A DNA stretch of 64,000 nucleotides from Sulfolobales archaeon. Its GTDB lineage: Archaea; Thermoproteota; Thermoprotei_A; Sulfolobales; AG1. A program made the translations under genes and the position numbers. The stretch covers positions 32,001 to 96,000 of the forward strand of contig JAWBYA010000005.1 in the NCBI GenBank assembly GCA_038867615.1. The letters run 5' to 3'. The notes under the pieces are model-generated. The model ran no database searches. It was not told where the DNA came from and worked only from the letters and a program-made list of their open reading frames with translations. The stretch's first letter is position 1, and every line of letters starts with the position of its first letter. This document shows, one piece after another, positions 1 to 64,000 of this stretch.

Positions 1-1
1 T

Positions 2-220
2 AAGATTAGAGAGGTTCTAAATAGCGAGAGCTTCGACACACCATTTGGAAGGGTGAGGTTCAGAGACCAAATAATAGACCCTCCACTGATCCTCTTTATA
101 CAGTATCAAGACGGCCTAGCCCAGCCAGTCTTCATAGCCTCTGGAAGATACCCCGATACAAAGCCGGCGCAAATCGCAGCCCTCGCTGATATTATATACC
201 CCAAACCACAGTGGTCCTAG
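2..220 (+). CDS. C-terminal fragment of a branched-chain amino acid ABC transporter substrate-binding protein (runs off the window start)
   Basis: Frame 2 reads KIREVLNSESFDTPFGRVRFRDQIIDPPLILFIQYQDG...IYPKPQWS*, clearly paralogous to the C-terminus of 62180..63475 (KIKRVLDSETFNIPFG...VRFVNQTIDPP...QYQGG...IYPKPEWS). Confidence 0.85.
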   Translation, partial: KIREVLNSESFDTPFGRVRFRDQIIDPPLILFIQYQDGLAQPVFIASGRYPDTKPAQIAALADIIYPKPQWS

Positions 221-243
221 CAAAATCTGTTTTTATTTAGGAC

Positions 244-470
244 AGCCGTTTGTCCCTGGATGTTCATCCCAATCATTTTTTTATTCATGGTCCATCCAGG
301 GACTTCCACCTCAACCCTCAGGATCTCGGATCTCTAATCCTGCGGGGTCATGGGCGACTGTCGAGCCAAACGGCACGTGGCTCCCATCTAGCTTTGCCCC
401 CGGGTGGCTTGGAGCGATGCTTCCATCACCACCCGGGACCTGTGTGGGGAAGACCCACACCAGGAGCGCT
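244..470 (-). ncRNA. Candidate structured ncRNA, family A copy 1
   Basis: Successive GC-rich hairpins (about 315-347, 363-383, 399-437, 439-464). TATA-like TATTTATAATCT at 480-491 on the minus strand. Shares hairpins, promoter 12-mer and 3' motif with 61948..62146. Confidence 0.55.
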
Positions 471-530
471 TTCTTTCAGAGATTATAAATACCCATGGTT
501 TCCAAAGCCTATTAATCCTCCCTATGTATA

Positions 531-1532
531 TCAAAAAGAAGACAGCCCCATTATTGGGTATTTTTTCTGTATTATCCATTTAAACGCTGCATCAGCCGCA
601 GAGGCTCCTTCCGCTGCTGATACCACCACCTGTTGGAAGTAATACTTATTCTTTCCACCCGCGCAATCGCCTGCCGCGAAGATCCCCTCTATATTTGTAT
701 ATCCTCCCGGCTTAACATCAATCAATCCATGCTCATCAACCTCTAAGCCGATCTTTTTGAAGAAATCCGTAGGCGGCTGGTTACCGATCTCTATGAACAC
801 GCCCTCCACATCCACCTTTCTCGTCTCGCCCGTCTTTAGATTCTTGATCACAGCATATCTAACCTCCCTATCGCCCCCTATCTCAGATACCGTGCTATTG
901 AATATAACCTCGATCTTATCACTATGCTTATTTAGTGCTTCGACATATATTGGGAATGCCCTGAGCTTCTCACCCCTTGTCACAAGATAGATCTTAGATG
1001 CATAGCCAACGGCATGTATAGCTCCTGTAACGCCTGAGTTACCTCCACCAACGATCACTATCCTCTTACCCTTAAAGAAGGGTACATCACACACGGTGCA
1101 GTAGCTAACACCCCTCCCAGCAAACTCAGCCTCTCCCGGGACGCCTAGCTTTTTCCTCTCAAGCCCTACAGCTATTATCACAGCCCTAGCCTTGTAAACC
1201 CTGCCGCTTCTCGTATATATTGAGAAGAAATCACCATCTCTCTTTATATCCTCAACCCTATCCCTCTCTATCGGTACACCGTGTTTCTCAACATGTCTAA
1301 CAAAACTCTGGATCAGCTGTGAGGCCTCAACCTCTATAAAGCCTGGATAATCATCTACAAGACCCGCACTAGCCAGCTGTCCTCCTATTGTTTCTCCTAT
1401 AAGAAGGGTTTTCAGTTTATATCTAGCTGCATAGAGTGCAGCAGATAGTCCAGCAGGCCCTGCACCAACAACGATCACGTCGTATTTATCTTCGAGGGGT
1501 TTTCTCTCAAAACCCTTTAATCTAAACGACAT
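531..1532 (-). CDS. trxB: Thioredoxin-disulfide reductase
   Basis: GAGPAG FAD motif, redox CTVCD motif after GRGVSY, GGGNSG NADPH motif, FAAGD. Confidence 0.92.
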   Translation of the reverse strand: MSFRLKGFERKPLEDKYDVIVVGAGPAGLSAALYAARYKLKTLLIGETIGGQLASAGLVDDYPGFIEVEASQLIQSFVRHVEKHGVPIERDRVEDIKRDGDFFSIYTRSGRVYKARAVIIAVGLERKKLGVPGEAEFAGRGVSYCTVCDVPFFKGKRIVIVGGGNSGVTGAIHAVGYASKIYLVTRGEKLRAFPIYVEALNKHSDKIEVIFNSTVSEIGGDREVRYAVIKNLKTGETRKVDVEGVFIEIGNQPPTDFFKKIGLEVDEHGLIDVKPGGYTNIEGIFAAGDCAGGKNKYYFQQVVVSAAEGASAADAAFKWIIQKKYPIMGLSSF

Positions 1533-1617
1533 CTCGACCTCAACCTAGAATTATAAGTGGCATAGCTGCTTATATTATTTAACTATCCATAGACCTAGAT
1601 CTCACAGTGCTAGAGTG

Positions 1618-1932
1618 CTAGGGTTTCTCCTCAACACCAGTAGATCTTCTAAGCATGTTCCTCAAGAAAGCATCCTGGGGAGCATCTCTATAATGCTCAG
1701 CCTTCTCAGCAAGGATCTCGAGCTCCTCGAGGGTAGCGTAGTCCAGGGGCTCGCCCCTCATACCATCCCTGTTCCACTCGTTAACAAGCCTATCCATGAT
1801 CCTCTCGACATCCTTATCAGAATAGAAGAGAGCTTTAACCCAGCTATTCCTATTCTCCTCAATATTCTCAACAATAATCCTGATAAGATCCTCTCTCCTA
1901 GGCAAACAGTACCATCCAGTATAGTTATACAC
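1618..1932 (-). CDS. Hypothetical protein (true start possibly the TTG before PRRED)
   Basis: Open 104-aa ORF with natural charged composition, co-oriented with trxB. Confidence 0.7.
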   Translation of the reverse strand: MYNYTGWYCLPRREDLIRIIVENIEENRNSWVKALFYSDKDVERIMDRLVNEWNRDGMRGEPLDYATLEELEILAEKAEHYRDAPQDAFLRNMLRRSTGVEEKP

Positions 1933-2213
1933 AAACCCGATTAATATACTCCTAATCCCACCAAAGATCAGCCATATATACCGTGGATCATGGATATATG
2001 CTTGAGCACCACAGATCCTAGAGCAGTGCTCTGCAAAGGAAGTAAGATCTAGAAGAGGTGTGCTGAAGCCCGAGAGAAAAATACAGGATTGGATGTATAG
2101 CTATACCGGGTATACGACCCTTCTGAAGGGTAAGCTAGTAGAATTTTAGGAGATAAGGACAAACAGAGAGATTATTATTGCCTTTAACCATATTTTAGTT
2201 TGGGGAAGATGTT

Positions 2214-2873
2214 TTGCCCATGTTCAGAGAAGTGGGTAGGGATCACCAGCGATATATGGACCACGATATAGCTATGCTTGAGAAGGCTTTGAAAGGAACT
2301 ACAACGGTTGGGCTTGTGACCAAAGAGGCCGTGGTCATGGCGGCTGATAAGAGGGCTACTGCCGGCATGTATATAGCCCACAAGAATGTTAGGAAGATAG
2401 AGCCTATAGATGAGAGATCAGCTCTGACAATATCAGGGCTTGTTGCCGATGCACAGACACTGGCTGATTATCTTAGATATAGAGCCAGGCTCTACTATGT
2501 AATGACAGGAACTCCTATGAGCATCAAGTCCATGGCCAGCCTACTAGCCCTGATCCTCAATAGCTCCAAGTACTTCCCATTCATAGTCCAGCTCCTCCTA
2601 GGGGGTATAGATGATAAGCCCAGGCTATACCAGATAGAGTTCTTTGGAAGCGTTACCGAGGAGAAGTTCGTAGCAACAGGAAGCGGTAGCCCCATAGCCA
2701 TAGGAGTGCTTGAGGCCGGGTATTCCGAGGATCTCGGGGTCGAGCAGGCTGTGAACCTGGCTAGAGAGGCTATAACATCGTCTATAAAGAGGGATGCCTA
2801 TACGGGAGAGGGTATAGATGTGGTGGTTATAACAAAGAATGGTGTGAAGAGCCACTACTTCCCAGTGAAATAG
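2214..2873 (+). CDS. psmB: Proteasome subunit beta
   Basis: Propeptide followed by KG|TTTVG catalytic Thr, AADKRAT, ATGSGS, RDAYTG. Confidence 0.95.
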   Translation: MPMFREVGRDHQRYMDHDIAMLEKALKGTTTVGLVTKEAVVMAADKRATAGMYIAHKNVRKIEPIDERSALTISGLVADAQTLADYLRYRARLYYVMTGTPMSIKSMASLLALILNSSKYFPFIVQLLLGGIDDKPRLYQIEFFGSVTEEKFVATGSGSPIAIGVLEAGYSEDLGVEQAVNLAREAITSSIKRDAYTGEGIDVVVITKNGVKSHYFPVK

Positions 2874-2892
2874 GGGGGTTAACACGTAGAGG

Positions 2893-4842
2893 ATGGTTTT
2901 CGTGAGAGATAGACTTCTCGACGAGATAAGAAAGGTGATTATGGAGAACATACCTCCCGAGGCCGAGATGCGCAGAGTCGAGTTCGAAGGACCCTATCTA
3001 GTGATCTATGTGAGAAACCCCGGGTTTCTTAAGTCAGAGACATCTGCTATAAAGAACATAGCCAAGATCCTTAGAAAAAGGATCATTGTCAAGGTAGATC
3101 CCCAGGCTAGGAAGAAACCCCAGGAGGCTAGATCAAAGATCCTCGAGCTAGTACCAAGCGAGGCTGGCGTGGGTGAGAAGGATATAGAGTTCGACGAGGT
3201 TTTGGGAGAAGTAGTTATAAAGGCTGCAAAGCCAGGGCTCGTTATAGGGGCTGAGGGGGAGAATCTAAAGAGAATCCTCGTAGAGACTGGGTGGAGACCA
3301 AGGGTTGTTAGAAAACCCCCCATAAAGTCAGGGCTTCTAGAGGGGATAATAAACTATATGATGAATGAGAGCGACTATAGGTTGAAATTCCTTAGAAGGG
3401 CTAGCGAGAAGATACACGTAGATCCTCTCTTCAAAAGCGATACCGTTAGAATCACAGCCCTCGGAGGCTTCATGGAGGTTGGTAGATCCGCTATCCTTCT
3501 CGAAACACCTAATAGCAAGATCCTCCTGGACTTCGGCCTAAACCCAGGGATTAACACGCCGCCAAACATGTATCCCAGGATAGATATGCTCAACATAGCC
3601 CCCGAAGAGATAGATGCGGTTGTTGTAACACACGCCCACGTGGATCACTGTGGATTAGTACCATTCCTCTTCAAATACGGCTACGACGGTCCTGTATATA
3701 CCACAGAGGCTACCAGAGATCTCATGGCCCTCATGCAGCTAGATATACTCGATGTTGCGAGGAGAGAGGGAAACCCGATCCCGTTCACACAGAGGGAGGT
3801 TCAGAAGATGGTGCTCCACACAATACCCCTGAAGTACGGGGATACGACTGATATAGCCCCCGATGTTAAGATAACTCTCTATAATGCTGGCCATATACTG
3901 GGCTCTGCTATGGTTCACATATATGCTGGAAACCCAGCCGGGGGCGGGATCAATATACTCTATAGCGGTGATATAAAGTTCCAGAGGACAAGGCTTCTCG
4001 AGAGGGCTAGTGTTGAGGAGATCCCTAGGGTTGATATCCTTATCCTGGAGAGTACCTATGGTGCAACAGATCTCCCGCCAAGGAACGAGGCTGAGGAGAA
4101 GCTCATCGAGATCATTAAAAAGACTGTTGAGAGAAAAGGAAAGGTCCTGATCCCCACGCTAAGCGTTGGGAGGGCTCAGGAGATAATGCTCGTCCTAAGA
4201 TCTGCTATGATGGAGAAGAAGCTCGACGAGATCCCAGTATATATAGAGGGGATGATAGACGAGGTGACAGCAATACACACAGCCTACCCAGAGCTCCTAT
4301 CGAGAGAAACCTTCGCTCTATTTAAGAGCGGTGAGAATCCCTTCAGCTACACAACCTTCAAGAGGGTTGAGGATAGAAGGGCTAGGAGCGATATTATAGA
4401 CGCTCCCGAGAGCAGTGTGATCATGGCTACAAGCGGTATGCTCACAGGAGGCCCGGCTGTTGAGTACTTCAAACTCCTAGCAGGGGATCCTAGGAACACT
4501 ATGGTGTTTGTAAACTACCAGGTTAAGGGAACACTGGGGAGAAGAATCAAGGATGGGGAGAAGGAGATACAGCTCCATGAAGAGGATGGGAGAATAGTTA
4601 CCGTGAAGGTTAACATGGAGATCCAGAGCGTCGAGGGCTTCTCAGGACACAGCGATAGAAAACAGCTAGTGAGATTCGTTGAAAGCCTCCCAACAATTCC
4701 GAAAAAAATAATACTGAATCACGGAGAACCATCAGCCATAGCCTCGCTCGCTAAAGAGCTAGGCAAAAGCAAGGATATCAGGGTGAGAACAGCCGATATA
4801 ATAATGCCCAATGTCCTAGACACCCTAACCTTCAAACCATAG
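2893..4842 (+). CDS. fttA: Beta-CASP ribonuclease aCPSF1 / transcription termination factor FttA
   Basis: N-terminal KH domains, THAHVDH MBL motif, AGHILGSA, ESTYG, GFSGHSD, NHGE; follows psmB as in the conserved archaeal pairing. Confidence 0.93.
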   Translation: MVFVRDRLLDEIRKVIMENIPPEAEMRRVEFEGPYLVIYVRNPGFLKSETSAIKNIAKILRKRIIVKVDPQARKKPQEARSKILELVPSEAGVGEKDIEFDEVLGEVVIKAAKPGLVIGAEGENLKRILVETGWRPRVVRKPPIKSGLLEGIINYMMNESDYRLKFLRRASEKIHVDPLFKSDTVRITALGGFMEVGRSAILLETPNSKILLDFGLNPGINTPPNMYPRIDMLNIAPEEIDAVVVTHAHVDHCGLVPFLFKYGYDGPVYTTEATRDLMALMQLDILDVARREGNPIPFTQREVQKMVLHTIPLKYGDTTDIAPDVKITLYNAGHILGSAMVHIYAGNPAGGGINILYSGDIKFQRTRLLERASVEEIPRVDILILESTYGATDLPPRNEAEEKLIEIIKKTVERKGKVLIPTLSVGRAQEIMLVLRSAMMEKKLDEIPVYIEGMIDEVTAIHTAYPELLSRETFALFKSGENPFSYTTFKRVEDRRARSDIIDAPESSVIMATSGMLTGGPAVEYFKLLAGDPRNTMVFVNYQVKGTLGRRIKDGEKEIQLHEEDGRIVTVKVNMEIQSVEGFSGHSDRKQLVRFVESLPTIPKKIILNHGEPSAIASLAKELGKSKDIRVRTADIIMPNVLDTLTFKP

Positions 4843-4846
4843 AGAT

Positions 4847-6178
4847 CTACTCTTTAGAGAGCAGCTCTCCCAGAATATCTATATAGAACCTTTTAGCCCT
4901 CTCAAGGCTCCAGATCTCGACATACTCGTCATAGCCATGCACATTACCGCCAACTGGTCCGAAGTCTATGGATTCAACACCCTCTGGGGAGAAGTATCTA
5001 GAATCACTCGCACCAGCCCTCTCAACAACCTTTGCAGGGAGCCCCATCCTCTCAAGAATCCTCAATGCTTTAGAAACGATCCTCGAGGTTCTTGGTGTGT
5101 TTAGATAGCCCCCGCCCCCGGATACTCTGTATCTAATCCTAACAGATAGATCTTCTAGCAGGTTCTTGACAGCCCTCTCAAGCTTAGAGCTATCCTTGAG
5201 AGGAGCTCTAACATCTACCTCGAATACGTGTTTAGACCCATCAGTATAGTACATATTAGGCGTCGCTGTAACACCATATAGGCTGGGGAAATCCAGCTCT
5301 ACGGATATCCTGGTGAGTGGTAGCAGTGTTTTCACAAGCTCTGTGAGCGATAGATCTGCTTGCTGCTCATCAGCACCCTCTCCAACCACTTCAGCCCATA
5401 CCCTCTGTGGAAGCACGTTTGACTTGACAAAATCCCCTCCCAGGCTTGATAAGAGGAGATCTTGTTCCGAGACCTCTCTAGCCAGGTCTATGAGGGGGTG
5501 AACATCAGAGCCCGAGATGAAATATGCCGCGTGATAGCTCGCACTCCTAAGCGTCTTCTCAACCCTCTTCCTAGAGCCCTTTGTTTTTATCCTGGCAGCT
5601 TCTGCCTCGATCACTATTTTGAAAGCACTCCTCCTCCTGTTTATAACAACAAGACCAGCGCCATCGCCATTAACAAGGAAGTCTGGGAAAAGGGCTTTAT
5701 TCCTCAGATAGTCTCTAAGAACCCTCGCACCGTTATAACCCCCTATTTCCTCATCACCTGTAAAGGCTACTACGAGGGTTCCTCCAAGCTTATCCACGAC
5801 CCTGGTCATATCTCTATAAGCTGAGGCTATAGAGGCAACATTGCCTAGATCATCCGCGGACCCCCTACCATAGAGTCTACCTTCTCTCTCAACCGGTGTG
5901 AACGGATCAAAACTCCACGAGGGCCCCGGAGGGACTACATCGTAGTGGGCTAGATAGAGCACCACAGGCCTTCCAGAACCATATATATCGAATAGCGTGT
6001 AGAATCCATTGCTCTCAATACTCTTAGGATCCATCCCCGATCTCTTCATAGCATCTAGAACCCCCTCTACGCATGCAGATCCTGGTTTAACACCTCCTGA
6101 AGGGTCGTTAACACATCTCAATGGTATTAGTCTCTTTAACAACTCCAGAGGATCTATTACTAACCACCCAAGCATCAT
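4847..6178 (-). CDS. M20/M25/M40 family metallopeptidase (ArgE/DapE-like)
   Basis: AHYDVVP, GRGSADDLG, GDEEIGG, GNVHGYDE. Confidence 0.88.
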   Translation of the reverse strand: MMLGWLVIDPLELLKRLIPLRCVNDPSGGVKPGSACVEGVLDAMKRSGMDPKSIESNGFYTLFDIYGSGRPVVLYLAHYDVVPPGPSWSFDPFTPVEREGRLYGRGSADDLGNVASIASAYRDMTRVVDKLGGTLVVAFTGDEEIGGYNGARVLRDYLRNKALFPDFLVNGDGAGLVVINRRRSAFKIVIEAEAARIKTKGSRKRVEKTLRSASYHAAYFISGSDVHPLIDLAREVSEQDLLLSSLGGDFVKSNVLPQRVWAEVVGEGADEQQADLSLTELVKTLLPLTRISVELDFPSLYGVTATPNMYYTDGSKHVFEVDVRAPLKDSSKLERAVKNLLEDLSVRIRYRVSGGGGYLNTPRTSRIVSKALRILERMGLPAKVVERAGASDSRYFSPEGVESIDFGPVGGNVHGYDEYVEIWSLERAKRFYIDILGELLSKE

Positions 6179-6293
6179 TGGGTATGGAGAGCTTATATGT
6201 TAATTATAAATCGATTAACAGCCCCTTAGCATCCCTGCTCATAGTATGGTAGTATTAAAAAGGAATATTAGTCATAAGAGCTCTGAGAAGTTC

Positions 6294-6971
6294 TTATAGC
6301 TTTATTATGCTCATCGCGTCTCCGTATTTTTTCTTGAAGTTCTCCATAGTCTCTACGGTTTTCTTATATATCCTGATCAGCTCATTAATAGGATCTGGGT
6401 GATCATCTACCCTCAGGTTATACTCCCACCTCGGGTTCTTAGAGGCTATTAGGAGTGCTGCAGACTGCTTACCTCTAGTATCGCCGCCAGCCTCCTCTCC
6501 AGCCTTGATAGCGTTTAGCAGCCTCACCGGGAATGGATCGTTTCTCGACTCTCTATAAGCCTTTACCATTGCTTCAAGCACCTGGGGCCCCGCTATTATG
6601 TTACCCGCTACGGCGAGATCGTTCTCAACGATATGCCCAGCCCATGGTATGCATTTAGAGCCTGTATAGCCATAAGCAGTCTCGCGATCAACCCCTATAA
6701 CCTGTCTATACTCCCTATAGGGATCCACCTTTAATAGCGACTCAATAGCATCGCCTATCCTAACACCAAACTCGGCTATCCTAACGGCTTTTCTCCCTAT
6801 CTCTACATTAACAAACGCCTGGGTTGACACAGCAGCTACTCCGGGGATTGCGTGGGGAGCTACAGAGCCAACAGCAGGGGCTGCTGTGGCTATCGCGATC
6901 CCGAGATCCCCTGTATCGGGGTCTCTCGCCACTATCGAGAATGTTCCTAGTAGCAGGTGCATGGTTAGCAC
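6294..6971 (-). CDS. DUF1028 family Ntn-hydrolase-like protein
   Basis: TFSIVARDP, STQA, AGN, GGDTRGKQSAA, LRVDDHPDP. Confidence 0.88.
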   Translation of the reverse strand: MLTMHLLLGTFSIVARDPDTGDLGIAIATAAPAVGSVAPHAIPGVAAVSTQAFVNVEIGRKAVRIAEFGVRIGDAIESLLKVDPYREYRQVIGVDRETAYGYTGSKCIPWAGHIVENDLAVAGNIIAGPQVLEAMVKAYRESRNDPFPVRLLNAIKAGEEAGGDTRGKQSAALLIASKNPRWEYNLRVDDHPDPINELIRIYKKTVETMENFKKKYGDAMSIIKL

Positions 6972-7030
6972 CGCTTTTCTATTGTGGTGGTGAGATATAA
7001 GCTTGGTTTTATAATGAATCCGGGACTCCT

Positions 7031-7483
7031 ATGAGGATCCGGTATTCGGGATCCTTTGATGTTGCATCACCCAAGGAGAAGGTGTATAGATTCCTAACAG
7101 ATCCTGAGAGGGTTGCGAAAACATTCCCAGGAGTCGAGAGAGTAGAGGTTACCGATGAGAATAACTTCTCGGTTAGAGCCACCCTCGGCATAGGACCCCT
7201 GAGGGGTAGTATGAGTTTCAAGCTAAGGTTTGATGAGAAGAGAGCTCCAGAACATGCTAGGGTTGTTGGCAGAGGGGTGGGGCTCCAAAGCACTGCTGAT
7301 ATCTCGCTAACATTCGATCTAGAGGATCTGGGCGGAGGTACCAGGGTTAAATGGTCTTTCGAGGGCAACGTGGGAGGGCTTGTAGGCTCTCTGGGAGGCA
7401 GGGTTCTGGATGATGTTGCTAAGAGGCTTGTAGACGAGGTTATAGCCAATATAAAGGCCTATATAGAGAGTGGCCAGGTGTGA
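7031..7483 (+). CDS. coxG: CoxG / SRPBCC family protein
   Basis: FLTDPE..A..FPG and GNVGGLVGSLGGRVL signatures of CoxG. Confidence 0.8.
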   Translation: MRIRYSGSFDVASPKEKVYRFLTDPERVAKTFPGVERVEVTDENNFSVRATLGIGPLRGSMSFKLRFDEKRAPEHARVVGRGVGLQSTADISLTFDLEDLGGGTRVKWSFEGNVGGLVGSLGGRVLDDVAKRLVDEVIANIKAYIESGQV

Positions 7484-7560
7484 GACCTCAAGCTATATAA
7501 TCTTTATACCAGGTTGAGGCTATATATCCTCACACGTTTATTTAAATTGGTGCTAATGGG

Positions 7561-8817
7561 TTGAGACCAGGGCTTGAGAGGATAAAGCCTCCTAGTGATG
7601 GTTCCTTCATAGAATATGTAGACGGCTCCTACAAGGTTCCTGACAAGCCGATAATAGCCTATATAGAGGGGGACGGGATAGGGCCTGAGGTTACAAGCTC
7701 CGCCAGAGCTGTTCTCGATGCCGCTGTTGAGAAGGTCTATGGGAAGGCCAGGAGGATTGTTTGGTGGGAGCTCTATGCGGGGTATAAGGCTGAGAAGCTC
7801 TTCGGAAACCTCCTCCCAGAGGACACTCTTACCGGGATGATGATGGCTAAGGTTACTCTCAAAGGCCCCCTGGAGACTCCTATAGGTACTGGTCATAGAT
7901 CTATTAATGTTGCTATTAGGCAGAAACTCGATCTATATTCTAATATAAGGCCTGTTAAGTATTTCAGAGGCGTCCCAGCCCCGAGCAGGTATGCCGATAA
8001 GGTAAACCTCATAATCTTTAGAGAGAACACGGAAGACGTGTATGCTGGGATAGAGTGGCAGGCCGGGGGTAGAGAGGCGCTAAAGGTGATCGAATTTCTC
8101 CACAGAGAGTTCGGAATAGAGCTCACACCAGACACAGGGATCGGTTTAAAGCCTATCAGTGAGTGGAAAACCAAGAGACACGCTAGAAAAGCCCTCAGAT
8201 ATGCTATTAAACATAGTAGAAGGGTTGTTACATTCATGCATAAGGGTAATATTATGAAGTACACCGAAGGCGCCTTCGTAAACTGGGGGTACGAGGTTGC
8301 CCTAAACGAGTTCAGAGAATATGTGGTTACAGAGAAAGAGGTTAACGAGCAATACGGGGGCAAGCAGCCTGAGGGGAAGATACTTGTTAACGACCGTGTT
8401 GCTGACAACATGTTCCAGCAGATAATAACAAGACCGTGGGACTATGATGTCATAGTAACACCTAATCTCAACGGCGACTATCTAAGCGATGCCGCAAGCG
8501 CCCTCGTAGGAGGGATAGGACTAGCCCCGGGACTCAATGCTGGCGATATATATGCATTCGCAGAGCCCGTGCATGGAACAGCGCCTAAGTATGCTGGCAA
8601 GAGTGTGGCTAACCCCTCAGCAACCATACTTGCTGGGGCGATGCTTTTAGAGCATATAGGTTGGGTTGAGGCTTCGAACCTGATCTGGAGGGCTGTTGAG
8701 GAGACCATAGCGTCTGGCAAGATGACCCAGGATCTTGCAAGGCACTATGAGAATGTAAAACCACTATCAACAAAAGAGTTCACAGAGGCTGTTATAGAGA
8801 CTCTGAAGAGCCTTTGA
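7561..8817 (+). CDS. icd: Isocitrate dehydrogenase (NADP-type)
   Basis: IEGDGIGPE, KGPLETP, RSINVAIRQ, FRENTEDVY, HKGNIMKYTEG, PNLNGDYLSD, EPVHGTAPKYAG. Confidence 0.95.
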   Translation: MRPGLERIKPPSDGSFIEYVDGSYKVPDKPIIAYIEGDGIGPEVTSSARAVLDAAVEKVYGKARRIVWWELYAGYKAEKLFGNLLPEDTLTGMMMAKVTLKGPLETPIGTGHRSINVAIRQKLDLYSNIRPVKYFRGVPAPSRYADKVNLIIFRENTEDVYAGIEWQAGGREALKVIEFLHREFGIELTPDTGIGLKPISEWKTKRHARKALRYAIKHSRRVVTFMHKGNIMKYTEGAFVNWGYEVALNEFREYVVTEKEVNEQYGGKQPEGKILVNDRVADNMFQQIITRPWDYDVIVTPNLNGDYLSDAASALVGGIGLAPGLNAGDIYAFAEPVHGTAPKYAGKSVANPSATILAGAMLLEHIGWVEASNLIWRAVEETIASGKMTQDLARHYENVKPLSTKEFTEAVIETLKSL

Positions 8818-9305
8818 GAGTGCTGGTTATATTGAACAACTTATCAAGGATCATAATAGCTTTTTTAATATATATGATCTCGATGTATATGGCGATAATG
8901 ATCATACCATCAGCATTGGGAAGCAGCCCCGCACTCTATATAAGACCCTACCAGCTGATGGTATTCTCAAACATAGCTATCCTGATCCTCTTCACAATAG
9001 CCTACCTAGCCCTGGGAAGCATGCTACTCATCTACACAATACAGATAGCACTAGCATCGCTAGCAATAACATACTACCTAGACATAGCCTACAGGATCAG
9101 CCAAGGAATCGAGATCATCATATACCCCCTATTCACACTCATAAAAGACTCACAAGGATCATCACTCTCAATAGACCTCGCACAGATCTCCATAATAGCC
9201 CTAGTACTCATAAACCTAAGGGATAAGATCCGTGGAAAAGGCCTAGATCAGTCTAACAGTACCCCGAGCACTGTTCCCAACACCCCCGACAACCTCAATA
9301 ACTAG
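8814..9305 (+). CDS. Hypothetical membrane protein
   Basis: TTGA overlap with the icd stop; about 4 hydrophobic segments. Confidence 0.7.
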   Translation: MRVLVILNNLSRIIIAFLIYMISMYMAIMIIPSALGSSPALYIRPYQLMVFSNIAILILFTIAYLALGSMLLIYTIQIALASLAITYYLDIAYRISQGIEIIIYPLFTLIKDSQGSSLSIDLAQISIIALVLINLRDKIRGKGLDQSNSTPSTVPNTPDNLNN

Positions 9306-9470
9306 ATCCAAGGCGGGTCTAATCACTCTTGAGAGAAGCTTGATCACTGATCCTCTGAACATTTCGATGCTTTTCCATATCTTTTATGGAGTCTCGCTAA
9401 CCGCAGTTGTTTTCCTCCATCTCTGCGGGATGGTTTTAAGGTCTCTTGTAGACATTTAGCTGGGATTTAG

Positions 9471-10379
9471 ATGTCCTGGCATAGGATCTCGAGGGATGTT
9501 TACTCTATAGAGGTGGGTCCCCAGGGGTGTGAGGGCTATATACAATCATATATAGTTATAGGTCCCGAGCAGGGGGTAGCGATCATAGATCCCGGTCCTA
9601 GGAATTCGGCTGAAAGGCTCCTTAACGGTTTGAGGGAGCTGGGAGTTGATTTCAGGAATGTTAAGCACATAATCCTCACCCATATACATCTAGATCATGG
9701 TGGCGGTGCTGATACTGTTGCTAAGAGAATAGGAAATGCTACCGTTTATGTGCATCCCGTGGGTTATAAACATGTGATCGATCCCAGCAAGCTGTGGGCA
9801 GCATCTAGAGAGGTTCTCGGAAGAGTTGCCGAGATCTATGGCGAGCCTGAGAGAGGCGAGGGTATCATGGTTAGAGAGCTCCACGACGGCTCCGAGGTTC
9901 TGCTCGATGGTGTGAGGCTTAAGGTGATCCACACGCCTGGGCATGCTTCACACCATCTATCGATATACTCAGAGGATCTAGACATGCTTTTCGCGGGAGA
10001 CGCTGCCGGGATCTATGTTCCTCCAGAGGATCTCATCTACCCCACAACCCCTCCCCCGTTTAGATATCAACAATACATCGAATCCCTCGACAAAATGATC
10101 CAGGTAAAGCCAGAGGCTGTAGCCTTCCCACACATGGGTGTGAGGATCGGATCAAGTATTCTTGAGAAGGCTAGGAGCCAGATTATAGCCTGGTTCGAGC
10201 TCGCACTAAGAGGAGCCGAAAGCCTCGACGAGATCCTCAAGATCGAGGCAAACCTGAAGAAATACTTAGAAAAGAGCGGAAGGAGCGATATGTGTAGAGA
10301 GGTTGAGGGGAAGAACCTGGAAATCACGATTAAGGGACTTAGAGAAGAGGCCCTCAGGATCTCCTCAAGCCATACCTAA
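9471..10379 (+). CDS. MBL-fold metallo-hydrolase
   Basis: THIHLDH, TPGHASHH, FAGD motifs. Confidence 0.9.
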   Translation: MSWHRISRDVYSIEVGPQGCEGYIQSYIVIGPEQGVAIIDPGPRNSAERLLNGLRELGVDFRNVKHIILTHIHLDHGGGADTVAKRIGNATVYVHPVGYKHVIDPSKLWAASREVLGRVAEIYGEPERGEGIMVRELHDGSEVLLDGVRLKVIHTPGHASHHLSIYSEDLDMLFAGDAAGIYVPPEDLIYPTTPPPFRYQQYIESLDKMIQVKPEAVAFPHMGVRIGSSILEKARSQIIAWFELALRGAESLDEILKIEANLKKYLEKSGRSDMCREVEGKNLEITIKGLREEALRISSSHT

Positions 10380-10444
10380 CCTGGACTGTTTTCATAATTG
10401 ATATTCATCTGGATGGTGATGAAAGCAAAGCTCTAAACCATCTA

Positions 10445-10640
10445 GAGAAGGAGGTTCGGGCTCCATAGCGGTTGATTCTTATACAAACCATTCTTTCCTC
10501 GACTTCCTCGACCTCCACACATTCAGAGAAACCCCCAACCCATAGCCCCTCATAGCAGCTCCGGCCCATCCACTCAGATCTCTATCCCCACCCCCATTGT
10601 TGGGCGGCATCCCCATAGAATATATAGAGATTATACTATG
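10445..10640 (-). repeat. Dispersed non-coding element, family B copy 1
   Basis: Exact 23-bp match TATGGGGATGCCGCCCAACAATG (10595-10617 minus) to 57419-57441, with patchy collinear similarity over about 190 bp. Confidence 0.6.
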
Positions 10641-10851
10641 TTCCATTGTTGTAGAAGCACGAGTTTAATATCAATCCTTATAAACCACCGTGAAACAAGA
10701 AACAGCTGGCTACGGCTTCTCGATGGGATCTCTATGCAGGGGGCTTGATTGCAACTTATGAACGCATGGAGACGGGATATCTATAGGTGGAGCATAAATC
10801 CCTGTATATAAAAGAAAGAATATCAAAAATATCTAGGGATAAAAGGTTAAG

Positions 10852-11499
10852 ATGAGAATCGCCGTGATCTTCATATTGATCCTCGCGATCCTCTATATAG
10901 CTGCTATAGTGCTCTATATATATAACACTAGCACCGCGATAAGCGGTAGAGCCGGCACAGGGGAAACCCCTAACCTGGGAAACCTGCCTAGGAACCTTGC
11001 CGGTGAGGATCTATATCTAACCTATAGGGTGGAGGGCTATGTTGATATCAACGGGAGTTTGATCTATATAAATAACGCTATGGTGAATATACTGGCTAGA
11101 TATACGCAAGCCCCAGAGACCAATACTACTAGCAATGCAACAACTGCAAGTATAACACAGCCGGCTTATTATAGGGTCTCTGCAATAGGTGATCAGGCGA
11201 TCACATGGGCGCTAGAGCGGCTTATAACAACAAGCTATAATATATCACAAAAAACCTTGCTGGCAGAGGGCTGGGATGCCAACAGTATAAGCGATATATT
11301 TGGAAACCTCTCGCTATTCACAAGAACAGGCGAGGGACAACTGCCAGGAGCGTCTGGAATAACCTATACGGAGTACTCGTTAAACACCGATAGCGGGGTA
11401 ATAATCATAAGGATCATGAAGAACCAGGGGATCCCGCTGGAGTGTGTGGTAAACACCACATGGGGTAATCTTAGGTTTAAACTCATAAGCGCCTCATAA
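10852..11499 (+). CDS. Hypothetical membrane-anchored or secreted protein
   Basis: N-terminal hydrophobic helix, Thr/Asn/Ser-rich linker with N-x-T/S sequons. Confidence 0.75.
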   Translation: MRIAVIFILILAILYIAAIVLYIYNTSTAISGRAGTGETPNLGNLPRNLAGEDLYLTYRVEGYVDINGSLIYINNAMVNILARYTQAPETNTTSNATTASITQPAYYRVSAIGDQAITWALERLITTSYNISQKTLLAEGWDANSISDIFGNLSLFTRTGEGQLPGASGITYTEYSLNTDSGVIIIRIMKNQGIPLECVVNTTWGNLRFKLISAS

Positions 11500-11681
11500 C
11501 CACGGATCTACAATCTATCTTTCCATCCTACCATCCTATTATGTATTTAGCACCTATATTACTAGCAATCCCTACTACACAGCAAGCCCCATAACACACT
11601 TATAAAGATGCCTACAGTTCGGTAACCATACGTGGTTTTACTAATATATTATCTTGAGCGTTAAGAATAGTGGTGCATAGA

Positions 11682-12413
11682 ATGGCGTTCGGACCAGCAG
11701 GAATGGGATATGATAGGGCTATAACTATATTCTCGCCAGATGGGAAGCTATACCAGGTTGAATACGCTTCGGTAGCTGTGAGGCAGGGGTGGACTGTTAT
11801 TGGGCTTAGGGGTAAGGATTCAGGTGTTCTGATCTCTGAGAAGAGGCAGCAGTTCAGCCTAATGGATCTAAAGTCCCTAGAGAAGATCTTCATAATAGAC
11901 ACCCATGTAGGGGCATCTTTCGCAGGGCTTGGTGCTGATGGGAGGGTTCTAGTCGACTATGCGAGAAGGATTGCAGCTAATCATCGCTTCCTCTACGACG
12001 AACCAATAGATCTGGAGACGCTTGTCAGGAGCGTAGGAGATCTGAAACAGATCTTCACGCAACAAGGCGGGGTAAGGCCTTTCGGGGTCTCGCTAATATT
12101 CGTTGGCCATGATAGAAAGGGGATCCATGTCTACAGGACAGAGCCCAACGGGCTTTACTTCCAATACCTAGCAGTCGCCGTAGGCTCGGGCGAGCAGGTT
12201 GTGCATGAGTTCCTGGAGAAGAACTATAAGAGGGATCTAGGCTTAGAGGATCTAGTGCTACTTGGGTTGAGAGCGATGAGCACGGCATCCGAACAGCCTC
12301 TAACGGTTGAGAGGCTTGAGATAGGCTATATAACAGAGAGCGAGAAGATCTTTAGGAAAATGAGTGACGACGAGATAAGGGGGTATCTCTCGAAGCTCGG
12401 TGTCACCTCTTGA
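11682..12413 (+). CDS. psmA: Proteasome subunit alpha
   Basis: [21 protein letters not shown] signature, [13 protein letters not shown]; ATG at 11682 preferred over GTG at 11670. Confidence 0.95.
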
Positions 12414-13105
12414 GTAGGGAGTATATTATAGTGAGATTCGAGAAGGATGGAAAGAGATTCGAGATCCTAGCCGACCCTGACAAGGTTCTCGAATATAGGG
12501 AGGGTAAGAAGATACCGCTCTCAGAAGTTGTTTATGGTGATTTCATATATAAGGATGCTAGGAAGGGCCTCAAAGCCTCGCCATCAGATATAGAGAAGGT
12601 CTTCGGAACACAGGATGCCTCGAAAGTAATGCACGAGATCCTTGTTAAGGGCGAGATACAACTCACAACAGAGCAGAGGAGAAGGATGATAGAGGCTAAG
12701 AGGAAAATGATCATAACATATATTGCTAGGAACTCCATAGATCCTGTGACCAAAAAGCCCGTACCCCCTGCAAGGATAGAGGCTGCTATGGAGCAAGCCA
12801 GGGTTTCGATAGATATTAACAAGGGGGTTGAGGAGCAGGCTATAGAGATCGTCAAGGCTATCTCAAAGATCATACCGATAAAGATGGCAATAGCACTCCT
12901 AAGGATCAAGATCCCTGGGGATTATGCCAGCAAGGTTCACCAAACGATCACAAGACTCGGCGAGGTTCGAAGAAGCCAGTGGCTAAGCGACGGGGGTCTC
13001 GAGGTTGAGATAGCAATTCCGGCTGGACTGCAGGGCGATGTTATAGATAGGGTTTCCAAACTAACCCACGGATCAGCACAGATCAGTGTTGTTGAGGTGA
13101 GATAA
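12410..13105 (+). CDS. Ribosome maturation factor SBDS/Sdo1
   Basis: [35 protein letters not shown]; sits between psmA and the exosome genes. Confidence 0.93.
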
Positions 13106-13855
13106 CTGTCCCAAGACACAGCTAAACAGGGATCGATACATGTTAAGCACAGAGACATAGTCCTCCCAGGAGACCTCATAGCCTCCGGAAACGTCTCTGT
13201 CGAGAAATACCCCTATGTCTATTGTATCGAGGGGAAGTGCTACTCAACAGTCATAGGAGTCGCAGAAGAGAGGGGGGAGAGACAGCTCAGAATCGTCCCT
13301 CTAGAGGGTTTCTACAACCCGAGGGAGGATGATATAGTAATAGGTGTTGTGGAGGAAGTAGGGATCACTAGCGCTATTCTCGACATAAGGGCTCCCTACA
13401 AGGGGATCCTGCCAGCCTCGGAGATAGCTGGAAAGCAGTATAACCCAGCTCAGGAGCCGCTCATAAACCTGGTCTCGCCGGGAGATATATATCTAGCTAA
13501 GATTGAGAGGTTCGACCTCACAAGAGACCCCTTGCTAACGCTAAAGGGAAAGGATCTTGGAAGGATTGTTGATGGGATATTAATAGAGATCGTGCCTACA
13601 AGGATACCAAGGATAGTTGGTAAGAAGAAGAGCATGCTAGATATGCTTATTAAGGAAACCCAGTGCCAGGTTGTACCAGCAGCCAACGGGAGGATCCTTA
13701 TAAGAGGATGCCCCTCAAGCGATCACGAGGCTATCGCTATCAACGCTATAAAGATTATAGAGAACACGCCATATATACAGGGGCTTACTGAAAAGATAAG
13801 AGAGTATCTAGTAATTGAGAAGGTGAGGAGAGGTCTTGTCAGAGGAGAAGGTTGA
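13106..13855 (+). CDS. rrp4: Exosome RNA-binding subunit Rrp4 (probable CTG start)
   Basis: Frame is open from 13106 and encodes the Rrp4 N-domain (IVLPGDLIA...[18 protein letters not shown]) upstream of the track start at 13349; S1 and KH domains follow; GAGGTGA at 13094-13100. Confidence 0.9.
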
Positions 13856-14573
13856 GGTTAAAAGGAAACTCATAGAAGATGGAAAGAGAAGAGATGGTAG
13901 AGGACCTGAGGATATAAGGCCACTCCACTTCGAGGTAAGGGTTCTTAAAAACGCCAACGGATCCGCTCTTGTGCAGTACGGAAACACAAAGGTTCTCGCA
14001 GCAGTCTATGGACCCAGGGATCCTGGGGCTAGGAGTATGGCTCTTCCCCACAGAGCCGTGCTTAGGTGCAGATACCACATGGCTCCTTTCTCAACGCATG
14101 AGAGAAAGAGCCCTGCACCGAGTAGGAGGGAGATAGAGCTTTCAAAGGTTGTTAGAGAGGCTCTAGAACCAGCTGTGATTACGGAGAGTTTTCCCAGAAC
14201 AGCTATAGATATATTCATAGAGGTTCTCAACGCCGATGGAGGGACAAGGACTGCTGGTATAACAGCCGCCTCTCTAGCTCTAGCCGATGCTGGGATCCCT
14301 ATGAGGGATCTTGTCGCAGCAATAGCCGTTGGAAAGGTTGACGGGGTTCTCGTGCTCGACATAAATGAGGAGGAGGATATGTATGGCGAGGCTGACATGC
14401 CCATGGCCTTCATGCCAAGCCTCGGACTTATAACCCTGATCCAGCTAAACGGTACTCTAAGCGAGGAGGAGTTCTGGTCAGCAATAGAGCTAGGGCTTAA
14501 GGGTGCTGAGAAGGTGTATGAGGCTCAGAAAGAGGCTCTGAGAAAGAGATACGCGTCTGTAGAGCAGGTGTAG
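13836..14573 (+). CDS. rrp41: Exosome exonuclease Rrp41
   Basis: [45 protein letters not shown]. Confidence 0.95.
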
Positions 14574-14576
14574 CCT

Positions 14577-15410
14577 ATGTCCATAACCCCTGTCGATATA
14601 CCCGTCATACCAGCCCTCAAGAGGACAGCGATACTAAACCTGCTATCAAGATCCCAGAGGATAGATGGAAGATCTCCTTCCGATACGAGAAATATAGAGA
14701 TAAGCCTGGGCGTGATACCAAACGCTAACGGTTCTGCCCATGTAAAGCTTGGATTAACACAGGTTATAGCCGGGATCAAGGCTGAGATAGGTTCTCCCTT
14801 CCAAGACACTCCTAATATGGGTAACCTGATAGTTAATGCCGAGTTCGTACCACTAGCCTCGCCAACATTCGAACCAGGTCCTCCTGATGAGAGGGCGATC
14901 GAGCTCGCAAGGATCATTGATAGGTCTTTGAGGGATGTGAGGGCAATAGACCTTGAGAAACTCGTTATAATACCCGGCAGGAAGGTTTGGAATATATTCA
15001 TAGATATCTATGTAATAGATCACGACGGAAACCTCGTCGACGCCTCCTCTATAGCAACCCTAGCAGCGCTACTATCGGCAAAGATACCAAGAGCCTCTGT
15101 TAACCAGGATAAGGGTGAGGTGATCCTCGACCCGACGAATCGCGACGAGATCCCTGTGAGAAAGAGGGTTCTCACAGTGACAGTGGCGAAGATCGAGGAT
15201 CACCTAGTAGTAGATCCTTCGCTTGAAGAGGAGACAGTGGCTGACGCCCTGCTAACCATGGCCTTCTCGGAGGATGGGCTGATAACAGGGATCCAGAAGA
15301 GCGGTATGGGTACCTTTAAGCGGGAGCATTTGAAAAAAGCTATGGAGCTTGCTAAAAATGCCTATAAGAGCTATATTTCCCAGATCTCCCAGTTTTTAGC
15401 CAGATCTTAG
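14577..15410 (+). CDS. rrp42: Exosome subunit Rrp42
   Basis: RIDGR, PLASPTFEPGPPDE, IELARIIDRSLR, DHDGNLVDA. Confidence 0.95.
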   Translation: MSITPVDIPVIPALKRTAILNLLSRSQRIDGRSPSDTRNIEISLGVIPNANGSAHVKLGLTQVIAGIKAEIGSPFQDTPNMGNLIVNAEFVPLASPTFEPGPPDERAIELARIIDRSLRDVRAIDLEKLVIIPGRKVWNIFIDIYVIDHDGNLVDASSIATLAALLSAKIPRASVNQDKGEVILDPTNRDEIPVRKRVLTVTVAKIEDHLVVDPSLEEETVADALLTMAFSEDGLITGIQKSGMGTFKREHLKKAMELAKNAYKSYISQISQFLARS

Positions 15411-15413
15411 TAG

Positions 15414-16862
15414 CTATCTTTGATCTTTATAGCTATATGTTTGAAGACCTGCTACACCGAGTCTTGCTAGCTCTTCGAGAACGATCTCTCTGATCTCTTC
15501 GTCTCTTAGAGGCTCCCGGGCTCCATTGCTATAGCGCTTAACTATCCTTTCATATATCCTCTTCACCAACTCGCTATTCTTCTCAACCCCTATCCCTAGC
15601 TTTCTGTTTATCCAGTAGGCTATTCCTGAGGTTCCTGAATAAGGCCCTATAAGGATCCTCGGCTCTCTCCCAATCATCCCTGGATCGAATGATAGATATG
15701 TAGCCGGGTTTTTCACCTGGGCATCTATATGTATCCCAGCCATGGTTGAGAATGCATTCTCACCCACTATAGGCTGGTATCTCGACACCTCATGGCCGAG
15801 TTCTTTAAAAACCTCTGCTGCCCTCCCTATAGCTAGTGGGTTCATGCCTCCGAAGTCTCCTTTAAGCCTGGCATAGATCATTACGAGGGCCTCTATGGGT
15901 ACATTACCAGCCCTCTCACCTATGCCGAGAAGGGTTGCGTTGTTTATAGATGCACCATAGATCCATGCAGCGACAGCGTTCGCAACCCCCATGTAGTAGT
16001 CACCATGCCCGTGGAACTCTATCTGCTCGGGCCCTAACCCAGCTATTTTTCTCAGAACCCAGACTAGCTTTGGAATCGAGTATGGCAGTGCTGCGTGTGG
16101 GTATGGAACCCCGACTCCTGTGGTGTCTGGGAGCTTTATGGTTATGTTAACACCGTATTTCTCGCCCAGCCTGACCAATCTCCTCACCAGGGGTATTACG
16201 AGGCCTGGGACATCTGATCTTGTCACGTCCTCCAGACTGCATCTAAGGTTTATACCACTCCTCATAGCATGTTCAACCACATCGAGATATTTCGCTATGG
16301 CCTGATCCCTTGTCAAACCCAGCTTATACCTTATATGTATATCCGAGATCGACATCAACAAAACCATCTCATCGAGCCCAGCCTCTCTAACCCTAGCTAC
16401 ATCATCCCTAGAGGCCCTCCCCCACCCAATTATCTTGGGATATCTATGCCCAAGGCCCCTGAGGATCTCTACGATAAGCCTGTCCCTCTCGGTATATAGG
16501 AAGAACTCGCTCCTAGAGATCCTCCCGCTACCGTTATCAAGACCCACGAGAAGCTCGAAGATCTTTCTAGCCTCTTCAGGATAGAGAGCTCTGAATGACT
16601 GCTGCCCATCCCTAAATGTCGTGTCAGTTATATATAGCTCCTCCGGCGTTAATGGATCTACGGAGATCCCGTCGAGCACTACCCCAGGAGGGTTGGGCCA
16701 CGAGGCTTCTTGGGGATCTATCTCCCTTATCTCATCTATACCCTCGCTCCTCAATAGGTTGAGGAATATCTCTCTAGCCCTCCTATCGAGGGTCGCTTCA
16801 ATAAGGATGCACCAAAACCTCTCACTATCACGGCTTATAAGCATTAGCGTAATACGATCCAT
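15414..16862 (-). CDS. DRE-TIM acyltransferase (LeuA/homocitrate synthase superfamily), probably Re-citrate synthase-like
   Basis: ITDTTFRDGQQS, SEFFLY, LEDVTRSD, EFHGHGD, GIGERAGN; no LeuA regulatory C-domain. Confidence 0.75.
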   Translation of the reverse strand: MDRITLMLISRDSERFWCILIEATLDRRAREIFLNLLRSEGIDEIREIDPQEASWPNPPGVVLDGISVDPLTPEELYITDTTFRDGQQSFRALYPEEARKIFELLVGLDNGSGRISRSEFFLYTERDRLIVEILRGLGHRYPKIIGWGRASRDDVARVREAGLDEMVLLMSISDIHIRYKLGLTRDQAIAKYLDVVEHAMRSGINLRCSLEDVTRSDVPGLVIPLVRRLVRLGEKYGVNITIKLPDTTGVGVPYPHAALPYSIPKLVWVLRKIAGLGPEQIEFHGHGDYYMGVANAVAAWIYGASINNATLLGIGERAGNVPIEALVMIYARLKGDFGGMNPLAIGRAAEVFKELGHEVSRYQPIVGENAFSTMAGIHIDAQVKNPATYLSFDPGMIGREPRILIGPYSGTSGIAYWINRKLGIGVEKNSELVKRIYERIVKRYSNGAREPLRDEEIREIVLEELARLGVAGLQTYSYKDQR

Positions 16863-17023
16863 ACGTGTTACGGAATGTTATTAGGCTAGTATGCTTCTAA
16901 CCATTGTTTTTCGTAATACCAAGCCCTGGTGAAGCTCCACGCTTTACAAGCCAGCTATATATTAGTATCTAGTGGATCTTATTACGTAGAGGGAGTGGTA
17001 GCCGAAAGTATTGAGGTGATCTT

Positions 17024-17563
17024 TTGAGACTATTCTCACACATAGTGGCCGGGATAGGGGCGGGATCTATAGCCTCTATGCTATATGGAAACCACTATGG
17101 AGCCTTCCTCTATATAGTAATTCTATCGTTTGTGATAAACATCATAATAGATCTTGGTCACACAAGGATCAGGGGTATTGTTATACGAAGCCCCTACACT
17201 CATGAGGCTCTGAACAGCATAGTGATATCGATCCTGGTAGGATCTATAGTGTGGATAGCGATCGGCAACCTATACGGAGTATCGCTACATGCATCCCTCT
17301 CGGCATCACTCCTAATATCAGGATCACACCTACTAGGGGATCTAATAACCAGGGGCGGGATCTATGTGAGGATCGGTGCAAATATGCTAAGAATCTCCCT
17401 CGCCGACTATAGCTATAAAGATCCCCTTGCTAACGCGATCTACGTGGCGATCCTATCACTACCATTAATAATAAGCCTTGCCGGGATCGCAAGCAGCCCG
17501 AGCGAGATACCCTGGTATAGTCTAGTTGATAAGCTAGTCGGCATCTATGGAACCGCTGGCTAG
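17024..17563 (+). CDS. Membrane-bound metal-dependent hydrolase (DUF1286/YdjM-like)
   Basis: SH...DLGH...RSPYTHE...SHLLGDLIT motif pattern within TM helices. Confidence 0.7.
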   Translation: MRLFSHIVAGIGAGSIASMLYGNHYGAFLYIVILSFVINIIIDLGHTRIRGIVIRSPYTHEALNSIVISILVGSIVWIAIGNLYGVSLHASLSASLLISGSHLLGDLITRGGIYVRIGANMLRISLADYSYKDPLANAIYVAILSLPLIISLAGIASSPSEIPWYSLVDKLVGIYGTAG

Positions 17564-17717
17564 TGGTTTTACTAATAGATAAAAGCCAGCTGTTAGTCGA
17601 TAACCGCTCCCTATATATGATTCTTCCAAGGGCTTGGGAGAATATTTAGTGGATCAAAATAAACGTGACGGGCTAATAGTTTTAAACCCTGAGCCGCTAT
17701 ACTATGTAGTGCTCCTC

Positions 17718-18668
17718 ATGCCCGCCAATAATCCACAGACCAGCGGTTCGGGGTCTAGTGGTGCTAGGCTTCCTGTAATAAGGTTTGAGGAGGAGATGCA
17801 TAACCTTGTCTCGGTTGCTAGTGAGCTCATAGAGCAGGAGAAAGAGTTTGCTGTGGTGATGGTGCTTAGATCCCAGGGATCCTCGGCTGTAAAGACAGGG
17901 GCTAAGGCTATAGTGCTTCCGGAGGGTAGGATTATAGGCTGGCTGGGCGGGTGGTGCAGTGAGAACGCAGTGCTTACAGCAGCTTTAGAGGCTCTTGAGA
18001 AGGGGACTCCCAAGATAGTGAGGCTTGTTATGAAGGGTGATGAGCTGAGAAGGATTGGGGAGGATGTTATAGAGGTTGGAACCCCGTGTGGGGGTGAGGT
18101 TGATATCTATATAGAGCCTGTATATCCAAGACTACAGCTCCTCCTTGTGGGTGATAATGAGGTGACAAGGATGCTTGCGAAGATCGGAAAGATCCTGGGC
18201 TATAAGATCGCGGTATATGATATGATGGCAACCAAGGAGAAATACCCAGAGGCTGATATCATAATAAACTCCCCCTCATCCCTCGAAAAAATAAGGATAG
18301 ATAGGAACACAATAGCAGTCCTAGCCACCATGGGGAAGACATGGGTTGATGAGGAGACCCTCGAGAGGCTCCTAAAAACAGACATCGGGTTAATAGAGCT
18401 CATATCAAGCACCAAAAGAGCCCAGGAGATCCTCAAACTACTCATTAAGAAGGGATACAGACCAGAGGATCTCAGAAGAATAGTAACACCAGCAGGGATA
18501 GATATAGGAGCCATATCGCCTGGAGAGATAGCTATCAGCGTGCTAGCAGAGATCATCATGTCCCGAAGAGGAGGCAGTGGAAAAAGCATGAGGGAAGTGA
18601 AAGGAGACCCCCTCGCGAACATCCTCAGCGCCATAGAGAGCCCAGCCCTCTCCCAACCCGAGAAATAA
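17718..18668 (+). CDS. XdhC/CoxI family molybdo-hydroxylase maturation protein
   Basis: GSSAVKTGAK, GWLGGWCSE, PCGGEVDIYIEP, PAGIDIGAISPGEIAISVLAEI; ATG at 17718 preferred over 17634. Confidence 0.88.
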   Translation: MPANNPQTSGSGSSGARLPVIRFEEEMHNLVSVASELIEQEKEFAVVMVLRSQGSSAVKTGAKAIVLPEGRIIGWLGGWCSENAVLTAALEALEKGTPKIVRLVMKGDELRRIGEDVIEVGTPCGGEVDIYIEPVYPRLQLLLVGDNEVTRMLAKIGKILGYKIAVYDMMATKEKYPEADIIINSPSSLEKIRIDRNTIAVLATMGKTWVDEETLERLLKTDIGLIELISSTKRAQEILKLLIKKGYRPEDLRRIVTPAGIDIGAISPGEIAISVLAEIIMSRRGGSGKSMREVKGDPLANILSAIESPALSQPEK

Positions 18669-18758
18669 TACTCCTCCCTATTATCGAGGATACAGTTTCA
18701 AAACGATTCAAAAACCGGGCAAGCCGACCTGCTAATCGAGAGAGGTCTTACAAATCTA

Positions 18759-20042
18759 TCAAATGCTATATAGCTCGGAACCCTGGATCACATGATCCGA
18801 GGCTCTTCTCGTCTTATACCAGTCAACCCTTCTCATAAAGATCGCTAGCACGGCTGCTACTGACATTAGGATCCAGTATAGGGGTATTGCGAGGGCGTGG
18901 ACAGCAAGATCGATCCCTCTCCTAGGGCCTTTATTGTTTGCAACGGCTAGCATTATAACAAGCAATGGTAGCAAGCCCTCTATGAATAATACTACAAGCA
19001 TGGATCCATAGGGGGCTAGTGTGATGGTGATACCATTATTAGCACTAGACCCGCTGTCATGGGTAGAGCCTCTGGCTATATAGGACATGGTCATCAGGAT
19101 CGTTATTACCGATAGGACCAGCGATGTCACAGCAACTATGGGTCCTAGATAGCCTATCGATGCTTTAAGCCTTCTCCTACCCCCATAGATCAGGATCCTG
19201 GCTAAACACTCAAGATGACCCCTATACCATCGTATCCTCTGCCTAATATGACTCGTAATATCTAGAGGTGCGGCCTCCTCTACATAGGAGTCTAGCAACC
19301 CGATCCTATATCCCTTCTCGAAAAGAATGAGGGAGAGGTAGGCATCCTCCGCGAGCTTCTCCGGAAAACCGCCAAGCCTCATCAAAACCTCCTTCTTTAT
19401 ATAGAGCCCCTCTCCGCTCAGGGGTACGTGGAAGCCAGCCTTTCTCAGAGCATTTATCACCAAGTCGAACCATATAACGGTATCTATATAGATCATCTTG
19501 CCCAGCACCCCCTCACCATATCTATAAACCCTAACACCCAGAGCATCGTAACCCCTACTGCTCATGAGCCTCACAGCCTCCTCAAGCTGGTTCTCATCAA
19601 AAGAATCATCGGCGTCATATACAGCTATTATGCTACCGGAAACCCTATCTATAACCTGGTTGAGAGCCCTAGCCTTAGAGCTCCTCCCACCCTTAACAAC
19701 ATAGATCCTAGCATCAACCCCCCTGCTTCTTAGAAACTCAAGGGCTTTTTCGGCACCCCTCAGGGTCTCTTGATCCTCTTCCTCTACTATGAGCCACACA
19801 TCATATAGATCCTTGGAGTATCTCTGCCTAGCAATGCTTGAAACAGTCCTCATAATAGATCCTGGTTTCTCCATGTATAGAGGGATAAGGATAGACACCC
19901 TATGCTGCACACTGTTTTTCTCACCACTAGTCCGGGATGGTTTCTCGTAAGAGCCACGCTCCCTGCTAGCGCTATATATAGCCACCCATATTAGGGCGCT
20001 GAAGCCTAGGTAAGTTGAGAGAAGCACCATTTCAAGTGACAT
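18759..20042 (-). CDS. Glycosyltransferase family 2, processive/membrane type
   Basis: KARALN, YDAD, AED, QRIRW motif, C-terminal TM helices. Confidence 0.88.
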   Translation of the reverse strand: MSLEMVLLSTYLGFSALIWVAIYSASRERGSYEKPSRTSGEKNSVQHRVSILIPLYMEKPGSIMRTVSSIARQRYSKDLYDVWLIVEEEDQETLRGAEKALEFLRSRGVDARIYVVKGGRSSKARALNQVIDRVSGSIIAVYDADDSFDENQLEEAVRLMSSRGYDALGVRVYRYGEGVLGKMIYIDTVIWFDLVINALRKAGFHVPLSGEGLYIKKEVLMRLGGFPEKLAEDAYLSLILFEKGYRIGLLDSYVEEAAPLDITSHIRQRIRWYRGHLECLARILIYGGRRRLKASIGYLGPIVAVTSLVLSVITILMTMSYIARGSTHDSGSSANNGITITLAPYGSMLVVLFIEGLLPLLVIMLAVANNKGPRRGIDLAVHALAIPLYWILMSVAAVLAIFMRRVDWYKTRRASDHVIQGSELYSI

Positions 20043-20141
20043 GTATCATTACCAATGATGATTCGTGAGAGGAGATATATTTCATAAACCCAGGGCTGGG
20101 TAGCGAATAGTATAGATGCTGTTTATAAACCAGAGTAAGAT

Positions 20142-20435
20142 CTATAGGAGCTTCTCTATAGCTTCTTTGAGGTTCTGGGCGTAGGTTTTAGCCTCAATAA
20201 GGATCTCTATGAGCACGTCAACAGGATCTCTCGTCCCGTCTGTTATGATAACAACCCTTGGTTGCGATGTTTGGGGATGATCCACTATATATGCGGCATA
20301 GCTCACATATGGTTTCCTAATAGCCAGCTTGGATATTAGGTTAGGTATTCCATGCTGATCCCCCGTTAGTGTGAATATAAGCTCTCTATCGCTTCTCTTC
20401 TCAATCTTGATCCTCGGGATCAGGTCTATAGACAT
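20142..20435 (-). CDS. rpoL: DNA-directed RNA polymerase subunit Rpo11 (RpoL)
   Basis: 97 aa; GDQHGIPNL (divergent GEDHTLGNL) and VSYAAYIVDHP motifs. Confidence 0.75.
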   Translation of the reverse strand: MSIDLIPRIKIEKRSDRELIFTLTGDQHGIPNLISKLAIRKPYVSYAAYIVDHPQTSQPRVVIITDGTRDPVDVLIEILIEAKTYAQNLKEAIEKLL

Positions 20436-20496
20436 TGCCCCTTCCTATAAAGCTAGCGTAACCAGCTATATATTTATAAAGCAGACCCCGGATCCT

Positions 20497-21114
20497 TTAT
20501 CTAATGATCTGGAGCACTATTGATATAGCTATGAGGGCCACCGCTATATAGAGTATCCTTAACGATGGATCACCAATATAGATACTAACCTCCCTCGGGA
20601 TCTTCTTTACAGCCTGCCTCTGAACAACCTTCTGAGGCTCTTGATAGGATAGCTCGAGCTCCGAGTCCCTGTCAAGGAAAACCTGTTTCTGAACAGCAAT
20701 ACTCCCCTCTATAGATAGCCTCACAATATACTCCCCCTCGGCTAGGTTGAAAGCGATCTCCTTGGGATTAACCCTCTCCTTCTCGGAGTAGTTGCTACCT
20801 ACCACCTCTACTACGGCATCTTTAGGGATATTCTTACCCTTCACCTTGACAGAAAGCCTATAGATCCTAGGCTCTCTGAGCCATCTCGGTTCAACTAGAT
20901 CGTGGCCCAGAACCCTCTTTCCATAGCTGTTTATCTCATCAACAAGATCCCTATAGATCTTATAGATCTTCATCTTGGTCTCGTAAGGAGCGCCAGATCT
21001 TAGAACTATAACGTTATAGCTACCCTTAAGCATTTCAAAGGACTCTACCACCACCTCCTCGCTACACATACCGTCAGAAGATCCGCAGGATCTCCACATA
21101 CTATCCCTCAGCAT
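20497..21114 (-). CDS. Hypothetical protein with C-terminal membrane anchor
   Basis: 205-aa ORF ending in a hydrophobic helix. Confidence 0.65.
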   Translation of the reverse strand: MLRDSMWRSCGSSDGMCSEEVVVESFEMLKGSYNVIVLRSGAPYETKMKIYKIYRDLVDEINSYGKRVLGHDLVEPRWLREPRIYRLSVKVKGKNIPKDAVVEVVGSNYSEKERVNPKEIAFNLAEGEYIVRLSIEGSIAVQKQVFLDRDSELELSYQEPQKVVQRQAVKKIPREVSIYIGDPSLRILYIAVALIAISIVLQIIR

Positions 21115-21539
21115 AGCCAGCGTGTTAGCAACATCCCTCTCATAGTTATCGCTAGGATCTAGAATGCTTATATATTTATTAATAATCCTGGATATTATGT
21201 AGTGAAGATCAACCTTCCTGCTTATACCGGCAACCCCAAAATAATATGGGATAGAAATTCTTTTATATTAATAGCACCGCAAGGCATAACCAATATAGAA
21301 AGATCCCGTGTTCTTTACCCCGATCCCCCAGCACAGAGATCCTTTCAATTTTTAGCTCTAAGTTGACCTGGGCTAGGTTTATGAACCGTACTTGCTCTCT
21401 CTTCTAATCTAACCAATGTATCTTGCCAGGATACTCGCGGGGGTGTGTAACTGATAGAAGATCTTTAAAGGCACGCTATATCACATTGCATGATAAAACA
21501 GAGAAGTTTATAAGCTTGCTAGCGTCATAAATCGATAGT

Positions 21540-24500
21540 ATGAAGAATCTTACAAGCTTTTTAGGTCTCATATTTGAAGGAGCCTTTAAGATCGGTTTTA
21601 TGGAGAACAAGCTCCCGAAGGACGAGTATGAGAGGTTTGAGAAGGGCGTTTTCGAGTATATAAAGAGCAGGGCAGGTGATCGTGACCTTGAAGAGATCCT
21701 TAAAGACATAGAGGAAAGCTTTCGGTATTCCATGTATAGAGAGCCTCCGAAGAATCTTAGCGAGCTAAGCAGGCTTTTGAAGCAAAGATATCAGGAAGAG
21801 CAGACTAACGGTACTATAAAGAGAGAGTGGAAAGAGATCTATACCAAACTTATCTTCCTCATAGGATATTGGGGAGGTCTTTTCTATGGCAGGAAGTTCA
21901 AAGACGCAGAGGTGAAGAAATACCATATGGGGGAAGAGTCGGGTTCTGATATAATATGGGGTAATGCTGATCTCGTTTTCATAGAAAAGAATACTCTCCA
22001 CGTGGTGGATTTCAAGCTGGCTGGAGCGATCAGTTCTCTAAGAAGAATGCTCTTGGAAAGAGAAACAGTAATCCCTGTACCGACCTATGGTATCCCAGTA
22101 AACCTATCACTCGGAGAACTGGAGTTCTCGGGGTTTGTTGAAAAACTCCTCTTAGTAGAAGAAAGGCTTAGAGAGACCGAGGATGTATTTATAGAGACAA
22201 AAGGGCTCTTACAAACAACATGCTATGCTGTGGATTTCCTCTGCTCCGAGGAGAGAGATATAGAGGAAGTGAGCCTAGAGCTCTTATACCCAGTCTCCGA
22301 GCCGCTTAACCTGCGGTTTTCCGTAGGCGATAGAGGGAAGCTTAAAGACTATCTAGCGAGGATAAAGGATCTATATAGAGATATAAGGGAGAAAGAAAGT
22401 CTCTACGACAGGATCAGCTACGCAAGCTTATATAGAAAGGATAGGCTGAGAGCCGATATTGAGCGGATTGTGAAGGAAATGAGGAAAAGAGAATCAGAGA
22501 GGATCTCTATAAAAGCGGGCGATATAGCACAGGTTAGAGCTGACGTGAAGAAAAGACTCGAGGACTTTGTGAAGAGGGAGGATGATTGCAAGGCTATAGC
22601 CCTGCTCCACTCCGCGGGAAGTGGAAAGACGAGGAGCGCGAGGGAACTGATCCTCGACTTAGGCGGAAAGCATATAGTTCTTTACATGACAACACGCCTA
22701 CGCATCCTGGAGAGAGAATATAGGGTGTTAGAAAAACATTCTGAAGAGACCGAAAAGAGAATAGCGATCGTATACAAGAGAAGAGTAGGCAAAAGCGGGG
22801 GGTTCGTAAAGCACAAGGGCAAGGCTTACGAAGAGGTGGGAGGCAAGCAAGAAGGCATACTTCTATCCACAGTGAAAGAGATAGTAAGGCTTGCCCAAGA
22901 GGGTGAATACGATCAAATATGGGCCTTTACAACCATACAAGCAGTGGTTGAAACAGCCTTTGGCAAAACTTCAAACCACCTTGAAGAGCTCATGAGACCC
23001 ACCATTAAGGAAAGATACAACATCCATATAATCCTCGACGAGTTCCTCGGCTATAAAAACGGCCTCTACGCTGTAATAGAGATGTTAGATTTCGCCAGAA
23101 GATTCAAAGAAGGCGGTGGACGGATAAGCCTTTATCTTTTCGATGCCAACGGCTACTCCCCAGTTATTATGAAGAGACTGCTTGATGAGTACGAGAAATT
23201 CGGAGTATTACCAGAGGCCGTAGTGCTGGGTGAATACCAAGAGGAGCTGAAAACCGTCTACAAAGACATCCCCCTCGAAATATTCGCTAAACATGGCTAT
23301 CCGTCTGGACAGCTCTATCTATATAAGAAGTTCCTGAGGATCTCTAAAGAGAAGGAAAAACCAGAGAAGCTCGCCCAATATATACTAGATACTTTTAAAG
23401 ATAAGAAAAGCACCGCGTTTGCTTTTATACAGGATAAGGAGCTCATAGCAGAGCTATCCCAGATCCTTACAAAGCATAATTTATCCACATTGATAGCAAC
23501 AGCAAGTTCGGAGAAAAGCCAGAAGCAGATAAACGAAGGAGAAGAAGATGTGATACTAGGAACATCGTCTATCTCGAGAGGACTTGATTTTAGCAGGAGC
23601 CACAAGCCGGTGGACTATATATATGTGTTTATCCAGAGCTGGGGAATAGAGGGCAACCTGGTAGAGATACTACAATCCATATCGAGGGCTAGGGGGGATG
23701 AGGAGACCGAGAAGAGGGCAAAGCACGTGCATCTAGTCTATCTCATAAGCGATGAACACACAGACTATAGAGTGGATAACATACTGGCCACGTTAGAGAA
23801 TCCAGATAAGGATATCGTGAGACTTGTATACGAGAAAGAACATCTAGAGAGCTTTCTAGATCTCGACGATATTGTGACCAGGATAATAGAGCAGTTCGTC
23901 TCAAAACCTTCTGACAAGGTTCTCGTACCTATCTCGACACAGCATAGGAGTATATATAGGCCTAACAAGATCTCTGACTTTGAGGGTGTAATGACCTTCC
24001 TTGAAGATGTATATGCTATGGAGAAGAATGATAGAGATATATATAGACTTTTAGAAGAGCTAGGAGGCTCTATCTACACCTACTCCACACTACCCGAGCT
24101 GGGAAGACTCAATAGATTTGACTATTACCACCCCTATATACTTATCGACGAGCACCCAATATACATGGCTATGGTTGAAAAGGAAAAGAGACATGAGATA
24201 AAAAAACTCTTGAGGAAAGTAAGCAATACGCTCAAAAAACATAATAGAGAAAGAACGGAGAACGTGGAGAAGTTCATAGAAGATCTAATAACCCCCGAAG
24301 AGAGTAAAGCCCCTGTACTCATCCCCATATACTCTCTCGTCCTGGTAAAAAACTGGCTAGGACGAGATGAGGGAATAAGTTTCAAGATAAGGAAGAAAGT
24401 TGGAAGGGGACATGCAGAAGTCCTGGGAGGCCATTTAGAGCCGAGAACCCGGTGCTTTGTCGGTGACCGTATAGAGTACGCCTGCATACCCCTGGAAGAG

Positions 24501-24581
24501 GACTACCCATATAGAGAGATCCTTAGCGGGAGGTTCGCCAAATTCCCCGTAAGATTTATAAAGAGCCTCCTGGAGGCGTAG
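21540..24581 (+). CDS. PD-(D/E)XK (RecB/Cas4-like) nuclease fused to an SF2 helicase
   Basis: GNAD144LV...VVD157FK159 and QTTCY nuclease motifs; Walker A HSAGSGK363T; Walker B ILD500EF; motif V GTSSISRGLDF; motif VI QSISRARG. Confidence 0.8.
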   Translation: MKNLTSFLGLIFEGAFKIGFMENKLPKDEYERFEKGVFEYIKSRAGDRDLEEILKDIEESFRYSMYREPPKNLSELSRLLKQRYQEEQTNGTIKREWKEIYTKLIFLIGYWGGLFYGRKFKDAEVKKYHMGEESGSDIIWGNADLVFIEKNTLHVVDFKLAGAISSLRRMLLERETVIPVPTYGIPVNLSLGELEFSGFVEKLLLVEERLRETEDVFIETKGLLQTTCYAVDFLCSEERDIEEVSLELLYPVSEPLNLRFSVGDRGKLKDYLARIKDLYRDIREKESLYDRISYASLYRKDRLRADIERIVKEMRKRESERISIKAGDIAQVRADVKKRLEDFVKREDDCKAIALLHSAGSGKTRSARELILDLGGKHIVLYMTTRLRILEREYRVLEKHSEETEKRIAIVYKRRVGKSGGFVKHKGKAYEEVGGKQEGILLSTVKEIVRLAQEGEYDQIWAFTTIQAVVETAFGKTSNHLEELMRPTIKERYNIHIILDEFLGYKNGLYAVIEMLDFARRFKEGGGRISLYLFDANGYSPVIMKRLLDEYEKFGVLPEAVVLGEYQEELKTVYKDIPLEIFAKHGYPSGQLYLYKKFLRISKEKEKPEKLAQYILDTFKDKKSTAFAFIQDKELIAELSQILTKHNLSTLIATASSEKSQKQINEGEEDVILGTSSISRGLDFSRSHKPVDYIYVFIQSWGIEGNLVEILQSISRARGDEETEKRAKHVHLVYLISDEHTDYRVDNILATLENPDKDIVRLVYEKEHLESFLDLDDIVTRIIEQFVSKPSDKVLVPISTQHRSIYRPNKISDFEGVMTFLEDVYAMEKNDRDIYRLLEELGGSIYTYSTLPELGRLNRFDYYHPYILIDEHPIYMAMVEKEKRHEIKKLLRKVSNTLKKHNRERTENVEKFIEDLITPEESKAPVLIPIYSLVLVKNWLGRDEGISFKIRKKVGRGHAEVLGGHLEPRTRCFVGDRIEYACIPLEEDYPYREILSGRFAKFPVRFIKSLLEA

Positions 24582-24584
24582 AAC

Positions 24585-26930
24585 ATGTACGAAAGCAGGT
24601 TCGTAGAGAAGGATGAGAGGCTCGATCTGTTCGCAAGAGGGGAGCATGTGGGAAGTGACTTTATCTATGCTGGTATGTTCCACAACTACCAGGACGGATT
24701 CCTACAGAGCCTTGCTAACTATTTCTATAGACTCCTGAAGGGAGAAGATCCCGATAGGGTAGGAAACGAGCTGAGAGAATTCCTCTCAAATAGCAGAAAA
24801 GCTATTGGCGGGAATGCCATATACCGTAAAAAAGAAGTCTTAGAGCTAGGAGGCCCTTTCTCTATCTATAAAGGCGATAGAGAAGCAGGTTTCCCGAGAT
24901 ATAAAGAGAACTCGAGCTTCAAGATCTTCGAGCTTAAGGTAGGCACACCATCCGATATGGATAAAAAATCCGGGCTCGTGTTTCTAAAGATAAAGGGCTA
25001 TGAAGATAAGAAGCTCGACCAGAAGGTAGTGTTATCTGCAAGAAGAGACCTTCTAGACGAATGGATCCGCCTCACAGATGATAATAATGTGAGGAGCTAC
25101 CTAGAAGAGGTCAGGGAGGTATATAAGATCCTAGAGGGGTTCCCACTACGAAGAAACGAGCCTCTATCGAAACTTGCTTTTTACCTCTTCCCAATAGAGC
25201 TAAGCAGTTTTGAAAACATCACTATTGTCTCAAAGGTAAGCCTCTATAAGAGGAGGATAGAAACTAGGACAGGTCTATGGGAGGATATAATGAAAAACCT
25301 GAGTAAAGAAGATAGAAAAGATCTCGAATTCTCGCTGGAAAAGCATGGAAAAACACTGGATCATCTGAAACGCCTTCTAGATGAAGCACTATTACCGAAA
25401 AATCTCGACCTTCTTCGCAAAGACTGGAAAAAAGTTATAAAGAAATTCCTGAGAGGCGAAAGTAACAAGATCGAAGCGGTGTTCGTAGGCAAAGCTCCCC
25501 AGGAGGATAAGCACCCTCAACTCTCCTTTGGAAGATATAGAGTCCCTAGCGCTGATCTAGAGCTCTCAGTGTTTGTTGAGAAGGATTTCCAGATGGGGAG
25601 TTATGATAGTGATGGTATAGCGAAGATGCTGAGCACCGCTTTCTCAGGCTTCAAGTTCCTTGGAAATGTGAGGGTGAGGATAAACACAGAGAAAATAAAT
25701 AACCTAGAGTCGTTATTCGGCGGCGAGGATCTCTTTAGGCTTATAAGAGGAGATCACGCGCCAAAGAATATTAATAGGCTAGAGAATACCGACTCTATTA
25801 ACCTCATACATTCCCTTTGTTACTTCTCAACAAAGATCCTTAGCCTGGCGGGGAAGATAAAAGAGGAAGAACATAGGGGGAGATTCCATGGAGCACTCTT
25901 GATCCTCAATACCGAGTTGAAAGAGGAAGAGAGATATCTTCTCTGGGATGCTGTGAGGCTAATATATAGCTACTTTGGAGTCCCGATCCAGACCGTGACA
26001 AAAAGATCTCTTAGAGCTATGCTAGATAACGAAAAACGTAACGCTGTGATCAAGAATCTCCTTATAAGCCTCTACAAAGACACCAAAACCCTGGAGATCC
26101 ATTTTAGCAACCTCAGACTCCCGAAAGACGTCGTGGTCTATGCAGTTATAGAGAAACCGTCTTCCAGCTTTTTCTACCGGAAAGGCGAGAAAAGCGATAG
26201 AGCAAGACACTATCTCTATGAGATCTATAGGATAGAGATAAAGGATAAATACGCGACAGTGGAACTCGAGAAAAAAATCTTCGAACTATGGGGGGCAGAA
26301 TACTCTGAAATAGAGATGTGGCTGAAGCGCAATATGGAGCACAAGAACACCAGGTTCTGCTTAATAACAGCCTTGAGAGACTCTAGGCTTTGCAAACTAT
26401 ACGATGAGTTGGTGAACGCGGAATCCAAGGATAGGTTTTTAGTGATAAGATATGATGAGCTAAAAACAGCATATTTCTCTGAAAAGACTGAGAAGGATTG
26501 CTATATCATATACACAGAGGAGTTGGAGAAGCTTATAGAGAGACTGGGGATAAAGCTACAAGGTAGTGAAAGAAAAGCAGTCCTGGCCATAAAGCCCGCC
26601 CATATAAAGGCTATAGAAGACGTGGATGAGGAGCTATACCACCCATCCCTCCAGCTCTTTTTCACCGAAAGAATAGGCTGGGAGAGAGACGAGACATACT
26701 CGGAGAGAAAGGATCTCTTTATCTTTACAGTGCTCGCCCTCTCTATGTTTGAGAGCGAATCTTTCCAAACACCATATAGCAAGCTCGACATATGGGAAAA
26801 GACAAGGGACATCCATCTAGCTATACAGAGAGATCATAAAGAGTATATCTTCGCCCTAATACCAACGCTATACGAGATGATAAACTTCATAAAAGATATG
26901 CCAAGACCCCCGACAGAGCCGAGAAGCTAG
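24585..26930 (+). CDS. Divergent long prokaryotic Argonaute/PIWI-like protein
   Basis: P311QLSFG (L2 'PxLxF'), MID-like G465VPIQTV...N491LLISLYK498, PIWI-like strand VVVYAVIE523 and CLITALR598D599SR, C-terminal helix plus TP pattern; 781 aa; GGAGG SD at 24572-24576, 3 nt after the helicase stop. Confidence 0.62.
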   Translation: MYESRFVEKDERLDLFARGEHVGSDFIYAGMFHNYQDGFLQSLANYFYRLLKGEDPDRVGNELREFLSNSRKAIGGNAIYRKKEVLELGGPFSIYKGDREAGFPRYKENSSFKIFELKVGTPSDMDKKSGLVFLKIKGYEDKKLDQKVVLSARRDLLDEWIRLTDDNNVRSYLEEVREVYKILEGFPLRRNEPLSKLAFYLFPIELSSFENITIVSKVSLYKRRIETRTGLWEDIMKNLSKEDRKDLEFSLEKHGKTLDHLKRLLDEALLPKNLDLLRKDWKKVIKKFLRGESNKIEAVFVGKAPQEDKHPQLSFGRYRVPSADLELSVFVEKDFQMGSYDSDGIAKMLSTAFSGFKFLGNVRVRINTEKINNLESLFGGEDLFRLIRGDHAPKNINRLENTDSINLIHSLCYFSTKILSLAGKIKEEEHRGRFHGALLILNTELKEEERYLLWDAVRLIYSYFGVPIQTVTKRSLRAMLDNEKRNAVIKNLLISLYKDTKTLEIHFSNLRLPKDVVVYAVIEKPSSSFFYRKGEKSDRARHYLYEIYRIEIKDKYATVELEKKIFELWGAEYSEIEMWLKRNMEHKNTRFCLITALRDSRLCKLYDELVNAESKDRFLVIRYDELKTAYFSEKTEKDCYIIYTEELEKLIERLGIKLQGSERKAVLAIKPAHIKAIEDVDEELYHPSLQLFFTERIGWERDETYSERKDLFIFTVLALSMFESESFQTPYSKLDIWEKTRDIHLAIQRDHKEYIFALIPTLYEMINFIKDMPRPPTEPRS

Positions 26931-27149
26931 ATCATGAGGCGTGAACGGAATCAACCAACACTAGCGGGAACATGAACCTGTCTAACATATCCTATCCTAG
27001 TTCTAGCATATTGTGAGACTTCTAAGCACTCACAACGGTTATACGCTTATGTCTCGCCCGTTCCAGCGATCTATAGCCCATACAGCCCCCATATAGACCC
27101 ATGGAGAAATAGTCTAGAGCAACATAGGATGCCACGCTACATTGCTCTC

Positions 27150-28589
27150 CTAACCCTCCTTGGGCTTGGCGGAGATGTCGATAAGTCCTCCTACGATATC
27201 TGCACCGATTCTCAGTGTTCCTTTAGGGCTCTTCACCCTGGCTAGAGCTTCATCTATATCGATCCTAGCAAGCCCTCCTGTTCTTGAGATACTGCTCTCA
27301 ACCTTGATCGTTTTAGGAACTCTTGCCTTCAGATCCAGTATTCCTCCGGAGACATCGAGGTCTATCGATGATTCTCCCTCGAACTCGCCGTATGATAGAT
27401 CGAGCACTATTCTGCCACCACTGATCTCTAGCTCAACGCTAGATGCCCTCATATCTGTCGATGATATATTGGCAACCGAGCCCGTGAGATGACATGCCAT
27501 TCTCTTAACCCCGCTGAGGCTTATATCGATATACCCTCCACTCGCATCTAGATCCAGTGCTTCCAACCCGGTCTTAGGGGCTTCTATGACTGCCTCGCAT
27601 CCCGAGAGATCTATGCTTAGCTCTCCATCATCTAGATCTAGATCGTATTCGCACTTACTCCTCCACCCACCCCTCTCGTATATAGTCACCGCGGCATCGC
27701 TTCTATCGCTCGGGCTAATCCTAGCTATGCCCCCGCTCATATCTATCGATATGCTTTTAACGTTGGGGAAAGACTCTTTCAGGAGTAGAGCGCCCCGCTG
27801 CCCGAGATCCTTATCCTCAATAGATCTTAGTATCGGTGCTAGGCTCTTCATAACGTTGGAGACAGCGTTAGAGACTATGCTGGAGATAAATGCGCCTAGA
27901 GAGCCTAGAAAGGGGCTTAGTATAGCAGCATGCCCCCCACCCTCCTTTCTATCCTTGCTAGTGATCCAGAACACATCTCTACTCTTAAGCTGGGCTATCG
28001 GCAAGATCTTATCGGGTACTCTTAACGTGAACACGTCTCTTATACTCTCCACAACCTCGTCAAACAACTCTGGCTCAACATCATCGCCTACTTTAACCTC
28101 GAATACATCGGTTATGATTAGCCTCCTCCCCTGAACCCTGATCCTCTCAAGCATCTCTCTATTCACGGTGAGCGAGAACATATCGCTTATAATCACAGGT
28201 GTACCAGGCGTACCAGGTGTAACCCGATCCCGGGGCTCGGCAGGCTTAGCCACGCCCGGGGTTTCAACTATCCTTTCAGAAGACCTCTTCTCCTCATCCC
28301 GCTTTATACTCTGCTTACCAGCACCTTTTATAATACTATAGGCCCTCCATCCAAGCTCTGTTAGCTCGTAAACACCTTTCTCGTTCTTCCTTATAAAACC
28401 AGCCATTCTTCTTAGATGAAACGTCATTGTACCAGTATCGCTCACCCCAGCATCATCCATAAGCTCTGTAAAGCTCCTGGGACCCTTCTCAGCTATGCTC
28501 TCAATTATCTTCCTCCTAATCCTGTGACTCGCTACCAGAAAGATCCTATCGATATCCTCATCTCCACTATACTCCTCCTCACCCACCAC
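27150..28589 (-). CDS. ArsR-type winged-helix regulator fused to a DUF4097/adhesin-like beta-repeat domain
   Basis: ASHRIRRKII...SFTELM...TMTFHLRRM...YELTELG wHTH; C-terminal repeated hxhDhSGG units. Confidence 0.75.
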   Translation of the reverse strand: MVGEEEYSGDEDIDRIFLVASHRIRRKIIESIAEKGPRSFTELMDDAGVSDTGTMTFHLRRMAGFIRKNEKGVYELTELGWRAYSIIKGAGKQSIKRDEEKRSSERIVETPGVAKPAEPRDRVTPGTPGTPVIISDMFSLTVNREMLERIRVQGRRLIITDVFEVKVGDDVEPELFDEVVESIRDVFTLRVPDKILPIAQLKSRDVFWITSKDRKEGGGHAAILSPFLGSLGAFISSIVSNAVSNVMKSLAPILRSIEDKDLGQRGALLLKESFPNVKSISIDMSGGIARISPSDRSDAAVTIYERGGWRSKCEYDLDLDDGELSIDLSGCEAVIEAPKTGLEALDLDASGGYIDISLSGVKRMACHLTGSVANISSTDMRASSVELEISGGRIVLDLSYGEFEGESSIDLDVSGGILDLKARVPKTIKVESSISRTGGLARIDIDEALARVKSPKGTLRIGADIVGGLIDISAKPKEG

Positions 28590-28612
28590 GATCCCCTAAT
28601 CATCATGAGCGA

Positions 28613-28705
28613 CTCGTCATGAATATACCTTTTGACGAGACCCCTCATCAAAAATCCCGGAGAGTTTGACGAGACCACCCAACCTATGGGTTTATAGGTG
28701 ACGAG
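28613..28705. promoter_or_regulatory. Candidate operator array (TGACGAG repeats) in a divergent promoter
   Basis: CTCGTCA 28613-28619 / TGACGAG 28633-28639 inverted pair; CTCATCA 28644-28650 / TGACGAG 28667-28673; a further TGACGAG at 28699-28705. Confidence 0.5.
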
Positions 28706-28729
28706 CCTCTCCACACAACAACGGGGGCT

Positions 28730-29635
28730 GTGTTGGGATCCGGGGATGCTGTTATAGCCGAGGGTCTTGCGAAACAATACCCCGGCGGTGTTTGGGGGGC
28801 TAAGAGTGTGAGCTTCTCCTCAAACTATGGTGAACTGATCGTTATCCTAGGCCCCAACGGGGCTGGGAAGACTACCACTATAAACATGCTCACAACACTG
28901 ATCAAGCCCAGCAGTGGTAGGGGTCTTGTTGGTGGATATGATATCGTGGGTGAGCGTGATAAGGTGAGGAGGATCGTGGCCCTCATGCCACAAGACGCTA
29001 GTATGAGTAGTGATTGGACACCCTATGAGGCTGTCAAATGGTATCTCGTCGCAAGAGGCTTCAGTATCAGTGATGCTGGGAGGGAGGCTAGGATCTGGCT
29101 TGAAGAGATGGATCTATACGATGCTAGGAATAGACTCGGATGGTGGCTCAGTGGTGGTCAGAGGAAAAGGGTTCTCGCAGCTATGGTGCTCGCAACAAGA
29201 GCCCCAGTGATCTTTCTCGACGAGCCTACAAGTGGTGTTGATGTTGAGGGCAAGTATAAGGTTTGGAGCGCGATTAGAAGGGCCTGTAGAGATGCTAGGG
29301 CTGTGATATATACTACCCATGATATGAGGGAGGCTGAGCTTGTTGCTGATAAGGTTGTCATGATCGGTGAGGGTAGAACTATAGTTATTGGAAAACCAAA
29401 AGATCTAGTAGAGGGACTACCATTTAAATATAAGATTGTCTTGAGGGGTAAGGCTAACCATCCAGAGGGCTCGGTTGCAGAGCTGAGTGTGGGGGATATC
29501 ATGATAACATATTATAGGGATAGGAGCGATGCTATAAGAGCCCTGGATTCGATAGAGACTAGCGCCTCTATAGAGCCTGTATCGCTGGAGGATGCTTATC
29601 TATACTATGTAAAGATGAGGGGTGGGGGTAGATGA
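28730..29635 (+). CDS. ABC transporter ATP-binding protein (DrrA-like exporter)
   Basis: GPNGAGKTT, LSGGQ, FLDEPT, TTH. Confidence 0.92.
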   Translation: MLGSGDAVIAEGLAKQYPGGVWGAKSVSFSSNYGELIVILGPNGAGKTTTINMLTTLIKPSSGRGLVGGYDIVGERDKVRRIVALMPQDASMSSDWTPYEAVKWYLVARGFSISDAGREARIWLEEMDLYDARNRLGWWLSGGQRKRVLAAMVLATRAPVIFLDEPTSGVDVEGKYKVWSAIRRACRDARAVIYTTHDMREAELVADKVVMIGEGRTIVIGKPKDLVEGLPFKYKIVLRGKANHPEGSVAELSVGDIMITYYRDRSDAIRALDSIETSASIEPVSLEDAYLYYVKMRGGGR

Positions 29636-30363
29636 GCCCAATAGCGTTTCTAAGAGGAGTAATAGGTGTAGCTAGGCTTGAGGGCGCGTGGATTGTTAGA
29701 CAACCCTCATGGATGATCCAGGTAATATTGATCATGACGGGCTTCGTAGTACTCCTCTGGGCCTGGGGAGGTGTGAAGGGTCTGGGGTATATGATATCGG
29801 GCTGGATGATCGCCAGTGCTTTCTCCACAGGCGTAAACATAATGGGACAGATCGTTGGGTGGGGTAGGGTTACTAGGATTATTGATCTCTTCATAGTATC
29901 CCCCATAACCCCTATAGCCTACTTCACAGGCTCGCTGATCGGCAGCCTCGCTATATTCCTAGTAGACGTAACGATCTTCACATCAATAGGGCTCTTAACA
30001 GACTATCTCTCCCTAGTAATCTATAGCTTGATCGCCTCATTATTAGTGCTCCCAATAGGTGTTCTTCTAGGACTCTCAATAGTGTTTCGGGTGAAGAAGC
30101 CGACAAATATAAGCGCTATAACAAACCCCGTAGCCTCCATAATATCCTTCCTACCACCGGTCCTCTACCCAGCATCAATCCTGCCAGAGCCTTTGAATGT
30201 AATAGCATGCCTAGCACCAACAGCAGCCGGGGCTGAGCTTGCAAGAACTCTCAGCGGTCTCGGCTCTCCACTAGATCCCTTACTACTAACCGCTATATTG
30301 CTAGCATGGATAGCCATCCTGATCATACTATCCCGAAGGATCATCCTATGGTCTCTAGAATAA
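29632..30363 (+). CDS. ABC-2 type permease
   Basis: ATGA overlap with the ATPase gene, about 6 TM helices, PVLYPASILP motif. Confidence 0.85.
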   Translation: MSPIAFLRGVIGVARLEGAWIVRQPSWMIQVILIMTGFVVLLWAWGGVKGLGYMISGWMIASAFSTGVNIMGQIVGWGRVTRIIDLFIVSPITPIAYFTGSLIGSLAIFLVDVTIFTSIGLLTDYLSLVIYSLIASLLVLPIGVLLGLSIVFRVKKPTNISAITNPVASIISFLPPVLYPASILPEPLNVIACLAPTAAGAELARTLSGLGSPLDPLLLTAILLAWIAILIILSRRIILWSLE

Positions 30364-30410
30364 AACGCGAACCAGAAACAGAGATATAGACCCAAATAGC
30401 AATAATACAT

Positions 30411-30465
30411 AGATGAGGAGTTTTTCGGGGACCCGAGCGGTGAGGAAGCGGTTATCCACCGACTG
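30411..30465 (+). ncRNA. Box C/D methylation guide sRNA
   Basis: C ATGAGGA 30413-19, 13-nt guide, D' CCGA 30433-36, C' GTGAGGA 30440-46, 12-nt guide AGCGGTTATCCA, D CCGA 30459-62; canonical archaeal spacing; intergenic. Confidence 0.75.
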
Positions 30466-30776
30466 CAAAGCAACCCTATCAAAGGTTAAATACCCCACCC
30501 ATGGGCAAACCCACGGTGGGAGAAAAGAAAAATAGCTCTATATATGAGGTGTCATCAAAAATCCCCAAACACTCCAATAATGCGCATATCATCAACCTCG
30601 CACGTATCACTCTAGTCTATTAATGGAATAAACCCCTACACAGCTGGTAAATAACACTACCCTAGATAGAGATCCGCGACCAAGTCCTATTTAGCTGACA
30701 ATGGTATAATCCCTAGTCGGGGGCTAGGTTAAAAACAACCAAGGATCCCAGAGATGCCCTTCTAGGCGATATAGCA

Positions 30777-31586
30777 TTGGCTCTCGTGCTAGCCCTCTTC
30801 TGGGGATCTACGTATCCTATTATAAGGATTGCTGGGAATCCCGATCTGATCCTTCTTGGGAGGTATGTTATATCCGCAGCTATATCGACGGCTATTCTCG
30901 TAAGATTCAGAAAAGATCTCGGTAACCAGGTTCGCACAAAGCTCTCAAAGATCCTCGCTTCTGGAGCAGGCAACATGGGTTTTGTTGTGTGTATGTACTA
31001 TGCCCTTCTCTATATACCCTCGGGTCCTGTGTCTGCCATAATATATACATATCCCCTCATAATCCTCCTCATATCTGGTCTCGCAGGCTACTCAGGGATA
31101 GGCTCTAAAACCGCTCTCGGCTCCCTAATAGCATTCGCTGGGGTTCTAACAATCTATGCTCCATCACAACTCGATATTGGTGGAACCCTCCTATCCCTTC
31201 TAGCAGCAGTGTTTTTCGCAGTATCTTCTGTGATTTCCTCCAGAATCCCCATAGATCTTGTAGTCCTCACAGCTATACAGAACATAATCGGACTCCCCAT
31301 AGCAGTGGCTATATATATTCTAGCAGGAGGAGGCTCTGAGGTCGGTATAACACACGTTATCGCTATAGTGCACCAGGGACTTGGAGCTTCTTTCCTAGCC
31401 TATATAGCTTGGTATAGACTTCTAACAAGATCCATAGGGGTTGCTTCCTCAATCGTCTATATGGTTCCAGCAGCCGCCTATATAATGGCTATACCAATAG
31501 CTCGCGAGACACCAACACTCTACCAGATCCTAGGACTAATCCTCGTGCTAATAGGAATATATATAGCTAGGAGAAGGGGATCTTAG
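30777..31586 (+). CDS. DMT/EamA family transporter
   Basis: LFWGSTYP start motif, two EamA-like repeats, about 10 TM helices. Confidence 0.85.
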   Translation: MALVLALFWGSTYPIIRIAGNPDLILLGRYVISAAISTAILVRFRKDLGNQVRTKLSKILASGAGNMGFVVCMYYALLYIPSGPVSAIIYTYPLIILLISGLAGYSGIGSKTALGSLIAFAGVLTIYAPSQLDIGGTLLSLLAAVFFAVSSVISSRIPIDLVVLTAIQNIIGLPIAVAIYILAGGGSEVGITHVIAIVHQGLGASFLAYIAWYRLLTRSIGVASSIVYMVPAAAYIMAIPIARETPTLYQILGLILVLIGIYIARRRGS

Positions 31587-31742
31587 ACAGCTAAGCCCGA
31601 ATCTAGGATCCATCACCTGGCTACACGGCAGGGCAGGATACATGGTTCTCAACACCAGATATAGTAAAAATCCTTATCCATCATATAGCCGATGAAAACA
31701 AGAAAACTAGTAGCAGAGTTAACACTCAAGATAAAGGAGTAT

Positions 31743-33119
31743 TTAGAATCTAACCGCGGGAGAGGTTTTTATATATCTATATCTCTCGTAGATCATCTCA
31801 ACGCCTCCCTGGAACTCTCGGAATGTCACCGGGATCCTTCTACCCATATCTACTACAAAGAACTCGTGCTCGTTCTCACCTATTTTATCCGGTATCAGTG
31901 GTATCTCGTAACCTGTATACTTGCCCGCAGAGATCATGTAGAGGATAGAGCCTCTCTTCTCAATCCTAACCCTTGTTGTGGATCTATATGTCTCGTAAAC
32001 CCCAGCAAGCCTTTCGAGGGTTTTCTCGAATCTTATGAACTGGAGCTCTTTCTCAGGATCTCTGCCAAGCGCTAGTGCTAGAGCATACATCCCTATATTG
32101 GCTGGTAGATATCCTGAGGAGTTCTCGAGAACGATCACTCCGAGCCTTTCTTCTGGTAGATAACCCATATATGCCGTGTGGACAAGCACCGATCCTCCGT
32201 GGCCGACGAGCTTTCTACCGAGGAAGCTGGGTATTATTCTTAATCCAAGCCCGTAGCCCTCTCCAGGGAACTGTGTGTATGGGTATGTTATCCTTATCCT
32301 CTCCATCTCCTCGATACTCTTGCTAGAAACAATCTCGGTGTCATTGAGTCTTCCCCTATTGATCAGCATTGATATATATCTAGCCATATCTATGCAGTTG
32401 CTAAGCAAACCACCGTCTGAGGTTATTCCGTAGGGGAATGGTGTTTTAACCAACCTACCCTCACGATCTATGGCATATGGTGATGCTACATCGCTATCCC
32501 TCTCAACCTCCTCCTTTGCAAAATAGCTCCTCCTCATACCGAGGGGTTCGAGTATTCTTTTCCTAACAAACTCCTCATAACTCATCCCAGAGACCTTGCT
32601 TATGATCATGCCTAGCAAGACATAGCCCTCGTTTAGGTAGAAATACCTCTCGCCAGGCTTTGCAACAGCCCACGAGCCAGCGTCTGAGAGGAATGTCAGC
32701 ATATCCTCATAGCTAGATATAGGGATCCAGGTGGCGTTCTCCTCACCAACAGCGCTCCTGATATAGGCCTCGGCATAGGCTAGAGCAGGGATCCCGCTCG
32801 TATGGCTCATTAGATGCCATATCCTTATCCTCTCTCCTCCTGGCCTGATATCTAGGGGTATATAGCTATCAACATAGTCATCTATGCTAAGCCTACCCTC
32901 CTCAGAGAGGATCATTATAGATAGGCTTGTGAAAGACTTAGTAATAGATCCAATCCCATATACAGTGCTAGGAAGCGCTGGAAGACCCTTCCCATAATCC
33001 CTAAAACCAAAACCCCTCGAATATATGATAGACCCATCCTTAACAACAGCTATGCTTAAGCCAGGAACCTTATTCCTACTCATCCTATCTAGGACAAAAC
33101 TCTCTAGCCTCTCAAACAT
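31743..33119 (-). CDS. Serine hydrolase, beta-lactamase/Pab87 peptidase family
   Basis: SITK (SxxK), YLN (YxN), HGG triad, LMSHTSG; ATG at 33119 (MFERLE) preferred. Confidence 0.9.
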   Translation of the reverse strand: MFERLESFVLDRMSRNKVPGLSIAVVKDGSIIYSRGFGFRDYGKGLPALPSTVYGIGSITKSFTSLSIMILSEEGRLSIDDYVDSYIPLDIRPGGERIRIWHLMSHTSGIPALAYAEAYIRSAVGEENATWIPISSYEDMLTFLSDAGSWAVAKPGERYFYLNEGYVLLGMIISKVSGMSYEEFVRKRILEPLGMRRSYFAKEEVERDSDVASPYAIDREGRLVKTPFPYGITSDGGLLSNCIDMARYISMLINRGRLNDTEIVSSKSIEEMERIRITYPYTQFPGEGYGLGLRIIPSFLGRKLVGHGGSVLVHTAYMGYLPEERLGVIVLENSSGYLPANIGMYALALALGRDPEKELQFIRFEKTLERLAGVYETYRSTTRVRIEKRGSILYMISAGKYTGYEIPLIPDKIGENEHEFFVVDMGRRIPVTFREFQGGVEMIYERYRYIKTSPAVRF

Positions 33120-33212
33120 CTTCAAGACGAGCACCGAGATCTCTATGAGATGGAGAATAATAACATTAACAACCATCTCATCTATACTGGTAGTGAGTAA
33201 GAGAGCGCTTTA

Positions 33213-33362
33213 TCAGCACTTATAATTCTTATAACATATATTGAACCTCTTAGCCAGATCACAGAGAATCCTTAGAGGCACAACAGCCCTCTTATTACCC
33301 GAGACCATGACTATAGCCATCTTACCGCTTATCACAACCTCGGCTTCCACGCATTTCTCCAT
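33213..33362 (-). CDS. Small Cys-containing hypothetical protein, 49 aa (below the ORF track cutoff)
   Basis: MEKCVEAEVVISGKMAIVMVSGNKRAVVPLRILCDLAKRFNICYKNYKC*; GAGGA SD-like just upstream; co-oriented with both neighbours. Confidence 0.55.
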   Translation of the reverse strand: MEKCVEAEVVISGKMAIVMVSGNKRAVVPLRILCDLAKRFNICYKNYKC

Positions 33363-33567
33363 ATATCCTCTATAATCTATCCCCCTACCCCCATTATTTG
33401 TTTTAGCCAGTGCTATTAACAGAGCTCAGCATACAATAGCACCTATAGCATGTATCCAGACCTAGTCTAGGGCCCGTGCTATAGGATTCCCATAATAGAT
33501 CGTTTCAAATCCATAAAGCAAGACCCATCGCTAAATGATCGGAGTACTCGCAGAGAGCTCTAAATCT

Positions 33568-34866
33568 TCAGGCTCTCTCAACCTCAGCTAGAGCTCTATC
33601 CATCACATTTACTATTATATCTAGAAGCTCTGTTCCGATTGTCAGGGGTGGCTGTATTCTTATCACCGAACCATATATTCCTCCCCTGCCAACAAGCACC
33701 CCCATGTTTCTAGCAAACTCTTTAACCTTCTTAGCCTCCTGTGTCGCTGGTGTTTTCTTGGCATCCCTGACCAGCTCAATGCCTACTATTAATCCAAGAC
33801 CTCTGACATCCCCTACCAGTGGGTGTTTATCTTGGAGTTCTCTGAGTCTTTTGAGCAGGTACTCACCTTTTCTGGCAGCCTGTTCATGTAGCCCCTCCCT
33901 CTCGATGATCTCTATGGTTTTTAGCGCGGCTGCAGCTGAGACGGGGTTGCCGCCGAATGTTGAGAAGTGATCCCCAGGCTCGAAGGAGCTTGCTATCTCG
34001 TCTCTAGTTACACATGCCCCCAGTGGAAAGCCGCCTGCTAATGCTTTAGCTAGCGTGACTATGTCTGGCTCAACCCCGTAGTGCTCGATCCCAAACATCT
34101 TCCCTGTCCTGCCAAAGCCTGTCTGAACCTCATCGGCTATTAAGAGGGCTCCGAGGGGGTCTAGGATCTCCTCCTTGACTATTCTGAGATAGTTCCTAGG
34201 CAGGGGTATTATGCCTCCCTCTGCTATGACGGGCTCTACAATCATTGCCGATACCTGGCCTGTTGATGCCTCCCTCACTATGCTTTTAGCAATCTCGGCA
34301 TAGATCTTGCCGCACTCCTCCTCATCGCCTCCGAACGGGGATCTGTAGCAATAGGGGGCTGGAATGAATATAGAACCTGGTAGGAGGGGTCCGAAGCCCT
34401 TCTTCCTAGACCCGTGTCCCGTTATGCTCATAGTACCAAGGGTTCTCCCATGGAAAGACGGTGTTAGGGCTATCACCTCGTATTTCTTGGTATACTTTCT
34501 GGCAAGCTTCAAAGCACACTCGTTAGCCTCAGCACCGCTGTTACCGAAAAAGCTCTTGGTAAGCCTTCTGCTAGGCATGATCTCTGCAAGCTTCTTAGCA
34601 AGCTGGGCCACGACGGGGACGTAGTAGTAATACGAGGATACATGGACAAACCTCCTAGCCTGCTCAAATGCTGCTGAGATCACCTCCTCCCTACCATGAC
34701 CTATATTCATTACAGAGATCCCGGAGAAAGCGTCTATATATTCTCTACCATTAACATCCCTAATGATCTCGCCCCTAGCTTCTGCAACAACCACAGGATC
34801 TACCTCGTCAACTATATTCAGGATCATATACCTATGGGCATCTCTAATAACCTCATCCCTATCCAT
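33568..34866 (-). CDS. Class III PLP aminotransferase (GabT/ArgD-like)
   Basis: NSGAEAN, SFHGRT, LIADEVQTGFGRTG, AKALAGG, HFSTFGGNP; ATG at 34866 preferred. Confidence 0.92.
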   Translation of the reverse strand: MDRDEVIRDAHRYMILNIVDEVDPVVVAEARGEIIRDVNGREYIDAFSGISVMNIGHGREEVISAAFEQARRFVHVSSYYYYVPVVAQLAKKLAEIMPSRRLTKSFFGNSGAEANECALKLARKYTKKYEVIALTPSFHGRTLGTMSITGHGSRKKGFGPLLPGSIFIPAPYCYRSPFGGDEEECGKIYAEIAKSIVREASTGQVSAMIVEPVIAEGGIIPLPRNYLRIVKEEILDPLGALLIADEVQTGFGRTGKMFGIEHYGVEPDIVTLAKALAGGFPLGACVTRDEIASSFEPGDHFSTFGGNPVSAAAALKTIEIIEREGLHEQAARKGEYLLKRLRELQDKHPLVGDVRGLGLIVGIELVRDAKKTPATQEAKKVKEFARNMGVLVGRGGIYGSVIRIQPPLTIGTELLDIIVNVMDRALAEVERA

Positions 34867-34999
34867 ACGCGCCCCATCTATCAGAACAAATATACAATAT
34901 ATATTATTATTCCGGTAAATGTTAAACATTGTATCGCTTAACATATACACCAATAACACGGGATTTGATAACAACAATAGATTCCAGAGAGCCGAGGGA

Positions 35000-36055
35000 T
35001 CATCTATCGGTTGTTATATGTGTCCTCGAGACCTCCTCAGCAGCTTTAACACCGCTCTCTACTTGCTCCCATGGAGACATATTTCTCCACAACCCCCCAA
35101 CCCCTACCAGGTAGATCCCGTTGGATGCTAGATAGGCTCTAACCTCTTCTAAGAATCCCCCGCCGGATCCTAGCGGGGTTATATATGGTATTGTATATAC
35201 CCTCTCGCTCACCACATCCTCCTTATTACTAGCTAGCTTAGCCCATCTAGCTTCTGCAAATGCTCTGGAAACCTGGTCTGTGGGCGGTGGATTCCCTTTA
35301 CAATAGCTCATGAGGCTTTCGACGAGATAGTGGTTAGGAGGCGCTGATGAGGGGTCTATGTTTGATAATATATAGAATGTATGGGTTCTCGAAGCCCTCG
35401 TCCCGTGGATCACTATATCCCATTTCGGAGCATCCCCCCTGATTCCGAGGGCGATGCCCATAAGATCTACATGATCAAGGCTTGCCGCGAGCTCCATAAA
35501 CTTTCCAGAGATCTTCTCGTCATAGAGGCTCTCTAGAAGGAGTGGTAGGGGGTATGATGATACGAGTACACCATATCTAATAACCCTGCCATTCCTGAGA
35601 ACAGCTATTCTTCTAGCTATATCTATCTTCCTAGGAGTATAATATGTATACTCGGAACAGCCGCTAGCGAGCATGGATTTTATAGCACGCCCCCAACCGC
35701 CTCTGGGGATGCAGAGTCTGCCCCCGAGCTCAGGATACCACCAGGGCTTCTCACCAGAAGATCTCCAGCACATGGTTTTTGAAACATGATCCCCCTCCTT
35801 AGCTATGGTGAAAGAGACCTCCTTACATAGCATTTGGAACCCGTGTTTCTCGAAGAAGCCTGAGAACCTCTCAGGGATCAGTAGGGGTAGTTTCTCAAAC
35901 CTAAAGCCCACGGAATGCTGGGTTCCTAGATATCCCCCAGGCTCTAGGCTTGAGTCGACAATAAGTATGCCTCTATATCCCTGAGAACACATGCTCCTCA
36001 CAAAGGAGGCTGCCGCTAGATCGCTTCCAAGGACTAGGAGTGGTCTGCTCTCCAT
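35000..36055 (-). CDS. FAD-dependent oxidoreductase-like protein (amine oxidase/protoporphyrinogen oxidase fold, degenerate)
   Basis: N-terminal LVLGSDLAA...EPGGYLGT...GFRFE pattern, LVSSYPL, GIYLVGVGGLW. Confidence 0.6.
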   Translation of the reverse strand: MESRPLLVLGSDLAAASFVRSMCSQGYRGILIVDSSLEPGGYLGTQHSVGFRFEKLPLLIPERFSGFFEKHGFQMLCKEVSFTIAKEGDHVSKTMCWRSSGEKPWWYPELGGRLCIPRGGWGRAIKSMLASGCSEYTYYTPRKIDIARRIAVLRNGRVIRYGVLVSSYPLPLLLESLYDEKISGKFMELAASLDHVDLMGIALGIRGDAPKWDIVIHGTRASRTHTFYILSNIDPSSAPPNHYLVESLMSYCKGNPPPTDQVSRAFAEARWAKLASNKEDVVSERVYTIPYITPLGSGGGFLEEVRAYLASNGIYLVGVGGLWRNMSPWEQVESGVKAAEEVSRTHITTDR

Positions 36056-36152
36056 CCCACTTCAACAGAATATCCCCTAGCCCCTATATTAGACCATAGA
36101 CTCCATAGGTATATCATCATATTACTAGCTAGGCAGTATAGCTTGGGCGAGC

Positions 36153-36707
36153 ATGGCGGCGATAGTGGCTGGGCTAGACCTCTCGGGAGTCCCTAGGAGA
36201 TGTAGTGGGTATGCAGAGATCCATGTACCGCGAAAAAATATTCTGGATGCTAAATGCCTCTACGAGGATAGAGAGATAATAGAGACTATCAAGAACAGGA
36301 TCTCCGTGGTAGCTATAGACGCCCCCATCTCTAGAGAGCCTACCATGAGGGAGCTTGATAGAGAGGCTATCAGGAGGGGCTATAGGGTTCTGCCGCCAAG
36401 CATGGGAGGCATGAGGATCCTTACCCAGAGGGCTTGGAGGATATATAGCGAGCTCAAGGAATCCGGTGTGATCGTGATAGAGACCCATCCCAGAAGCGCT
36501 CTCAAAAGCTCAGGATCAGGCGGCTTGGAAGAGCTCCTGAGAAGACTTGGTATAGAGATCCCACAAGGCTTGGTGGAAGCTGCTAGAGCTAAGGATATAT
36601 CGGATGCTATAGTTGCCTCGGTAGTAGCCTATTGCTATTATACTAGAGAGTGCATAAGATCTATAGAGGCTCCCGATGGAGTGTTATACCTTATAGCCAG
36701 GCTCTGA
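36153..36707 (+). CDS. DUF429 family RNase H-like protein
   Basis: AGLDLSG, VAIDAPIS, R..D, IETHP, DISDA. Confidence 0.85.
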   Translation: MAAIVAGLDLSGVPRRCSGYAEIHVPRKNILDAKCLYEDREIIETIKNRISVVAIDAPISREPTMRELDREAIRRGYRVLPPSMGGMRILTQRAWRIYSELKESGVIVIETHPRSALKSSGSGGLEELLRRLGIEIPQGLVEAARAKDISDAIVASVVAYCYYTRECIRSIEAPDGVLYLIARL

Positions 36708-36783
36708 GAAGGTCTCTATTCAAAAGCATCTAGAGCGTTGCAGTGTTATTGCATAGATGTTAAGGGCTTTTCACAAATGATTC

Positions 36784-37419
36784 TTGGGATTGGTTTCTGT
36801 GAGACCTTCCACAGGCTACCCAGAAATCGATTCAGAGTTATTCGTAAACGGCGAACCCCTAATCATATACGGCGAGCCCGGGTCTGGCAAGACAAACCTC
36901 GTACTCAAGATACTCAGAGAGTCCCTGAGAATCGGTATGAACGCCTCCTACATATCCACAGAGGGAAGCCTGGTTCTCGAGAGAATGGATAGAATGGGGA
37001 TCCTTGATTTCGAAGCTCTTCACATAGCATTCGCACAAAGCCTATCCCACCTAGCCAAGCTAGCCTCCGAAGCGATCATCGCCGAGCACTCAATAGTAGT
37101 TATAGACAGCATTAACTCACTCTACAGAACCGAGGTTGGCTTCACCCCAAGGGCTAACGAGATCTTCCTCGGAATCCTCGCCATGCTTAAACACCACTCA
37201 CTCTCAGGAAGATGGTCTATAGCTACAGCCCAGGTGAGAGAAATCGAGGATCTAGAACCATCAGGAATAGACCTCATAAGCTTCTACTGCAAAAACCTAG
37301 CAAGGGTCTCGAAAAACGCTAGAGGCACTAGAATCCTTGAGATAGGGGGCAAGAGGTATAGATTCAAAATAACAGAAGATAACGTGATCTTCTCAACCAG
37401 GGTCTCGAAACCCCGTTGA
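36784..37419 (+). CDS. RadB-like RecA-superfamily ATPase
   Basis: STGYPEID, YGEPGSGKT, YISTEG, VVIDSINSLYR. Confidence 0.8.
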   Translation: MGLVSVRPSTGYPEIDSELFVNGEPLIIYGEPGSGKTNLVLKILRESLRIGMNASYISTEGSLVLERMDRMGILDFEALHIAFAQSLSHLAKLASEAIIAEHSIVVIDSINSLYRTEVGFTPRANEIFLGILAMLKHHSLSGRWSIATAQVREIEDLEPSGIDLISFYCKNLARVSKNARGTRILEIGGKRYRFKITEDNVIFSTRVSKPR

Positions 37420-37746
37420 TTTGCCTGCAAGCGTAATTATAGAGATGCGCATGCATGGTTACAATGGCGAAAGGATCTACGAGCTCCCTGAGCAAGGAAA
37501 AGGAGAAAATAAGAGTAGATACTGGGAGGAGATTAAAGATAAAGAATAGCTGAGAGAATTAGTAATAATGGCTGGGGAGGATATCATAGCACCCATATAT
37601 GTAACTAGATCGCAACATAGCAATGCACAGCTTTCAAACAATATCTAGAAACTATGGAGATCGGTAGTTTAAAACGAGGTCTCTATTCCTATTCCTATAT
37701 CACAGATTCTTTAGAACGAAACAGTACCTAGATCTTTTACTCTTGC

Positions 37747-38511
37747 TCATTTTATCTCTAGCTCTCTTCCGTATATTGTTTCTATTCCTAGCTCTTTTGC
37801 TCTTTCTATTGCTTCCTTCATTACGTTTATGGCTACTATTATTTTCTTATCAGGTTTTTTCCCGAGTATTTTTTCGAATATCTCACATCTCTCGTAGAAC
37901 CACTCAACATCGTCTAGCTCTAGAAGGCTTCTAACCTCTATGAAGTATGTGATATTGTCGTGCACATAGATATCTATCTCAAGCCTCGCACCCCTTCTAT
38001 AGTATCTCCCATCGATATCCTTATAGCTTATCTTCTCAACCCTGGCTGGAGAGATCCCTAGTTCTTCTAAAATATCGGAATAGACGTTAAGGATCATTCT
38101 CTCAAGATCTATGCCAACCCTTCCAGACAAGCTCCCGAGAGAGGCCTCGATCCTCATCAAAGCCTTAGAGTGTTCTTGAAGAATCTTAGAATGCTCCTGA
38201 AGAATCCTAGAATGTTCTTGAAGAATCTTAGAGTGGTACTCGAGGATCTTAGAATGTTCTTCGAGAATTTTAGAGTGTTCTTGAAGAATCCTGGAGTGCT
38301 CCTGGAGCGTTCTGGAATGTCCTTCGAGGATTTCTGCGTGTCTTCCAAGTATTTCGTAGATTTTCTTGATATGCTCTGCTATAGTCTTAATAGCCTCTGC
38401 GATATCCCTAAGCTCCTCCGTCCTTGCAGCCCTTACAGCCCTCTCAATGATCTCTTCTATGGTTTTCCAATCAATACTAATGCTCGCGCCTTCTGAATCC
38501 TTGGTGCTCAT
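37747..38511 (-). CDS. Coiled-coil plus PD-(D/E)XK-fold protein (DUF3782-like)
   Basis: Nine ILxEHS(K/R)-type heptads, then LEIDIY...FIEVRS nuclease-like core and AKELGI end motif. Confidence 0.8.
   Translation of the reverse strand: MSTKDSEGASISIDWKTIEEIIERAVRAARTEELRDIAEAIKTIAEHIKKIYEILGRHAEILEGHSRTLQEHSRILQEHSKILEEHSKILEYHSKILQEHSRILQEHSKILQEHSKALMRIEASLGSLSGRVGIDLERMILNVYSDILEELGISPARVEKISYKDIDGRYYRRGARLEIDIYVHDNITYFIEVRSLLELDDVEWFYERCEIFEKILGKKPDKKIIVAINVMKEAIERAKELGIETIYGRELEIK
38164..38352 (-). repeat. 9 x 21-bp degenerate coding tandem repeat
   Basis: Encodes ILGRHAE ILEGHSR TLQEHSR ILQEHSK ILEEHSK ILEYHSK ILQEHSR ILQEHSK ILQEHSK; 189 bp. Confidence 0.9.
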
Positions 38512-38763
38512 ACTCTCAAGATAGATGCTCTTCAGAATTATTTAAACACGTAATTAAGAGCCTCTTCCTTTATTTATAAAGATCTCATCTAGCCTATAGG
38601 GGTCTAGAGATCCAGTGAGGGGACATAAACCGCTGTTAATCCCAAGTCACGGGTTTTATGTCTATTCTAGAGACCCCAGGATCTTCGTAGGCTGTGGGCT
38701 GGGTTTATTTACTCTCTCTGCTTGATATTTACCTCTTGAGTAGATACTGTTTGGGTATTCCCT

Positions 38764-39021
38764 ATGGCGAGCGATGTTTCAAAGACTAGAGGATATCTTA
38801 AATCATTCGGTGTGAGTGTTACGAACTATGAGGAGGAGATGCTTAAACTCATAGAGAAGGCTGGGAAGGGGGTTTCGACAGAGGATCTTGTTGAGGCTAT
38901 AAGGCTTACTGAGAATCTGAATAAGAGGCTTATAGAGATTGTTGAGCATGTCCTATCTATAGAGATTGAGCTTCTCAGAGAGCTTATAAGCAAGGCTGGA
39001 TCTGGAGGGGCTAGGGTCTGA
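38764..39021 (+). CDS. Hypothetical helical protein
   Basis: 85-aa ORF with host-like codon usage, first in an apparent operon with the FdhE-like gene. Confidence 0.75.
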   Translation: MASDVSKTRGYLKSFGVSVTNYEEEMLKLIEKAGKGVSTEDLVEAIRLTENLNKRLIEIVEHVLSIEIELLRELISKAGSGGARV

Positions 39022-39041
39022 GCAGCTCTGTCGTAGAAACT

Positions 39042-39722
39042 ATGGCAAGGATTCCCTGTGGATCTAATACTGAGTGTCAGGACGAGCTGAAGGAGTATCT
39101 AGAGCTCTATGAGCATCTCCACAGATCCATAGAGTCTCTCAACATAGATGTCGAGATGGAGTGTGATAAATATCCTCTAATAGTGTGTGTGAGGAACATA
39201 CAAGGTCTAGCTAGAAAGGCAGCCGAGATTCTGGCGGGACTTGGTGCTGATATGAACGAGACAGAGATCCTGGAGAGTATTAGAAAAACAAGAGAGGAGA
39301 GTGAGATAGGATCCCTAGCATCATATGTACTCAGGAGGATTGTTTTCAGAGGGCTTAGGGATAGGGTGAAGAACCTCTCGTGGAGCTCTGGAAAATGCCC
39401 GGTATGTGGCTTAACACCTATAGCGGCTATAGTTAGGAGGACTCCTCATGGCTTTTTCTCGCAGCTAAGGTTAGAGCTTCACTGTCTCTGCGGCTTCTCA
39501 TGGTCGTATGATGCTTTTAAATGCCCCCTGTGTGGCAATGCGTCTAGAGATAAGTTCGAGGTGATTATGATCAATAGTCTCAAGATCCAGAGGTGCATGC
39601 TATGCAGCCACGCGGTAGCTATAGTTGATGAGGGTCCCCTCATATCAGGGGATCTTGTGCATGTTATCATGAGCTATTCTACGATGAGGCTCGCATCTAT
39701 GGAGAAGCATGGGGGTTCATGA
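39042..39722 (+). CDS. FdhE-like formate dehydrogenase accessory protein
   Basis: WSSGKCPVCG, LHCLCGFSW, KCPLCGN, RCMLC Cys pairs as in the FdhE C-domain. Confidence 0.75.
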   Translation: MARIPCGSNTECQDELKEYLELYEHLHRSIESLNIDVEMECDKYPLIVCVRNIQGLARKAAEILAGLGADMNETEILESIRKTREESEIGSLASYVLRRIVFRGLRDRVKNLSWSSGKCPVCGLTPIAAIVRRTPHGFFSQLRLELHCLCGFSWSYDAFKCPLCGNASRDKFEVIMINSLKIQRCMLCSHAVAIVDEGPLISGDLVHVIMSYSTMRLASMEKHGGS

Positions 39723-39906
39723 AAATTAATAATAGATCTATAGTGATGCTATGTATATGTTTTTACAGATATCCAGGATCATAATACATCTTATTCCAAC
39801 ATACCCTTGAAAGAAAGATCCTCTTGCAAAATTTTTAGGCTTTCTAGCTAATTATTATTGGGTCTCCCCTTCTCTTTATCCACAATACCCCTGGAGGTGA
39901 TCTTCT

Positions 39907-40860
39907 TTGCACAGGCAGGTGCTCAGAAACTCTAAGGGCGCCCTGAGAGCCGCATTGGTAGCTGGGGTTGTCTCGGTTATATTTGCTGCTGGCGAGCTCC
40001 TAGCTATGAGCTGGCTTGGGCATTCAAGCATAGTTATGGCCGACATGATCCACAGCATCCTTGATGCTCTGATGAGTTTCGCAACAGCCTTCTCGATCTA
40101 TATTGTAACCACGCGTAGAAGATCCTCTAGATTCCCCTGGGGCCTCTACAACGCCGAGAGCCTGGCATCCATGTTCATAGCAATAGTAACACTCTTCTAC
40201 GCGTTAGAGACACTCTATACAGGGCTTACAAGCCCCTCCAAAACACCACACTATGTCATACCACTACTACTCGTGGGCTTTGCTGTATCGTATTCCATGT
40301 ACAGGCTTGAGGCTAGATGGGCTGAGAGGTCTATGTCATCCTCCCTCAGATCCGACGCCCTCCACGCAAGATCAGACGCAATGCTAACCCTCTCAGCACT
40401 AGCCGGAGTTGCTATAGAGCTTACAAGCGGAAGCCTATTACCACAGGCAGTAGTCCTAATACTCATAACCGGGTATATTGTGAGGGACTCTCTATATATA
40501 TTCAAGGAAGCTGTGCTCTCAATACTTGGCGCTATGCCGTCTAAAGAAACCGTCGAGCATCTTATAAGAATTGCTGAGAGCTCCTCAGGTTTAAAAGTAT
40601 ATAGAGCTATGCTTAAACGTATGGGGTCTTTCGTCTCCGGCGTAATAATGCTCGAAGCAGAACCCACAATAAGCCTTGGAGAGGCCCACAGGATCTCTAG
40701 AAAAGTGAGAAGAGCCATCTATAGGGAGAGACCTGATGTGGTAAACCTAGTAGTGGTAATCAAACCAAGGGAGAACATGATAAGGATCATCAGAAATAAC
40801 TACCAGTACCAAGAGAGAGGCCAGCCGATCACTAGCTACAGCTATCAAGTGATCAAATAA
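39907..40860 (+). CDS. Cation diffusion facilitator family transporter
   Basis: ADMIHSILD, FPWGLYNAE, SDALHARSD, ISLGEAH. Confidence 0.9.
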   Translation: MHRQVLRNSKGALRAALVAGVVSVIFAAGELLAMSWLGHSSIVMADMIHSILDALMSFATAFSIYIVTTRRRSSRFPWGLYNAESLASMFIAIVTLFYALETLYTGLTSPSKTPHYVIPLLLVGFAVSYSMYRLEARWAERSMSSSLRSDALHARSDAMLTLSALAGVAIELTSGSLLPQAVVLILITGYIVRDSLYIFKEAVLSILGAMPSKETVEHLIRIAESSSGLKVYRAMLKRMGSFVSGVIMLEAEPTISLGEAHRISRKVRRAIYRERPDVVNLVVVIKPRENMIRIIRNNYQYQERGQPITSYSYQVIK

Positions 40861-41019
40861 ACATATTTTATTAATGAAATGAATCATATACACACCTACT
40901 CTCCCCAATTTTGACATCAGAGATTCGGGCTACACAGCAATCGATATTGCTTGGTACAAACGCTCTTAGAGGACTAGTATAGCTGATCAAAAATAAAAAC
41001 CGAAAAACTTGCCACGTTA

Positions 41020-42246
41020 CTATGGCATGTTTAGAGCATAGTTAACAGCTTTATAGGCATCGACCAGGCCGTAGCCGTATGCAGGGTCATATCCCGAAGA
41101 CCCTAGATCTATCGCTGTTGATATCAACACATCCCTAACCTGATCCGGAGCTAGCTTCCCATGGCCAGAGGCAAGCCTGAGCGCTTGGATCAGGGCTACT
41201 GTTGCCGAGACATGGGGAGCCGCCATTGAGGTTCCACTAGCATATGCATAGCTCCCACCCTTCCATGTCGATAGTATGCTAACACCTGGAGCCACTAGAT
41301 CTGGGTTTCTATTGCTCCAGCTGGGGACTTGGTAGTTGATATCAATAGCCCCCACCGCTATGACCTCGGGATATGCCGCTGGGTAGCTTGGCTGGGAGGC
41401 TCCCTCGTTACCAGCAGCTGCCACTAGGACTACGCCATAGCTATAGGCATAGATAACAGCATCACGAAGCACAGGGCTATCAGGACCGCCGAGGGACATT
41501 GAGATCACATCAGCATCATCAGTAGTCCCAGCATTGTTATCAGGACCCTTTGTAGCCTCAACTATTCCTTTAGCCACATCGCTCACATAGCCCGATCCGC
41601 TTGCATCGAGAACCCTTACAGCATATAACAGTGCTTTAGGCGCTGCTCCAGCCACGCCGATGCCGTTGAGCCTTGCAGCTATGATCCCTGCCACGTGGGT
41701 TCCATGCCCGTTGGGGTCGTCGCAGTTCTTGAGATTAGTCCCCTCATATAGAGTCTTAGTATTTCTTAGAGATACAACACACCATGTCACTGAATCCTTG
41801 AGATCTGGGTGCCTGTAATATATACCTGTATCAACAACAGCAACTCTTATCGTTAGCCCGTAACCATACGCCGCATCCCCATATTGGGGTGAATAGGTGC
41901 TCCAAACCTTTGTCGCATTGATCATCTCTATGTTCCACTGAACCTCCTGCTGGATCTTAACGGGCTTGTCATAATCAACATACCTAACAAAAGGCAGACT
42001 TGCAATCCTATTAACAAGGCTCTGGGGTAGTTCTAGAACCACGGCCTTAATCTCGGCTATCTCTAAGACAATCGAGCCCATGGATGATATCTGATCCCTA
42101 GAGGTATCGTAATTGCTATCCCCTCTAAACCCGACTATAACTCTGACTCTCTGATCCCCGAAACTCACCAACGGTGCAGAGCCTAGAAAGACTAAGAACA
42201 CTAAGATCAAGCCAACCATAGATATAATACGTTTCACACACAACAC
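41020..42246 (-). CDS. Secreted S8 subtilisin-like serine protease
   Basis: Signal peptide and propeptide, VVDTG, NGHGTHVAG, AAAGN, SGTSMAAPH. Confidence 0.95.
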   Translation of the reverse strand: MLCVKRIISMVGLILVFLVFLGSAPLVSFGDQRVRVIVGFRGDSNYDTSRDQISSMGSIVLEIAEIKAVVLELPQSLVNRIASLPFVRYVDYDKPVKIQQEVQWNIEMINATKVWSTYSPQYGDAAYGYGLTIRVAVVDTGIYYRHPDLKDSVTWCVVSLRNTKTLYEGTNLKNCDDPNGHGTHVAGIIAARLNGIGVAGAAPKALLYAVRVLDASGSGYVSDVAKGIVEATKGPDNNAGTTDDADVISMSLGGPDSPVLRDAVIYAYSYGVVLVAAAGNEGASQPSYPAAYPEVIAVGAIDINYQVPSWSNRNPDLVAPGVSILSTWKGGSYAYASGTSMAAPHVSATVALIQALRLASGHGKLAPDQVRDVLISTAIDLGSSGYDPAYGYGLVDAYKAVNYALNMP

Positions 42247-42423
42247 CGCCTGGTATTCGCAACAAAGCTAATAAACCCCAACTAACTATAAAAAGATTAG
42301 CTCTTGCTTCTAGAAGATATGGCTGGAAAAGAGGTCAAGAGCGCTATATATTGGGATATACATGCCTAGATCCTCTCGATCATAGAAAAGAAAAACATAT
42401 TTATAAGCAATGGAAAACAGCCT

Positions 42424-42888
42424 ATGAAGGCATGTATCATGCCAGAACTACTTATACCTAGACATGTCTGGGAGACGGTGGTTAAAGCTGCTAGAGAAGC
42501 TAAGGAAAGAGGCATACCGGTAAGAGCCTTCTTCCTATTCTGTCGTAGAGGAAAACCCTTCCATGTCATGAGCTGTAAAGAGGTGCCTGTGAGGGTTCAT
42601 AAGCTGAATCCTCTCATCTTTACATGGGACTTGAGCCGAGCCAACAAGAGAGAATATTATCCTTCGAGAGACACACCGTATTCATATAGAGGTGTAATAG
42701 TAATTAGGAAAGATCTTCAATTAACTTTGCACGACGCATATTGGGCTGCTATAGATGCTCCAGGATCCATCTATATCCATGTAAGGCTGTGGATAGATGA
42801 GAACGGGAATCCTTGCTACGAAGCCCACTGGATCGATAGGGTTAAGACGCACGGGGAATTCACCCCTATAAAAATAAGAATCATATAG
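42424..42888 (+). CDS. Hypothetical protein, possible degenerate JAB/MPN fold
   Basis: 154 aa; hydrophobic pattern resembles JAB but the HxH zinc motif is absent; ends 5 nt before the tRNA 3' end. Confidence 0.55.
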   Translation: MKACIMPELLIPRHVWETVVKAAREAKERGIPVRAFFLFCRRGKPFHVMSCKEVPVRVHKLNPLIFTWDLSRANKREYYPSRDTPYSYRGVIVIRKDLQLTLHDAYWAAIDAPGSIYIHVRLWIDENGNPCYEAHWIDRVKTHGEFTPIKIRII

Positions 42889-42893
42889 ATGAG

Positions 42894-42978
42894 TGCGGGG
42901 GGTGGGATTTGAACCCACGCAGGCCTACGCCATCGGGTCCTGAGCCCGACCCCTTTGACCTGGCTCGGGCACCCCCGC
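42894..42978 (-). tRNA. tRNA-Leu (CAG), no intron, CCA not encoded
   Basis: GCGGGGGTGCCCGAGCCAGGTCAAAGGGGTCGGGCT-CAG-GACCCGATGGCGTAGGCCTGCGTGGGTTCAAATCCCACCCCCCGCA; 85 nt with long variable arm. Confidence 0.97.
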
Positions 42979-43013
42979 CCATAAAGATAATAGTGTTTCT
43001 GGCTTATAGAGGT

Positions 43014-44066
43014 TTATGGCTTTCCTCCTCTGATCTTCTGCCTTTTCTCCAGGATTTTATAGAGGTGTGTTTTAACTATCCCTTCGGGCAGTATCCCCTG
43101 GGGTCTTGCTGCTAGGATTAATATTATCAGGAGTCCTGTCACCGCATATCTTATGAAGCTTATATCTATCGATATAGTTATTCCCAGAAGGGCTAGTGTG
43201 GAGGCTTGAGAGAATCTCTCGAAGAGGCTGAGAACCAGTGCTCCTAGCAATGCCCCGACATTGTTTCCAGAGCCTCCTAAGAGAACCATGGATATTATGT
43301 AGAAGGTCACTACAGGTATGTAGTCGTCAGGGAATATGGCTTGTGTGTAGAATGTGAAGAGACTCCCAGCAGCTCCCGAGAGGGCTGATGATATGAAGAG
43401 CACCTGCCCCCTAACCCTCGCAACATTCTTGCCAAGGGATTCTGCTGCGATCTCGTCATCCCTCACGGCTTTCATAACCCTCCCGAAGGGTGAGTTTGAT
43501 AGCCTCTCAACAAGAATGAATGTTGCGAAAGCAGCTGCAAGGGTTATTAGTGAGTAGAGGAGGAGTGTTAGGGATCTATCTGCTATCCAGTTGAGGGGGT
43601 TAGGGATCCCGCTCATACCGAAAACACCTCCTACGAGGGGCTCGTATGTTCTTACAAAAACCCTCCCTGCTTCCCCAAATACTAGGAGGGTTATTGCTAG
43701 GAAATCCTCCCTAAGTGCTAGTGCTGGGTAGCTTGCTAGGTAGCCGAAGATCCCTGAGACTATGGTTGATAGTGCTAGGGATACTAGGAAGACCTCGACG
43801 GCGAAGACAGGATTTGCTGCCGAGTATTCGGTACGCTTAGCCGCAGCAGCTGCTGAGAAGCTATCTGTTATACCTAGGGCTGAGTTGTAGAGAGAGCTTG
43901 TGACCACCGCTGTCACTATAGATCCTATGAAGAAGAAGAACACCTTGCCAAAGTTAGGTATTCCTGTATATCCATATTCTAGATTAGCGCTTAGGGCTAG
44001 TATTAGGTATATAGATGTGTATGTGACTATGCTGCTCACGAATATAAACATACCCGAGAGCTCCAT
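43014..44066 (-). CDS. Branched-chain amino acid ABC permease (LivM-like)
   Basis: NLEYGYTGIPNFG, LREDFLAITLL, SPFGRVMKAVRDDE, LLGGSGN. Confidence 0.9.
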   Translation of the reverse strand: MELSGMFIFVSSIVTYTSIYLILALSANLEYGYTGIPNFGKVFFFFIGSIVTAVVTSSLYNSALGITDSFSAAAAAKRTEYSAANPVFAVEVFLVSLALSTIVSGIFGYLASYPALALREDFLAITLLVFGEAGRVFVRTYEPLVGGVFGMSGIPNPLNWIADRSLTLLLYSLITLAAAFATFILVERLSNSPFGRVMKAVRDDEIAAESLGKNVARVRGQVLFISSALSGAAGSLFTFYTQAIFPDDYIPVVTFYIISMVLLGGSGNNVGALLGALVLSLFERFSQASTLALLGITISIDISFIRYAVTGLLIILILAARPQGILPEGIVKTHLYKILEKRQKIRGGKP

Positions 44067-44070
44067 AGCA

Positions 44071-44958
44071 TCACCTCATAAACAGCCTGCCCCTCCCAAT
44101 AAGCAGTGTAGATGCGATCGCTAGATAGGCTATTATAGGCTTATAAGCAGTATCTACTCCGAAGAATCTGTTGAAAAACCACATACCGAGATTCTCTGAG
44201 AAACCTATTATAAAGCCCCCAGCTATTGTTAGCGGTATACTCCTAATACCACCTATGATCGATGATGCAAAGATCCAGAGGAGAAGCCTCCACCCAGTCT
44301 CAGTATTTATACTAGTATAGAAAGCCCACAGAGCCCCCATAGCACCTGCTAGGAGGCCAGAGACTATCCACGTGATCCTCCTAACCCTCCATACAGGAAT
44401 ACCAGAGGCCGAGGCTAGCTCCGGGTTGCTTGCAAGAGCCCTCATAGCCTTCCCGATCATGGTTCTATGCCTAAACATGTAGAGAGAGACCGAGGCAACG
44501 CCTAGAAAGCCTAGACTGAGTATGTGGAGATTAGTTATAGGCGAGCCCATAGCATAGGCTATTGGTGTAAGACTATATCTAGAGGATAGGAAGAGCATGT
44601 CAGAGTAGTCAGCATATATAGACCACAGATATCTTATGAGAAGCATAACACCTATAGAGGCTATGAGGAGCTGTAGAGGCGAAGAACCCCTCCTATAGAG
44701 AGGCTTATACACAGACTCATCAACAGCAAGAGCAAGAATAGAGGAGACCATCATAGCGAGAAAAAGAGCCATGATAGGATCAAAACCCCCTATCGTGGCA
44801 AGAGCAGCAGCATAAGCACCTATAGTCACATACTCGCTAACAGCAAAATTAGCTATCCTCGTAACACTATAACTAATAGTGAGGGAGAGGGCGCCGAGAG
44901 AATATATAGATCCTGCGAGAAGCCCCTGAAGAGAGTTCCTCAGAACCTCGTCGAGCAG
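44071..44958 (-). CDS. Branched-chain amino acid ABC permease (LivH-like), probable CTG start
   Basis: Frame is open upstream of the track start (44829) and encodes the LivH first helix QGLLAGSIYSLGALSLTISY...ANFAVSE; only a CTG at 44958 follows the upstream stop and AGGGGT; GKAMRALASNPELA. Confidence 0.85.
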   Translation of the reverse strand: MLDEVLRNSLQGLLAGSIYSLGALSLTISYSVTRIANFAVSEYVTIGAYAAALATIGGFDPIMALFLAMMVSSILALAVDESVYKPLYRRGSSPLQLLIASIGVMLLIRYLWSIYADYSDMLFLSSRYSLTPIAYAMGSPITNLHILSLGFLGVASVSLYMFRHRTMIGKAMRALASNPELASASGIPVWRVRRITWIVSGLLAGAMGALWAFYTSINTETGWRLLLWIFASSIIGGIRSIPLTIAGGFIIGFSENLGMWFFNRFFGVDTAYKPIIAYLAIASTLLIGRGRLFMR

Positions 44959-44994
44959 AGATACCCCTATTGTGCATAAGCTAAGGGTGATATA

Positions 44995-45630
44995 TCATTT
45001 GCCAACAGGCATCATAAAGGGGATAGAGACATGTCTATCATTGTACCCAACCCACAGCACTACATAGATATACTTATAATTGCTAGGAACTGTTATGTTT
45101 AGGAAAAGAACGCTATCGATGCTGAGAGTACCGACCTCATAGATATTAAGAACATCAAATGCCCTAAGATCTTTCAGAGAATACCAAGAGCCTAAATACT
45201 TAGCATAGAGCCTCGAGGAATCAGCGCCAAAACCCCCATCTAAGCTGTTAAACGATAGATTATAAGGAGAACCCTCGGGAGAGGAGATATTATACCCAAT
45301 ATTGCTAGGAGGTAGTTGCGGGAGTTCCCACCACCTCTGTGTATAGGAGAGAGCAACATGGAAGGTGATATAGGTGTGGAGTGAATAAACACCCTGAAGA
45401 ACCCCTACTCTAATGACACCAGCATAGATAACCACATAGGAGCCTCTATTCTCAAAAGATATGGGCAGAAAGAGGAATTCGTTCGAGACAAGCTCTGCGT
45501 ATGAGGTGAAAGCACTCTCAGAATACATGGAGAGAGTCCAGGAGCCGGCTAGAAGGAAACCGGCAATACCCAGAATTATGGTCAGGGTAATAAGGATCAT
45601 AGAGCCAATAATCTCTGACTGTGCCTTCAA
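44995..45630 (-). CDS. Archaeal type IV pilin-like protein
   Basis: Class III signal peptide MKA|QSEIIGSMILITLTIILG with E at +3 and a hydrophobic helix. Confidence 0.72.
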   Translation of the reverse strand: MKAQSEIIGSMILITLTIILGIAGFLLAGSWTLSMYSESAFTSYAELVSNEFLFLPISFENRGSYVVIYAGVIRVGVLQGVYSLHTYITFHVALSYTQRWWELPQLPPSNIGYNISSPEGSPYNLSFNSLDGGFGADSSRLYAKYLGSWYSLKDLRAFDVLNIYEVGTLSIDSVLFLNITVPSNYKYIYVVLWVGYNDRHVSIPFMMPVGK

Positions 45631-45634
45631 CGTA

Positions 45635-46651
45635 TCACCCCAAAACTAGCTCAGCACCTAGGACAGCTATATATTCAACACCAATGTTAAGCCTATTCCC
45701 TCCCAGCTTATCAACAATAAGGGTAACATTAAGGTCATATACACCTGGTGGGGCGTTTCTCATCGGTATGAGCGAGACACCCTCAAGAACTATATAGCCA
45801 GGGTCAGTGCCTTTAGGATACCACACAGTTTTGCTAGAACTAGTGCAGCTAGAGCTGGTATCCTGTTGCAAACATATCCTTAGGATGGTATCGAACTTCT
45901 CATCGGATTTATTAAATACCAGTACTACTCTGTAGAGCACCGCCACTGCATACGGATTTTCATTAATACTTACAGTGTTCTTGAAGATCAGACCAAAGCA
46001 ACCACTAAGCTCATATAATATATTATCGCCTCTGGTGTCATTTATTGTTAAGAGCTTTCTCGCAGGATCGTATTTGTTGAACGAAACCAGAGCAGCAACA
46101 CCGTTTTTGTTACATACAGTACTTCTCTCATTATACCTCGCTATTATGTTACTTCCATAGTAGTTATAGAGATCCTCAGCAAAACCAGTATTACTATGTG
46201 TAAATGTCACTGGCTGTGGCAATACTGTGTATTTTTCTTTTGCTGGGAATATGTTTCCTTTTGATGTTACTATATAGCATACTCTGCTCAAGTTATAGCC
46301 TGCTATATTGCTTATCGCATCGCCTGGGTTAAGGATCTCGCTTGTTCTGACCAGGAGTGTTTCTCTCTCACATCCTTTCCCGCTATCTATAACTGCTAGT
46401 ATTATAGTTATCGGTATAGATCCTGTGTTCTTTATCAGAAAAACCCTGCTCTCATTTACTATCTCTAGAGACTCTCGTGTTTTCTGGTTTTGGAACTCCC
46501 TCGCAACACTCATAGCCCTTAGTATTTCCCCGCTTGTGGTGTTTAGGTAGATTAAAAGGGGTATTAGGGTTACCATTATTATTGAGAGCCCTACTATGAA
46601 TGCCACCATGCCTGCTACTGCTTTTCTTACTATCGATTTCCTCATGACCAC
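45635..46651 (-). CDS. Large pilin-like protein (minor pilin candidate)
   Basis: Basic leader ...VRKA|VAGMVAFIVGLSII, then IKNTGSIPITI and IVTSKGNIF typical of archaeal pilin-like domains. Confidence 0.62.
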   Translation of the reverse strand: MVMRKSIVRKAVAGMVAFIVGLSIIMVTLIPLLIYLNTTSGEILRAMSVAREFQNQKTRESLEIVNESRVFLIKNTGSIPITIILAVIDSGKGCERETLLVRTSEILNPGDAISNIAGYNLSRVCYIVTSKGNIFPAKEKYTVLPQPVTFTHSNTGFAEDLYNYYGSNIIARYNERSTVCNKNGVAALVSFNKYDPARKLLTINDTRGDNILYELSGCFGLIFKNTVSINENPYAVAVLYRVVLVFNKSDEKFDTILRICLQQDTSSSCTSSSKTVWYPKGTDPGYIVLEGVSLIPMRNAPPGVYDLNVTLIVDKLGGNRLNIGVEYIAVLGAELVLG

Positions 46652-46713
46652 TTTTTTTATTCCATCGGGATATTTATTATTTATGTATAGTTTTAGCAGG
46701 CTATATCATCTCT

Positions 46714-49700
46714 CTATATTATCTCTTCCTCAGCCCTCCTCTCCATATATCTCCTCGCTATCTTCATCAGCACTATCACCGTAGCAACCATGCCAATAGC
46801 TACATATACCATAATGAACCTTGATAACATGTTTAACAGTGTTGGCTGTAGCTTTAATACTAAGTTCCGCTCCCCGACGGGTAGTGGCTCTTCAAGAGTA
46901 TTATAGCCTGCTGCTACCACTGTAACCCTGTATGATCCGTATGGTATACTGATCTCCGCCTTACCATCATTACCGGTCTTCCATGTAAACTCTACCGCCG
47001 GGTTCTCAAGGCTTTTTATAGTTATGCCCGCACCATTAATAGGCTGCCCGGTATCGTCTATAACGCTTATGGTGTAGCTCATGACCCTTCTATTAAGCGA
47101 TACCTCAATCCTACCGCCACCCACAACTATATCAACCTCCTTTTCTGTCGCAGTATATATAGATCCCTGCCCAGCAGGTTCAACAACTATTCTCGCATTT
47201 CCATGTGGTAGTAAGACAGTGGTAGTAGCACCTCCCGGCGATAATTCCTCGCTATACATGAGCCTGTCGCCCATGTATACCAGCACTCTGACCGGGGATA
47301 CAAGATCGCCGCTTATAGGATCTATTAGAGCTATGGTTACCTGATACCTAGTCCTATTTATACTTACCACAAGATCTTGCCTATCGATGTTTAGAACGCC
47401 TCTATAGCCTATATAGAGGCTCTGGTTAAAGGGCTCTATTAAGATAAGATAGCGGTCGAAGAATATCCTGGGTATTGTTATTGTACCATTACTTGATGTA
47501 ATGCCGGAGAAGATCCTTATGTTGGAAATCATGTTGATTATGGATACACCAGCATTGGGGACAGGAACGCCGAACTCATCTACTATCATAAGATTTACCT
47601 GGATCTCCCTCGGTCTTAAAAGAACCTCTAAGTTATTGATAGAACCAGGCTCGGTGATGCCGATAAGCGCCTCTCCCTCATGGAAGAAGGGTGATGCCGC
47701 GATAACTCTATAGATGCCGAGGGGAAGAACTACAGGGGAGCCAGGCTTGATAGTACCAAGATCTCCTCTCAAAAGAGGACCCTCCGCAAACAGTTTTATC
47801 GAGATCGACTCTTCAGGGGGCTTTGTAACATCAGCCCCAAGAACCCCAACACTTATGTTAAGCATAGCGGTGTTAACCCTGAATATTATGTTTATGTCAC
47901 CACTCCTACTTACAGTGAACCTGGCTCTAGCAAGCTCTATTCCATCGCCTATCAATAATGCATAGTGCTCCCCGCCCTCTAGCATAAGATCTAGAGGATC
48001 CTCAACAGTCGTTGTATTGATCTTTCCATCTATTGACAACATAAGCCCTGGCGGAACCATTGCTAGCATCGCTGCATACGGGCTCTCAGGGTTATAGTAG
48101 TAGAGGAAAAGCCTAACCCTGTATAGAATTGATCCTGGAAGATCAATTGTGCTTCCACTAACCACCAGACTGCTAACATACTCTATAGCGCCGCTCAGAA
48201 CCCTAGCTATATAGGATCCTCTGGGGAGGTAGAGAATGGAGGATCCGTTTATTATCAAGCCTCTAGCAACGAGACTATCATTTTCATATATTTCTATATA
48301 GCCATCAGTAACACCTATTGAGTAGTTGGAAACAACGCCCGTAACAAATACCCTTGGATAGATCCTCACAAGCTCTATAGAGCACCTACTAAACGCTATA
48401 TCCTGGAGCGCGTTGATAACATATACCCTCGAGGGCGTAGCTAGATAACCTCTCCCAAACCCCGCCGAAGTCCACATACCAGGGCCTACCGGAACTCCGA
48501 GGTAGTCATCACCCCTAGTACACTCAATAGATGTTGACTGATCAACCCTGTTTATATGGAGCTTTCCAGAACTATCTATAGCGATCAAAACCCCATCTCT
48601 ATAGTCAGCAGCAACTATAGATCCCGGGATATCTATCCCCCAGAACGCCACATGAAAACCCCTTTGGTCGTTATAGAGAAAATAGTAAGCCCTACCACTA
48701 TCAAGGATCACTGAGACACCCCGCCCATTATTATCATACCCCACCCACACCCCACTTGAAGATGGGGTGGGTAGTATATACCAAACATAATCCTCATACC
48801 TATTCTGGATCTTCACAGGTACGGGGTTGAGATTCTGATCGAAGTATATAAAAGCCGCCACAAATAGATCTTCACGATAACCAACAATGATTCCTAGGTA
48901 TGTCCAGGGAACCCCGGCAACATTGGGTTTGATCAGCTTAGCATAGACCGGCTTAATGTCAAGCAGAAGCGGCTTCCCGAATCTTATGGATTCGGGTGCG
49001 CAGGTTGCATCGAGAAGCACGGCATATGTTGGTACAGCGCTCTTAACGATCTGTGTAACCTCTCCTTGACCGCTTCTCATGATAACCATATACTCTATCG
49101 GTGTCTTTTCAAGCATATATTGATTCAACTCTATAGCTATGCTCTCTGTCTCGTACTCGGGATGGGTTATGTTAACAATATACAGAGTACTGCTCGGATC
49201 TATCAATGGGAGGCTAAGAACAGCGCTCCCGTTCTGATCCGAGATGGATTGAAAAACAAGACCTTTCGTCGCCTTGGGCTTTGCCAGGCTTGCAGTCACA
49301 ACAGCATCAGAGATCGGGTAACCTGTTTCATTATATATAACAAGGGCGACGTCAAGCGATGGTGGAGTATATATTGCGAGAAGAAGCGACGGATCAACTC
49401 TCCTAACAGCCCCATAGACAACTTCAGTACTAGATATATCTAGAATAGCACTTCTCATAAAACTATAGACAGCAGTGCTCTCACGAGGCCCAATCTCAGC
49501 CCAGCCACCCCTAGTAACCCTGTAGAGATATAGATAGCCTTGGCTGTCAAGAAGAGCTAAGATTGGATTGCAGAAAATACCAACCCCTATCGATAGTCTC
49601 TTAACAGGAAACCTCGACGCCTGTATATAGCTCGCCCTCCCCTCCCACGTATTATATACAACAGCCTCCCCCCTATCGGTGCCAACAGCTATATAGCTTC

Positions 49701-50034
49701 CTCTATCGCCGTCCGAAGCAATTGTAGTGGGGATCCCGCTTAATGCATACCTAGATCTATATATTGTTCGTGAAGGGCTATCCATGCTAAGAACCTCGAG
49801 AAAATAGCCCTCAGAAGACGCGTCGAAACCAGAGGCAGCTACTATACCCCTCCCAGGTATTGATGCAAACATGTTAGCCTGTATTGATAGATCCGTATAC
49901 CAAGTGCTATATAGGCTATACGGCTCCATAACACTAAGAGCCTTTGAAGCCTGCTGCGCGTTAGTAACATAGAGAGGTAATATTGGGAGCATTATGATCG
50001 CCAGTATCAGTAAACCTTTGTACCACACAACCAC
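46714..50034 (-). CDS. Large cell-surface protein with Ig-like/carboxypeptidase-regulatory repeats and C-terminal anchor
   Basis: Signal peptide, propeller-like N-region, repeated 'V.D..G.P..A.V.I...T...G' modules, C-terminal TM plus charged tail. Confidence 0.75.
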   Translation of the reverse strand: MVVWYKGLLILAIIMLPILPLYVTNAQQASKALSVMEPYSLYSTWYTDLSIQANMFASIPGRGIVAASGFDASSEGYFLEVLSMDSPSRTIYRSRYALSGIPTTIASDGDRGSYIAVGTDRGEAVVYNTWEGRASYIQASRFPVKRLSIGVGIFCNPILALLDSQGYLYLYRVTRGGWAEIGPRESTAVYSFMRSAILDISSTEVVYGAVRRVDPSLLLAIYTPPSLDVALVIYNETGYPISDAVVTASLAKPKATKGLVFQSISDQNGSAVLSLPLIDPSSTLYIVNITHPEYETESIAIELNQYMLEKTPIEYMVIMRSGQGEVTQIVKSAVPTYAVLLDATCAPESIRFGKPLLLDIKPVYAKLIKPNVAGVPWTYLGIIVGYREDLFVAAFIYFDQNLNPVPVKIQNRYEDYVWYILPTPSSSGVWVGYDNNGRGVSVILDSGRAYYFLYNDQRGFHVAFWGIDIPGSIVAADYRDGVLIAIDSSGKLHINRVDQSTSIECTRGDDYLGVPVGPGMWTSAGFGRGYLATPSRVYVINALQDIAFSRCSIELVRIYPRVFVTGVVSNYSIGVTDGYIEIYENDSLVARGLIINGSSILYLPRGSYIARVLSGAIEYVSSLVVSGSTIDLPGSILYRVRLFLYYYNPESPYAAMLAMVPPGLMLSIDGKINTTTVEDPLDLMLEGGEHYALLIGDGIELARARFTVSRSGDINIIFRVNTAMLNISVGVLGADVTKPPEESISIKLFAEGPLLRGDLGTIKPGSPVVLPLGIYRVIAASPFFHEGEALIGITEPGSINNLEVLLRPREIQVNLMIVDEFGVPVPNAGVSIINMISNIRIFSGITSSNGTITIPRIFFDRYLILIEPFNQSLYIGYRGVLNIDRQDLVVSINRTRYQVTIALIDPISGDLVSPVRVLVYMGDRLMYSEELSPGGATTTVLLPHGNARIVVEPAGQGSIYTATEKEVDIVVGGGRIEVSLNRRVMSYTISVIDDTGQPINGAGITIKSLENPAVEFTWKTGNDGKAEISIPYGSYRVTVVAAGYNTLEEPLPVGERNLVLKLQPTLLNMLSRFIMVYVAIGMVATVIVLMKIARRYMERRAEEEII

Positions 50035-50063
50035 CCAGGCCTCCTATGCTTTTCTTAACAGAT

Positions 50064-50094
50064 GTTTTTATATATAGTTTTTTATATATAAAAC
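50064..50094. promoter_or_regulatory. AT-rich inverted repeat / TATA-like elements in the divergent promoter of the pilus locus
   Basis: TTTTATATATA (50066-76) and TATATATAAAA (50083-93) between divergent starts at 50034 and 50180. Confidence 0.4.
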
Positions 50095-50179
50095 GAATCT
50101 GGATAACAACCATGGCGATAGAGATCCCAATATATCCCAACAGGCTACTACTTTATATATACCCCTGGAATATTATTTA

Positions 50180-51835
50180 GTGGAAACCATGGGGATTCTA
50201 GATAAGATCAAGGGCTTTACAAGACTTGGTGCGCAGGGGGAAAAGCAAGAAAAGCAACTGGAGGATAGCCTTCCTAAGACCCCTGAAGGCTATATGATAA
50301 ATATAAGGCTACCCATAATGCCCTACAGAGAGAAACCGAAGGGTGAGATCGTTGAGAGATACACAATCTATGATCCATGGGCTATGGTTTCAATCATACT
50401 TTCCGATAGCACGAGCGAGTATGTATATTTCATCGATGAAACTCCTCTAACAGAAGAGGAGATCAAGATCTATAGAAAAGTGATCGACTTCCTCATATGG
50501 GAAGTTGGAGAGATGGGAAAGGATGAGGATCCGAAGGAGTTTATAGTGAGAGAGGCTAGAAGGGCTATTGATCTCTTCAAGGCAAGGGCAAAGAGAGATT
50601 ATAACATTAGCTGGGACAAGATCCTGTATTACGTAGAGAGGGAGGTTAAGGGCTTTGGCCCGATAAACGTGCTGATGCTAGACCCAAACCTAGAGGATAT
50701 ATCGTGCAACGGTGTTGGGCTACCTATATATGTGTATCACAGGAAATACGAGTCCATGCCAACCAATATTATTTTCCAAAACGATGAGGATCTAAGCTCA
50801 TTTGTGGTTAGACTAGCCCACATGGCTGGAAAGCACATCTCAGTAGCATACCCAGTCCTCGACGCCTCTCTCCCAGGAGGCCATAGGCTTGCAGCAACAT
50901 TTGCGAAGGAGATTAGCCAGAAGGGCTCTGCCTTCACGATCAGGAAGTTCAGGGAGGATCCATTAACAGTTGTAGATATGATAAGCCTGGGAACAATATC
51001 ACCCGAGTTGGCAGCATATCTATGGTTCCTCATAGAGCACAAGAAAACATTCCTAATAATGGGCGTTACCGGGAGCGGTAAGACAACACTGCTAAACGCT
51101 ATCCTGAACCTTGTGAGGCCAAACTATAAGATAGTAACCATAGAAGAGACGCCAGAGATAAGGCTACCCATAAAGAACTGGGTGCAGCTCGTCACGAGAT
51201 CCAGCTACGCTGGTGGGGAATCAAAGACTGGGGAGATAACGCTCTACGATCTTGTTAAGATCTCGCTGAGATACAGGCCAGATTTGATCGTGGTTGGCGA
51301 GGTGAGAGGATCCGAGGCCTATGTGTTGTTCCAAGCAATAGCCACAGGCCATGGGGGAGCTACGACAATACATGCGGAGAGCATAGATGCGGCTATAAAG
51401 AGGCTTACAAGCCCGCCCATGAATATACCAGAATCATATATACCCCTGATCAACTCCGCACTAATGATCGAGAGGGTGCCTGTTAGAAGCAAAGATGGAA
51501 CGACAAAGATCTCGAGAAGAGTTACAAAAATATGGGAGATAGATAAAAGCGTAACACCAATGATTATTGGTAAGTGGAGTCCCAGCAGAGACATGCATCT
51601 ACTCACACTTGATAAGAGCCCTATGCTCAACTCAATAGCCGAAGCGCTTGAGATAAGCATGAGTGAAATACTCGACGAGATCCGGGCGAGGGCCGGCTTC
51701 ATGAGATGGCTATACTATAACAATATAAGGAACTATATCGATATAGCGTCAGCGATCTATAAGTACTATAGGAGCCCGAAGGAGATCCTGAGCCTTGTCG
51801 AAGCAGATCTAGGCCATATGGGCGAAAGCATCTGA
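50180..51835 (+). CDS. Type II/IV secretion / pilus assembly ATPase
   Basis: LEDISCNG, FTIRKF, GVTGSGKTT, TIEETPE, LRYRPD..VVGEVRG, ATGHG..TTIHA. Confidence 0.93.
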   Translation: METMGILDKIKGFTRLGAQGEKQEKQLEDSLPKTPEGYMINIRLPIMPYREKPKGEIVERYTIYDPWAMVSIILSDSTSEYVYFIDETPLTEEEIKIYRKVIDFLIWEVGEMGKDEDPKEFIVREARRAIDLFKARAKRDYNISWDKILYYVEREVKGFGPINVLMLDPNLEDISCNGVGLPIYVYHRKYESMPTNIIFQNDEDLSSFVVRLAHMAGKHISVAYPVLDASLPGGHRLAATFAKEISQKGSAFTIRKFREDPLTVVDMISLGTISPELAAYLWFLIEHKKTFLIMGVTGSGKTTLLNAILNLVRPNYKIVTIEETPEIRLPIKNWVQLVTRSSYAGGESKTGEITLYDLVKISLRYRPDLIVVGEVRGSEAYVLFQAIATGHGGATTIHAESIDAAIKRLTSPPMNIPESYIPLINSALMIERVPVRSKDGTTKISRRVTKIWEIDKSVTPMIIGKWSPSRDMHLLTLDKSPMLNSIAEALEISMSEILDEIRARAGFMRWLYYNNIRNYIDIASAIYKYYRSPKEILSLVEADLGHMGESI

Positions 51836-51893
51836 AACTAATACTAATAAATCTCGATTAGAACTTCAGCATAGATACCTCGAGAGGAAAGCC

Positions 51894-53645
51894 TTGACGA
51901 TCAAGGAAAGAATGATATATAGCCTTGACCGTGTCTTCGTCTTGCTGTTTGATAGAATAGGTTTAAGCATCGTGAGGACATTCGAGCTGGATAGAGCTAT
52001 AATATCTGCAATGATAAGGGCTAACCCACGTGTCTATGGAGCCAGGATTGTAGGATATACCCTCATAGCACTCCTCATCGGGATCGCTATAGTAGGTGCT
52101 GCACTGCTAGTAAGACCAAGCATCGTGTTACTAGTTATAATGGTTTTGGCCGGAGTGCTTCTACCACTCTTGGTCTTCATACTATTTATAGCCTATCCCG
52201 TCATGGCTATGAGTAGAAGAAAGAGGCTTATCGAGTCTGAGTTACCGTTTTTCGCATCATATATCTCTATCATGGCTAGAGGAGGCGTCCCGATCGCGAA
52301 AGCCATGGAGGCATTTAGAAGAACACCTCTTTTCAAGGGAATCAGGCTTGAGACGCAGGAGTTTTTCAGAAAGCTGGGGCTTTTTGGAGGAGATCCCATA
52401 GCCACGTTGGAGGAGATCTCGTACTACCACCCTTCACAGATCTTCAAGGATTTCATGCTCGGATACATAGTAACCTACAGGACTGGTGGAGATGTTGTTA
52501 GATACCTAGAGACAAGAGTTGAAGAATTCTTTAGAAAGCAGGAGGAAATGATAAAACAGATGATCCAGAAGCTAGGTGTCTATATGGAGGCATATATGGT
52601 TACAAGTATAATAGGAGGCCTAGGGCTCCTCATACTATTCACATCAGCAGGATGGATCCAGGGCGGAAGATTCGCCGTCACAAGCTACGACCCCACGGTT
52701 CTAATCCTCTTCAACTTCGTTGGACTCCCATTACTCTCTGTAGCAATAATCTATGGAGCTCATACAGCCCAGTCGAAATGGGGGTTCGAGCTCAGAGATG
52801 TGATCTATCTAGCCCTCTTAGTAGCAACGGTATCGCCCCTACCCTATCTACTTGTGATCCTCGCTATAGGGGGTTACCAGGTATTCTCAGGGATCTATAC
52901 AAAGCAAGCAATCTTGGGACAAGTACTCGGCATCGCCATAGCCCTGCTAACAATCTCAACACCAGCATGGCTAGCCTATAGAAGGGCTACCAAGGGGCTC
53001 AGGGCTCTCGAAAGATATACCGCACTCTATATCGAGAACGTAAGCGGGTTGAGGAAAACAGGCCTCGCGCCGGAGAGATGCTTTATAGAGGCATCAAAGG
53101 GGGAGTATGGTCCTCTAAACCCGATTGTGAGGAGACTTGCAGCAGCAATAGAGATGGGGATCGATATTGAAGAGGCTATTAGGAGGAGCCTCTACGGTGT
53201 TAGAAGCTGGCTTATAAGGGTTATATTCAGACTGGCTATAGATGCCGTTAAAGTTGGGGGAGGAAGCCCGGAGATCTTCTACCTGCTAGCTAGATATGCA
53301 TCAGCCATTGCTGAGGCTTATGAGAGGCTTAGAACAAACCTCAGGATCTACGTGTTCCTACCATATATAGGTGCAATCCTCTTCGCTATAACAAGCACGG
53401 TATATATCTCATTAGTAATAGCACAGCCACCCCCAATGATCGGGGGTAGAGAAATAGATACCGCAACGATCTACAGACTAAGTCTGATGGCAAGCCTAGC
53501 ATCGATAATGAACGCATGGATGATGGGAATAGTGGCAGGAAAGATCTCTGGATTATCTGTGGGAGAAGGATTTAAACACGCAACAATACTAACAACCATA
53601 ACAACAATCGTAATCTGGATCTTTGTACAAATGTTCATACCATAA
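51894..53645 (+). CDS. Type II secretion F / TadC-like pilus platform membrane protein
   Basis: Two T2SSF-like repeats (ELPFFASYISIMARGG; RKTGLAPE), multiple TM helices, AGKISG..GEGFKHA ending; follows the ATPase. Confidence 0.88.
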   Translation: MTIKERMIYSLDRVFVLLFDRIGLSIVRTFELDRAIISAMIRANPRVYGARIVGYTLIALLIGIAIVGAALLVRPSIVLLVIMVLAGVLLPLLVFILFIAYPVMAMSRRKRLIESELPFFASYISIMARGGVPIAKAMEAFRRTPLFKGIRLETQEFFRKLGLFGGDPIATLEEISYYHPSQIFKDFMLGYIVTYRTGGDVVRYLETRVEEFFRKQEEMIKQMIQKLGVYMEAYMVTSIIGGLGLLILFTSAGWIQGGRFAVTSYDPTVLILFNFVGLPLLSVAIIYGAHTAQSKWGFELRDVIYLALLVATVSPLPYLLVILAIGGYQVFSGIYTKQAILGQVLGIAIALLTISTPAWLAYRRATKGLRALERYTALYIENVSGLRKTGLAPERCFIEASKGEYGPLNPIVRRLAAAIEMGIDIEEAIRRSLYGVRSWLIRVIFRLAIDAVKVGGGSPEIFYLLARYASAIAEAYERLRTNLRIYVFLPYIGAILFAITSTVYISLVIAQPPPMIGGREIDTATIYRLSLMASLASIMNAWMMGIVAGKISGLSVGEGFKHATILTTITTIVIWIFVQMFIP

Positions 53646-53728
53646 TAAAACCACCATTTATCCCTGAATACTCGTTAATGCCCTTCCACATTCCGCTTGT
53701 CCCCACCCTACAATAGATCCGTGGCGGC

Positions 53729-54229
53729 TTAACGGTATAGAAGTTGGTAAACAAAGTTATCTATCGAGAAAAACCCGGGGCCTATGATGGCTAAGGCTGC
53801 ACAGGATGCTAGGAGCACCGTATCTAGCTCCCATCCAAACATATAGCCCTTGGTGGCTTTGAACATGGGTTCGGCGAAACCACGGGGCAGGGATTTGAGT
53901 GCTGCGCTAGTTATATATAGGATCGTTGTCGAGAGCATCTCGATCGCTAGCAATGCCGCAGCGACCCTGGTTAGAAAGCCTATGATAAGTGCTATGCCTC
54001 CTAGGAACTCCAACAACCCCACCAGGTCAAAAAGCACCCCGGGTATTCCTATCTGCCTCATACCATCCCTCATTGGCTTCCTAAAGGGCCCCATAATCTT
54101 TGGTGCTCCATGGACTATGAAGAGGATCCCTACAAAAACCCTTATGAGAAACACACCTATAGATGCTCCAAGCCCGTTCACAAATGGGGAGAACAAGATC
54201 TCTAGAACATCCACCACTATTATCACCAT
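53729..54229 (-). CDS. DoxX family membrane protein
   Basis: RVFVGILFIVHG..K, EFLGG..LIIGFLTR, GPGFFSID. Confidence 0.88.
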   Translation of the reverse strand: MVIIVVDVLEILFSPFVNGLGASIGVFLIRVFVGILFIVHGAPKIMGPFRKPMRDGMRQIGIPGVLFDLVGLLEFLGGIALIIGFLTRVAAALLAIEMLSTTILYITSAALKSLPRGFAEPMFKATKGYMFGWELDTVLLASCAALAIIGPGFFSIDNFVYQLLYR

Positions 54230-54398
54230 AGTTTACTATGTAAATCAGCTTATAAATCTCACGTAACAACTCGCTAGATCTTCAAACCTAATAACTGGAT
54301 CTCTATTTAATATTTTACTATGTAAATCAAATCTACTATGGACATATAGGATCCTCGCTATTTTCCTTATGATGTGGTATAGTTGTTAGGGGCTTCCC

Positions 54399-55325
54399 AT
54401 GAGGGTTCTTATCTTTGGCGGGCTTGGCTTCATAGGCTCTAACCTTGCTAAAAGGCTCGCTGAGAAGGGTTACGAGGTTTACATAGCCCATAGGGGGTTT
54501 TCGAGTGGGTATAGGGAGAAACTAGCCTCTATAGTTAGCAGGTATGCCTCTCTCACCATGTATAGTGATCCGAGGGATCCGATCCTGTCTATCAAGCCTA
54601 ATATTATATATAACCTTGTTGGCAGGTATTTCGGGAGCGAGCGGGAGATCATCGATTCTAACTTGGGATTTGCTGAAAGACTCTCTAAGGCTTTGGAGGG
54701 TTATAGTGATTATAAGCTGATCCACATATCGGCTGCAACCATAGTAGGGCCTAAGGGTGACGTGATCTATGAGGAGGAGAAACACCTAGTCGGAATAGAA
54801 CCGAGAGGGGTTTTCGATGAGAGCAAGGCTGAGGCTGAGAGAATAATAGCTAGCAGGATAAAGAGCTGGGTTATTGTGAGACCAGTGCTGGTCTATGGAG
54901 CCTATAACGCCCACCCAGAGTGGGTAAAGCTCCTCGGGATTGTTAGGAGGGGGATCGCGCCTCTGATGAGGGCTAGGGTCTCGGCTATAGAGGTTGGAGA
55001 GCTCTCAGAAATCCTTGTAAGAGCATTAGAACTTGATAGGGAGTATTTCTTCGCAACAGAGTGTGAGCCGTATTGGCTAAGTGACTTCGTAGAAGCGATC
55101 TCTCAGATCTATGGGGCGAGGTCTATAAAGATCCCCGTACCACTATGGCTTGCAAGAATAACAGCCCCAAGGGATCTTGGAAAACACTTCCCATACCTAA
55201 ACAAGGTCTTCTCATGCGATAAGATGGTGAGGCTTACAGGCTATAGGCCGAGGAGAATGCTTAGAAGAGGCGTTGAAGAGATGGTAAAATGGATCCTAGA
55301 GACTGGAGGAGAGAGCATAGCCTGA
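54399..55325 (+). CDS. NAD-dependent epimerase/dehydratase family protein
   Basis: GGLGFIGS, FDESK (YxxxK variant), RPVLVYG. Confidence 0.85.
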   Translation: MRVLIFGGLGFIGSNLAKRLAEKGYEVYIAHRGFSSGYREKLASIVSRYASLTMYSDPRDPILSIKPNIIYNLVGRYFGSEREIIDSNLGFAERLSKALEGYSDYKLIHISAATIVGPKGDVIYEEEKHLVGIEPRGVFDESKAEAERIIASRIKSWVIVRPVLVYGAYNAHPEWVKLLGIVRRGIAPLMRARVSAIEVGELSEILVRALELDREYFFATECEPYWLSDFVEAISQIYGARSIKIPVPLWLARITAPRDLGKHFPYLNKVFSCDKMVRLTGYRPRRMLRRGVEEMVKWILETGGESIA

Positions 55326-55361
55326 TAATAACCTGTTAGAATTATTATGGGTGGTTAGAGC

Positions 55362-56348
55362 TTGATCGAGATACATGGGCTAGGACCGGCTGGAGTAGCA
55401 GCAGCCCTATTCCTTAGAAAAGAGGTTGTAGTAAGGGATCTTGGTAAGAGGTATTTAAAAGCATGCGGAGAAGCAGTGCCAATAGACACACCGCTTGTTG
55501 AGGATAGATTTGTGCTCAACAAGATCAGGAGGTTTGAGTTCTATCACGAGGATCGATTTATAGGTGAGGTGAGCTATAGAAAACCCTACTGGTATATCGT
55601 TGACAAGAGCTCCTGGATCTCCTCCCTGAGAGAGAGAATACAGATAACTAGCGAAATCGAGAAGAGTGAAGAACGAATCGTCATAGATGCTAGGGGACCT
55701 TATTCAAGCAAGGGCTTGAAAATAACAGTTGCAAGAGTCTATCTAAAGAGCCCGAGAAAGAGGATAGATCCCGAGGCTGTTTACTTCATATATAGAAAAG
55801 GGGCACCGGGCTTCTACTGGGTATTCCCACACGGTGAGGATCTCAACGTTGGAGGCGGATTCATAGGTGTTAAAAACCCCCTCCCACTAATACATAGCTT
55901 CATATCAAGCTGGCTAGGCGGGGGCGAGGTGATCGATGTTAGAGGAGCCCCACTAACAGTAGATCCAGAGATAGATCTGGGGAGAGAAGGGGTATATAGA
56001 GTCGGCGAGGCAGCAGGACTAGTATACCCACTAACAGGAGAGGGTATAAGACCAGCTATACTATCCTCGCAAGCTCTAGTAGCCTCGCTAGGAACCAGAA
56101 AACCCCTCGATAACTATAGAAGAGCAATATCCAGAATAATATCCCAGATAGAGTTCCAGAAAAAACTCCTTAGAATAGCTATGAGAAGCATCGAGAGAAA
56201 TGGATCGATAGCGGAGCTTGCAAACACCAGCATCCTCAAGGACTATATAGAAGAGAACCTATCGGTGAAAACACTGCTCATAATGATATCAAGAAACCCC
56301 CCAAAGGCTGTGAAGACACTGCTTTCGATTTTACTACCAGCCCCATAG
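55362..56348 (+). CDS. Geranylgeranyl reductase-family FAD oxidoreductase
   Basis: GLGPAG, KACG, GFYWVFP, VGEAAGLVYPLTGEGI. Confidence 0.85.
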   Translation: MIEIHGLGPAGVAAALFLRKEVVVRDLGKRYLKACGEAVPIDTPLVEDRFVLNKIRRFEFYHEDRFIGEVSYRKPYWYIVDKSSWISSLRERIQITSEIEKSEERIVIDARGPYSSKGLKITVARVYLKSPRKRIDPEAVYFIYRKGAPGFYWVFPHGEDLNVGGGFIGVKNPLPLIHSFISSWLGGGEVIDVRGAPLTVDPEIDLGREGVYRVGEAAGLVYPLTGEGIRPAILSSQALVASLGTRKPLDNYRRAISRIISQIEFQKKLLRIAMRSIERNGSIAELANTSILKDYIEENLSVKTLLIMISRNPPKAVKTLLSILLPAP

Positions 56349-56539
56349 AGATCTATTATAGCTACCTCCACTAGCTATAGATAGCATCCCATGGAGTCCT
56401 ACTTCTATAATAGCCATATCACGACCATCCAGCCTAACCTGATTATGAATAGATATAACCCTATAGGATCATACAAACCATCATTGCAAATAAACCAGCT
56501 ATTTAGGAATCCTAGGAGGATCCCCTCGCCAGAAGATCT

Positions 56540-56573
56540 CGTATTACAATATAAATCGCGTATTACAATTGTA
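56540..56573. promoter_or_regulatory. Candidate VapBC autoregulatory operator
   Basis: CGTATTACAAT direct repeat at 56540-50 and 56559-69, overlapping the palindrome TACAATTGTA (56564-73), about 60 bp upstream of the antitoxin gene. Confidence 0.5.
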
Positions 56574-56631
56574 TACAGTATTAAGCGCTTATTAACCCGA
56601 GATGCAATAATAATATGTCGAGACTGAGATC

Positions 56632-56862
56632 GTGAGTGCAGTCGTATCGATCAGAGTACCTCGTGAACTGAAAGAGAAAATGAACGAGCTAAAAAGAATC
56701 ATTAACTGGAATAATGAGATTAGGAAATGTATAGAAATTAAGGTTAAAGAGACGGAACAGCCTGAAGCGATTGAGAAGCTCGAGGAGCTGATCAAACAAC
56801 TCGGGCAAACACGCAAGGGTACAGCCGTAACCTATGTGAGGGATGATCGTGATAGTAATTGA
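56632..56862 (+). CDS. vapB: VapB-type antitoxin (RHH/CopG-like)
   Basis: VVSIRVPRELKEKM..INW.EIR RHH pattern, ends VRDDRD; overlaps the PIN gene. Confidence 0.85.
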   Translation: MSAVVSIRVPRELKEKMNELKRIINWNNEIRKCIEIKVKETEQPEAIEKLEELIKQLGQTRKGTAVTYVRDDRDSN

Positions 56863-57262
56863 TGGCTCAGCCCTTGTTAAATACTTGTTATATGAGGATG
56901 GGTGGGAAGAGATCTCTAAGTATATTAGGGAGATGAGGCCTCTAGTAACGATCGATCACGCGCTTAAAGAGATCGCTAATGGTATTTGGAAGCATAGAAA
57001 GCTATATAGCGTGATAAGCAACGACAAGATCATAATGCTATATAGAGGGTTTCTAGAACTGGTTAGAACCGGTGTGATTATAGTCGAGCCTGAGGATGGA
57101 TATATAGTAGAGGCCCTTGAGATCGCTTTGAATCACGACATAAGTGTATATGATTCCCTCTACATCTCGTTAGCCTTAAAATACGGCGAACTCCTAACAT
57201 GCGACGCAAAACAAGCAGATGTGGCTTCAAGGCTTGGAGCAAAGGTATACTATATAGCTTAG
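56843..57262 (+). CDS. vapC: VapC PIN-domain toxin
   Basis: VIDGSALVK, EIANGIWK, SVYDSLYI, LLTCD acidic PIN residues. Confidence 0.9.
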   Translation: MIVIVIDGSALVKYLLYEDGWEEISKYIREMRPLVTIDHALKEIANGIWKHRKLYSVISNDKIIMLYRGFLELVRTGVIIVEPEDGYIVEALEIALNHDISVYDSLYISLALKYGELLTCDAKQADVASRLGAKVYYIA

Positions 57263-57395
57263 CATCACATGCTTGTAGATCTATTTATTGGTTGTGTTTA
57301 TGATCTTTCGGAGCAGCTGCCGTGGCCAGCTGTTTCTGGTTCCATGGTGGTTTATAAGGACTGATATCGAGTCTGTAGTTCTGCAATAATGAAAC

Positions 57396-57585
57396 AATAG
57401 TATAAGCTCTACTATTTTTATGGGGATGCCGCCCAACAATGAGGATAGAGATAGAGACCCGAGGGGCGGGTTAAATAAAATCCAAAATGCAGGGGTTCCC
57501 CACAGCATTGAGCCGAGGCCGAGGATATGGGAAGAGCTGTTGGTATCAAGCAAATATCAACCGCAATTAAGCCAGAACTCCGCCA
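57396..57585 (+). repeat. Dispersed non-coding element, family B copy 2
   Basis: Homologous to 10445..10640 (minus); 23-bp exact core at 57419-57441; CCGCCC/GGGCGG stem. Confidence 0.6.
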
Positions 57586-57747
57586 TGACCTATTGATGCA
57601 ACTAGCATGTCTTGCTTCGCTAGCGGCGTGGAAGTCATATATGGTCTATCTTCTATAGAGTTATAGAGTTTAAATAACCGTATAAAAATACATGATATAA
57701 AAATGCGGCACTATCTAGCTATATATTTCTGAATATTTAATTATATA

Positions 57748-58434
57748 GTGGTATGGGAGCCCATGGGCTATAGGAGCTACGTAGTGTATCTTGAGCTGAG
57801 CCATACTGGGTGCTGGACCGAGAGTACAGGATCCAAAGACGTGTTTGTTAAAAACCTGCAACAGGATTTCAGCTATAGTGGTGATGCATATAAAGCTATC
57901 TCGGTGTTTGTGGGTGATGATCTCAGAACATTCCTAGGCCCGTTTAAATTTCATAGAAATATACTGGGTGTTAAGATCCATAGTCTCTCTAATAACATAG
58001 CCTTGGTAGAGTTCACAAGCGCTAGGAACGGTACTGTAGCAGATCTTGTGAAGAGATACGGCGGGGTAACGATCAGCCTCGAGATAGTTGATGGTGTTGA
58101 GAGATGGAGATTCCTACTACCAAGGGCTAGGAAGGAGAGTATAGGGCTTCTCAGAGATAATGCAGAGACTATGGGCAACCTGCTCAAATTCCATGTAACA
58201 GAGCCAGAACCAACATATTTCACAGACCCGTATCCCTTGCTCTCACACTATGAGGATAAGGCACTCACCCAGGCGTATCTCTCTGGCTATCTAGACTATC
58301 CTAGGAGGGCTAGGGCTAAGAATGTTGCTAAGATTCTGGGTATAAGTCCTGCAACATTCCTCTACCATATTAGGAGGGCTGAGAAGAAGCTCGTGGCTAG
58401 CTATCTTAGGAGGAGATCGATTCTAGTACCCTAG
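57748..58434 (+). CDS. HTH-10 (bacterio-opsin activator-type) transcriptional regulator
   Basis: HTGCWTE N-domain, C-terminal AYLSGYLDYPRR...LGISPATFLYHIRRAEKK. Confidence 0.88.
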   Translation: MVWEPMGYRSYVVYLELSHTGCWTESTGSKDVFVKNLQQDFSYSGDAYKAISVFVGDDLRTFLGPFKFHRNILGVKIHSLSNNIALVEFTSARNGTVADLVKRYGGVTISLEIVDGVERWRFLLPRARKESIGLLRDNAETMGNLLKFHVTEPEPTYFTDPYPLLSHYEDKALTQAYLSGYLDYPRRARAKNVAKILGISPATFLYHIRRAEKKLVASYLRRRSILVP

Positions 58435-58440
58435 GACACC

Positions 58441-59445
58441 CTAGGATCTAGAAGATCCCCCAAGGATCTTTGATAAGTATTCGTCAAGCAGATCCGAGAT
58501 ACTTGTCCTCAGATAGAGAATAAAGACCATGACAACCACACCTATTATCACAAGGTTTAGATAGGAAGCAATCCTCGATGTATATTCGTAGAGAGACACC
58601 ACTATTATTGATGACAATATAGGGCCAAGAACATTACCAGAACCCCCCACAAGACCTATTATGAGTGTTAGCAGCGATATCAACGGGTTCAAAGCATTGT
58701 TAGGATCTATGTATAGTAGATAGAGAGCCGAGACACCTCCGCAAAGTGCTTGGAGCGCTGAGGCGAGGATAAAGATCCCTAGAGAGTATCTATAGGGGCT
58801 GAGCCCGTGACTAACAGCTAAGATCTTATCGCTCCTCACCACAGACATATAGATCCTATGCCTAGTCGCCCTCATATAGGAATACACAAGCACATTAACA
58901 ATGGATAATGCGGATAGAAGGAGAAGGGATAGCTGATCACTTATAATAATAGGCACGATCTTGCCCACATGGCCCGTGAAATTGATCTCGACATATAGTA
59001 GCACCTGCCTTAGAGCCTCGAGAATAGCTAGAGTAGCGAAGAAAAAGAAAAGCCCAGCAAGCCTCAAAGTTACATAACCTATAGTAGCTGCAACAGCAAC
59101 CGCTACAAGAACCGAGACCACAACCCCGGCTAGAGGTCCGAGGCCATATAGCAGTGAGTAGACAAAGATATACGCACCAACACCGTAGAAAGCACCAGTA
59201 GCAAACGAGGGGTATCCTAGCGAGAAGAAAAGCACCCATGGTATGGATAGACATATATATACAAGTATATTCCTCATAGTAGCCATAAAGCCTGCAGGGA
59301 GTAGAAGGCCTAGGACTAGCAACACTAACACCACCAAGATCCCGGGTAGTGATAATCTGAGGATCTGTAATATAGTATCGAGAGCCTCTCTAGATGCACG
59401 AACACCCGGCACCTCGCCACTTCTACCCGGTGTAAATCTTACCAT
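58441..59445 (-). CDS. Branched-chain amino acid ABC permease (LivM-like)
   Basis: GYPSFATGAFYGVGAY, LRLAGLFFFFATLA, VGGSGNVLGP. Confidence 0.85.
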   Translation of the reverse strand: MVRFTPGRSGEVPGVRASREALDTILQILRLSLPGILVVLVLLVLGLLLPAGFMATMRNILVYICLSIPWVLFFSLGYPSFATGAFYGVGAYIFVYSLLYGLGPLAGVVVSVLVAVAVAATIGYVTLRLAGLFFFFATLAILEALRQVLLYVEINFTGHVGKIVPIIISDQLSLLLLSALSIVNVLVYSYMRATRHRIYMSVVRSDKILAVSHGLSPYRYSLGIFILASALQALCGGVSALYLLYIDPNNALNPLISLLTLIIGLVGGSGNVLGPILSSIIVVSLYEYTSRIASYLNLVIIGVVVMVFILYLRTSISDLLDEYLSKILGGSSRS

Positions 59446-59578
59446 AACAATCCCTCCTCATAAAACAAAAGGGGCCTTATGCGTAGGGAATCCATCGTCT
59501 CTTTCCTCTCTAGATATGTACTCTATATGTTTGATATGATCTGGAAAAACAAACAGGATCATGTGGGTTTGCACCTCT

Positions 59579-60289
59579 CTACCCCTTTAACCCAAAATAG
59601 TTTCTGATAACATCGACCCCAAGGAGATCCTTTGGTTTGTAAGCAGCAAGGATCCTTCTATTATGCGCCACATACACAGTATCTACAGAATCCTGGTTTC
59701 TGACAAAAGGTACTACGCTCTGTTCAGCTATGATTATAGAGACCCCTCTGGATCTCAGCTTCTTGAAAAGATCATAGATAATGTCTATAGCCTTTGGAGC
59801 AAGCCCTGCTGAGGGCTCATCGATCAAAAGGATCCTGGCCCTTGCTGAGAGAGCCCTGGCTATCGATAGGATTTTCTGTTCACCACCACTCAGTGTTCCT
59901 GCAAGCTGGTTTCTCCTCTGAGCCATTATGGGGAGGAGGGTATAGATCTCCTCGAGGATCTTTTTCCTCTCGCTTCGAGGAATATTCCCCGCAACCATAC
60001 CCAGCTTTATATTCTCCTCGACCGTGAGTTCGGGGAATACTAGCCTCTCGCTCGGTATATAGTGTATCCCTAGCCTAGCCCTCTCACCAGGATCCCTGCT
60101 ATCAAGGATCTTTGTACCAACATAGACCTTACACATATCTATCGGATAGGGAGCCGTCCCGAGAGCCACGAACCTTAGGAGAGAGGTTTTTCCAGAGCCG
60201 TTCGGCCCTATTATAGCTATAGATCCTCCGGGCTCTAGTACGAGCTCTCCTATGGCCTCTGTAGTCGGGCATCCAGCGATCCTGAGCAT
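59579..60289 (-). CDS. Branched-chain amino acid ABC ATPase (LivF-like)
   Basis: GPNGSGKT, AGTLSGGEQ, LIDEPSAGLAP, AEQ. Confidence 0.9.
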   Translation of the reverse strand: MLRIAGCPTTEAIGELVLEPGGSIAIIGPNGSGKTSLLRFVALGTAPYPIDMCKVYVGTKILDSRDPGERARLGIHYIPSERLVFPELTVEENIKLGMVAGNIPRSERKKILEEIYTLLPIMAQRRNQLAGTLSGGEQKILSIARALSARARILLIDEPSAGLAPKAIDIIYDLFKKLRSRGVSIIIAEQSVVPFVRNQDSVDTVYVAHNRRILAAYKPKDLLGVDVIRNYFGLKG

Positions 60290-60301
60290 GGCCCCACACC
60301 C

Positions 60302-61039
60302 CTACGCTATCGTGTAAGAGCCTAGATAGGCCTCTATAACCCTCTGATCCCTTATAACCTTCTCAGGCTCCCCATCGGCTATGAGGGATCCGTAGTTAAG
60401 AACCACAAGCCTATCAACCTCTCTAACCAGGGATCCTATCGCGTGCTCAACCCATATAGCTGTCGCCCCACTGCTATCCAGATAGCTCCTCACAAGTCCT
60501 CTGATCTCTCTCTGCTCCTCCTCAGAGAGGCCTGAGAGCAGCTCATCTATCAAAAGAACCCTCGGCTTCATAGCCATAGCCCTGGCAAGCTCCATCAACC
60601 TAACCTCATACCTATTCAGCTTAGCAGCCATCATATGTGCCTTCCCACCAAGCCCGACGTCCTTGAGATACTCTATAGCTAGTAGCTCAGCCCTCCACAG
60701 ATTCTTCTGACGCTTGAGAACACCCAGGGCTACGTTCTCAGCCACAGTGAGATCCCTTATAACCCTGGGGAACTGGTAGATGCTCGCAACCCCTAGATCA
60801 GCCAGCCTCTCTGGATCCATGCCATTGAGCCTCGCACCAGAGATCTCTACCCACCCCCTATCAGGCTTTAAAAGACATCTAAGTATGTTGAGCAGCGTAG
60901 TCTTGCCAGAACCGTTAGGGCCTATGAGACCTACAACCTCTCCCCGCGATACCTCGAGCGAGACGTTATCCAGGGCCTTTATACCGCCGAACCACTTGCT
61001 AACCCTATCGATCCTTATCTCCACCACCAACAGGATCAC
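60302..61039 (-). CDS. Branched-chain amino acid ABC ATPase (LivG-like)
   Basis: FGGIKAL, GPNGSGKTT, ELARA, VEH, VIEAYLG. Confidence 0.9.
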   Translation of the reverse strand: MILLVVEIRIDRVSKWFGGIKALDNVSLEVSRGEVVGLIGPNGSGKTTLLNILRCLLKPDRGWVEISGARLNGMDPERLADLGVASIYQFPRVIRDLTVAENVALGVLKRQKNLWRAELLAIEYLKDVGLGGKAHMMAAKLNRYEVRLMELARAMAMKPRVLLIDELLSGLSEEEQREIRGLVRSYLDSSGATAIWVEHAIGSLVREVDRLVVLNYGSLIADGEPEKVIRDQRVIEAYLGSYTIA

Positions 61040-61926
61040 CTCACAATCTGAGGCCTCCCCATAATACCCGTTGGTCTGACAAGGAGTATCAGGAGGAAGA
61101 GTGTGTAGAGGTAGAATAGTTTTAACCCTGGTGGGAGGAGATAGCCTATAGCGCTATCCATTAACGCGTATAGAATAGCACCTACAAGGCTCCCCACAGG
61201 GTTACCAAGCCCTCCAAGGGCTGTTATTACGAGGGCTATGACAAGATACTCCACGCCCATGAAGGGGTTTATCTGAACCCTCATGCTTATAGCAGCACCA
61301 GCAACTACGGGCAATACCGTCGATACTATCGATGCAAGCATATATATCTTGCTAGTATTAAGCCCTATATCGAGTGCAAGACGGGGAGCCTGTATAATTC
61401 CCCTGATCGCCACGCCTATGTATGTTCTATATAGCAGGATATAGGTAGTAAAGGTCATAATAACTCCTGTGATCATGATGATGAAGACGTTAAGGGGGAC
61501 GAGGATCGACCCCATGGCAACCCCCTGCTCTAGATAAGTATAGCTCACAGCGGTAGGGCTCCAGAGATACGCCACAACTCCCTGGATAGCCATCGAGAGC
61601 CCGAAGGTTGCTATTATGCTCTGCTCCTCAATAACATTAACACTACCGCTAGCAAGGATCCTGTTGTAAATGATAGTATACATAACATAGCCTATAAAAA
61701 TACCTATCACCGCAGCAACAGGGATGCTGGCAATAGGAGGGATCTTATAGATCGCGTATAGCCAGTACGCCGTATAAGCACCGATCATAACAAGATCCCC
61801 ATAGGCTATGTTAATAATCCTGGTCGAGCTGAAAAGTATATTGAACCCGAGCGAGACAGCAACATATAGAGGCGAATATATAAGGGGTAAAAGGATCAGT
61901 GAAACCATTCTATCAAAAAGCTCCAC
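61036..61926 (-). CDS. Branched-chain amino acid ABC permease (LivH-like)
   Basis: IINIAYGDLVMIGAY, GVAIRG, LGGLGNPVG, VRPTGIMG. Confidence 0.9.
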   Translation of the reverse strand: MELFDRMVSLILLPLIYSPLYVAVSLGFNILFSSTRIINIAYGDLVMIGAYTAYWLYAIYKIPPIASIPVAAVIGIFIGYVMYTIIYNRILASGSVNVIEEQSIIATFGLSMAIQGVVAYLWSPTAVSYTYLEQGVAMGSILVPLNVFIIMITGVIMTFTTYILLYRTYIGVAIRGIIQAPRLALDIGLNTSKIYMLASIVSTVLPVVAGAAISMRVQINPFMGVEYLVIALVITALGGLGNPVGSLVGAILYALMDSAIGYLLPPGLKLFYLYTLFLLILLVRPTGIMGRPQIVR

Positions 61927-61947
61927 AGGAATCCCCTACCCCCCGCT

Positions 61948-62120
61948 AGCCGTTTGTCTCCATCCAATCCTATAGTAGATCGACCATGTGGGTTTGTTAA
62001 CAGCAGTTGAGCCCAACAGTGTAGGGCTCTCGCCTACCGAGAGATCATCCCCTGGATGGCTTGGAGCAATGCTCCCATCACCACCCAGAGTCAATATAGA
62101 GACCAAACCATCACCAAAAA
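61948..62120 (-). ncRNA. Candidate structured ncRNA, family A copy 2
   Basis: 35/40 identity of 62049-62088 to 397-436; hairpin 62009-62029 homologous to 363-383; shared AGCCGTTTGTC and TATA 12-mer (62135-62146). Confidence 0.55.
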
Positions 62121-62179
62121 CAATTCCAACCATAAGATTATAAATATCTCCCACGAATATCAAAAAGAAAACACCCCGT

Positions 62180-63475
62180 TCAGCTCCACTCAGGCTTTGG
62201 ATATATGTAGGGCGATAGGAAGGGCGCGTTTACAAACTCGATATTGGGGTACCTGCCCTTAGTTATAAAGATAGGCTTGGCCACTCCTCCCTGGTATTGC
62301 ATCCAGACAAGGAACGGGGGATCTATTGTTTGGTTAACAAACCTAACGCTCCCAAGAGGGCCGAATGGTATGTTGAAGGTCTCGCTATCAAGCACCCTCT
62401 TTATCTTCTCATAATTCAGACTCCCCGCCTTCTCTATAGCTGCTTTGAAGATCAAGCAGCTCTTATAAACAAGACCCTGCATATCCGGTACAGGGGCGTA
62501 GCCGTATTTACTCACATATGCATCCCAGAAGCTCTTTAGCACAGGATCTAGATCTGGATAGCTATTAGTCCAGTAGATTATCCCCTCTCTGGTAGCGTTA
62601 TCGAACCTTGTGTAGAAATCCCTCGTAGAGGCTCCGGGGCCTGTCATTATGAGCACCTTTGGATTTATCCTAAGCTCCCTCATCTGTGGAATAACTACGT
62701 AGGAGTCGGCACCAAAGGTTAGTGCTAGTACTATATCTGGTCTAGCCTCAGCCATTCTTAAGAGCAAGCCCCTCACATCTGTAGCTGTTAATGGATAGCT
62801 TGCTGTGAACACCACTTCTCCTATCCTCTGCTCCTCGAGGGCTTTTTTCGTCCATGTTGCCCAACCGACTGTTGAGTCTGTCTCGGCATATATGATAGCT
62901 ATTCTCCTCAGCTCCGGGCGATCAGATATGATCTTCTTTATAACCGCGGCATACATGCCTCCAACGTGTTCGAAGGTCATGAAGGTTAGATAGATATTCT
63001 GGCTCACATTCTTCAACCTCTCCTCAGTCGCTATAGTCTGGGTTGCTAGGATTATAGGGATGTTGTATTTGTTGACCACAGGTATGATTCCAAGCCCTAT
63101 CCCTGTCCCAAAAGGCGGCCATAGAAAGTCAACCTTATCCTGGGTTACAAGCTGCTCATAAAGAGATCTCGCCTTGCTAGGATCGCTTGAATCATCATAA
63201 TGAGTTATCCTCAACGGGATCCTCTTACCGAGCTCTGCAACATAGACCCCTCCCTGACTATTTATATAATCAGCACAGATCTGGTAGGCCCTCAGCTGCT
63301 CATTACCCTGGGCTGATAGAGGGCCTGAGAGAGCAACTGTAAAGCCAACCGATATATGGTCTTTGGTAGCTTGGGGGTTTAGAGAGCCTGAGAGATACAT
63401 ATACCCCGCTAACCCTGCGATTACTACGATAACCACAACAACTATCCCAATCACAGCCCTTCTCGAGACCATCAT
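62180..63475 (-). CDS. Branched-chain amino acid ABC substrate-binding protein (LivJ/K-like)
   Basis: N-terminal TM anchor, LSGP...G, INSQGGV, YDDSSDP, LVTQDKVDFL. Confidence 0.9.
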   Translation of the reverse strand: MMVSRRAVIGIVVVVIVVIAGLAGYMYLSGSLNPQATKDHISVGFTVALSGPLSAQGNEQLRAYQICADYINSQGGVYVAELGKRIPLRITHYDDSSDPSKARSLYEQLVTQDKVDFLWPPFGTGIGLGIIPVVNKYNIPIILATQTIATEERLKNVSQNIYLTFMTFEHVGGMYAAVIKKIISDRPELRRIAIIYAETDSTVGWATWTKKALEEQRIGEVVFTASYPLTATDVRGLLLRMAEARPDIVLALTFGADSYVVIPQMRELRINPKVLIMTGPGASTRDFYTRFDNATREGIIYWTNSYPDLDPVLKSFWDAYVSKYGYAPVPDMQGLVYKSCLIFKAAIEKAGSLNYEKIKRVLDSETFNIPFGPLGSVRFVNQTIDPPFLVWMQYQGGVAKPIFITKGRYPNIEFVNAPFLSPYIYPKPEWS

Positions 63476-63643
63476 GCAATCCCGGGGGATAATATGTAGT
63501 AATGGCTATATATGGTACATAATTCCTATTTGATGATGCTTGCTATAAATGAAAACAGATATATACATAACATTGAATAAGACATAACCATATAATGGAA
63601 GAGCCGCATAGAACACGCATAGCTTATATAGCCCTTGCATCAT

Positions 63644-64000
63644 ATGAATAGGGATTGGATGAAGGTCACCTACGGTAGGAAAGGGGTCTCAGCAGATCAC
63701 CCACTAGCTGTGGCTGCAGGGCTTAAGGTTCTTGAGAACGGTGGTAACGCTTTCGACGCCTCGATAGCAGTGAGCGCCGTCCTCTCGGTTGTACACCCAT
63801 TCTCAGGAGGCCTTGGAGGCGATGGGTTTATCCTAGCCCTTTCGAACAGCGAAATCATAGCCTATAATGGTTCTGGAAGATCTCCCTCCGGTTTTAACGC
63901 TGAGGAGTATATGGCTAAGAAACCCTTGAGAGGCCCTCTCACGGTAACGATCCCAGGGCTTGTGGAGATGTGGGGATATGTTGCTGAGGAATACGGGACA
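63644..64000 (+). CDS. ggt: Gamma-glutamyltransferase family protein (N-terminal part, runs off the window)
   Basis: HPLAVAAGLKVLENGGNAFDA...GGLGGDGF...NGSGRSP...TIPG. Confidence 0.88.
   Translation, partial: MNRDWMKVTYGRKGVSADHPLAVAAGLKVLENGGNAFDASIAVSAVLSVVHPFSGGLGGDGFILALSNSEIIAYNGSGRSPSGFNAEEYMAKKPLRGPLTVTIPGLVEMWGYVAEEYGT

Follow-up and report, generated by a model that had tools for sequence, protein, structure and literature searches.

DdmDE from Vibrio cholerae and ApsAB from E. coli ST38 are experimentally shown anti-plasmid systems that combine an Argonaute-like protein with a helicase-nuclease (PMC11096173, PMC13618286). Both are laterally mobile two-gene operons of Proteobacteria, in which the first gene carries an SF2 helicase and a PD-(D/E)XK nuclease on one polypeptide and the second encodes an Argonaute-like partner that is negative for Pfam Piwi. 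The pPIWI-RE systems, described as bacterial only, comprise three closely spaced genes (REase, DinG helicase, and pPIWI-RE) in strictly conserved order (PMC3702460). In long-B pAgo systems (RsAgo, BPAN), a full-length pAgo with N-terminal domains and MID-PIWI is encoded alongside a stand-alone nuclease.

A locus sharing the gene order, the fused helicase-nuclease, the Piwi-negative partner, and the lateral mobility of DdmDE and ApsAB lies in the window, a stretch of 64,000 nucleotides from a hot-spring Sulfolobales archaeon, whose crenarchaeal origin, proposed from sequence, agrees with the presence of Cren7 in the genome (E 1.9e-28). The features of the locus are as follows:

21507–21513, plus strand: TTTATAA, a candidate archaeal TATA box
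21540–24581, plus strand: gene 1, 1013 aa, PD-(D/E)xK (RecB-like) nuclease–SF2 helicase fusion with a C-terminal domain
24572–24576, plus strand: GGAGG, Shine-Dalgarno-like, within the 3' end of gene 1
24585–26930, plus strand: gene 2, 781 aa, predicted Argonaute/PIWI fold, a sequence-orphan family
21263–27149, no strand: 5.9-kb insertion/deletion polymorphism holding the cassette, its flanks contiguous in two congeneric genomes

An earlier sequence-only reading by a model had described a tightly coupled two-gene unit, and its coordinates and junction are exactly as claimed: the gene 1 stop TAG (24579–24581) is followed by AAC and the gene 2 ATG at 24585, a gap of 3 nt, with GGAGG 8 nt 5' of that ATG. 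The flanking non-coding DNA, put at about 425 and 220 bp, measures 425 ORF-free nt upstream (21115–21539) and 219 nt downstream (26931–27149), and the genes beyond are indeed unrelated, with XdhC, a GT2 glycosyltransferase, RpoL, and a 205-aa hypothetical protein on the left and a DUF7347 HTH protein and an ABC transporter on the right. No recognisable defence island is found in the window or at most other cassette loci, where the neighbours are housekeeping genes. The TTTATAA, read from the sequence ~27 nt 5' of the gene 1 ATG, is a putative promoter element, judged by what is generally known of archaeal promoters; it would make the gene 1 transcript leaderless or near-leaderless. Because the first 20 residues of gene 1 are kept in homologues, with G9, E13, F16, K17, and G19 invariant, we place its start at ATG 21540 and not at M21, where the 993-aa database entry begins.

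Gene 1 has 86 homologues at 39–57% identity, not counting the window's own database entry, and its AlphaFold model (pLDDT 82.7, pTM 0.81) and alignment delimit three regions:

21900–22424, plus strand: nuclease core, ~aa 121–295, with E132, D144, D157-F-K159, K221, and Q225xxxY229
22572–23759, plus strand: SF2 helicase core, ~aa 345–740, from motifs and fold matches
23916–24578, plus strand: C-terminal domain, ~aa 793–1013, highly conserved (e.g., C972 and the 987–1006 block)

The nuclease residues picked out in the sequence-only reading (D144, D157-F158-K159, Q225, and Y229) are invariant in 24/24 aligned homologues, as is K221, and E132 is kept in 23; the secondary structure of the modelled region is compatible with a PD-(D/E)xK core. 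The motif set D ... D/E-x-K ... QxxxY is that of the Cas4/RecB family, and hhalign against Cas4 aligned the QxxxY helix alone, in register, at a probability of 2.2%. Gene 1 differs from Cas4 in having no conserved four-Cys cluster and in its D-x-K to QxxxY spacing (~65 residues, compared with 12 in the Cas4 alignment). By ESM features, the nearest clusters to aa 1–335 contain 15–31% PDDEXK_1 members at a score of 0.86–0.87, a lead only. No significant profile or domain-level fold match was obtained for this region, and on its motifs, together with these weak leads, we assign it as a putative PD-(D/E)xK/RecB-type nuclease.

For the helicase, motifs I, II, V, and VI had been named from sequence, and they stand in all 24 homologues. 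Walker A (HSAGSGKT, 357–364) has invariant G360/G362/K363/T364; motif II, DEFL (500–503), has D500-E501; DAN lies at 535–537; the motif V region, TSSISRGLD (675–683), has T675/S676/R680/G681/D683; and motif VI, QSISRARGD (712–720), has Q712/R716/R718. Profile matches to Helicase_C and ResIII are weak. Foldseek returned 573 matches at E<=0.001, the best being Vasa, RECQL5, DDX3X, Brr2, MrfA, Mfd, BLM, and UvrB, which confirms an SF2 helicase fold for the predicted model. Since the 24-sequence alignment contains no conserved Cys cluster and no XPD/DinG structure is among the top 50 fold matches, the helicase is not of the DinG type. The C-terminal domain has no family match among Pfam, NCBIfam, and PADLOC-DB profiles.

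A search of 1.84 billion proteins at E<=1e-3 finds 43 representatives of the gene 2 family, and gene 2 itself has no sequence-profile match in Pfam, NCBIfam, or PDB; the Pfam Piwi and pPIWI-RE models match none of the 28 family members searched. Comparison with six archaeal pAgos by hhalign gave probabilities of 0.3–0.6%, the MID-like stretch alone aligning, without significance, and PADLOC gave no more than weak matches, to helicase models for the pair and once to DrmMII for gene 2. AlphaFold2 models gene 2 with confidence (pLDDT 85.4, pTM 0.86), and the best 20 Foldseek matches in the PDB all belong to the Argonaute/PIWI superfamily (E 8e-9 to 2e-3; the next at E 0.08) and include RsAgo (E 8e-9), AaAgo, the SPARTA short pAgo, AfPiwi, hAgo2, TtAgo, MjAgo, PliAgo, and Med13. 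Their TM-scores by query are low (0.24–0.32), as expected for multi-domain proteins, but are not proof. In the ESM Atlas model, residues 129–771 align to a cluster in which PF02171 Piwi makes up 88% (TM 0.46/0.51). By predicted fold, gene 2 belongs to the Argonaute/PIWI superfamily as a highly divergent member, and the MID-PIWI fold anticipated for it is present; since every sequence profile tried misses it, its homology with Argonaute is read from predicted structure only. The L2, MID, and PIWI landmarks that had been proposed in order are thereby borne out by fold and by no sequence profile. The label "divergent long pAgo" gets no support from the sequence comparisons.

Conservation across the 28 family members, with identity down to 18%, marks two regions:

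25881–26084, plus strand: MID-like region, ~aa 433–500, with a conserved putative 5'-end pocket
26088–26894, plus strand: PIWI-like (RNase H-fold) region, ~aa 502–770

In and beside the MID-like region, W454, Q469, K490, N491, and S495 are each found in 28/28, Y451 and K501 in 27, and K498 in 26. By analogy with the Y-K-Q-K motif in the MID domains of pAgos and of ApsB (PMC11096173), we infer that these residues may form a pocket for the 5' end of a guide, and ApsB likewise has a conserved MID-type pocket. The motif itself differs, being Y-x2-W...Q-T...K-N in gene 2 and Y-x3-K...QG...K in DdmDE/ApsAB; the canonical K at Y+4 is absent from the family, position 455 being D or N. In the PIWI-like region, E523, where the first strand ends, is invariant (28/28), position 599 carries D or E in 19/28, S724 is kept in 26/28, and position 725 is E in 26 and D in 2. 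R749 and E764, in the C-terminal part, are two of ten invariant residues. Mapping by eye places K733 (25/28) at the fourth tetrad position and finds no clear glutamate finger, suggesting a non-canonical tetrad, E523 / ? / D-or-E599 / K733 instead of DEDX, which argues for gene 2 as a non-slicing sensor. The tetrad is probably degenerate, like that of long-B pAgo systems.

The two genes travel together. Of the genome loci, all 9 that could be tested have gene 1 immediately 5' of gene 2, a tenth locus being truncated. In metagenomes, 79 loci were fetched and 63 could be tested; 59 of these have gene 2 immediately 3' of gene 1 in the same orientation, or 53/55 after clustering at 98% identity. 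Gene 2 mostly lies 5–41 nt past the point where the gene 1 match stops, the 59 distances spanning -1 to 268. The remaining 4/63 loci (2 clusters) hold gene 1 without gene 2. No third gene is conserved at cassette loci, whose housekeeping flanks differ from one to the next.

The cassette is accessory. One congener (93–94% nt identity) matches window positions 17000–21262 and 27150–30473 with ~55 bp between them; a second congener has the same empty-site pattern with ~41 bp, its flank homology extending inward to ~21285 on the left and ~27143 on the right. The junction alignments with both genomes contain one shared 8-mer and no terminal repeat or target-site duplication, and the insertion has no integrase or defence neighbours. 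The cassette is found in 0/40 other related archaeal genomes (1/41 with the window's own), and in 32/151 genomes from the phylum to which an Aquificaceae MAG belongs; a quick gene 1 tree scatters archaeal-labelled rows among bacterial ones. Its main home is the Aquificota, not the archaea, and it has been laterally transferred across domains.

We put at roughly 55% the probability that the pair is a self-contained, horizontally mobile two-gene module for nucleic-acid-guided interference, with gene 1 degrading targeted DNA. A short DNA or RNA guide would be loaded through its 5' end into the MID pocket of gene 2 (Y451, Q469, K490/N491, K498/K501), and gene 2 would find invader nucleic acid complementary to it. 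Gene 1, in which a RecB-like nuclease precedes an ATP-driven SF2 helicase, would next be recruited, or released, and would unwind the targeted DNA and degrade it, the part that DdmD/ApsA play for DdmE/ApsB. The best reading is a guide-plus-helicase-nuclease system like DdmDE, ApsAB, and pPIWI-RE. This logic, proposed from sequence, is supported by the gene 2 fold and by gene pairing, so that neither of the outcomes named beforehand as refuting it, a gene 2 lacking MID-PIWI or homologues that do not co-occur, was obtained; guide binding, coupling, DNA degradation, and a role in defence would follow by analogy. The cassette differs from DdmDE/ApsAB in that the nuclease is C-terminal in DdmD/ApsA and N-terminal in gene 1, the ApsA motif lying near residue 1430, beyond the whole 1013 aa of gene 1. 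No DdmE chain is among the 20 significant gene 2 fold matches, PADLOC matches here are only weak (its release may or may not hold DdmDE models), and the cassette is carried by thermophilic Aquificota and archaea. RsAgo complexes are the best structural matches of gene 2, which also resembles long-B pAgos in its full length and partner nuclease; unlike them, it is missed by PF02171 and by profile-profile comparison with archaeal pAgos, and its partner is a helicase-nuclease fusion. No full-length match to a modelled system was found in PADLOC-DB v2.0.0 (2023), Pfam, NCBIfam, or the literature searched. On our best reading, what is new is a sequence-orphan PIWI clade and a nuclease-first architecture. 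The comparators of the sequence-only reading left out ApsAB (PMC11096173) and the proteins combining PD-(D/E)XK and helicase that a survey of pAgo operons had already listed (PMC6299218).

The claim that the locus matches none of the known architectures was overstated, its nuclease, helicase, PIWI order being colinear with the pPIWI-RE triad (PMC3702460). The pair could then be a fused thermophilic offshoot of pPIWI-RE, with gene 1 as joined REase and helicase and gene 2 using RNA guides to sense R-loops, the RNA-DNA hybrids that form where invader DNA is transcribed. As in pPIWI-RE, gene 2 shows no PAZ-type motifs, 6 of its 30 ESM feature matches are pPIWI-RE clusters (score 0.94), and R749 and E764 echo the defining R and E. 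We nonetheless consider this origin unlikely: PF13032, PF13111, and PF18157 match 0/28 gene 2 members and nothing in the window's own genome at E<=1, the helicase is not DinG-type and has no Fe-S Cys cluster, no Zn-ribbon/Y domain gene is present, and E764 sits in a helix of the model and not in the beta-sheet extension. The cassette also differs from the triad in having two genes and not three, and in a family that occurs in archaea as well as Aquificota.

Somewhat less probable again are reversed roles, in which gene 1 would be a RecB/AddA-like processor of invader or broken DNA into small 5'-phosphorylated guides and gene 2 a slicer using E523 and other acidic residues. Some long-A pAgos reportedly depend on RecBCD-type helicase-nucleases for guide supply, and E523 occupies the site of the first catalytic Asp in PIWI domains, with position 599 often acidic and 725 acidic in 28/28. 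K733 and the missing glutamate finger, by inference from the by-eye mapping, speak against slicing, as does RsAgo, the best structural match and a catalytically inactive long-B pAgo; E for D at the first tetrad position is not known from active pAgos. In favour of the reversed roles, Ryazansky et al. noted helicase and PD-(D/E)XK proteins in pAgo operons (PMC6299218). About as improbable is a function outside immunity, in host DNA transactions (repair, replication-termination processing, recombination) or in mobile-element maintenance or competition. The housekeeping flanks, the insertion without integrase, repeats, or defence neighbours, one gene 1-only locus adjoining the conjugation-type genes TrbI and secretin, and a distant gene 1 relative on cyanobacterial conjugative plasmids would fit it. 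Vertical conservation would be expected of a repair gene, however, and the cassette is patchily distributed, with empty sites in congeners and spread across domains; the systems nearest to it in function all act in defence.

The cassette consists of two closely spaced genes with stretches free of open reading frames (ORFs) on either side:

21115-21539: left ORF-free flank, 425 nt
21507-21513, forward strand: TTTATAA, about 27 nt 5' of the gene 1 ATG, read in the sequence
21540-24581, forward strand: gene 1, ORF of 1013 aa
24572-24576, forward strand: GGAGG, read in the sequence ahead of the gene 2 start
24579-24581, forward strand: gene 1 stop codon TAG, the gene 2 ATG following at 24585
24585-26930, forward strand: gene 2, ORF of 781 aa
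26931-27149: right ORF-free flank, 219 nt

This layout agrees with the sequence-only reading, which had described two tightly coupled ORFs with a GGAGG Shine-Dalgarno (SD) sequence, non-coding flanks of these sizes and functionally unrelated adjoining genes. The neighbours are XdhC, a GT2 glycosyltransferase, archaeal RpoL and a 205-aa hypothetical protein on the left, and a DUF7347 HTH protein and an ABC transporter on the right. We prefer the ATG at 21540 as the gene 1 start, because residues 1-20 are kept in homologues; a 993-aa database entry starts at M21 instead. TTTATAA is a candidate promoter element and would fit a leaderless gene 1 followed by an SD-led gene 2. An Rfam scan of 20400-27400 returned no RNA family, and a sigma-70/terminator scan, whose model is not applicable to archaea, gave no signal above shuffles. 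The G+C content is 0.43-0.45 over the cassette and left flank (20001-26000, three 2-kb windows) versus 0.46-0.49 in adjoining windows, which is consistent with a foreign origin of the cassette. At 38164-38333 there is an imperfect tandem repeat (period 21/63 nt, about 6 copies, 76-80% match) that is unrelated to the cassette.

The two genes travel as a pair. Ten genome loci, all from Aquificaceae MAGs, encode a gene 2 relative, and a gene 1 homologue lies directly upstream in nine of them, the tenth being cut at a contig end, so that the pair is together at 9/9 testable genome loci. From 79 metagenome contigs fetched with gene 1, we retained the 63 in which the 3' end of gene 1 is intact and followed by 300 bp or more of sequence; gene 2 follows directly on the same strand in 59 (53/55 clusters at 98% identity), and the spacing between the two gene matches, measured end to start, is mostly 5-41 nt (59 values, -1 to 268). 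Gene 1 occurs without gene 2 in two pairs of contigs, L075/L076 and L117/L118, and gene 2 is truncated in the contig L106. No third conserved gene was found at cassette loci.

Several loci show features of their own. In L075 (7448-9613) and L076, a type I restriction R subunit (SWI2_SNF2, T1R_D3-like) stands in gene 2's place and is followed by a YgjP-like metallopeptidase, and these surroundings are a defence-type neighbourhood; the possibility that the L075 downstream protein is a hidden Argonaute was ruled out by its identity as an R subunit. In L117/L118 (1238-4152), the genes after gene 1 encode TrbI-like and secretin proteins (conjugation or secretion), a hint that a mobile element carries this locus. 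Whole-cassette copies with 87% DNA identity over about 6 kb lie on L005 and L007, both scaffolds of the same Aquificaceae MAG, and represent either paralogous systems or two strains binned together. In one Aquificaceae subgroup (L008, 10632-11411; also L005 and L009), gene 2 is followed by a tRNA-binding-domain gene and then, about 340 nt from gene 2, by a gene for a 259-aa ParB_N/GmrSD_N-like protein, which might be a further defence gene or reflect synteny only.

Gene 2 has no family in Pfam or NCBIfam, and PDB searches with the single sequence and with 9- and 28-row profiles gave nothing beyond chance level, at which we also place a pelota match of the profile (E 0.026). A PADLOC DrmMII match (E 8e-4, 87 residues) is weak and probably spurious. 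None of the 28 family members matches PF02171 or another Piwi-related Pfam model at E<=10, PF02171 finds nothing in the whole host genome, and hhalign against six archaeal pAgos, whole length or MID-PIWI only, gives non-significant probabilities of 0.3-0.6%. The family is small: among 1.84 billion representatives searched exhaustively by profile, 43 proteins score E<=1e-3, of which 27 score E<=1e-30. Repeating the word-index search, this time from the 28-row profile, added no new relatives.

The predicted structure places gene 2 in the Argonaute/PIWI superfamily by its MID and PIWI (RNase H-like) fold. The AlphaFold2 model, built from the 28-row alignment, has a pLDDT of 85.4 and a pTM of 0.86, and its best 20 Foldseek matches in the PDB are all Ago, PIWI or Med13 (E 8e-9 to 2e-3, probability 0.98-1.00), the next match having an E of 0.08. 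They comprise RsAgo ternary complexes (best, E 8e-9), Aquifex Ago, SPARTA short pAgo, Archaeoglobus Piwi, human Ago2, TtAgo, MjAgo, PliAgo and yeast Med13; no DdmE chain is among the significant matches. The TM-scores of these matches, 0.24-0.32 by query and at most 0.45 by target, are low, a level to be expected of flexible multi-domain proteins. In addition, residues 129-771 of ESM Atlas's own lower-quality model align to a cluster that is 88% PF02171. The earlier interpretation is thus upheld in predictions of two kinds, the structural (the gene 2 fold) and the genomic (the gene pairing). Few genomes of the host's class carry a canonical Piwi-domain gene (5/151 sampled, the host's own genome being among the 151 and having none), and the Piwi-domain proteins of that class (L013-L019) are mostly short forms of 466-480 aa, with a few longer ones.

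Ten gene 2 columns are invariant in all 28 members (E332, W454, Q469, K490, N491, S495, E523, F692, R749 and E764), and Y451 (27/28), T470, K498, K501, Y623, K670, S724 and E725 are nearly so. The spacing Y451...Q469...K490 is like that of hAgo2 and resembles the Y-K-Q-K 5'-end pocket of pAgo MID domains; position 455 (Y+4) is D/N, the Lys of that motif being absent there. The same spacing resembles the MID motif reported for ApsB (PMC11096173). E523 closes the first PIWI strand, the expected site of the first catalytic Asp; position 599 is acidic (D/E) in 19/28 members, and K733 maps to the fourth position of the DEDX tetrad. This mapping, made by eye, leans towards a gene 2 protein inactive in slicing.

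Gene 1 was scored on 24 aligned homologues (the aligner gives 41-57% identity), in which the nuclease and SF2 helicase motifs named from the sequence are invariant. At the N-terminal side of the helicase, within residues 132-229, D144, D157-F158-K159, K221, Q225 and Y229 are kept in 24/24, and E132 in 23/24. The helicase residues G360/G362/K363/T364 (Walker A), D500-E501 and D535-A536 are likewise kept in all 24, as are T675/S676/R680/G681/D683 and Q712/R716/R718/G719/D720. Family libraries give sub-threshold helicase matches only, to Helicase_C (E 1e-3, below the Pfam cut-off) and ResIII, with weak matches to the PADLOC type IV DinG and Cas3 models and to NCBIfam Cas3' and DinG. The AlphaFold2 model (pLDDT 82.7, pTM 0.81) has 573 Foldseek matches in the PDB at E<=0.001, of which the 50 listed are SF2 helicases of generic kind, the best being Vasa, RECQL5, DDX3X, Brr2, MrfA, Mfd, BLM and UvrB. 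Walker A, DExx and the motif VI arginines, on two predicted RecA-like domains, identify gene 1 as an SF2 helicase.

The N-terminus is classed as a RecB/Cas4-like PD-(D/E)xK nuclease by its motifs D...(D/E)xK...QxxxY, to which other data add little. This assignment draws on the RecB-family motif set, on a strand/helix order in the model compatible with an alpha-beta-beta-beta-alpha-beta nuclease core, on ESM feature neighbours (score 0.86-0.87, with PDDEXK_1 in 15-31% of members; no more than a lead), and on an hhalign alignment with 12 archaeal Cas4 proteins that puts the QxxxY helix in register at a non-significant probability of 2.2%. Cas4 proper has a four-Cys Fe-S cluster, and the four Cys are invariant in the 12 sequences compared, whereas residues 1-340 of gene 1 contain no conserved Cys column among the 24 homologues (C228 13/24, C235 11/24). 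Because C972 is the only Cys column kept in the 24-sequence alignment, gene 1 lacks Fe-S clusters of both the Cas4 and the DinG type. A domain of no known family, strongly conserved, spans residues 793-1013, and no D...D/ExK motif is visible in it by eye.

The logic of a sensor coupled to a helicase-nuclease is established by experiment for DdmDE and ApsAB (PMC11096173, PMC13618286), and the same guide-plus-helicase-nuclease logic is predicted for pPIWI-RE (PMC3702460). Following DdmDE and ApsAB, the best-supported reading of the cassette, by analogy, is that gene 2 would act as a guide-directed sensor and gene 1 as the processive helicase-nuclease effector coupled to it. ApsB and DdmE are, as gene 2, Pfam-negative Ago-like proteins; in DdmD and ApsA the nuclease is C-terminal, whereas in gene 1 it is N-terminal. 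A complex prediction for gene 2 with gene 1 residues 800-1013, the sole domain pair tried, scored 0.00 and counts neither way.

One rival is a fused pPIWI-RE-type system that would be RNA-guided and sense R-loops. The pPIWI-RE triad has the same order of nuclease, helicase and PIWI modules as the cassette, and pPIWI-RE clusters make up 6/30 of the ESM feature neighbours of gene 2. Its absolutely conserved R and E, in a C-terminal beta-sheet extension, may have counterparts in the invariant (28/28) R749 and E764 of gene 2, E764 lying in a helix of the model, not in a beta-sheet. The triad, however, uses separate genes for the REase and a DinG-type (Fe-S, Arch) helicase, whereas the cassette has only two genes, with nuclease and helicase fused, and its helicase is not of DinG type, having no Cys cluster and no XPD or DinG chain among the best 50 of its 573 fold matches. 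PF13032, PF13111 and PF18157 match neither gene 2 nor any of the 28 family members, and none is found in the host genome at E<=1; PF13032 was also absent from five Aquificaceae MAGs, and a search of 151 genomes from the same phylum as these MAGs gave no match but, its controls being silent too, is uninformative. The claim of an architecture unlike known systems was overstated, the module order being that of the pPIWI-RE triad. A second rival reverses the roles, with guides made by gene 1 and slicing by gene 2; the by-eye mapping of the tetrad speaks rather against the latter. A non-defence DNA-processing role for the pair would accord with flanks that vary by locus and hold housekeeping genes (ThiF, tRNA-binding protein, TrkA, PanE, GrpE), and less readily with the established sensor-effector precedents.

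As to novelty, Ryazansky et al. 2018 (PMC6299218) already place helicases with PD-(D/E)XK motifs in operons of canonical pAgos, and their census began from PIWI sequence profiles. Such profiles do not detect the gene 2 family. Homologues in public records carry only 'hypothetical protein' or 'helicase' labels, and full-text literature searches, of incomplete coverage and hence no proof, returned no description of the gene pair. With gene 2 placed by its predicted fold, the cassette is a new PIWI-superfamily clade joined to a new helicase-nuclease architecture on a known principle.

Comparison with congeners shows the cassette to be inserted DNA in the lineage of the window. In a congener of 93-94% nt identity (G003), window positions 17000-21262 and 27150-30473 adjoin each other, separated by about 55 bp, which leaves an empty site, and a second congener (G002) has the same empty site. 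Neither terminal repeats nor a target duplication were found at the junctions, and no integrase or tRNA. A search for the gene 2 family found it in 0/40 other related archaeal genomes, five of the same genus included, and in 32/151 genomes sampled from the phylum to which an Aquificaceae MAG belongs. Cren7 in the host genome (E 1.9e-28) identifies the host as a crenarchaeon, since among 14 control genomes only Sulfolobus gave a match. In a gene 1 tree, made by a quick method, unrooted and possibly including mis-binned short MAG contigs, the window falls in a clade with a WOR-3-labelled row and unlabelled rows, and other archaeal-labelled rows lie among Aquificaceae rows. Taken together, the empty sites, patchy distribution, gene 1 tree and pairing indicate an accessory module moving horizontally among hot-spring organisms, across domains. 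Cassette DNA is present in hot-spring metagenome runs, with no RNA run listed among the sequencing runs; PLSDB plasmids, INPHARED phages and IMG/VR contain no gene 2 relatives.

A more novel reading, to which we give a probability of about 0.4, is that the cassette represents a third, independent Ago-like plus helicase-nuclease immunity lineage beside DdmDE/ApsAB and pPIWI-RE, with a PIWI clade missed by all sequence-based pAgo catalogues and a nuclease-first helicase that may both make guides and destroy targets, frequent in Aquificota (32/151 sampled) and having crossed into Crenarchaeota. If so, it would be a programmable machine for DNA elimination that consists of two proteins and is naturally thermostable, its compactness being of possible interest for programmable nucleic-acid tools. 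A deep PIWI-superfamily branch detectable by structure only would mean that sequence-based pAgo censuses undercount, and an Ago-like sensor with a helicase-nuclease effector would have been assembled at least once more in a different domain order, helping to define the essential parts of the DdmDE/ApsAB mechanism. For hot-spring Aquificota, the cassette might also prove to be a major, so far unannotated defence system, one that shows evidence of transfer between bacteria and archaea.

A wider group of relatives is found on five cyanobacterial conjugative plasmids, which carry a 1223-aa gene 1 relative (locus L120 and hits H1, H3-H5). In L120, from Tolypothrix sp. PCC 7712 plasmid NZ_CP063789.1, this gene and the one before it occupy:

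3370-10076 of L120: gene 1 relative (1223 aa) and preceding gene (1012-aa hypothetical protein, 3370-6408), 4-nt overlap

The 1223-aa protein matches gene 1 over the helicase core (hhalign probability 98.8%, E 7e-17) and has a similar N-terminus, in which the D-x-K lysine is apparently Ser by eye. The 1012-aa protein is not similar in sequence to gene 2. By features, gene 2 lies nearest to ESM Atlas clusters of 1009-1170-aa hypothetical proteins, which are found most often in Cyanobacteriota and Bacillota, and the plasmid pair may be a wider sister system with the gene order reversed.

Follow-up and report, generated by a model that had tools for sequence, protein, structure and literature searches.

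A divergent Argonaute-like protein encoded beside a predicted nuclease-helicase in an accessory segment of a hot-spring archaeon, compared with DdmDE and ApsAB

Non-slicing Argonautes that pass their targets on to a helicase-nuclease, as in DdmDE and ApsAB, are a recent discovery, so far made in mesophilic bacteria. DdmDE serves plasmid defence in Vibrio cholerae and its Argonaute, DdmE, is a prokaryotic Argonaute (pAgo) of the 'long-C' type; passages of bioRxiv 10.1101/2024.05.10.593530 describe it as non-slicing and as recruiting the helicase-nuclease DdmD. ApsAB, an antiplasmid system of E. coli in which ApsB is the Argonaute-like protein, provides a second pair of an Argonaute-like protein with a helicase/nuclease (in the passages of PMC11096173 on this pair). 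A further arrangement is that of pPIWI-RE, in which a REase, a DinG helicase and the pPIWI-RE protein occur together. The cassette considered here lies in a stretch of 64,000 nucleotides (the window) from a Sulfolobales archaeon and consists of two genes, encoding an Argonaute-like protein, P0001, and a predicted nuclease-helicase, P0002.

P0002 (21540..24581, forward strand, as are all genes, domains and motifs below) encodes 1013 amino acids and lies directly upstream of P0001 (24585..26930), an intact open reading frame of 781 amino acids. The last base of the P0002 stop codon is 24581, which leaves 3 nt up to the ATG of P0001, and a GGAGG read from the sequence (24572..24576) stands 8 nt before this ATG, an arrangement of motif and abutting genes that suggests coupled translation. 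The P0002 start at 21540 is backed by G9, E13, F16, K17 and G19, invariant in all 27 relatives compared, and a TTTATAA about 30 nt before that ATG (21507..21513) is a candidate archaeal TATA box. A scan for sigma-70 promoters and terminators, inapplicable to archaea, gave no enrichment. In nine of ten related loci, a gap of 2-4 nt separates a P0002 homologue from the Argonaute-like gene that follows it; as the tenth locus starts inside the Argonaute-like gene, the two genes are paired in 9/9 informative loci, all from Aquificaceae, and the genes flanking the cassette vary from locus to locus. Complex prediction with parts of the two proteins (residues 192-781 of P0001 and 606-1013 of P0002) scored 0.00 in both runs.

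No relevant match to P0001 was found in Pfam, NCBIfam or PDB (phmmer); the Pfam Piwi model PF02171 did not match it at E<=1, nor was its MID-PIWI part matched at E<=10. Its N-terminal 300 residues gave no Pfam match even at E<=10, in keeping with the earlier note on this DNA, in which no motif had been recognised in that region. None of the 27 members of the P0001 family matches the Piwi or pPIWI_RE models PF02171, PF13032, PF13111 and PF18157 (E<=0.1 for PF02171), and PF02171 has no match anywhere in the archaeon's own genome. A PDB profile search with the alignment of the 27 sequences returned no Argonaute, a word-index search with the same profile retrieved the same eight proteins again and no bridge to an annotated family, and hhalign of the family against TtAgo alone gave nothing (probability 0.1%). 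PADLOC 2.0.0, which includes Ddm models, yielded only chance-level matches across the family, none of the 27 members matching an Argonaute or Ddm model; its single match to P0001, DrmMII (E 8e-4, 16 bits), is regarded as chance. The nearest relatives, 49-53% identical, are found in Aquificaceae, and one relative bears the NCBI name 'hypothetical protein'. A literature search returned no paper on the family, members of which might be listed in the supplements to Ryazansky 2018 and to the ApsAB paper.

By fold comparison, P0001 is placed among Argonaute/PIWI proteins. Its AF2 model (pLDDT 84.3, pTM 0.85) has 169 Foldseek matches in PDB at E<=1e-3 (best E 1.8e-9) and, among the 43 listed, 41 have titles naming Argonaute/PIWI proteins or complexes that hold one. 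Of the remaining two, 4kpy_A bears no title beyond 'DNA binding protein', and 7kpv_D belongs to the kinase module of yeast Mediator, in which the Med13 subunit is described as PIWI-like by Burroughs 2013. DdmE has no entry among the 43 listed matches. Foldseek TM-scores are low, at 0.26-0.32 by query length and, for short pAgos, 0.40-0.45 by target length; these values below 0.5, the absence of DdmE and DdmD from the listed matches of the two proteins, and the absence of profile links to DdmE, pAgo and pPIWI_RE, count against a DdmDE- or ApsAB-like reading of the cassette. The structure search of the ESM Atlas is headed by a cluster 88% of whose members carry Piwi (TM 0.46/0.51), and in the feature search pPIWI_RE Pfam families are found in six of the 30 nearest clusters, with scores of up to 0.94, which is taken as a lead only. 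At the fold level, the model shows the succession typical of the Argonaute/PIWI superfamily, a Rossmann-like MID domain and after it a PIWI domain with RNase H fold. Of this superfamily P0001 is, on the basis of its predicted fold and not of close similarity, a very divergent, long-type member. The earlier suspicion that such divergence would hide the protein from profile annotation is borne out by these results.

The domain layout that best explains the model is a N-terminal lobe, a helical PAZ substitute, a MID domain and a PIWI domain. At the site of PAZ in long Argonautes, four helices are predicted (residues 225-238, 241-253, 258-269 and 271-289) and no PAZ-like beta-barrel appears in the AF2 secondary structure of residues 225-289 (25257..25451), which may therefore be regarded as a putative domain replacing PAZ. 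The MID-like domain with its predicted guide 5'-end pocket (about residues 401-508; 25785..26108) is delimited by hhalign and family conservation, and the PIWI-like RNase H-fold domain (about residues 515-769; 26127..26891) by the succession of its predicted strands and helices, where a strand at 502-508 is followed by b1 (515-525), b2 (543-553), b3 (556-567), aA (575-584), b4 (589-595), aB (601-609) and onward.

Predicted guide 5'-end binding is the most strongly conserved feature of the P0001 family, since eight of the nine invariant columns among its 27 members belong to the MID pocket (Y451, W454, P467, Q469, K490, N491, S495 and K501); T470 and K498 are each kept in 26 of the 27. When the family is aligned by hhalign with TtAgo and eight archaeal pAgos, only residues 455-499 find a counterpart, at 419-457 of TtAgo, and this alignment is weak (E 0.0022, probability 13%). 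It pairs R458 with K422, Q469 with Q433, N491 with N449 and D499 with K457 of TtAgo, K498 sitting one residue off the K457 column, and W454 can be set opposite R418 by extrapolation one residue past the aligned block. The strings quoted for the pocket in the earlier note, G465-V-P-I-Q469, N491-L-x5-K498, W454-D-A-V-R458 and K498-D-T-K501, are all present, and in the family the usual Y-x3-K pair reads W-x3-R/S/N, with W at the first position in 27/27 members and, at the second (the R458 column), R in 14, S in 8 and N in 3. Judged by sequence, the guide pocket of the P0001 family is non-canonical, with W for Y and R, S or N for K, and by the rule of PMC6299218 it classes as a non-canonical MID* of a kind absent from the passages there that describe such variants. 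On the weak alignment above, P0001 appears to retain Q, T, N and K of the motif known from the MID variants of classical pAgos (YKQTNK; MID*, and MID-OH of MpAgo). According to the same passages of PMC6299218, MID-OH proteins also have an aromatic residue, here Y451, before the usual stacking position, whereas the stacking position itself, an invariant Trp in the P0001 family, is Y, H, R or a small hydrophobic residue in classical pAgos. This apparent retention favours binding of a 5'-phosphate; what is unusual is the invariant pair Y451/W454. The unusual guide 5'-end preference put forward in the earlier note is possible but not established.

Regarding the PIWI domain, equivalences with catalytic residues were drawn solely from strand order in the AF2 model. 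The strings V521-I-E523 and R598-D-S600, which had been read in place of GxD and RDG, respectively, are both found in the protein, and only the first fits its proposed place by this order. E523, invariant in 26/26 family sequences, falls close to the C-terminal end of strand 515-525, the first of the PIWI domain, at the place taken by the first catalytic Asp. The equivalence of RDS with RDG is doubtful, as D599 lies four residues beyond the end of strand 589-595 and hhalign of the cropped domains puts A596, not D599, opposite TtAgo D546, albeit on a low-confidence path with low mact. Within the family, 15 of 25 sequences have an acidic residue in column 572; A, P, T or S occupies column 596; column 599 is mixed, with ten D, seven E, three K and two N; column 735 includes eleven D and seven S, and column 737 fourteen W. 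E725 is acidic in 25/25 sequences, E764 is kept in 25/25 and E546 is acidic in 21/26; these highly conserved residues, and the invariant acidic E523 at the first catalytic position, are observations that speak against a non-slicing protein. A conserved DEDX tetrad, as in slicing pAgos of the long-A type, was not found in the P0001 family with positions placed by strand order, and the earlier view of the tetrad is upheld to that extent, while 'degenerate' is too strong a word for a site with E523 invariant and three further acidic positions highly conserved. As far as the family's residues indicate, P0001 most likely does not slice.

P0002, for which 86 relatives were found, combines two predicted activities in one polypeptide (AF2 model: pLDDT 83.6, pTM 0.83). 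Its motifs delimit a predicted RecB/Cas4-like PD-(D/E)xK nuclease domain at about residues 95-236 (21822..22247), with E132 in 26 of 27 relatives and D144, D157, K159, Q225 and Y229 in all 27; in the model, D144 stands before strand 145-149, D157-x-K159 ends strand 152-158, and Q225 and Y229 lie on helix 218-236. Pfam PDDEXK_1 reaches E 0.09 with P0002, below the cut-off, and is absent from the Pfam matches of the 27 members scanned at full length, and clusters bearing PDDEXK_1 obtain ESM Atlas feature scores of 0.86-0.87; both matches are weak leads. The SF2 helicase core (about residues 345-737; 22572..23750) is delimited by motifs and Pfam. In its Walker A segment (357-364), G360, G362, K363 and T364 are kept in 27/27 and residue 361 is S in 24 and G in 3; D500-E501, T465/Q467, T675-S676/R680-G681/D683 and Q712/R716/R718-G719 are likewise kept in 27/27, so that the SF2 set, including motifs I, II and VI, is complete. 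Helicase_C is matched by 27/27 members and ResIII by 9/27, and the PDB profile search gave DEAD-box RecA2 matches only. The top Foldseek matches listed are SF2 helicases (Vasa/DDX3X, BRR2, MrfA, a chain of a type I-F2 CRISPR interference complex, BLM/RECQL5, Hel308, Mfd and UvrB); neither XPD, DinG nor DdmD has an entry among those listed. A single Cys, C972, is invariant in the helicase family, which therefore appears to be devoid of a Fe-S Cys cluster. For the partner nuclease invoked in the earlier note, P0002 is a candidate: it is co-encoded, it is syntenic in all the informative loci, and its nuclease motifs and helicase motifs are under strict conservation.

Together with 277 bp before it and 219 bp after it, the operon makes up an accessory segment of 5,887 bp (21263..27149) that is missing in a congener. 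In this genome of the same genus (G303), 55 bp stand in place of the 5,887 bp and the genes that flank the cassette here adjoin each other; by blastn, positions 11-1775 of the corresponding region (L023; G303:C3:28300-32300) match window positions 19500-21262 at 94.5%, and positions 1831-4001 match 27150-29328 at 92.4%. The P0001 family was found in none of five congeners and in one of 301 genomes sampled from the phylum, namely the archaeon's own (G000), and relatives of P0001 and P0002 span the divide between bacteria and archaea. The segment has a GC content of 0.438, against 0.466 for the rest, and ranks third lowest among 118 intervals of 5.4 kb; neither a target-site duplication nor a flanking direct repeat was found at the insertion borders. 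Apparently, the two-gene cassette has been acquired horizontally by this hot-spring archaeon. Its DNA is present in hot-spring and sediment metagenome runs from nine studies, five of these runs being possible sources of it, and no RNA run is among the sequencing runs listed as containing it. Rfam finds only a tRNA-Leu in the whole window. The cassette's neighbours in the window are housekeeping genes (RpoL, a glycosyltransferase, an ABC transporter) and not a defence island; several related loci have LepA, pyrophosphatase or ThiF nearby, and two have neighbours of the defence type (AAA_15 and PIN in L002, a PLD-SNF2 helicase in L006). No relatives of the cassette were found on viral contigs, nor any match on plasmids by tblastn, which, like the housekeeping neighbours, counts against a DdmDE- or ApsAB-like reading.

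It is considered, with a probability of roughly 0.55, that the cassette is a horizontally acquired, guide-directed system of the DdmDE/ApsAB kind, in which a non-slicing Argonaute acts with a helicase-nuclease partner of different architecture; its role is probably guide-directed defence against foreign DNA. P0001 would hold a short nucleic-acid guide by the 5' end in its conserved, non-canonical MID pocket, predicted to comprise the aromatic pair Y451/W454 with Q469, T470, N491, K490, K498 and K501. Without slicing, it would pair with complementary foreign DNA and then recruit or license P0002, whose predicted nuclease and helicase domains would unwind and degrade the target. The same logic has been demonstrated in experiments for DdmDE and proposed for ApsAB, and would operate here with a N-terminal nuclease and a helicase that is not DinG/XPD-like.

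Other readings give the two proteins different parts. P0001 might itself be a nuclease with a Glu-based site made of E523 and some of E546, E725, E764 and D599, leaving P0002 to process the cut DNA or to make guides. While the conservation of E523 on the first catalytic strand and of the other Glu residues would suit such a site, and the window's own protein is acidic at all four strand-order positions (E523, E572, D599 and D735), this reading is unlikely: positions 572, 596/599 and 735/737 vary freely in close relatives, R, K, S and W included, and E764 is only 17 residues from the C-terminus. K674 and E678 of DdmE are near the C-terminus of that protein. They serve Mg/5'-phosphate binding and not catalysis, as reported in passages of bioRxiv 10.1101/2024.05.10.593530. 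A pPIWI-RE-like mode of action, whereby P0001 senses RNA-DNA hybrids or R-loops on transcribed foreign DNA, through RNA guides or transcripts, and then brings in the helicase and the restriction-fold nuclease, is doubtful to a similar degree. The functions come in the order known from pPIWI-RE triads (REase, helicase, PIWI; PMC3702460), the first two being fused here, and the ESM Atlas lead described above points the same way; against this, PF13032, PF13111 and PF18157 match none of the 27 members, DinG and XPD are absent from the listed Foldseek matches of P0002, and C972 as sole invariant Cys leaves no Fe-S cluster.

A role outside defence, in which the pair would assist DNA repair or replication (end resection, resolution of replication intermediates) and P0001 would be a structure-specific DNA binder, could be read from the housekeeping neighbours in the window and elsewhere and from the part of TtAgo in completing DNA replication (mentioned in the abstract of PMC10269773). 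It is highly improbable in view of the patchy, strain-specific spread of the cassette, with its empty site in a congener and its rarity in the phylum sample, of relatives on both sides of the bacteria/archaea divide and of the defence-type neighbours in two loci. More ambitious than the DdmDE/ApsAB-like reading, and rather unlikely, is the idea of a previously unrecognised deep Argonaute branch invisible to profiles and equipped with a Tyr/Trp 5' clamp, joined to a SF2 helicase with a N-terminal nuclease. It would represent a third, convergent form of Argonaute plus helicase-nuclease immunity, independent of DdmDE and ApsAB and exchanged among bacteria and archaea of hot springs; the specificity for the 5' end or the base might be new, and a residual active site might be built on Glu.

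A thermophilic, cross-domain version whose partner is laid out differently would demonstrate a repeated origin or rebuilding of this design, and would extend it to archaea. Structural and mechanistic studies would gain thermostable proteins from the cassette, and its invariant Tyr/Trp pocket presents a well-defined variant of guide 5'-end recognition that can be put to the test. As this case shows, censuses made with PIWI sequence profiles miss whole families of Argonautes that are visible only to fold comparison.

Among the described systems, pPIWI-RE shares with P0001 a divergent PIWI domain with a conserved 5'-end pocket and the loss of catalytic residues in many members, as well as the order nuclease, helicase, PIWI (in passages of PMC3702460). 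It differs in that nuclease and helicase are fused here, the helicase is not DinG-like and the pPIWI_RE Pfam models are unmatched; moreover, those passages describe pPIWI-RE as bacterial, whereas the P0001 family occurs in Aquificota and archaea. ApsAB, as presented in passages of PMC11096173, also joins a helicase/nuclease to an Argonaute-like protein that BLAST and profiles leave unnamed and whose key feature is a conserved MID-type pocket. However, ApsA has about 1,450 residues and a C-terminal nuclease, against the 1013 residues and N-terminal nuclease motifs of P0002; ApsB keeps Y-x3-K...QG...K where the P0001 family reads W-x3-(R/S/N)...QT...K, which sets the latter apart from the published motif; and ApsB is reported there to lack the PIWI RNase H fold that is predicted for P0001. 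In DdmDE, as here, the gene of the helicase-nuclease is directly followed by that of the Argonaute-type protein, in which neither a conserved DEDX nor a canonical PAZ is present, and the partner combines a SF2 helicase with a PD-(D/E)xK nuclease, which in P0002 is predicted; guide-directed recognition followed by processive degradation would be a further likeness. The predicted pocket of P0001 (Y451/W454, Q469 and K490/K498/K501) may be set beside Y363, K405, Q376 and E401 of DdmE, as given in bioRxiv 10.1101/2024.05.10.593530. In contrast to DdmD, described in the same preprint as having a DinG/XPD-like helicase at its N-terminus and the nuclease at its C-terminus, P0002 carries its nuclease motifs at the N-terminus (residues 132-229) and has DEAD-box, RecQ, Hel308, MrfA and Cas3-type helicases among its listed Foldseek matches.

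The window's Argonaute-like protein, P0001 (781 aa; ORF 24585..26930, plus strand), had been described from its sequence as one that profile annotation might miss, and this is what was found. It has no match at E<=1 in Pfam or NCBIfam, only DrmMII at 16 bits in PADLOC, and no PDB chain at E<=10 by phmmer. A PDB search with a profile of 27 family members likewise returns no Argonaute, the Piwi and pPIWI_RE Pfam models match 0/27 members, and the Piwi model has no match in the window's own genome (94% complete). While sequence methods do not bear out the Argonaute-like character of P0001, its predicted fold does. The AlphaFold2 model, with the 27-sequence alignment as input (mean pLDDT 84.3, pTM 0.85), has 169 Foldseek matches in the PDB at E<=1e-3; among the matches listed are RsAgo (E 1.8e-9), AaAgo, KmAgo, TtAgo, PfAgo and AfPiwi, together with human Ago2, Siwi/Hili and the short pAgos of SPARTA, SPARSA and SPARDA. 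Two of the matches listed carry no Argonaute title, namely 4kpy_A ('DNA binding protein') and 7kpv_D, a chain of the Mediator kinase module, of which the subunit Med13 is considered PIWI-like (PMC3702460). TM-scores are modest (approximately 0.3 when normalised by query length, and 0.40-0.45 for short pAgos when normalised by target length), which fits a multi-domain protein whose identity to these Argonautes is as low as 8-14%. The first row of an ESM Atlas structure search is a cluster with Piwi in 88% of its members, and pPIWI_RE clusters are among the nearest in the feature search (0.94), a proximity to be taken as a lead only. On the basis of the model, P0001 is accepted as having a predicted Argonaute-superfamily fold and is placed in no named sub-family. 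The earlier note was largely right as regards both fold and motif strings, all of which were found at the residue numbers it gave.

The P0001 family is small. A word-index search gives eight proteins, the best with 53% identity, and an exhaustive search of 50%-identity cluster representatives gives 37 at E<=1e-3. The word-index search lists the window's own helicase but not P0001 itself, and ESM Atlas contains the P0001 sequence letter for letter. In the 27-sequence alignment, nine columns are invariant (E332, Y451, W454, P467, Q469, K490, N491, S495, and K501), eight of them inside residues 451-501, and those conserved to at least 90% include T470, I494, K498, E523, S526, Y548, F692, E764, F103, and R105.

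When the family profile is compared with that of TtAgo and eight archaeal pAgos, the alignment is confined to this region (residues 455-499 against TtAgo 419-457; E 0.0022, probability 13%) and pairs R458 with K422, Q469 with Q433, N491 with N449 and D499 with K457; TtAgo numbers were confirmed on its sequence. By extension of one residue, W454 would fall opposite R418. Relative to the canonical MID 5'-end motif YKQTNK (PMC6299218), the first position is W in 27/27 sequences and the second is R in 14, S in 8 and N in 3, while Q, T, and N are retained and the final K is found one residue out of register as K498 (26/27); K490 and K501, beyond the motif, are also invariant. In the MID-OH group, which binds 5'-OH ends, a preceding aromatic takes over base stacking (PMC6299218). 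The P0001 family has both aromatics, W454 and, three residues upstream, the invariant Y451. Our reading is that the main selected function of P0001 would be to anchor the guide 5' end. The unusual 5'-end preference proposed earlier is not established. Retention of Q, T, N, and K favors a pocket that would bind a 5'-phosphate, perhaps via a metal given that D499 is D in 21/27 sequences; an altered base or end specificity is possible.

Catalytic positions were assigned from strand order in the model, where the order of elements matches the PIWI layout: b502-508, b1 515-525, b2 543-553, b3 556-567, aA 575-584, b4 589-595, and aB 601-609. E523, present in 26/26 sequences, is close to the C-terminal end of b1 in the place of the first catalytic Asp, 25 residues after the pocket K498 as compared with 21 in TtAgo. 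The glutamate finger would fall in the loop 568-574, where column 572 is acidic in 15/25 sequences and the closest relatives have R or K. In known structures the second catalytic Asp is at the end of b4, which in P0001 is T595/A596, column 596 being A, P, T, or S. The 'RDS' string had been equated with RDG, which is doubtful: D599 is four residues beyond T595 in a variable column (D in 10, E in 7, K in 3, N in 2), and a low-confidence hhalign path sets A596, not D599, opposite TtAgo D546. Going by the P-x-P...Y-A-(D/H) register, D735 or W737 would take the fourth position, and both columns vary. With positions assigned in this way, the family has no conserved DEDX tetrad, which together with an intact predicted nuclease in the partner favors a probable non-slicing role for P0001, with the caveat that the window's own protein is acidic at all four positions. 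Other acidic residues are conserved, i.e., E546 (acidic in 21/26), E725 (acidic in 25/25) and E764 (25/25), the last 17 residues before the C-terminus. Instead of having a catalytic role, E764 may be the counterpart of K674/E678 in DdmE, two residues that hold the Mg attached to the guide 5' phosphate (bioRxiv 10.1101/2024.05.10.593530). The 'degenerate tetrad' of the earlier note is not established, given the conservation of E523, E546, E725, and E764. These residues, and the four acidic positions of P0001, also weigh against the non-slicing, partner-dependent reading, although it is the best supported.

The partner, P0002 (1013 aa; ORF 21540..24581, plus strand), ends 3 nt before the P0001 start, and GGAGG lies 8 nt upstream of the P0001 ATG. 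For 21540-21599, the public protein P0047, identical to P0002, has 993 aa, and this length, together with M21 in the translation, would put its start 20 codons downstream of 21540. Because G9, E13, F16, K17, and G19 in the longer reading do not vary across 27/27 relatives, translation more likely starts at the ATG at 21540. The word-index search finds 86 relatives of P0002, those with names being called helicases, in Aquificaceae, Hydrogenobacter, Thermocrinis, Sulfurihydrogenibium, WOR-3, Micrarchaeaceae, Thermofilaceae, and Bathyarchaeia. No variation is seen in helicase motifs I, II, V, and VI across 27/27 relatives, of which Pfam Helicase_C matches 27/27 and ResIII 9/27. Among the Foldseek matches listed for the P0002 model (pLDDT 83.6, pTM 0.83) are generic SF2 helicases, and none is XPD, DinG, or DdmD. 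In the N-terminal region, E132 (26/27) and D144, D157-x-K159, and Q225-x3-Y229 (each 27/27) sit on suitable secondary-structure elements of the model and form what we take to be a RecB/Cas4-type pattern; PDDEXK_1 (E 0.09) and ESM Atlas scores of 0.86-0.87 are weak nuclease leads.

All ten related loci that were recovered have titles of Aquificaceae or Pampinifervens MAGs. In 9/10 the P0002 homologue ends 2-4 nt upstream of the Argonaute-like gene, the tenth locus starting within that gene. The flanks vary (LepA, pyrophosphatase, ThiF, AAA_15 plus PIN, PLD-SNF2 helicase). Defence-type genes are seen at two loci: an AAA_15/AAA_21 ATPase and a PIN-domain gene directly upstream of the module (L002, 3254-4890), and a PLD-nuclease/SNF2 helicase fusion near it (L006, 1114-4290). 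Two contigs of one Aquificaceae MAG (L005 and L007) each carry a module copy, with Argonaute-like proteins 40% and 39% identical to P0001; these copies are either paralogous cassettes of one genome or the product of a mixed bin. The window itself is archaeal (FttA, Rpb11-type RpoL, DUF1286, Pab87 domain). In the congeneric genome G303, the genes on either side of the cassette adjoin each other, being 97% and 91% identical to those of the window, and by blastn 5,887 bp (window 21263-27149) stand in place of 55 bp. Both flanking genes, a 205-aa ORF (20497-21114, minus strand) with no Pfam match but conserved in 12/12 same-family genomes, and a 479-aa HTH/DUF7347 protein (27150-28589, minus strand), are core and outside the cassette. 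The P0001 family was found in 0/5 congeners and 1/301 genomes of the phylum sample, the one being the window's own (same query, 6e-295). The segment has a GC of 0.438 against 0.466 elsewhere, and no repeats were found at its borders. The cassette, a module of two genes, is accessory and moves horizontally. No RNA sequencing runs containing the locus were found. Elsewhere in the window, at 46714-53645, the minus strand encodes a protein of 1106 aa that has a CarboxypepD_reg/Ig-like domain, and adjoining it on the plus strand are genes for an ATPase of T2SSE type and a membrane protein of T2SSF type. The region resembles an assembly locus for an archaeal type IV pilus or archaellum-like structure, together with a large surface protein.

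No description of the P0001 family was found in the literature, supplementary lists being outside the search. Proteins combining PD-(D/E)XK with a helicase are reported in pAgo operons (Ryazansky 2018; PMC6299218). DdmE, a pAgo that lacks DEDX, takes 12-14 nt 5'-P DNA guides and recruits DdmD, whose DinG/XPD-like helicase is followed by a PD-(D/E)xK nuclease at the C-terminus (bioRxiv 10.1101/2024.05.10.593530). In ApsAB, the partner of a helicase with a C-terminal nuclease is an Argonaute-like protein keeping Y-x3-K...QG...K (PMC11096173), and pPIWI-RE systems are triads of REase, DinG, and PIWI, described as bacterial in distribution (PMC3702460). While the cassette has a common logic with DdmDE, ApsAB, and pPIWI-RE, it differs from them in the features specific to each system, i.e., domain order, helicase type, pocket motif, and profile matches, and it is rated as a variant of the Argonaute plus helicase-nuclease systems.
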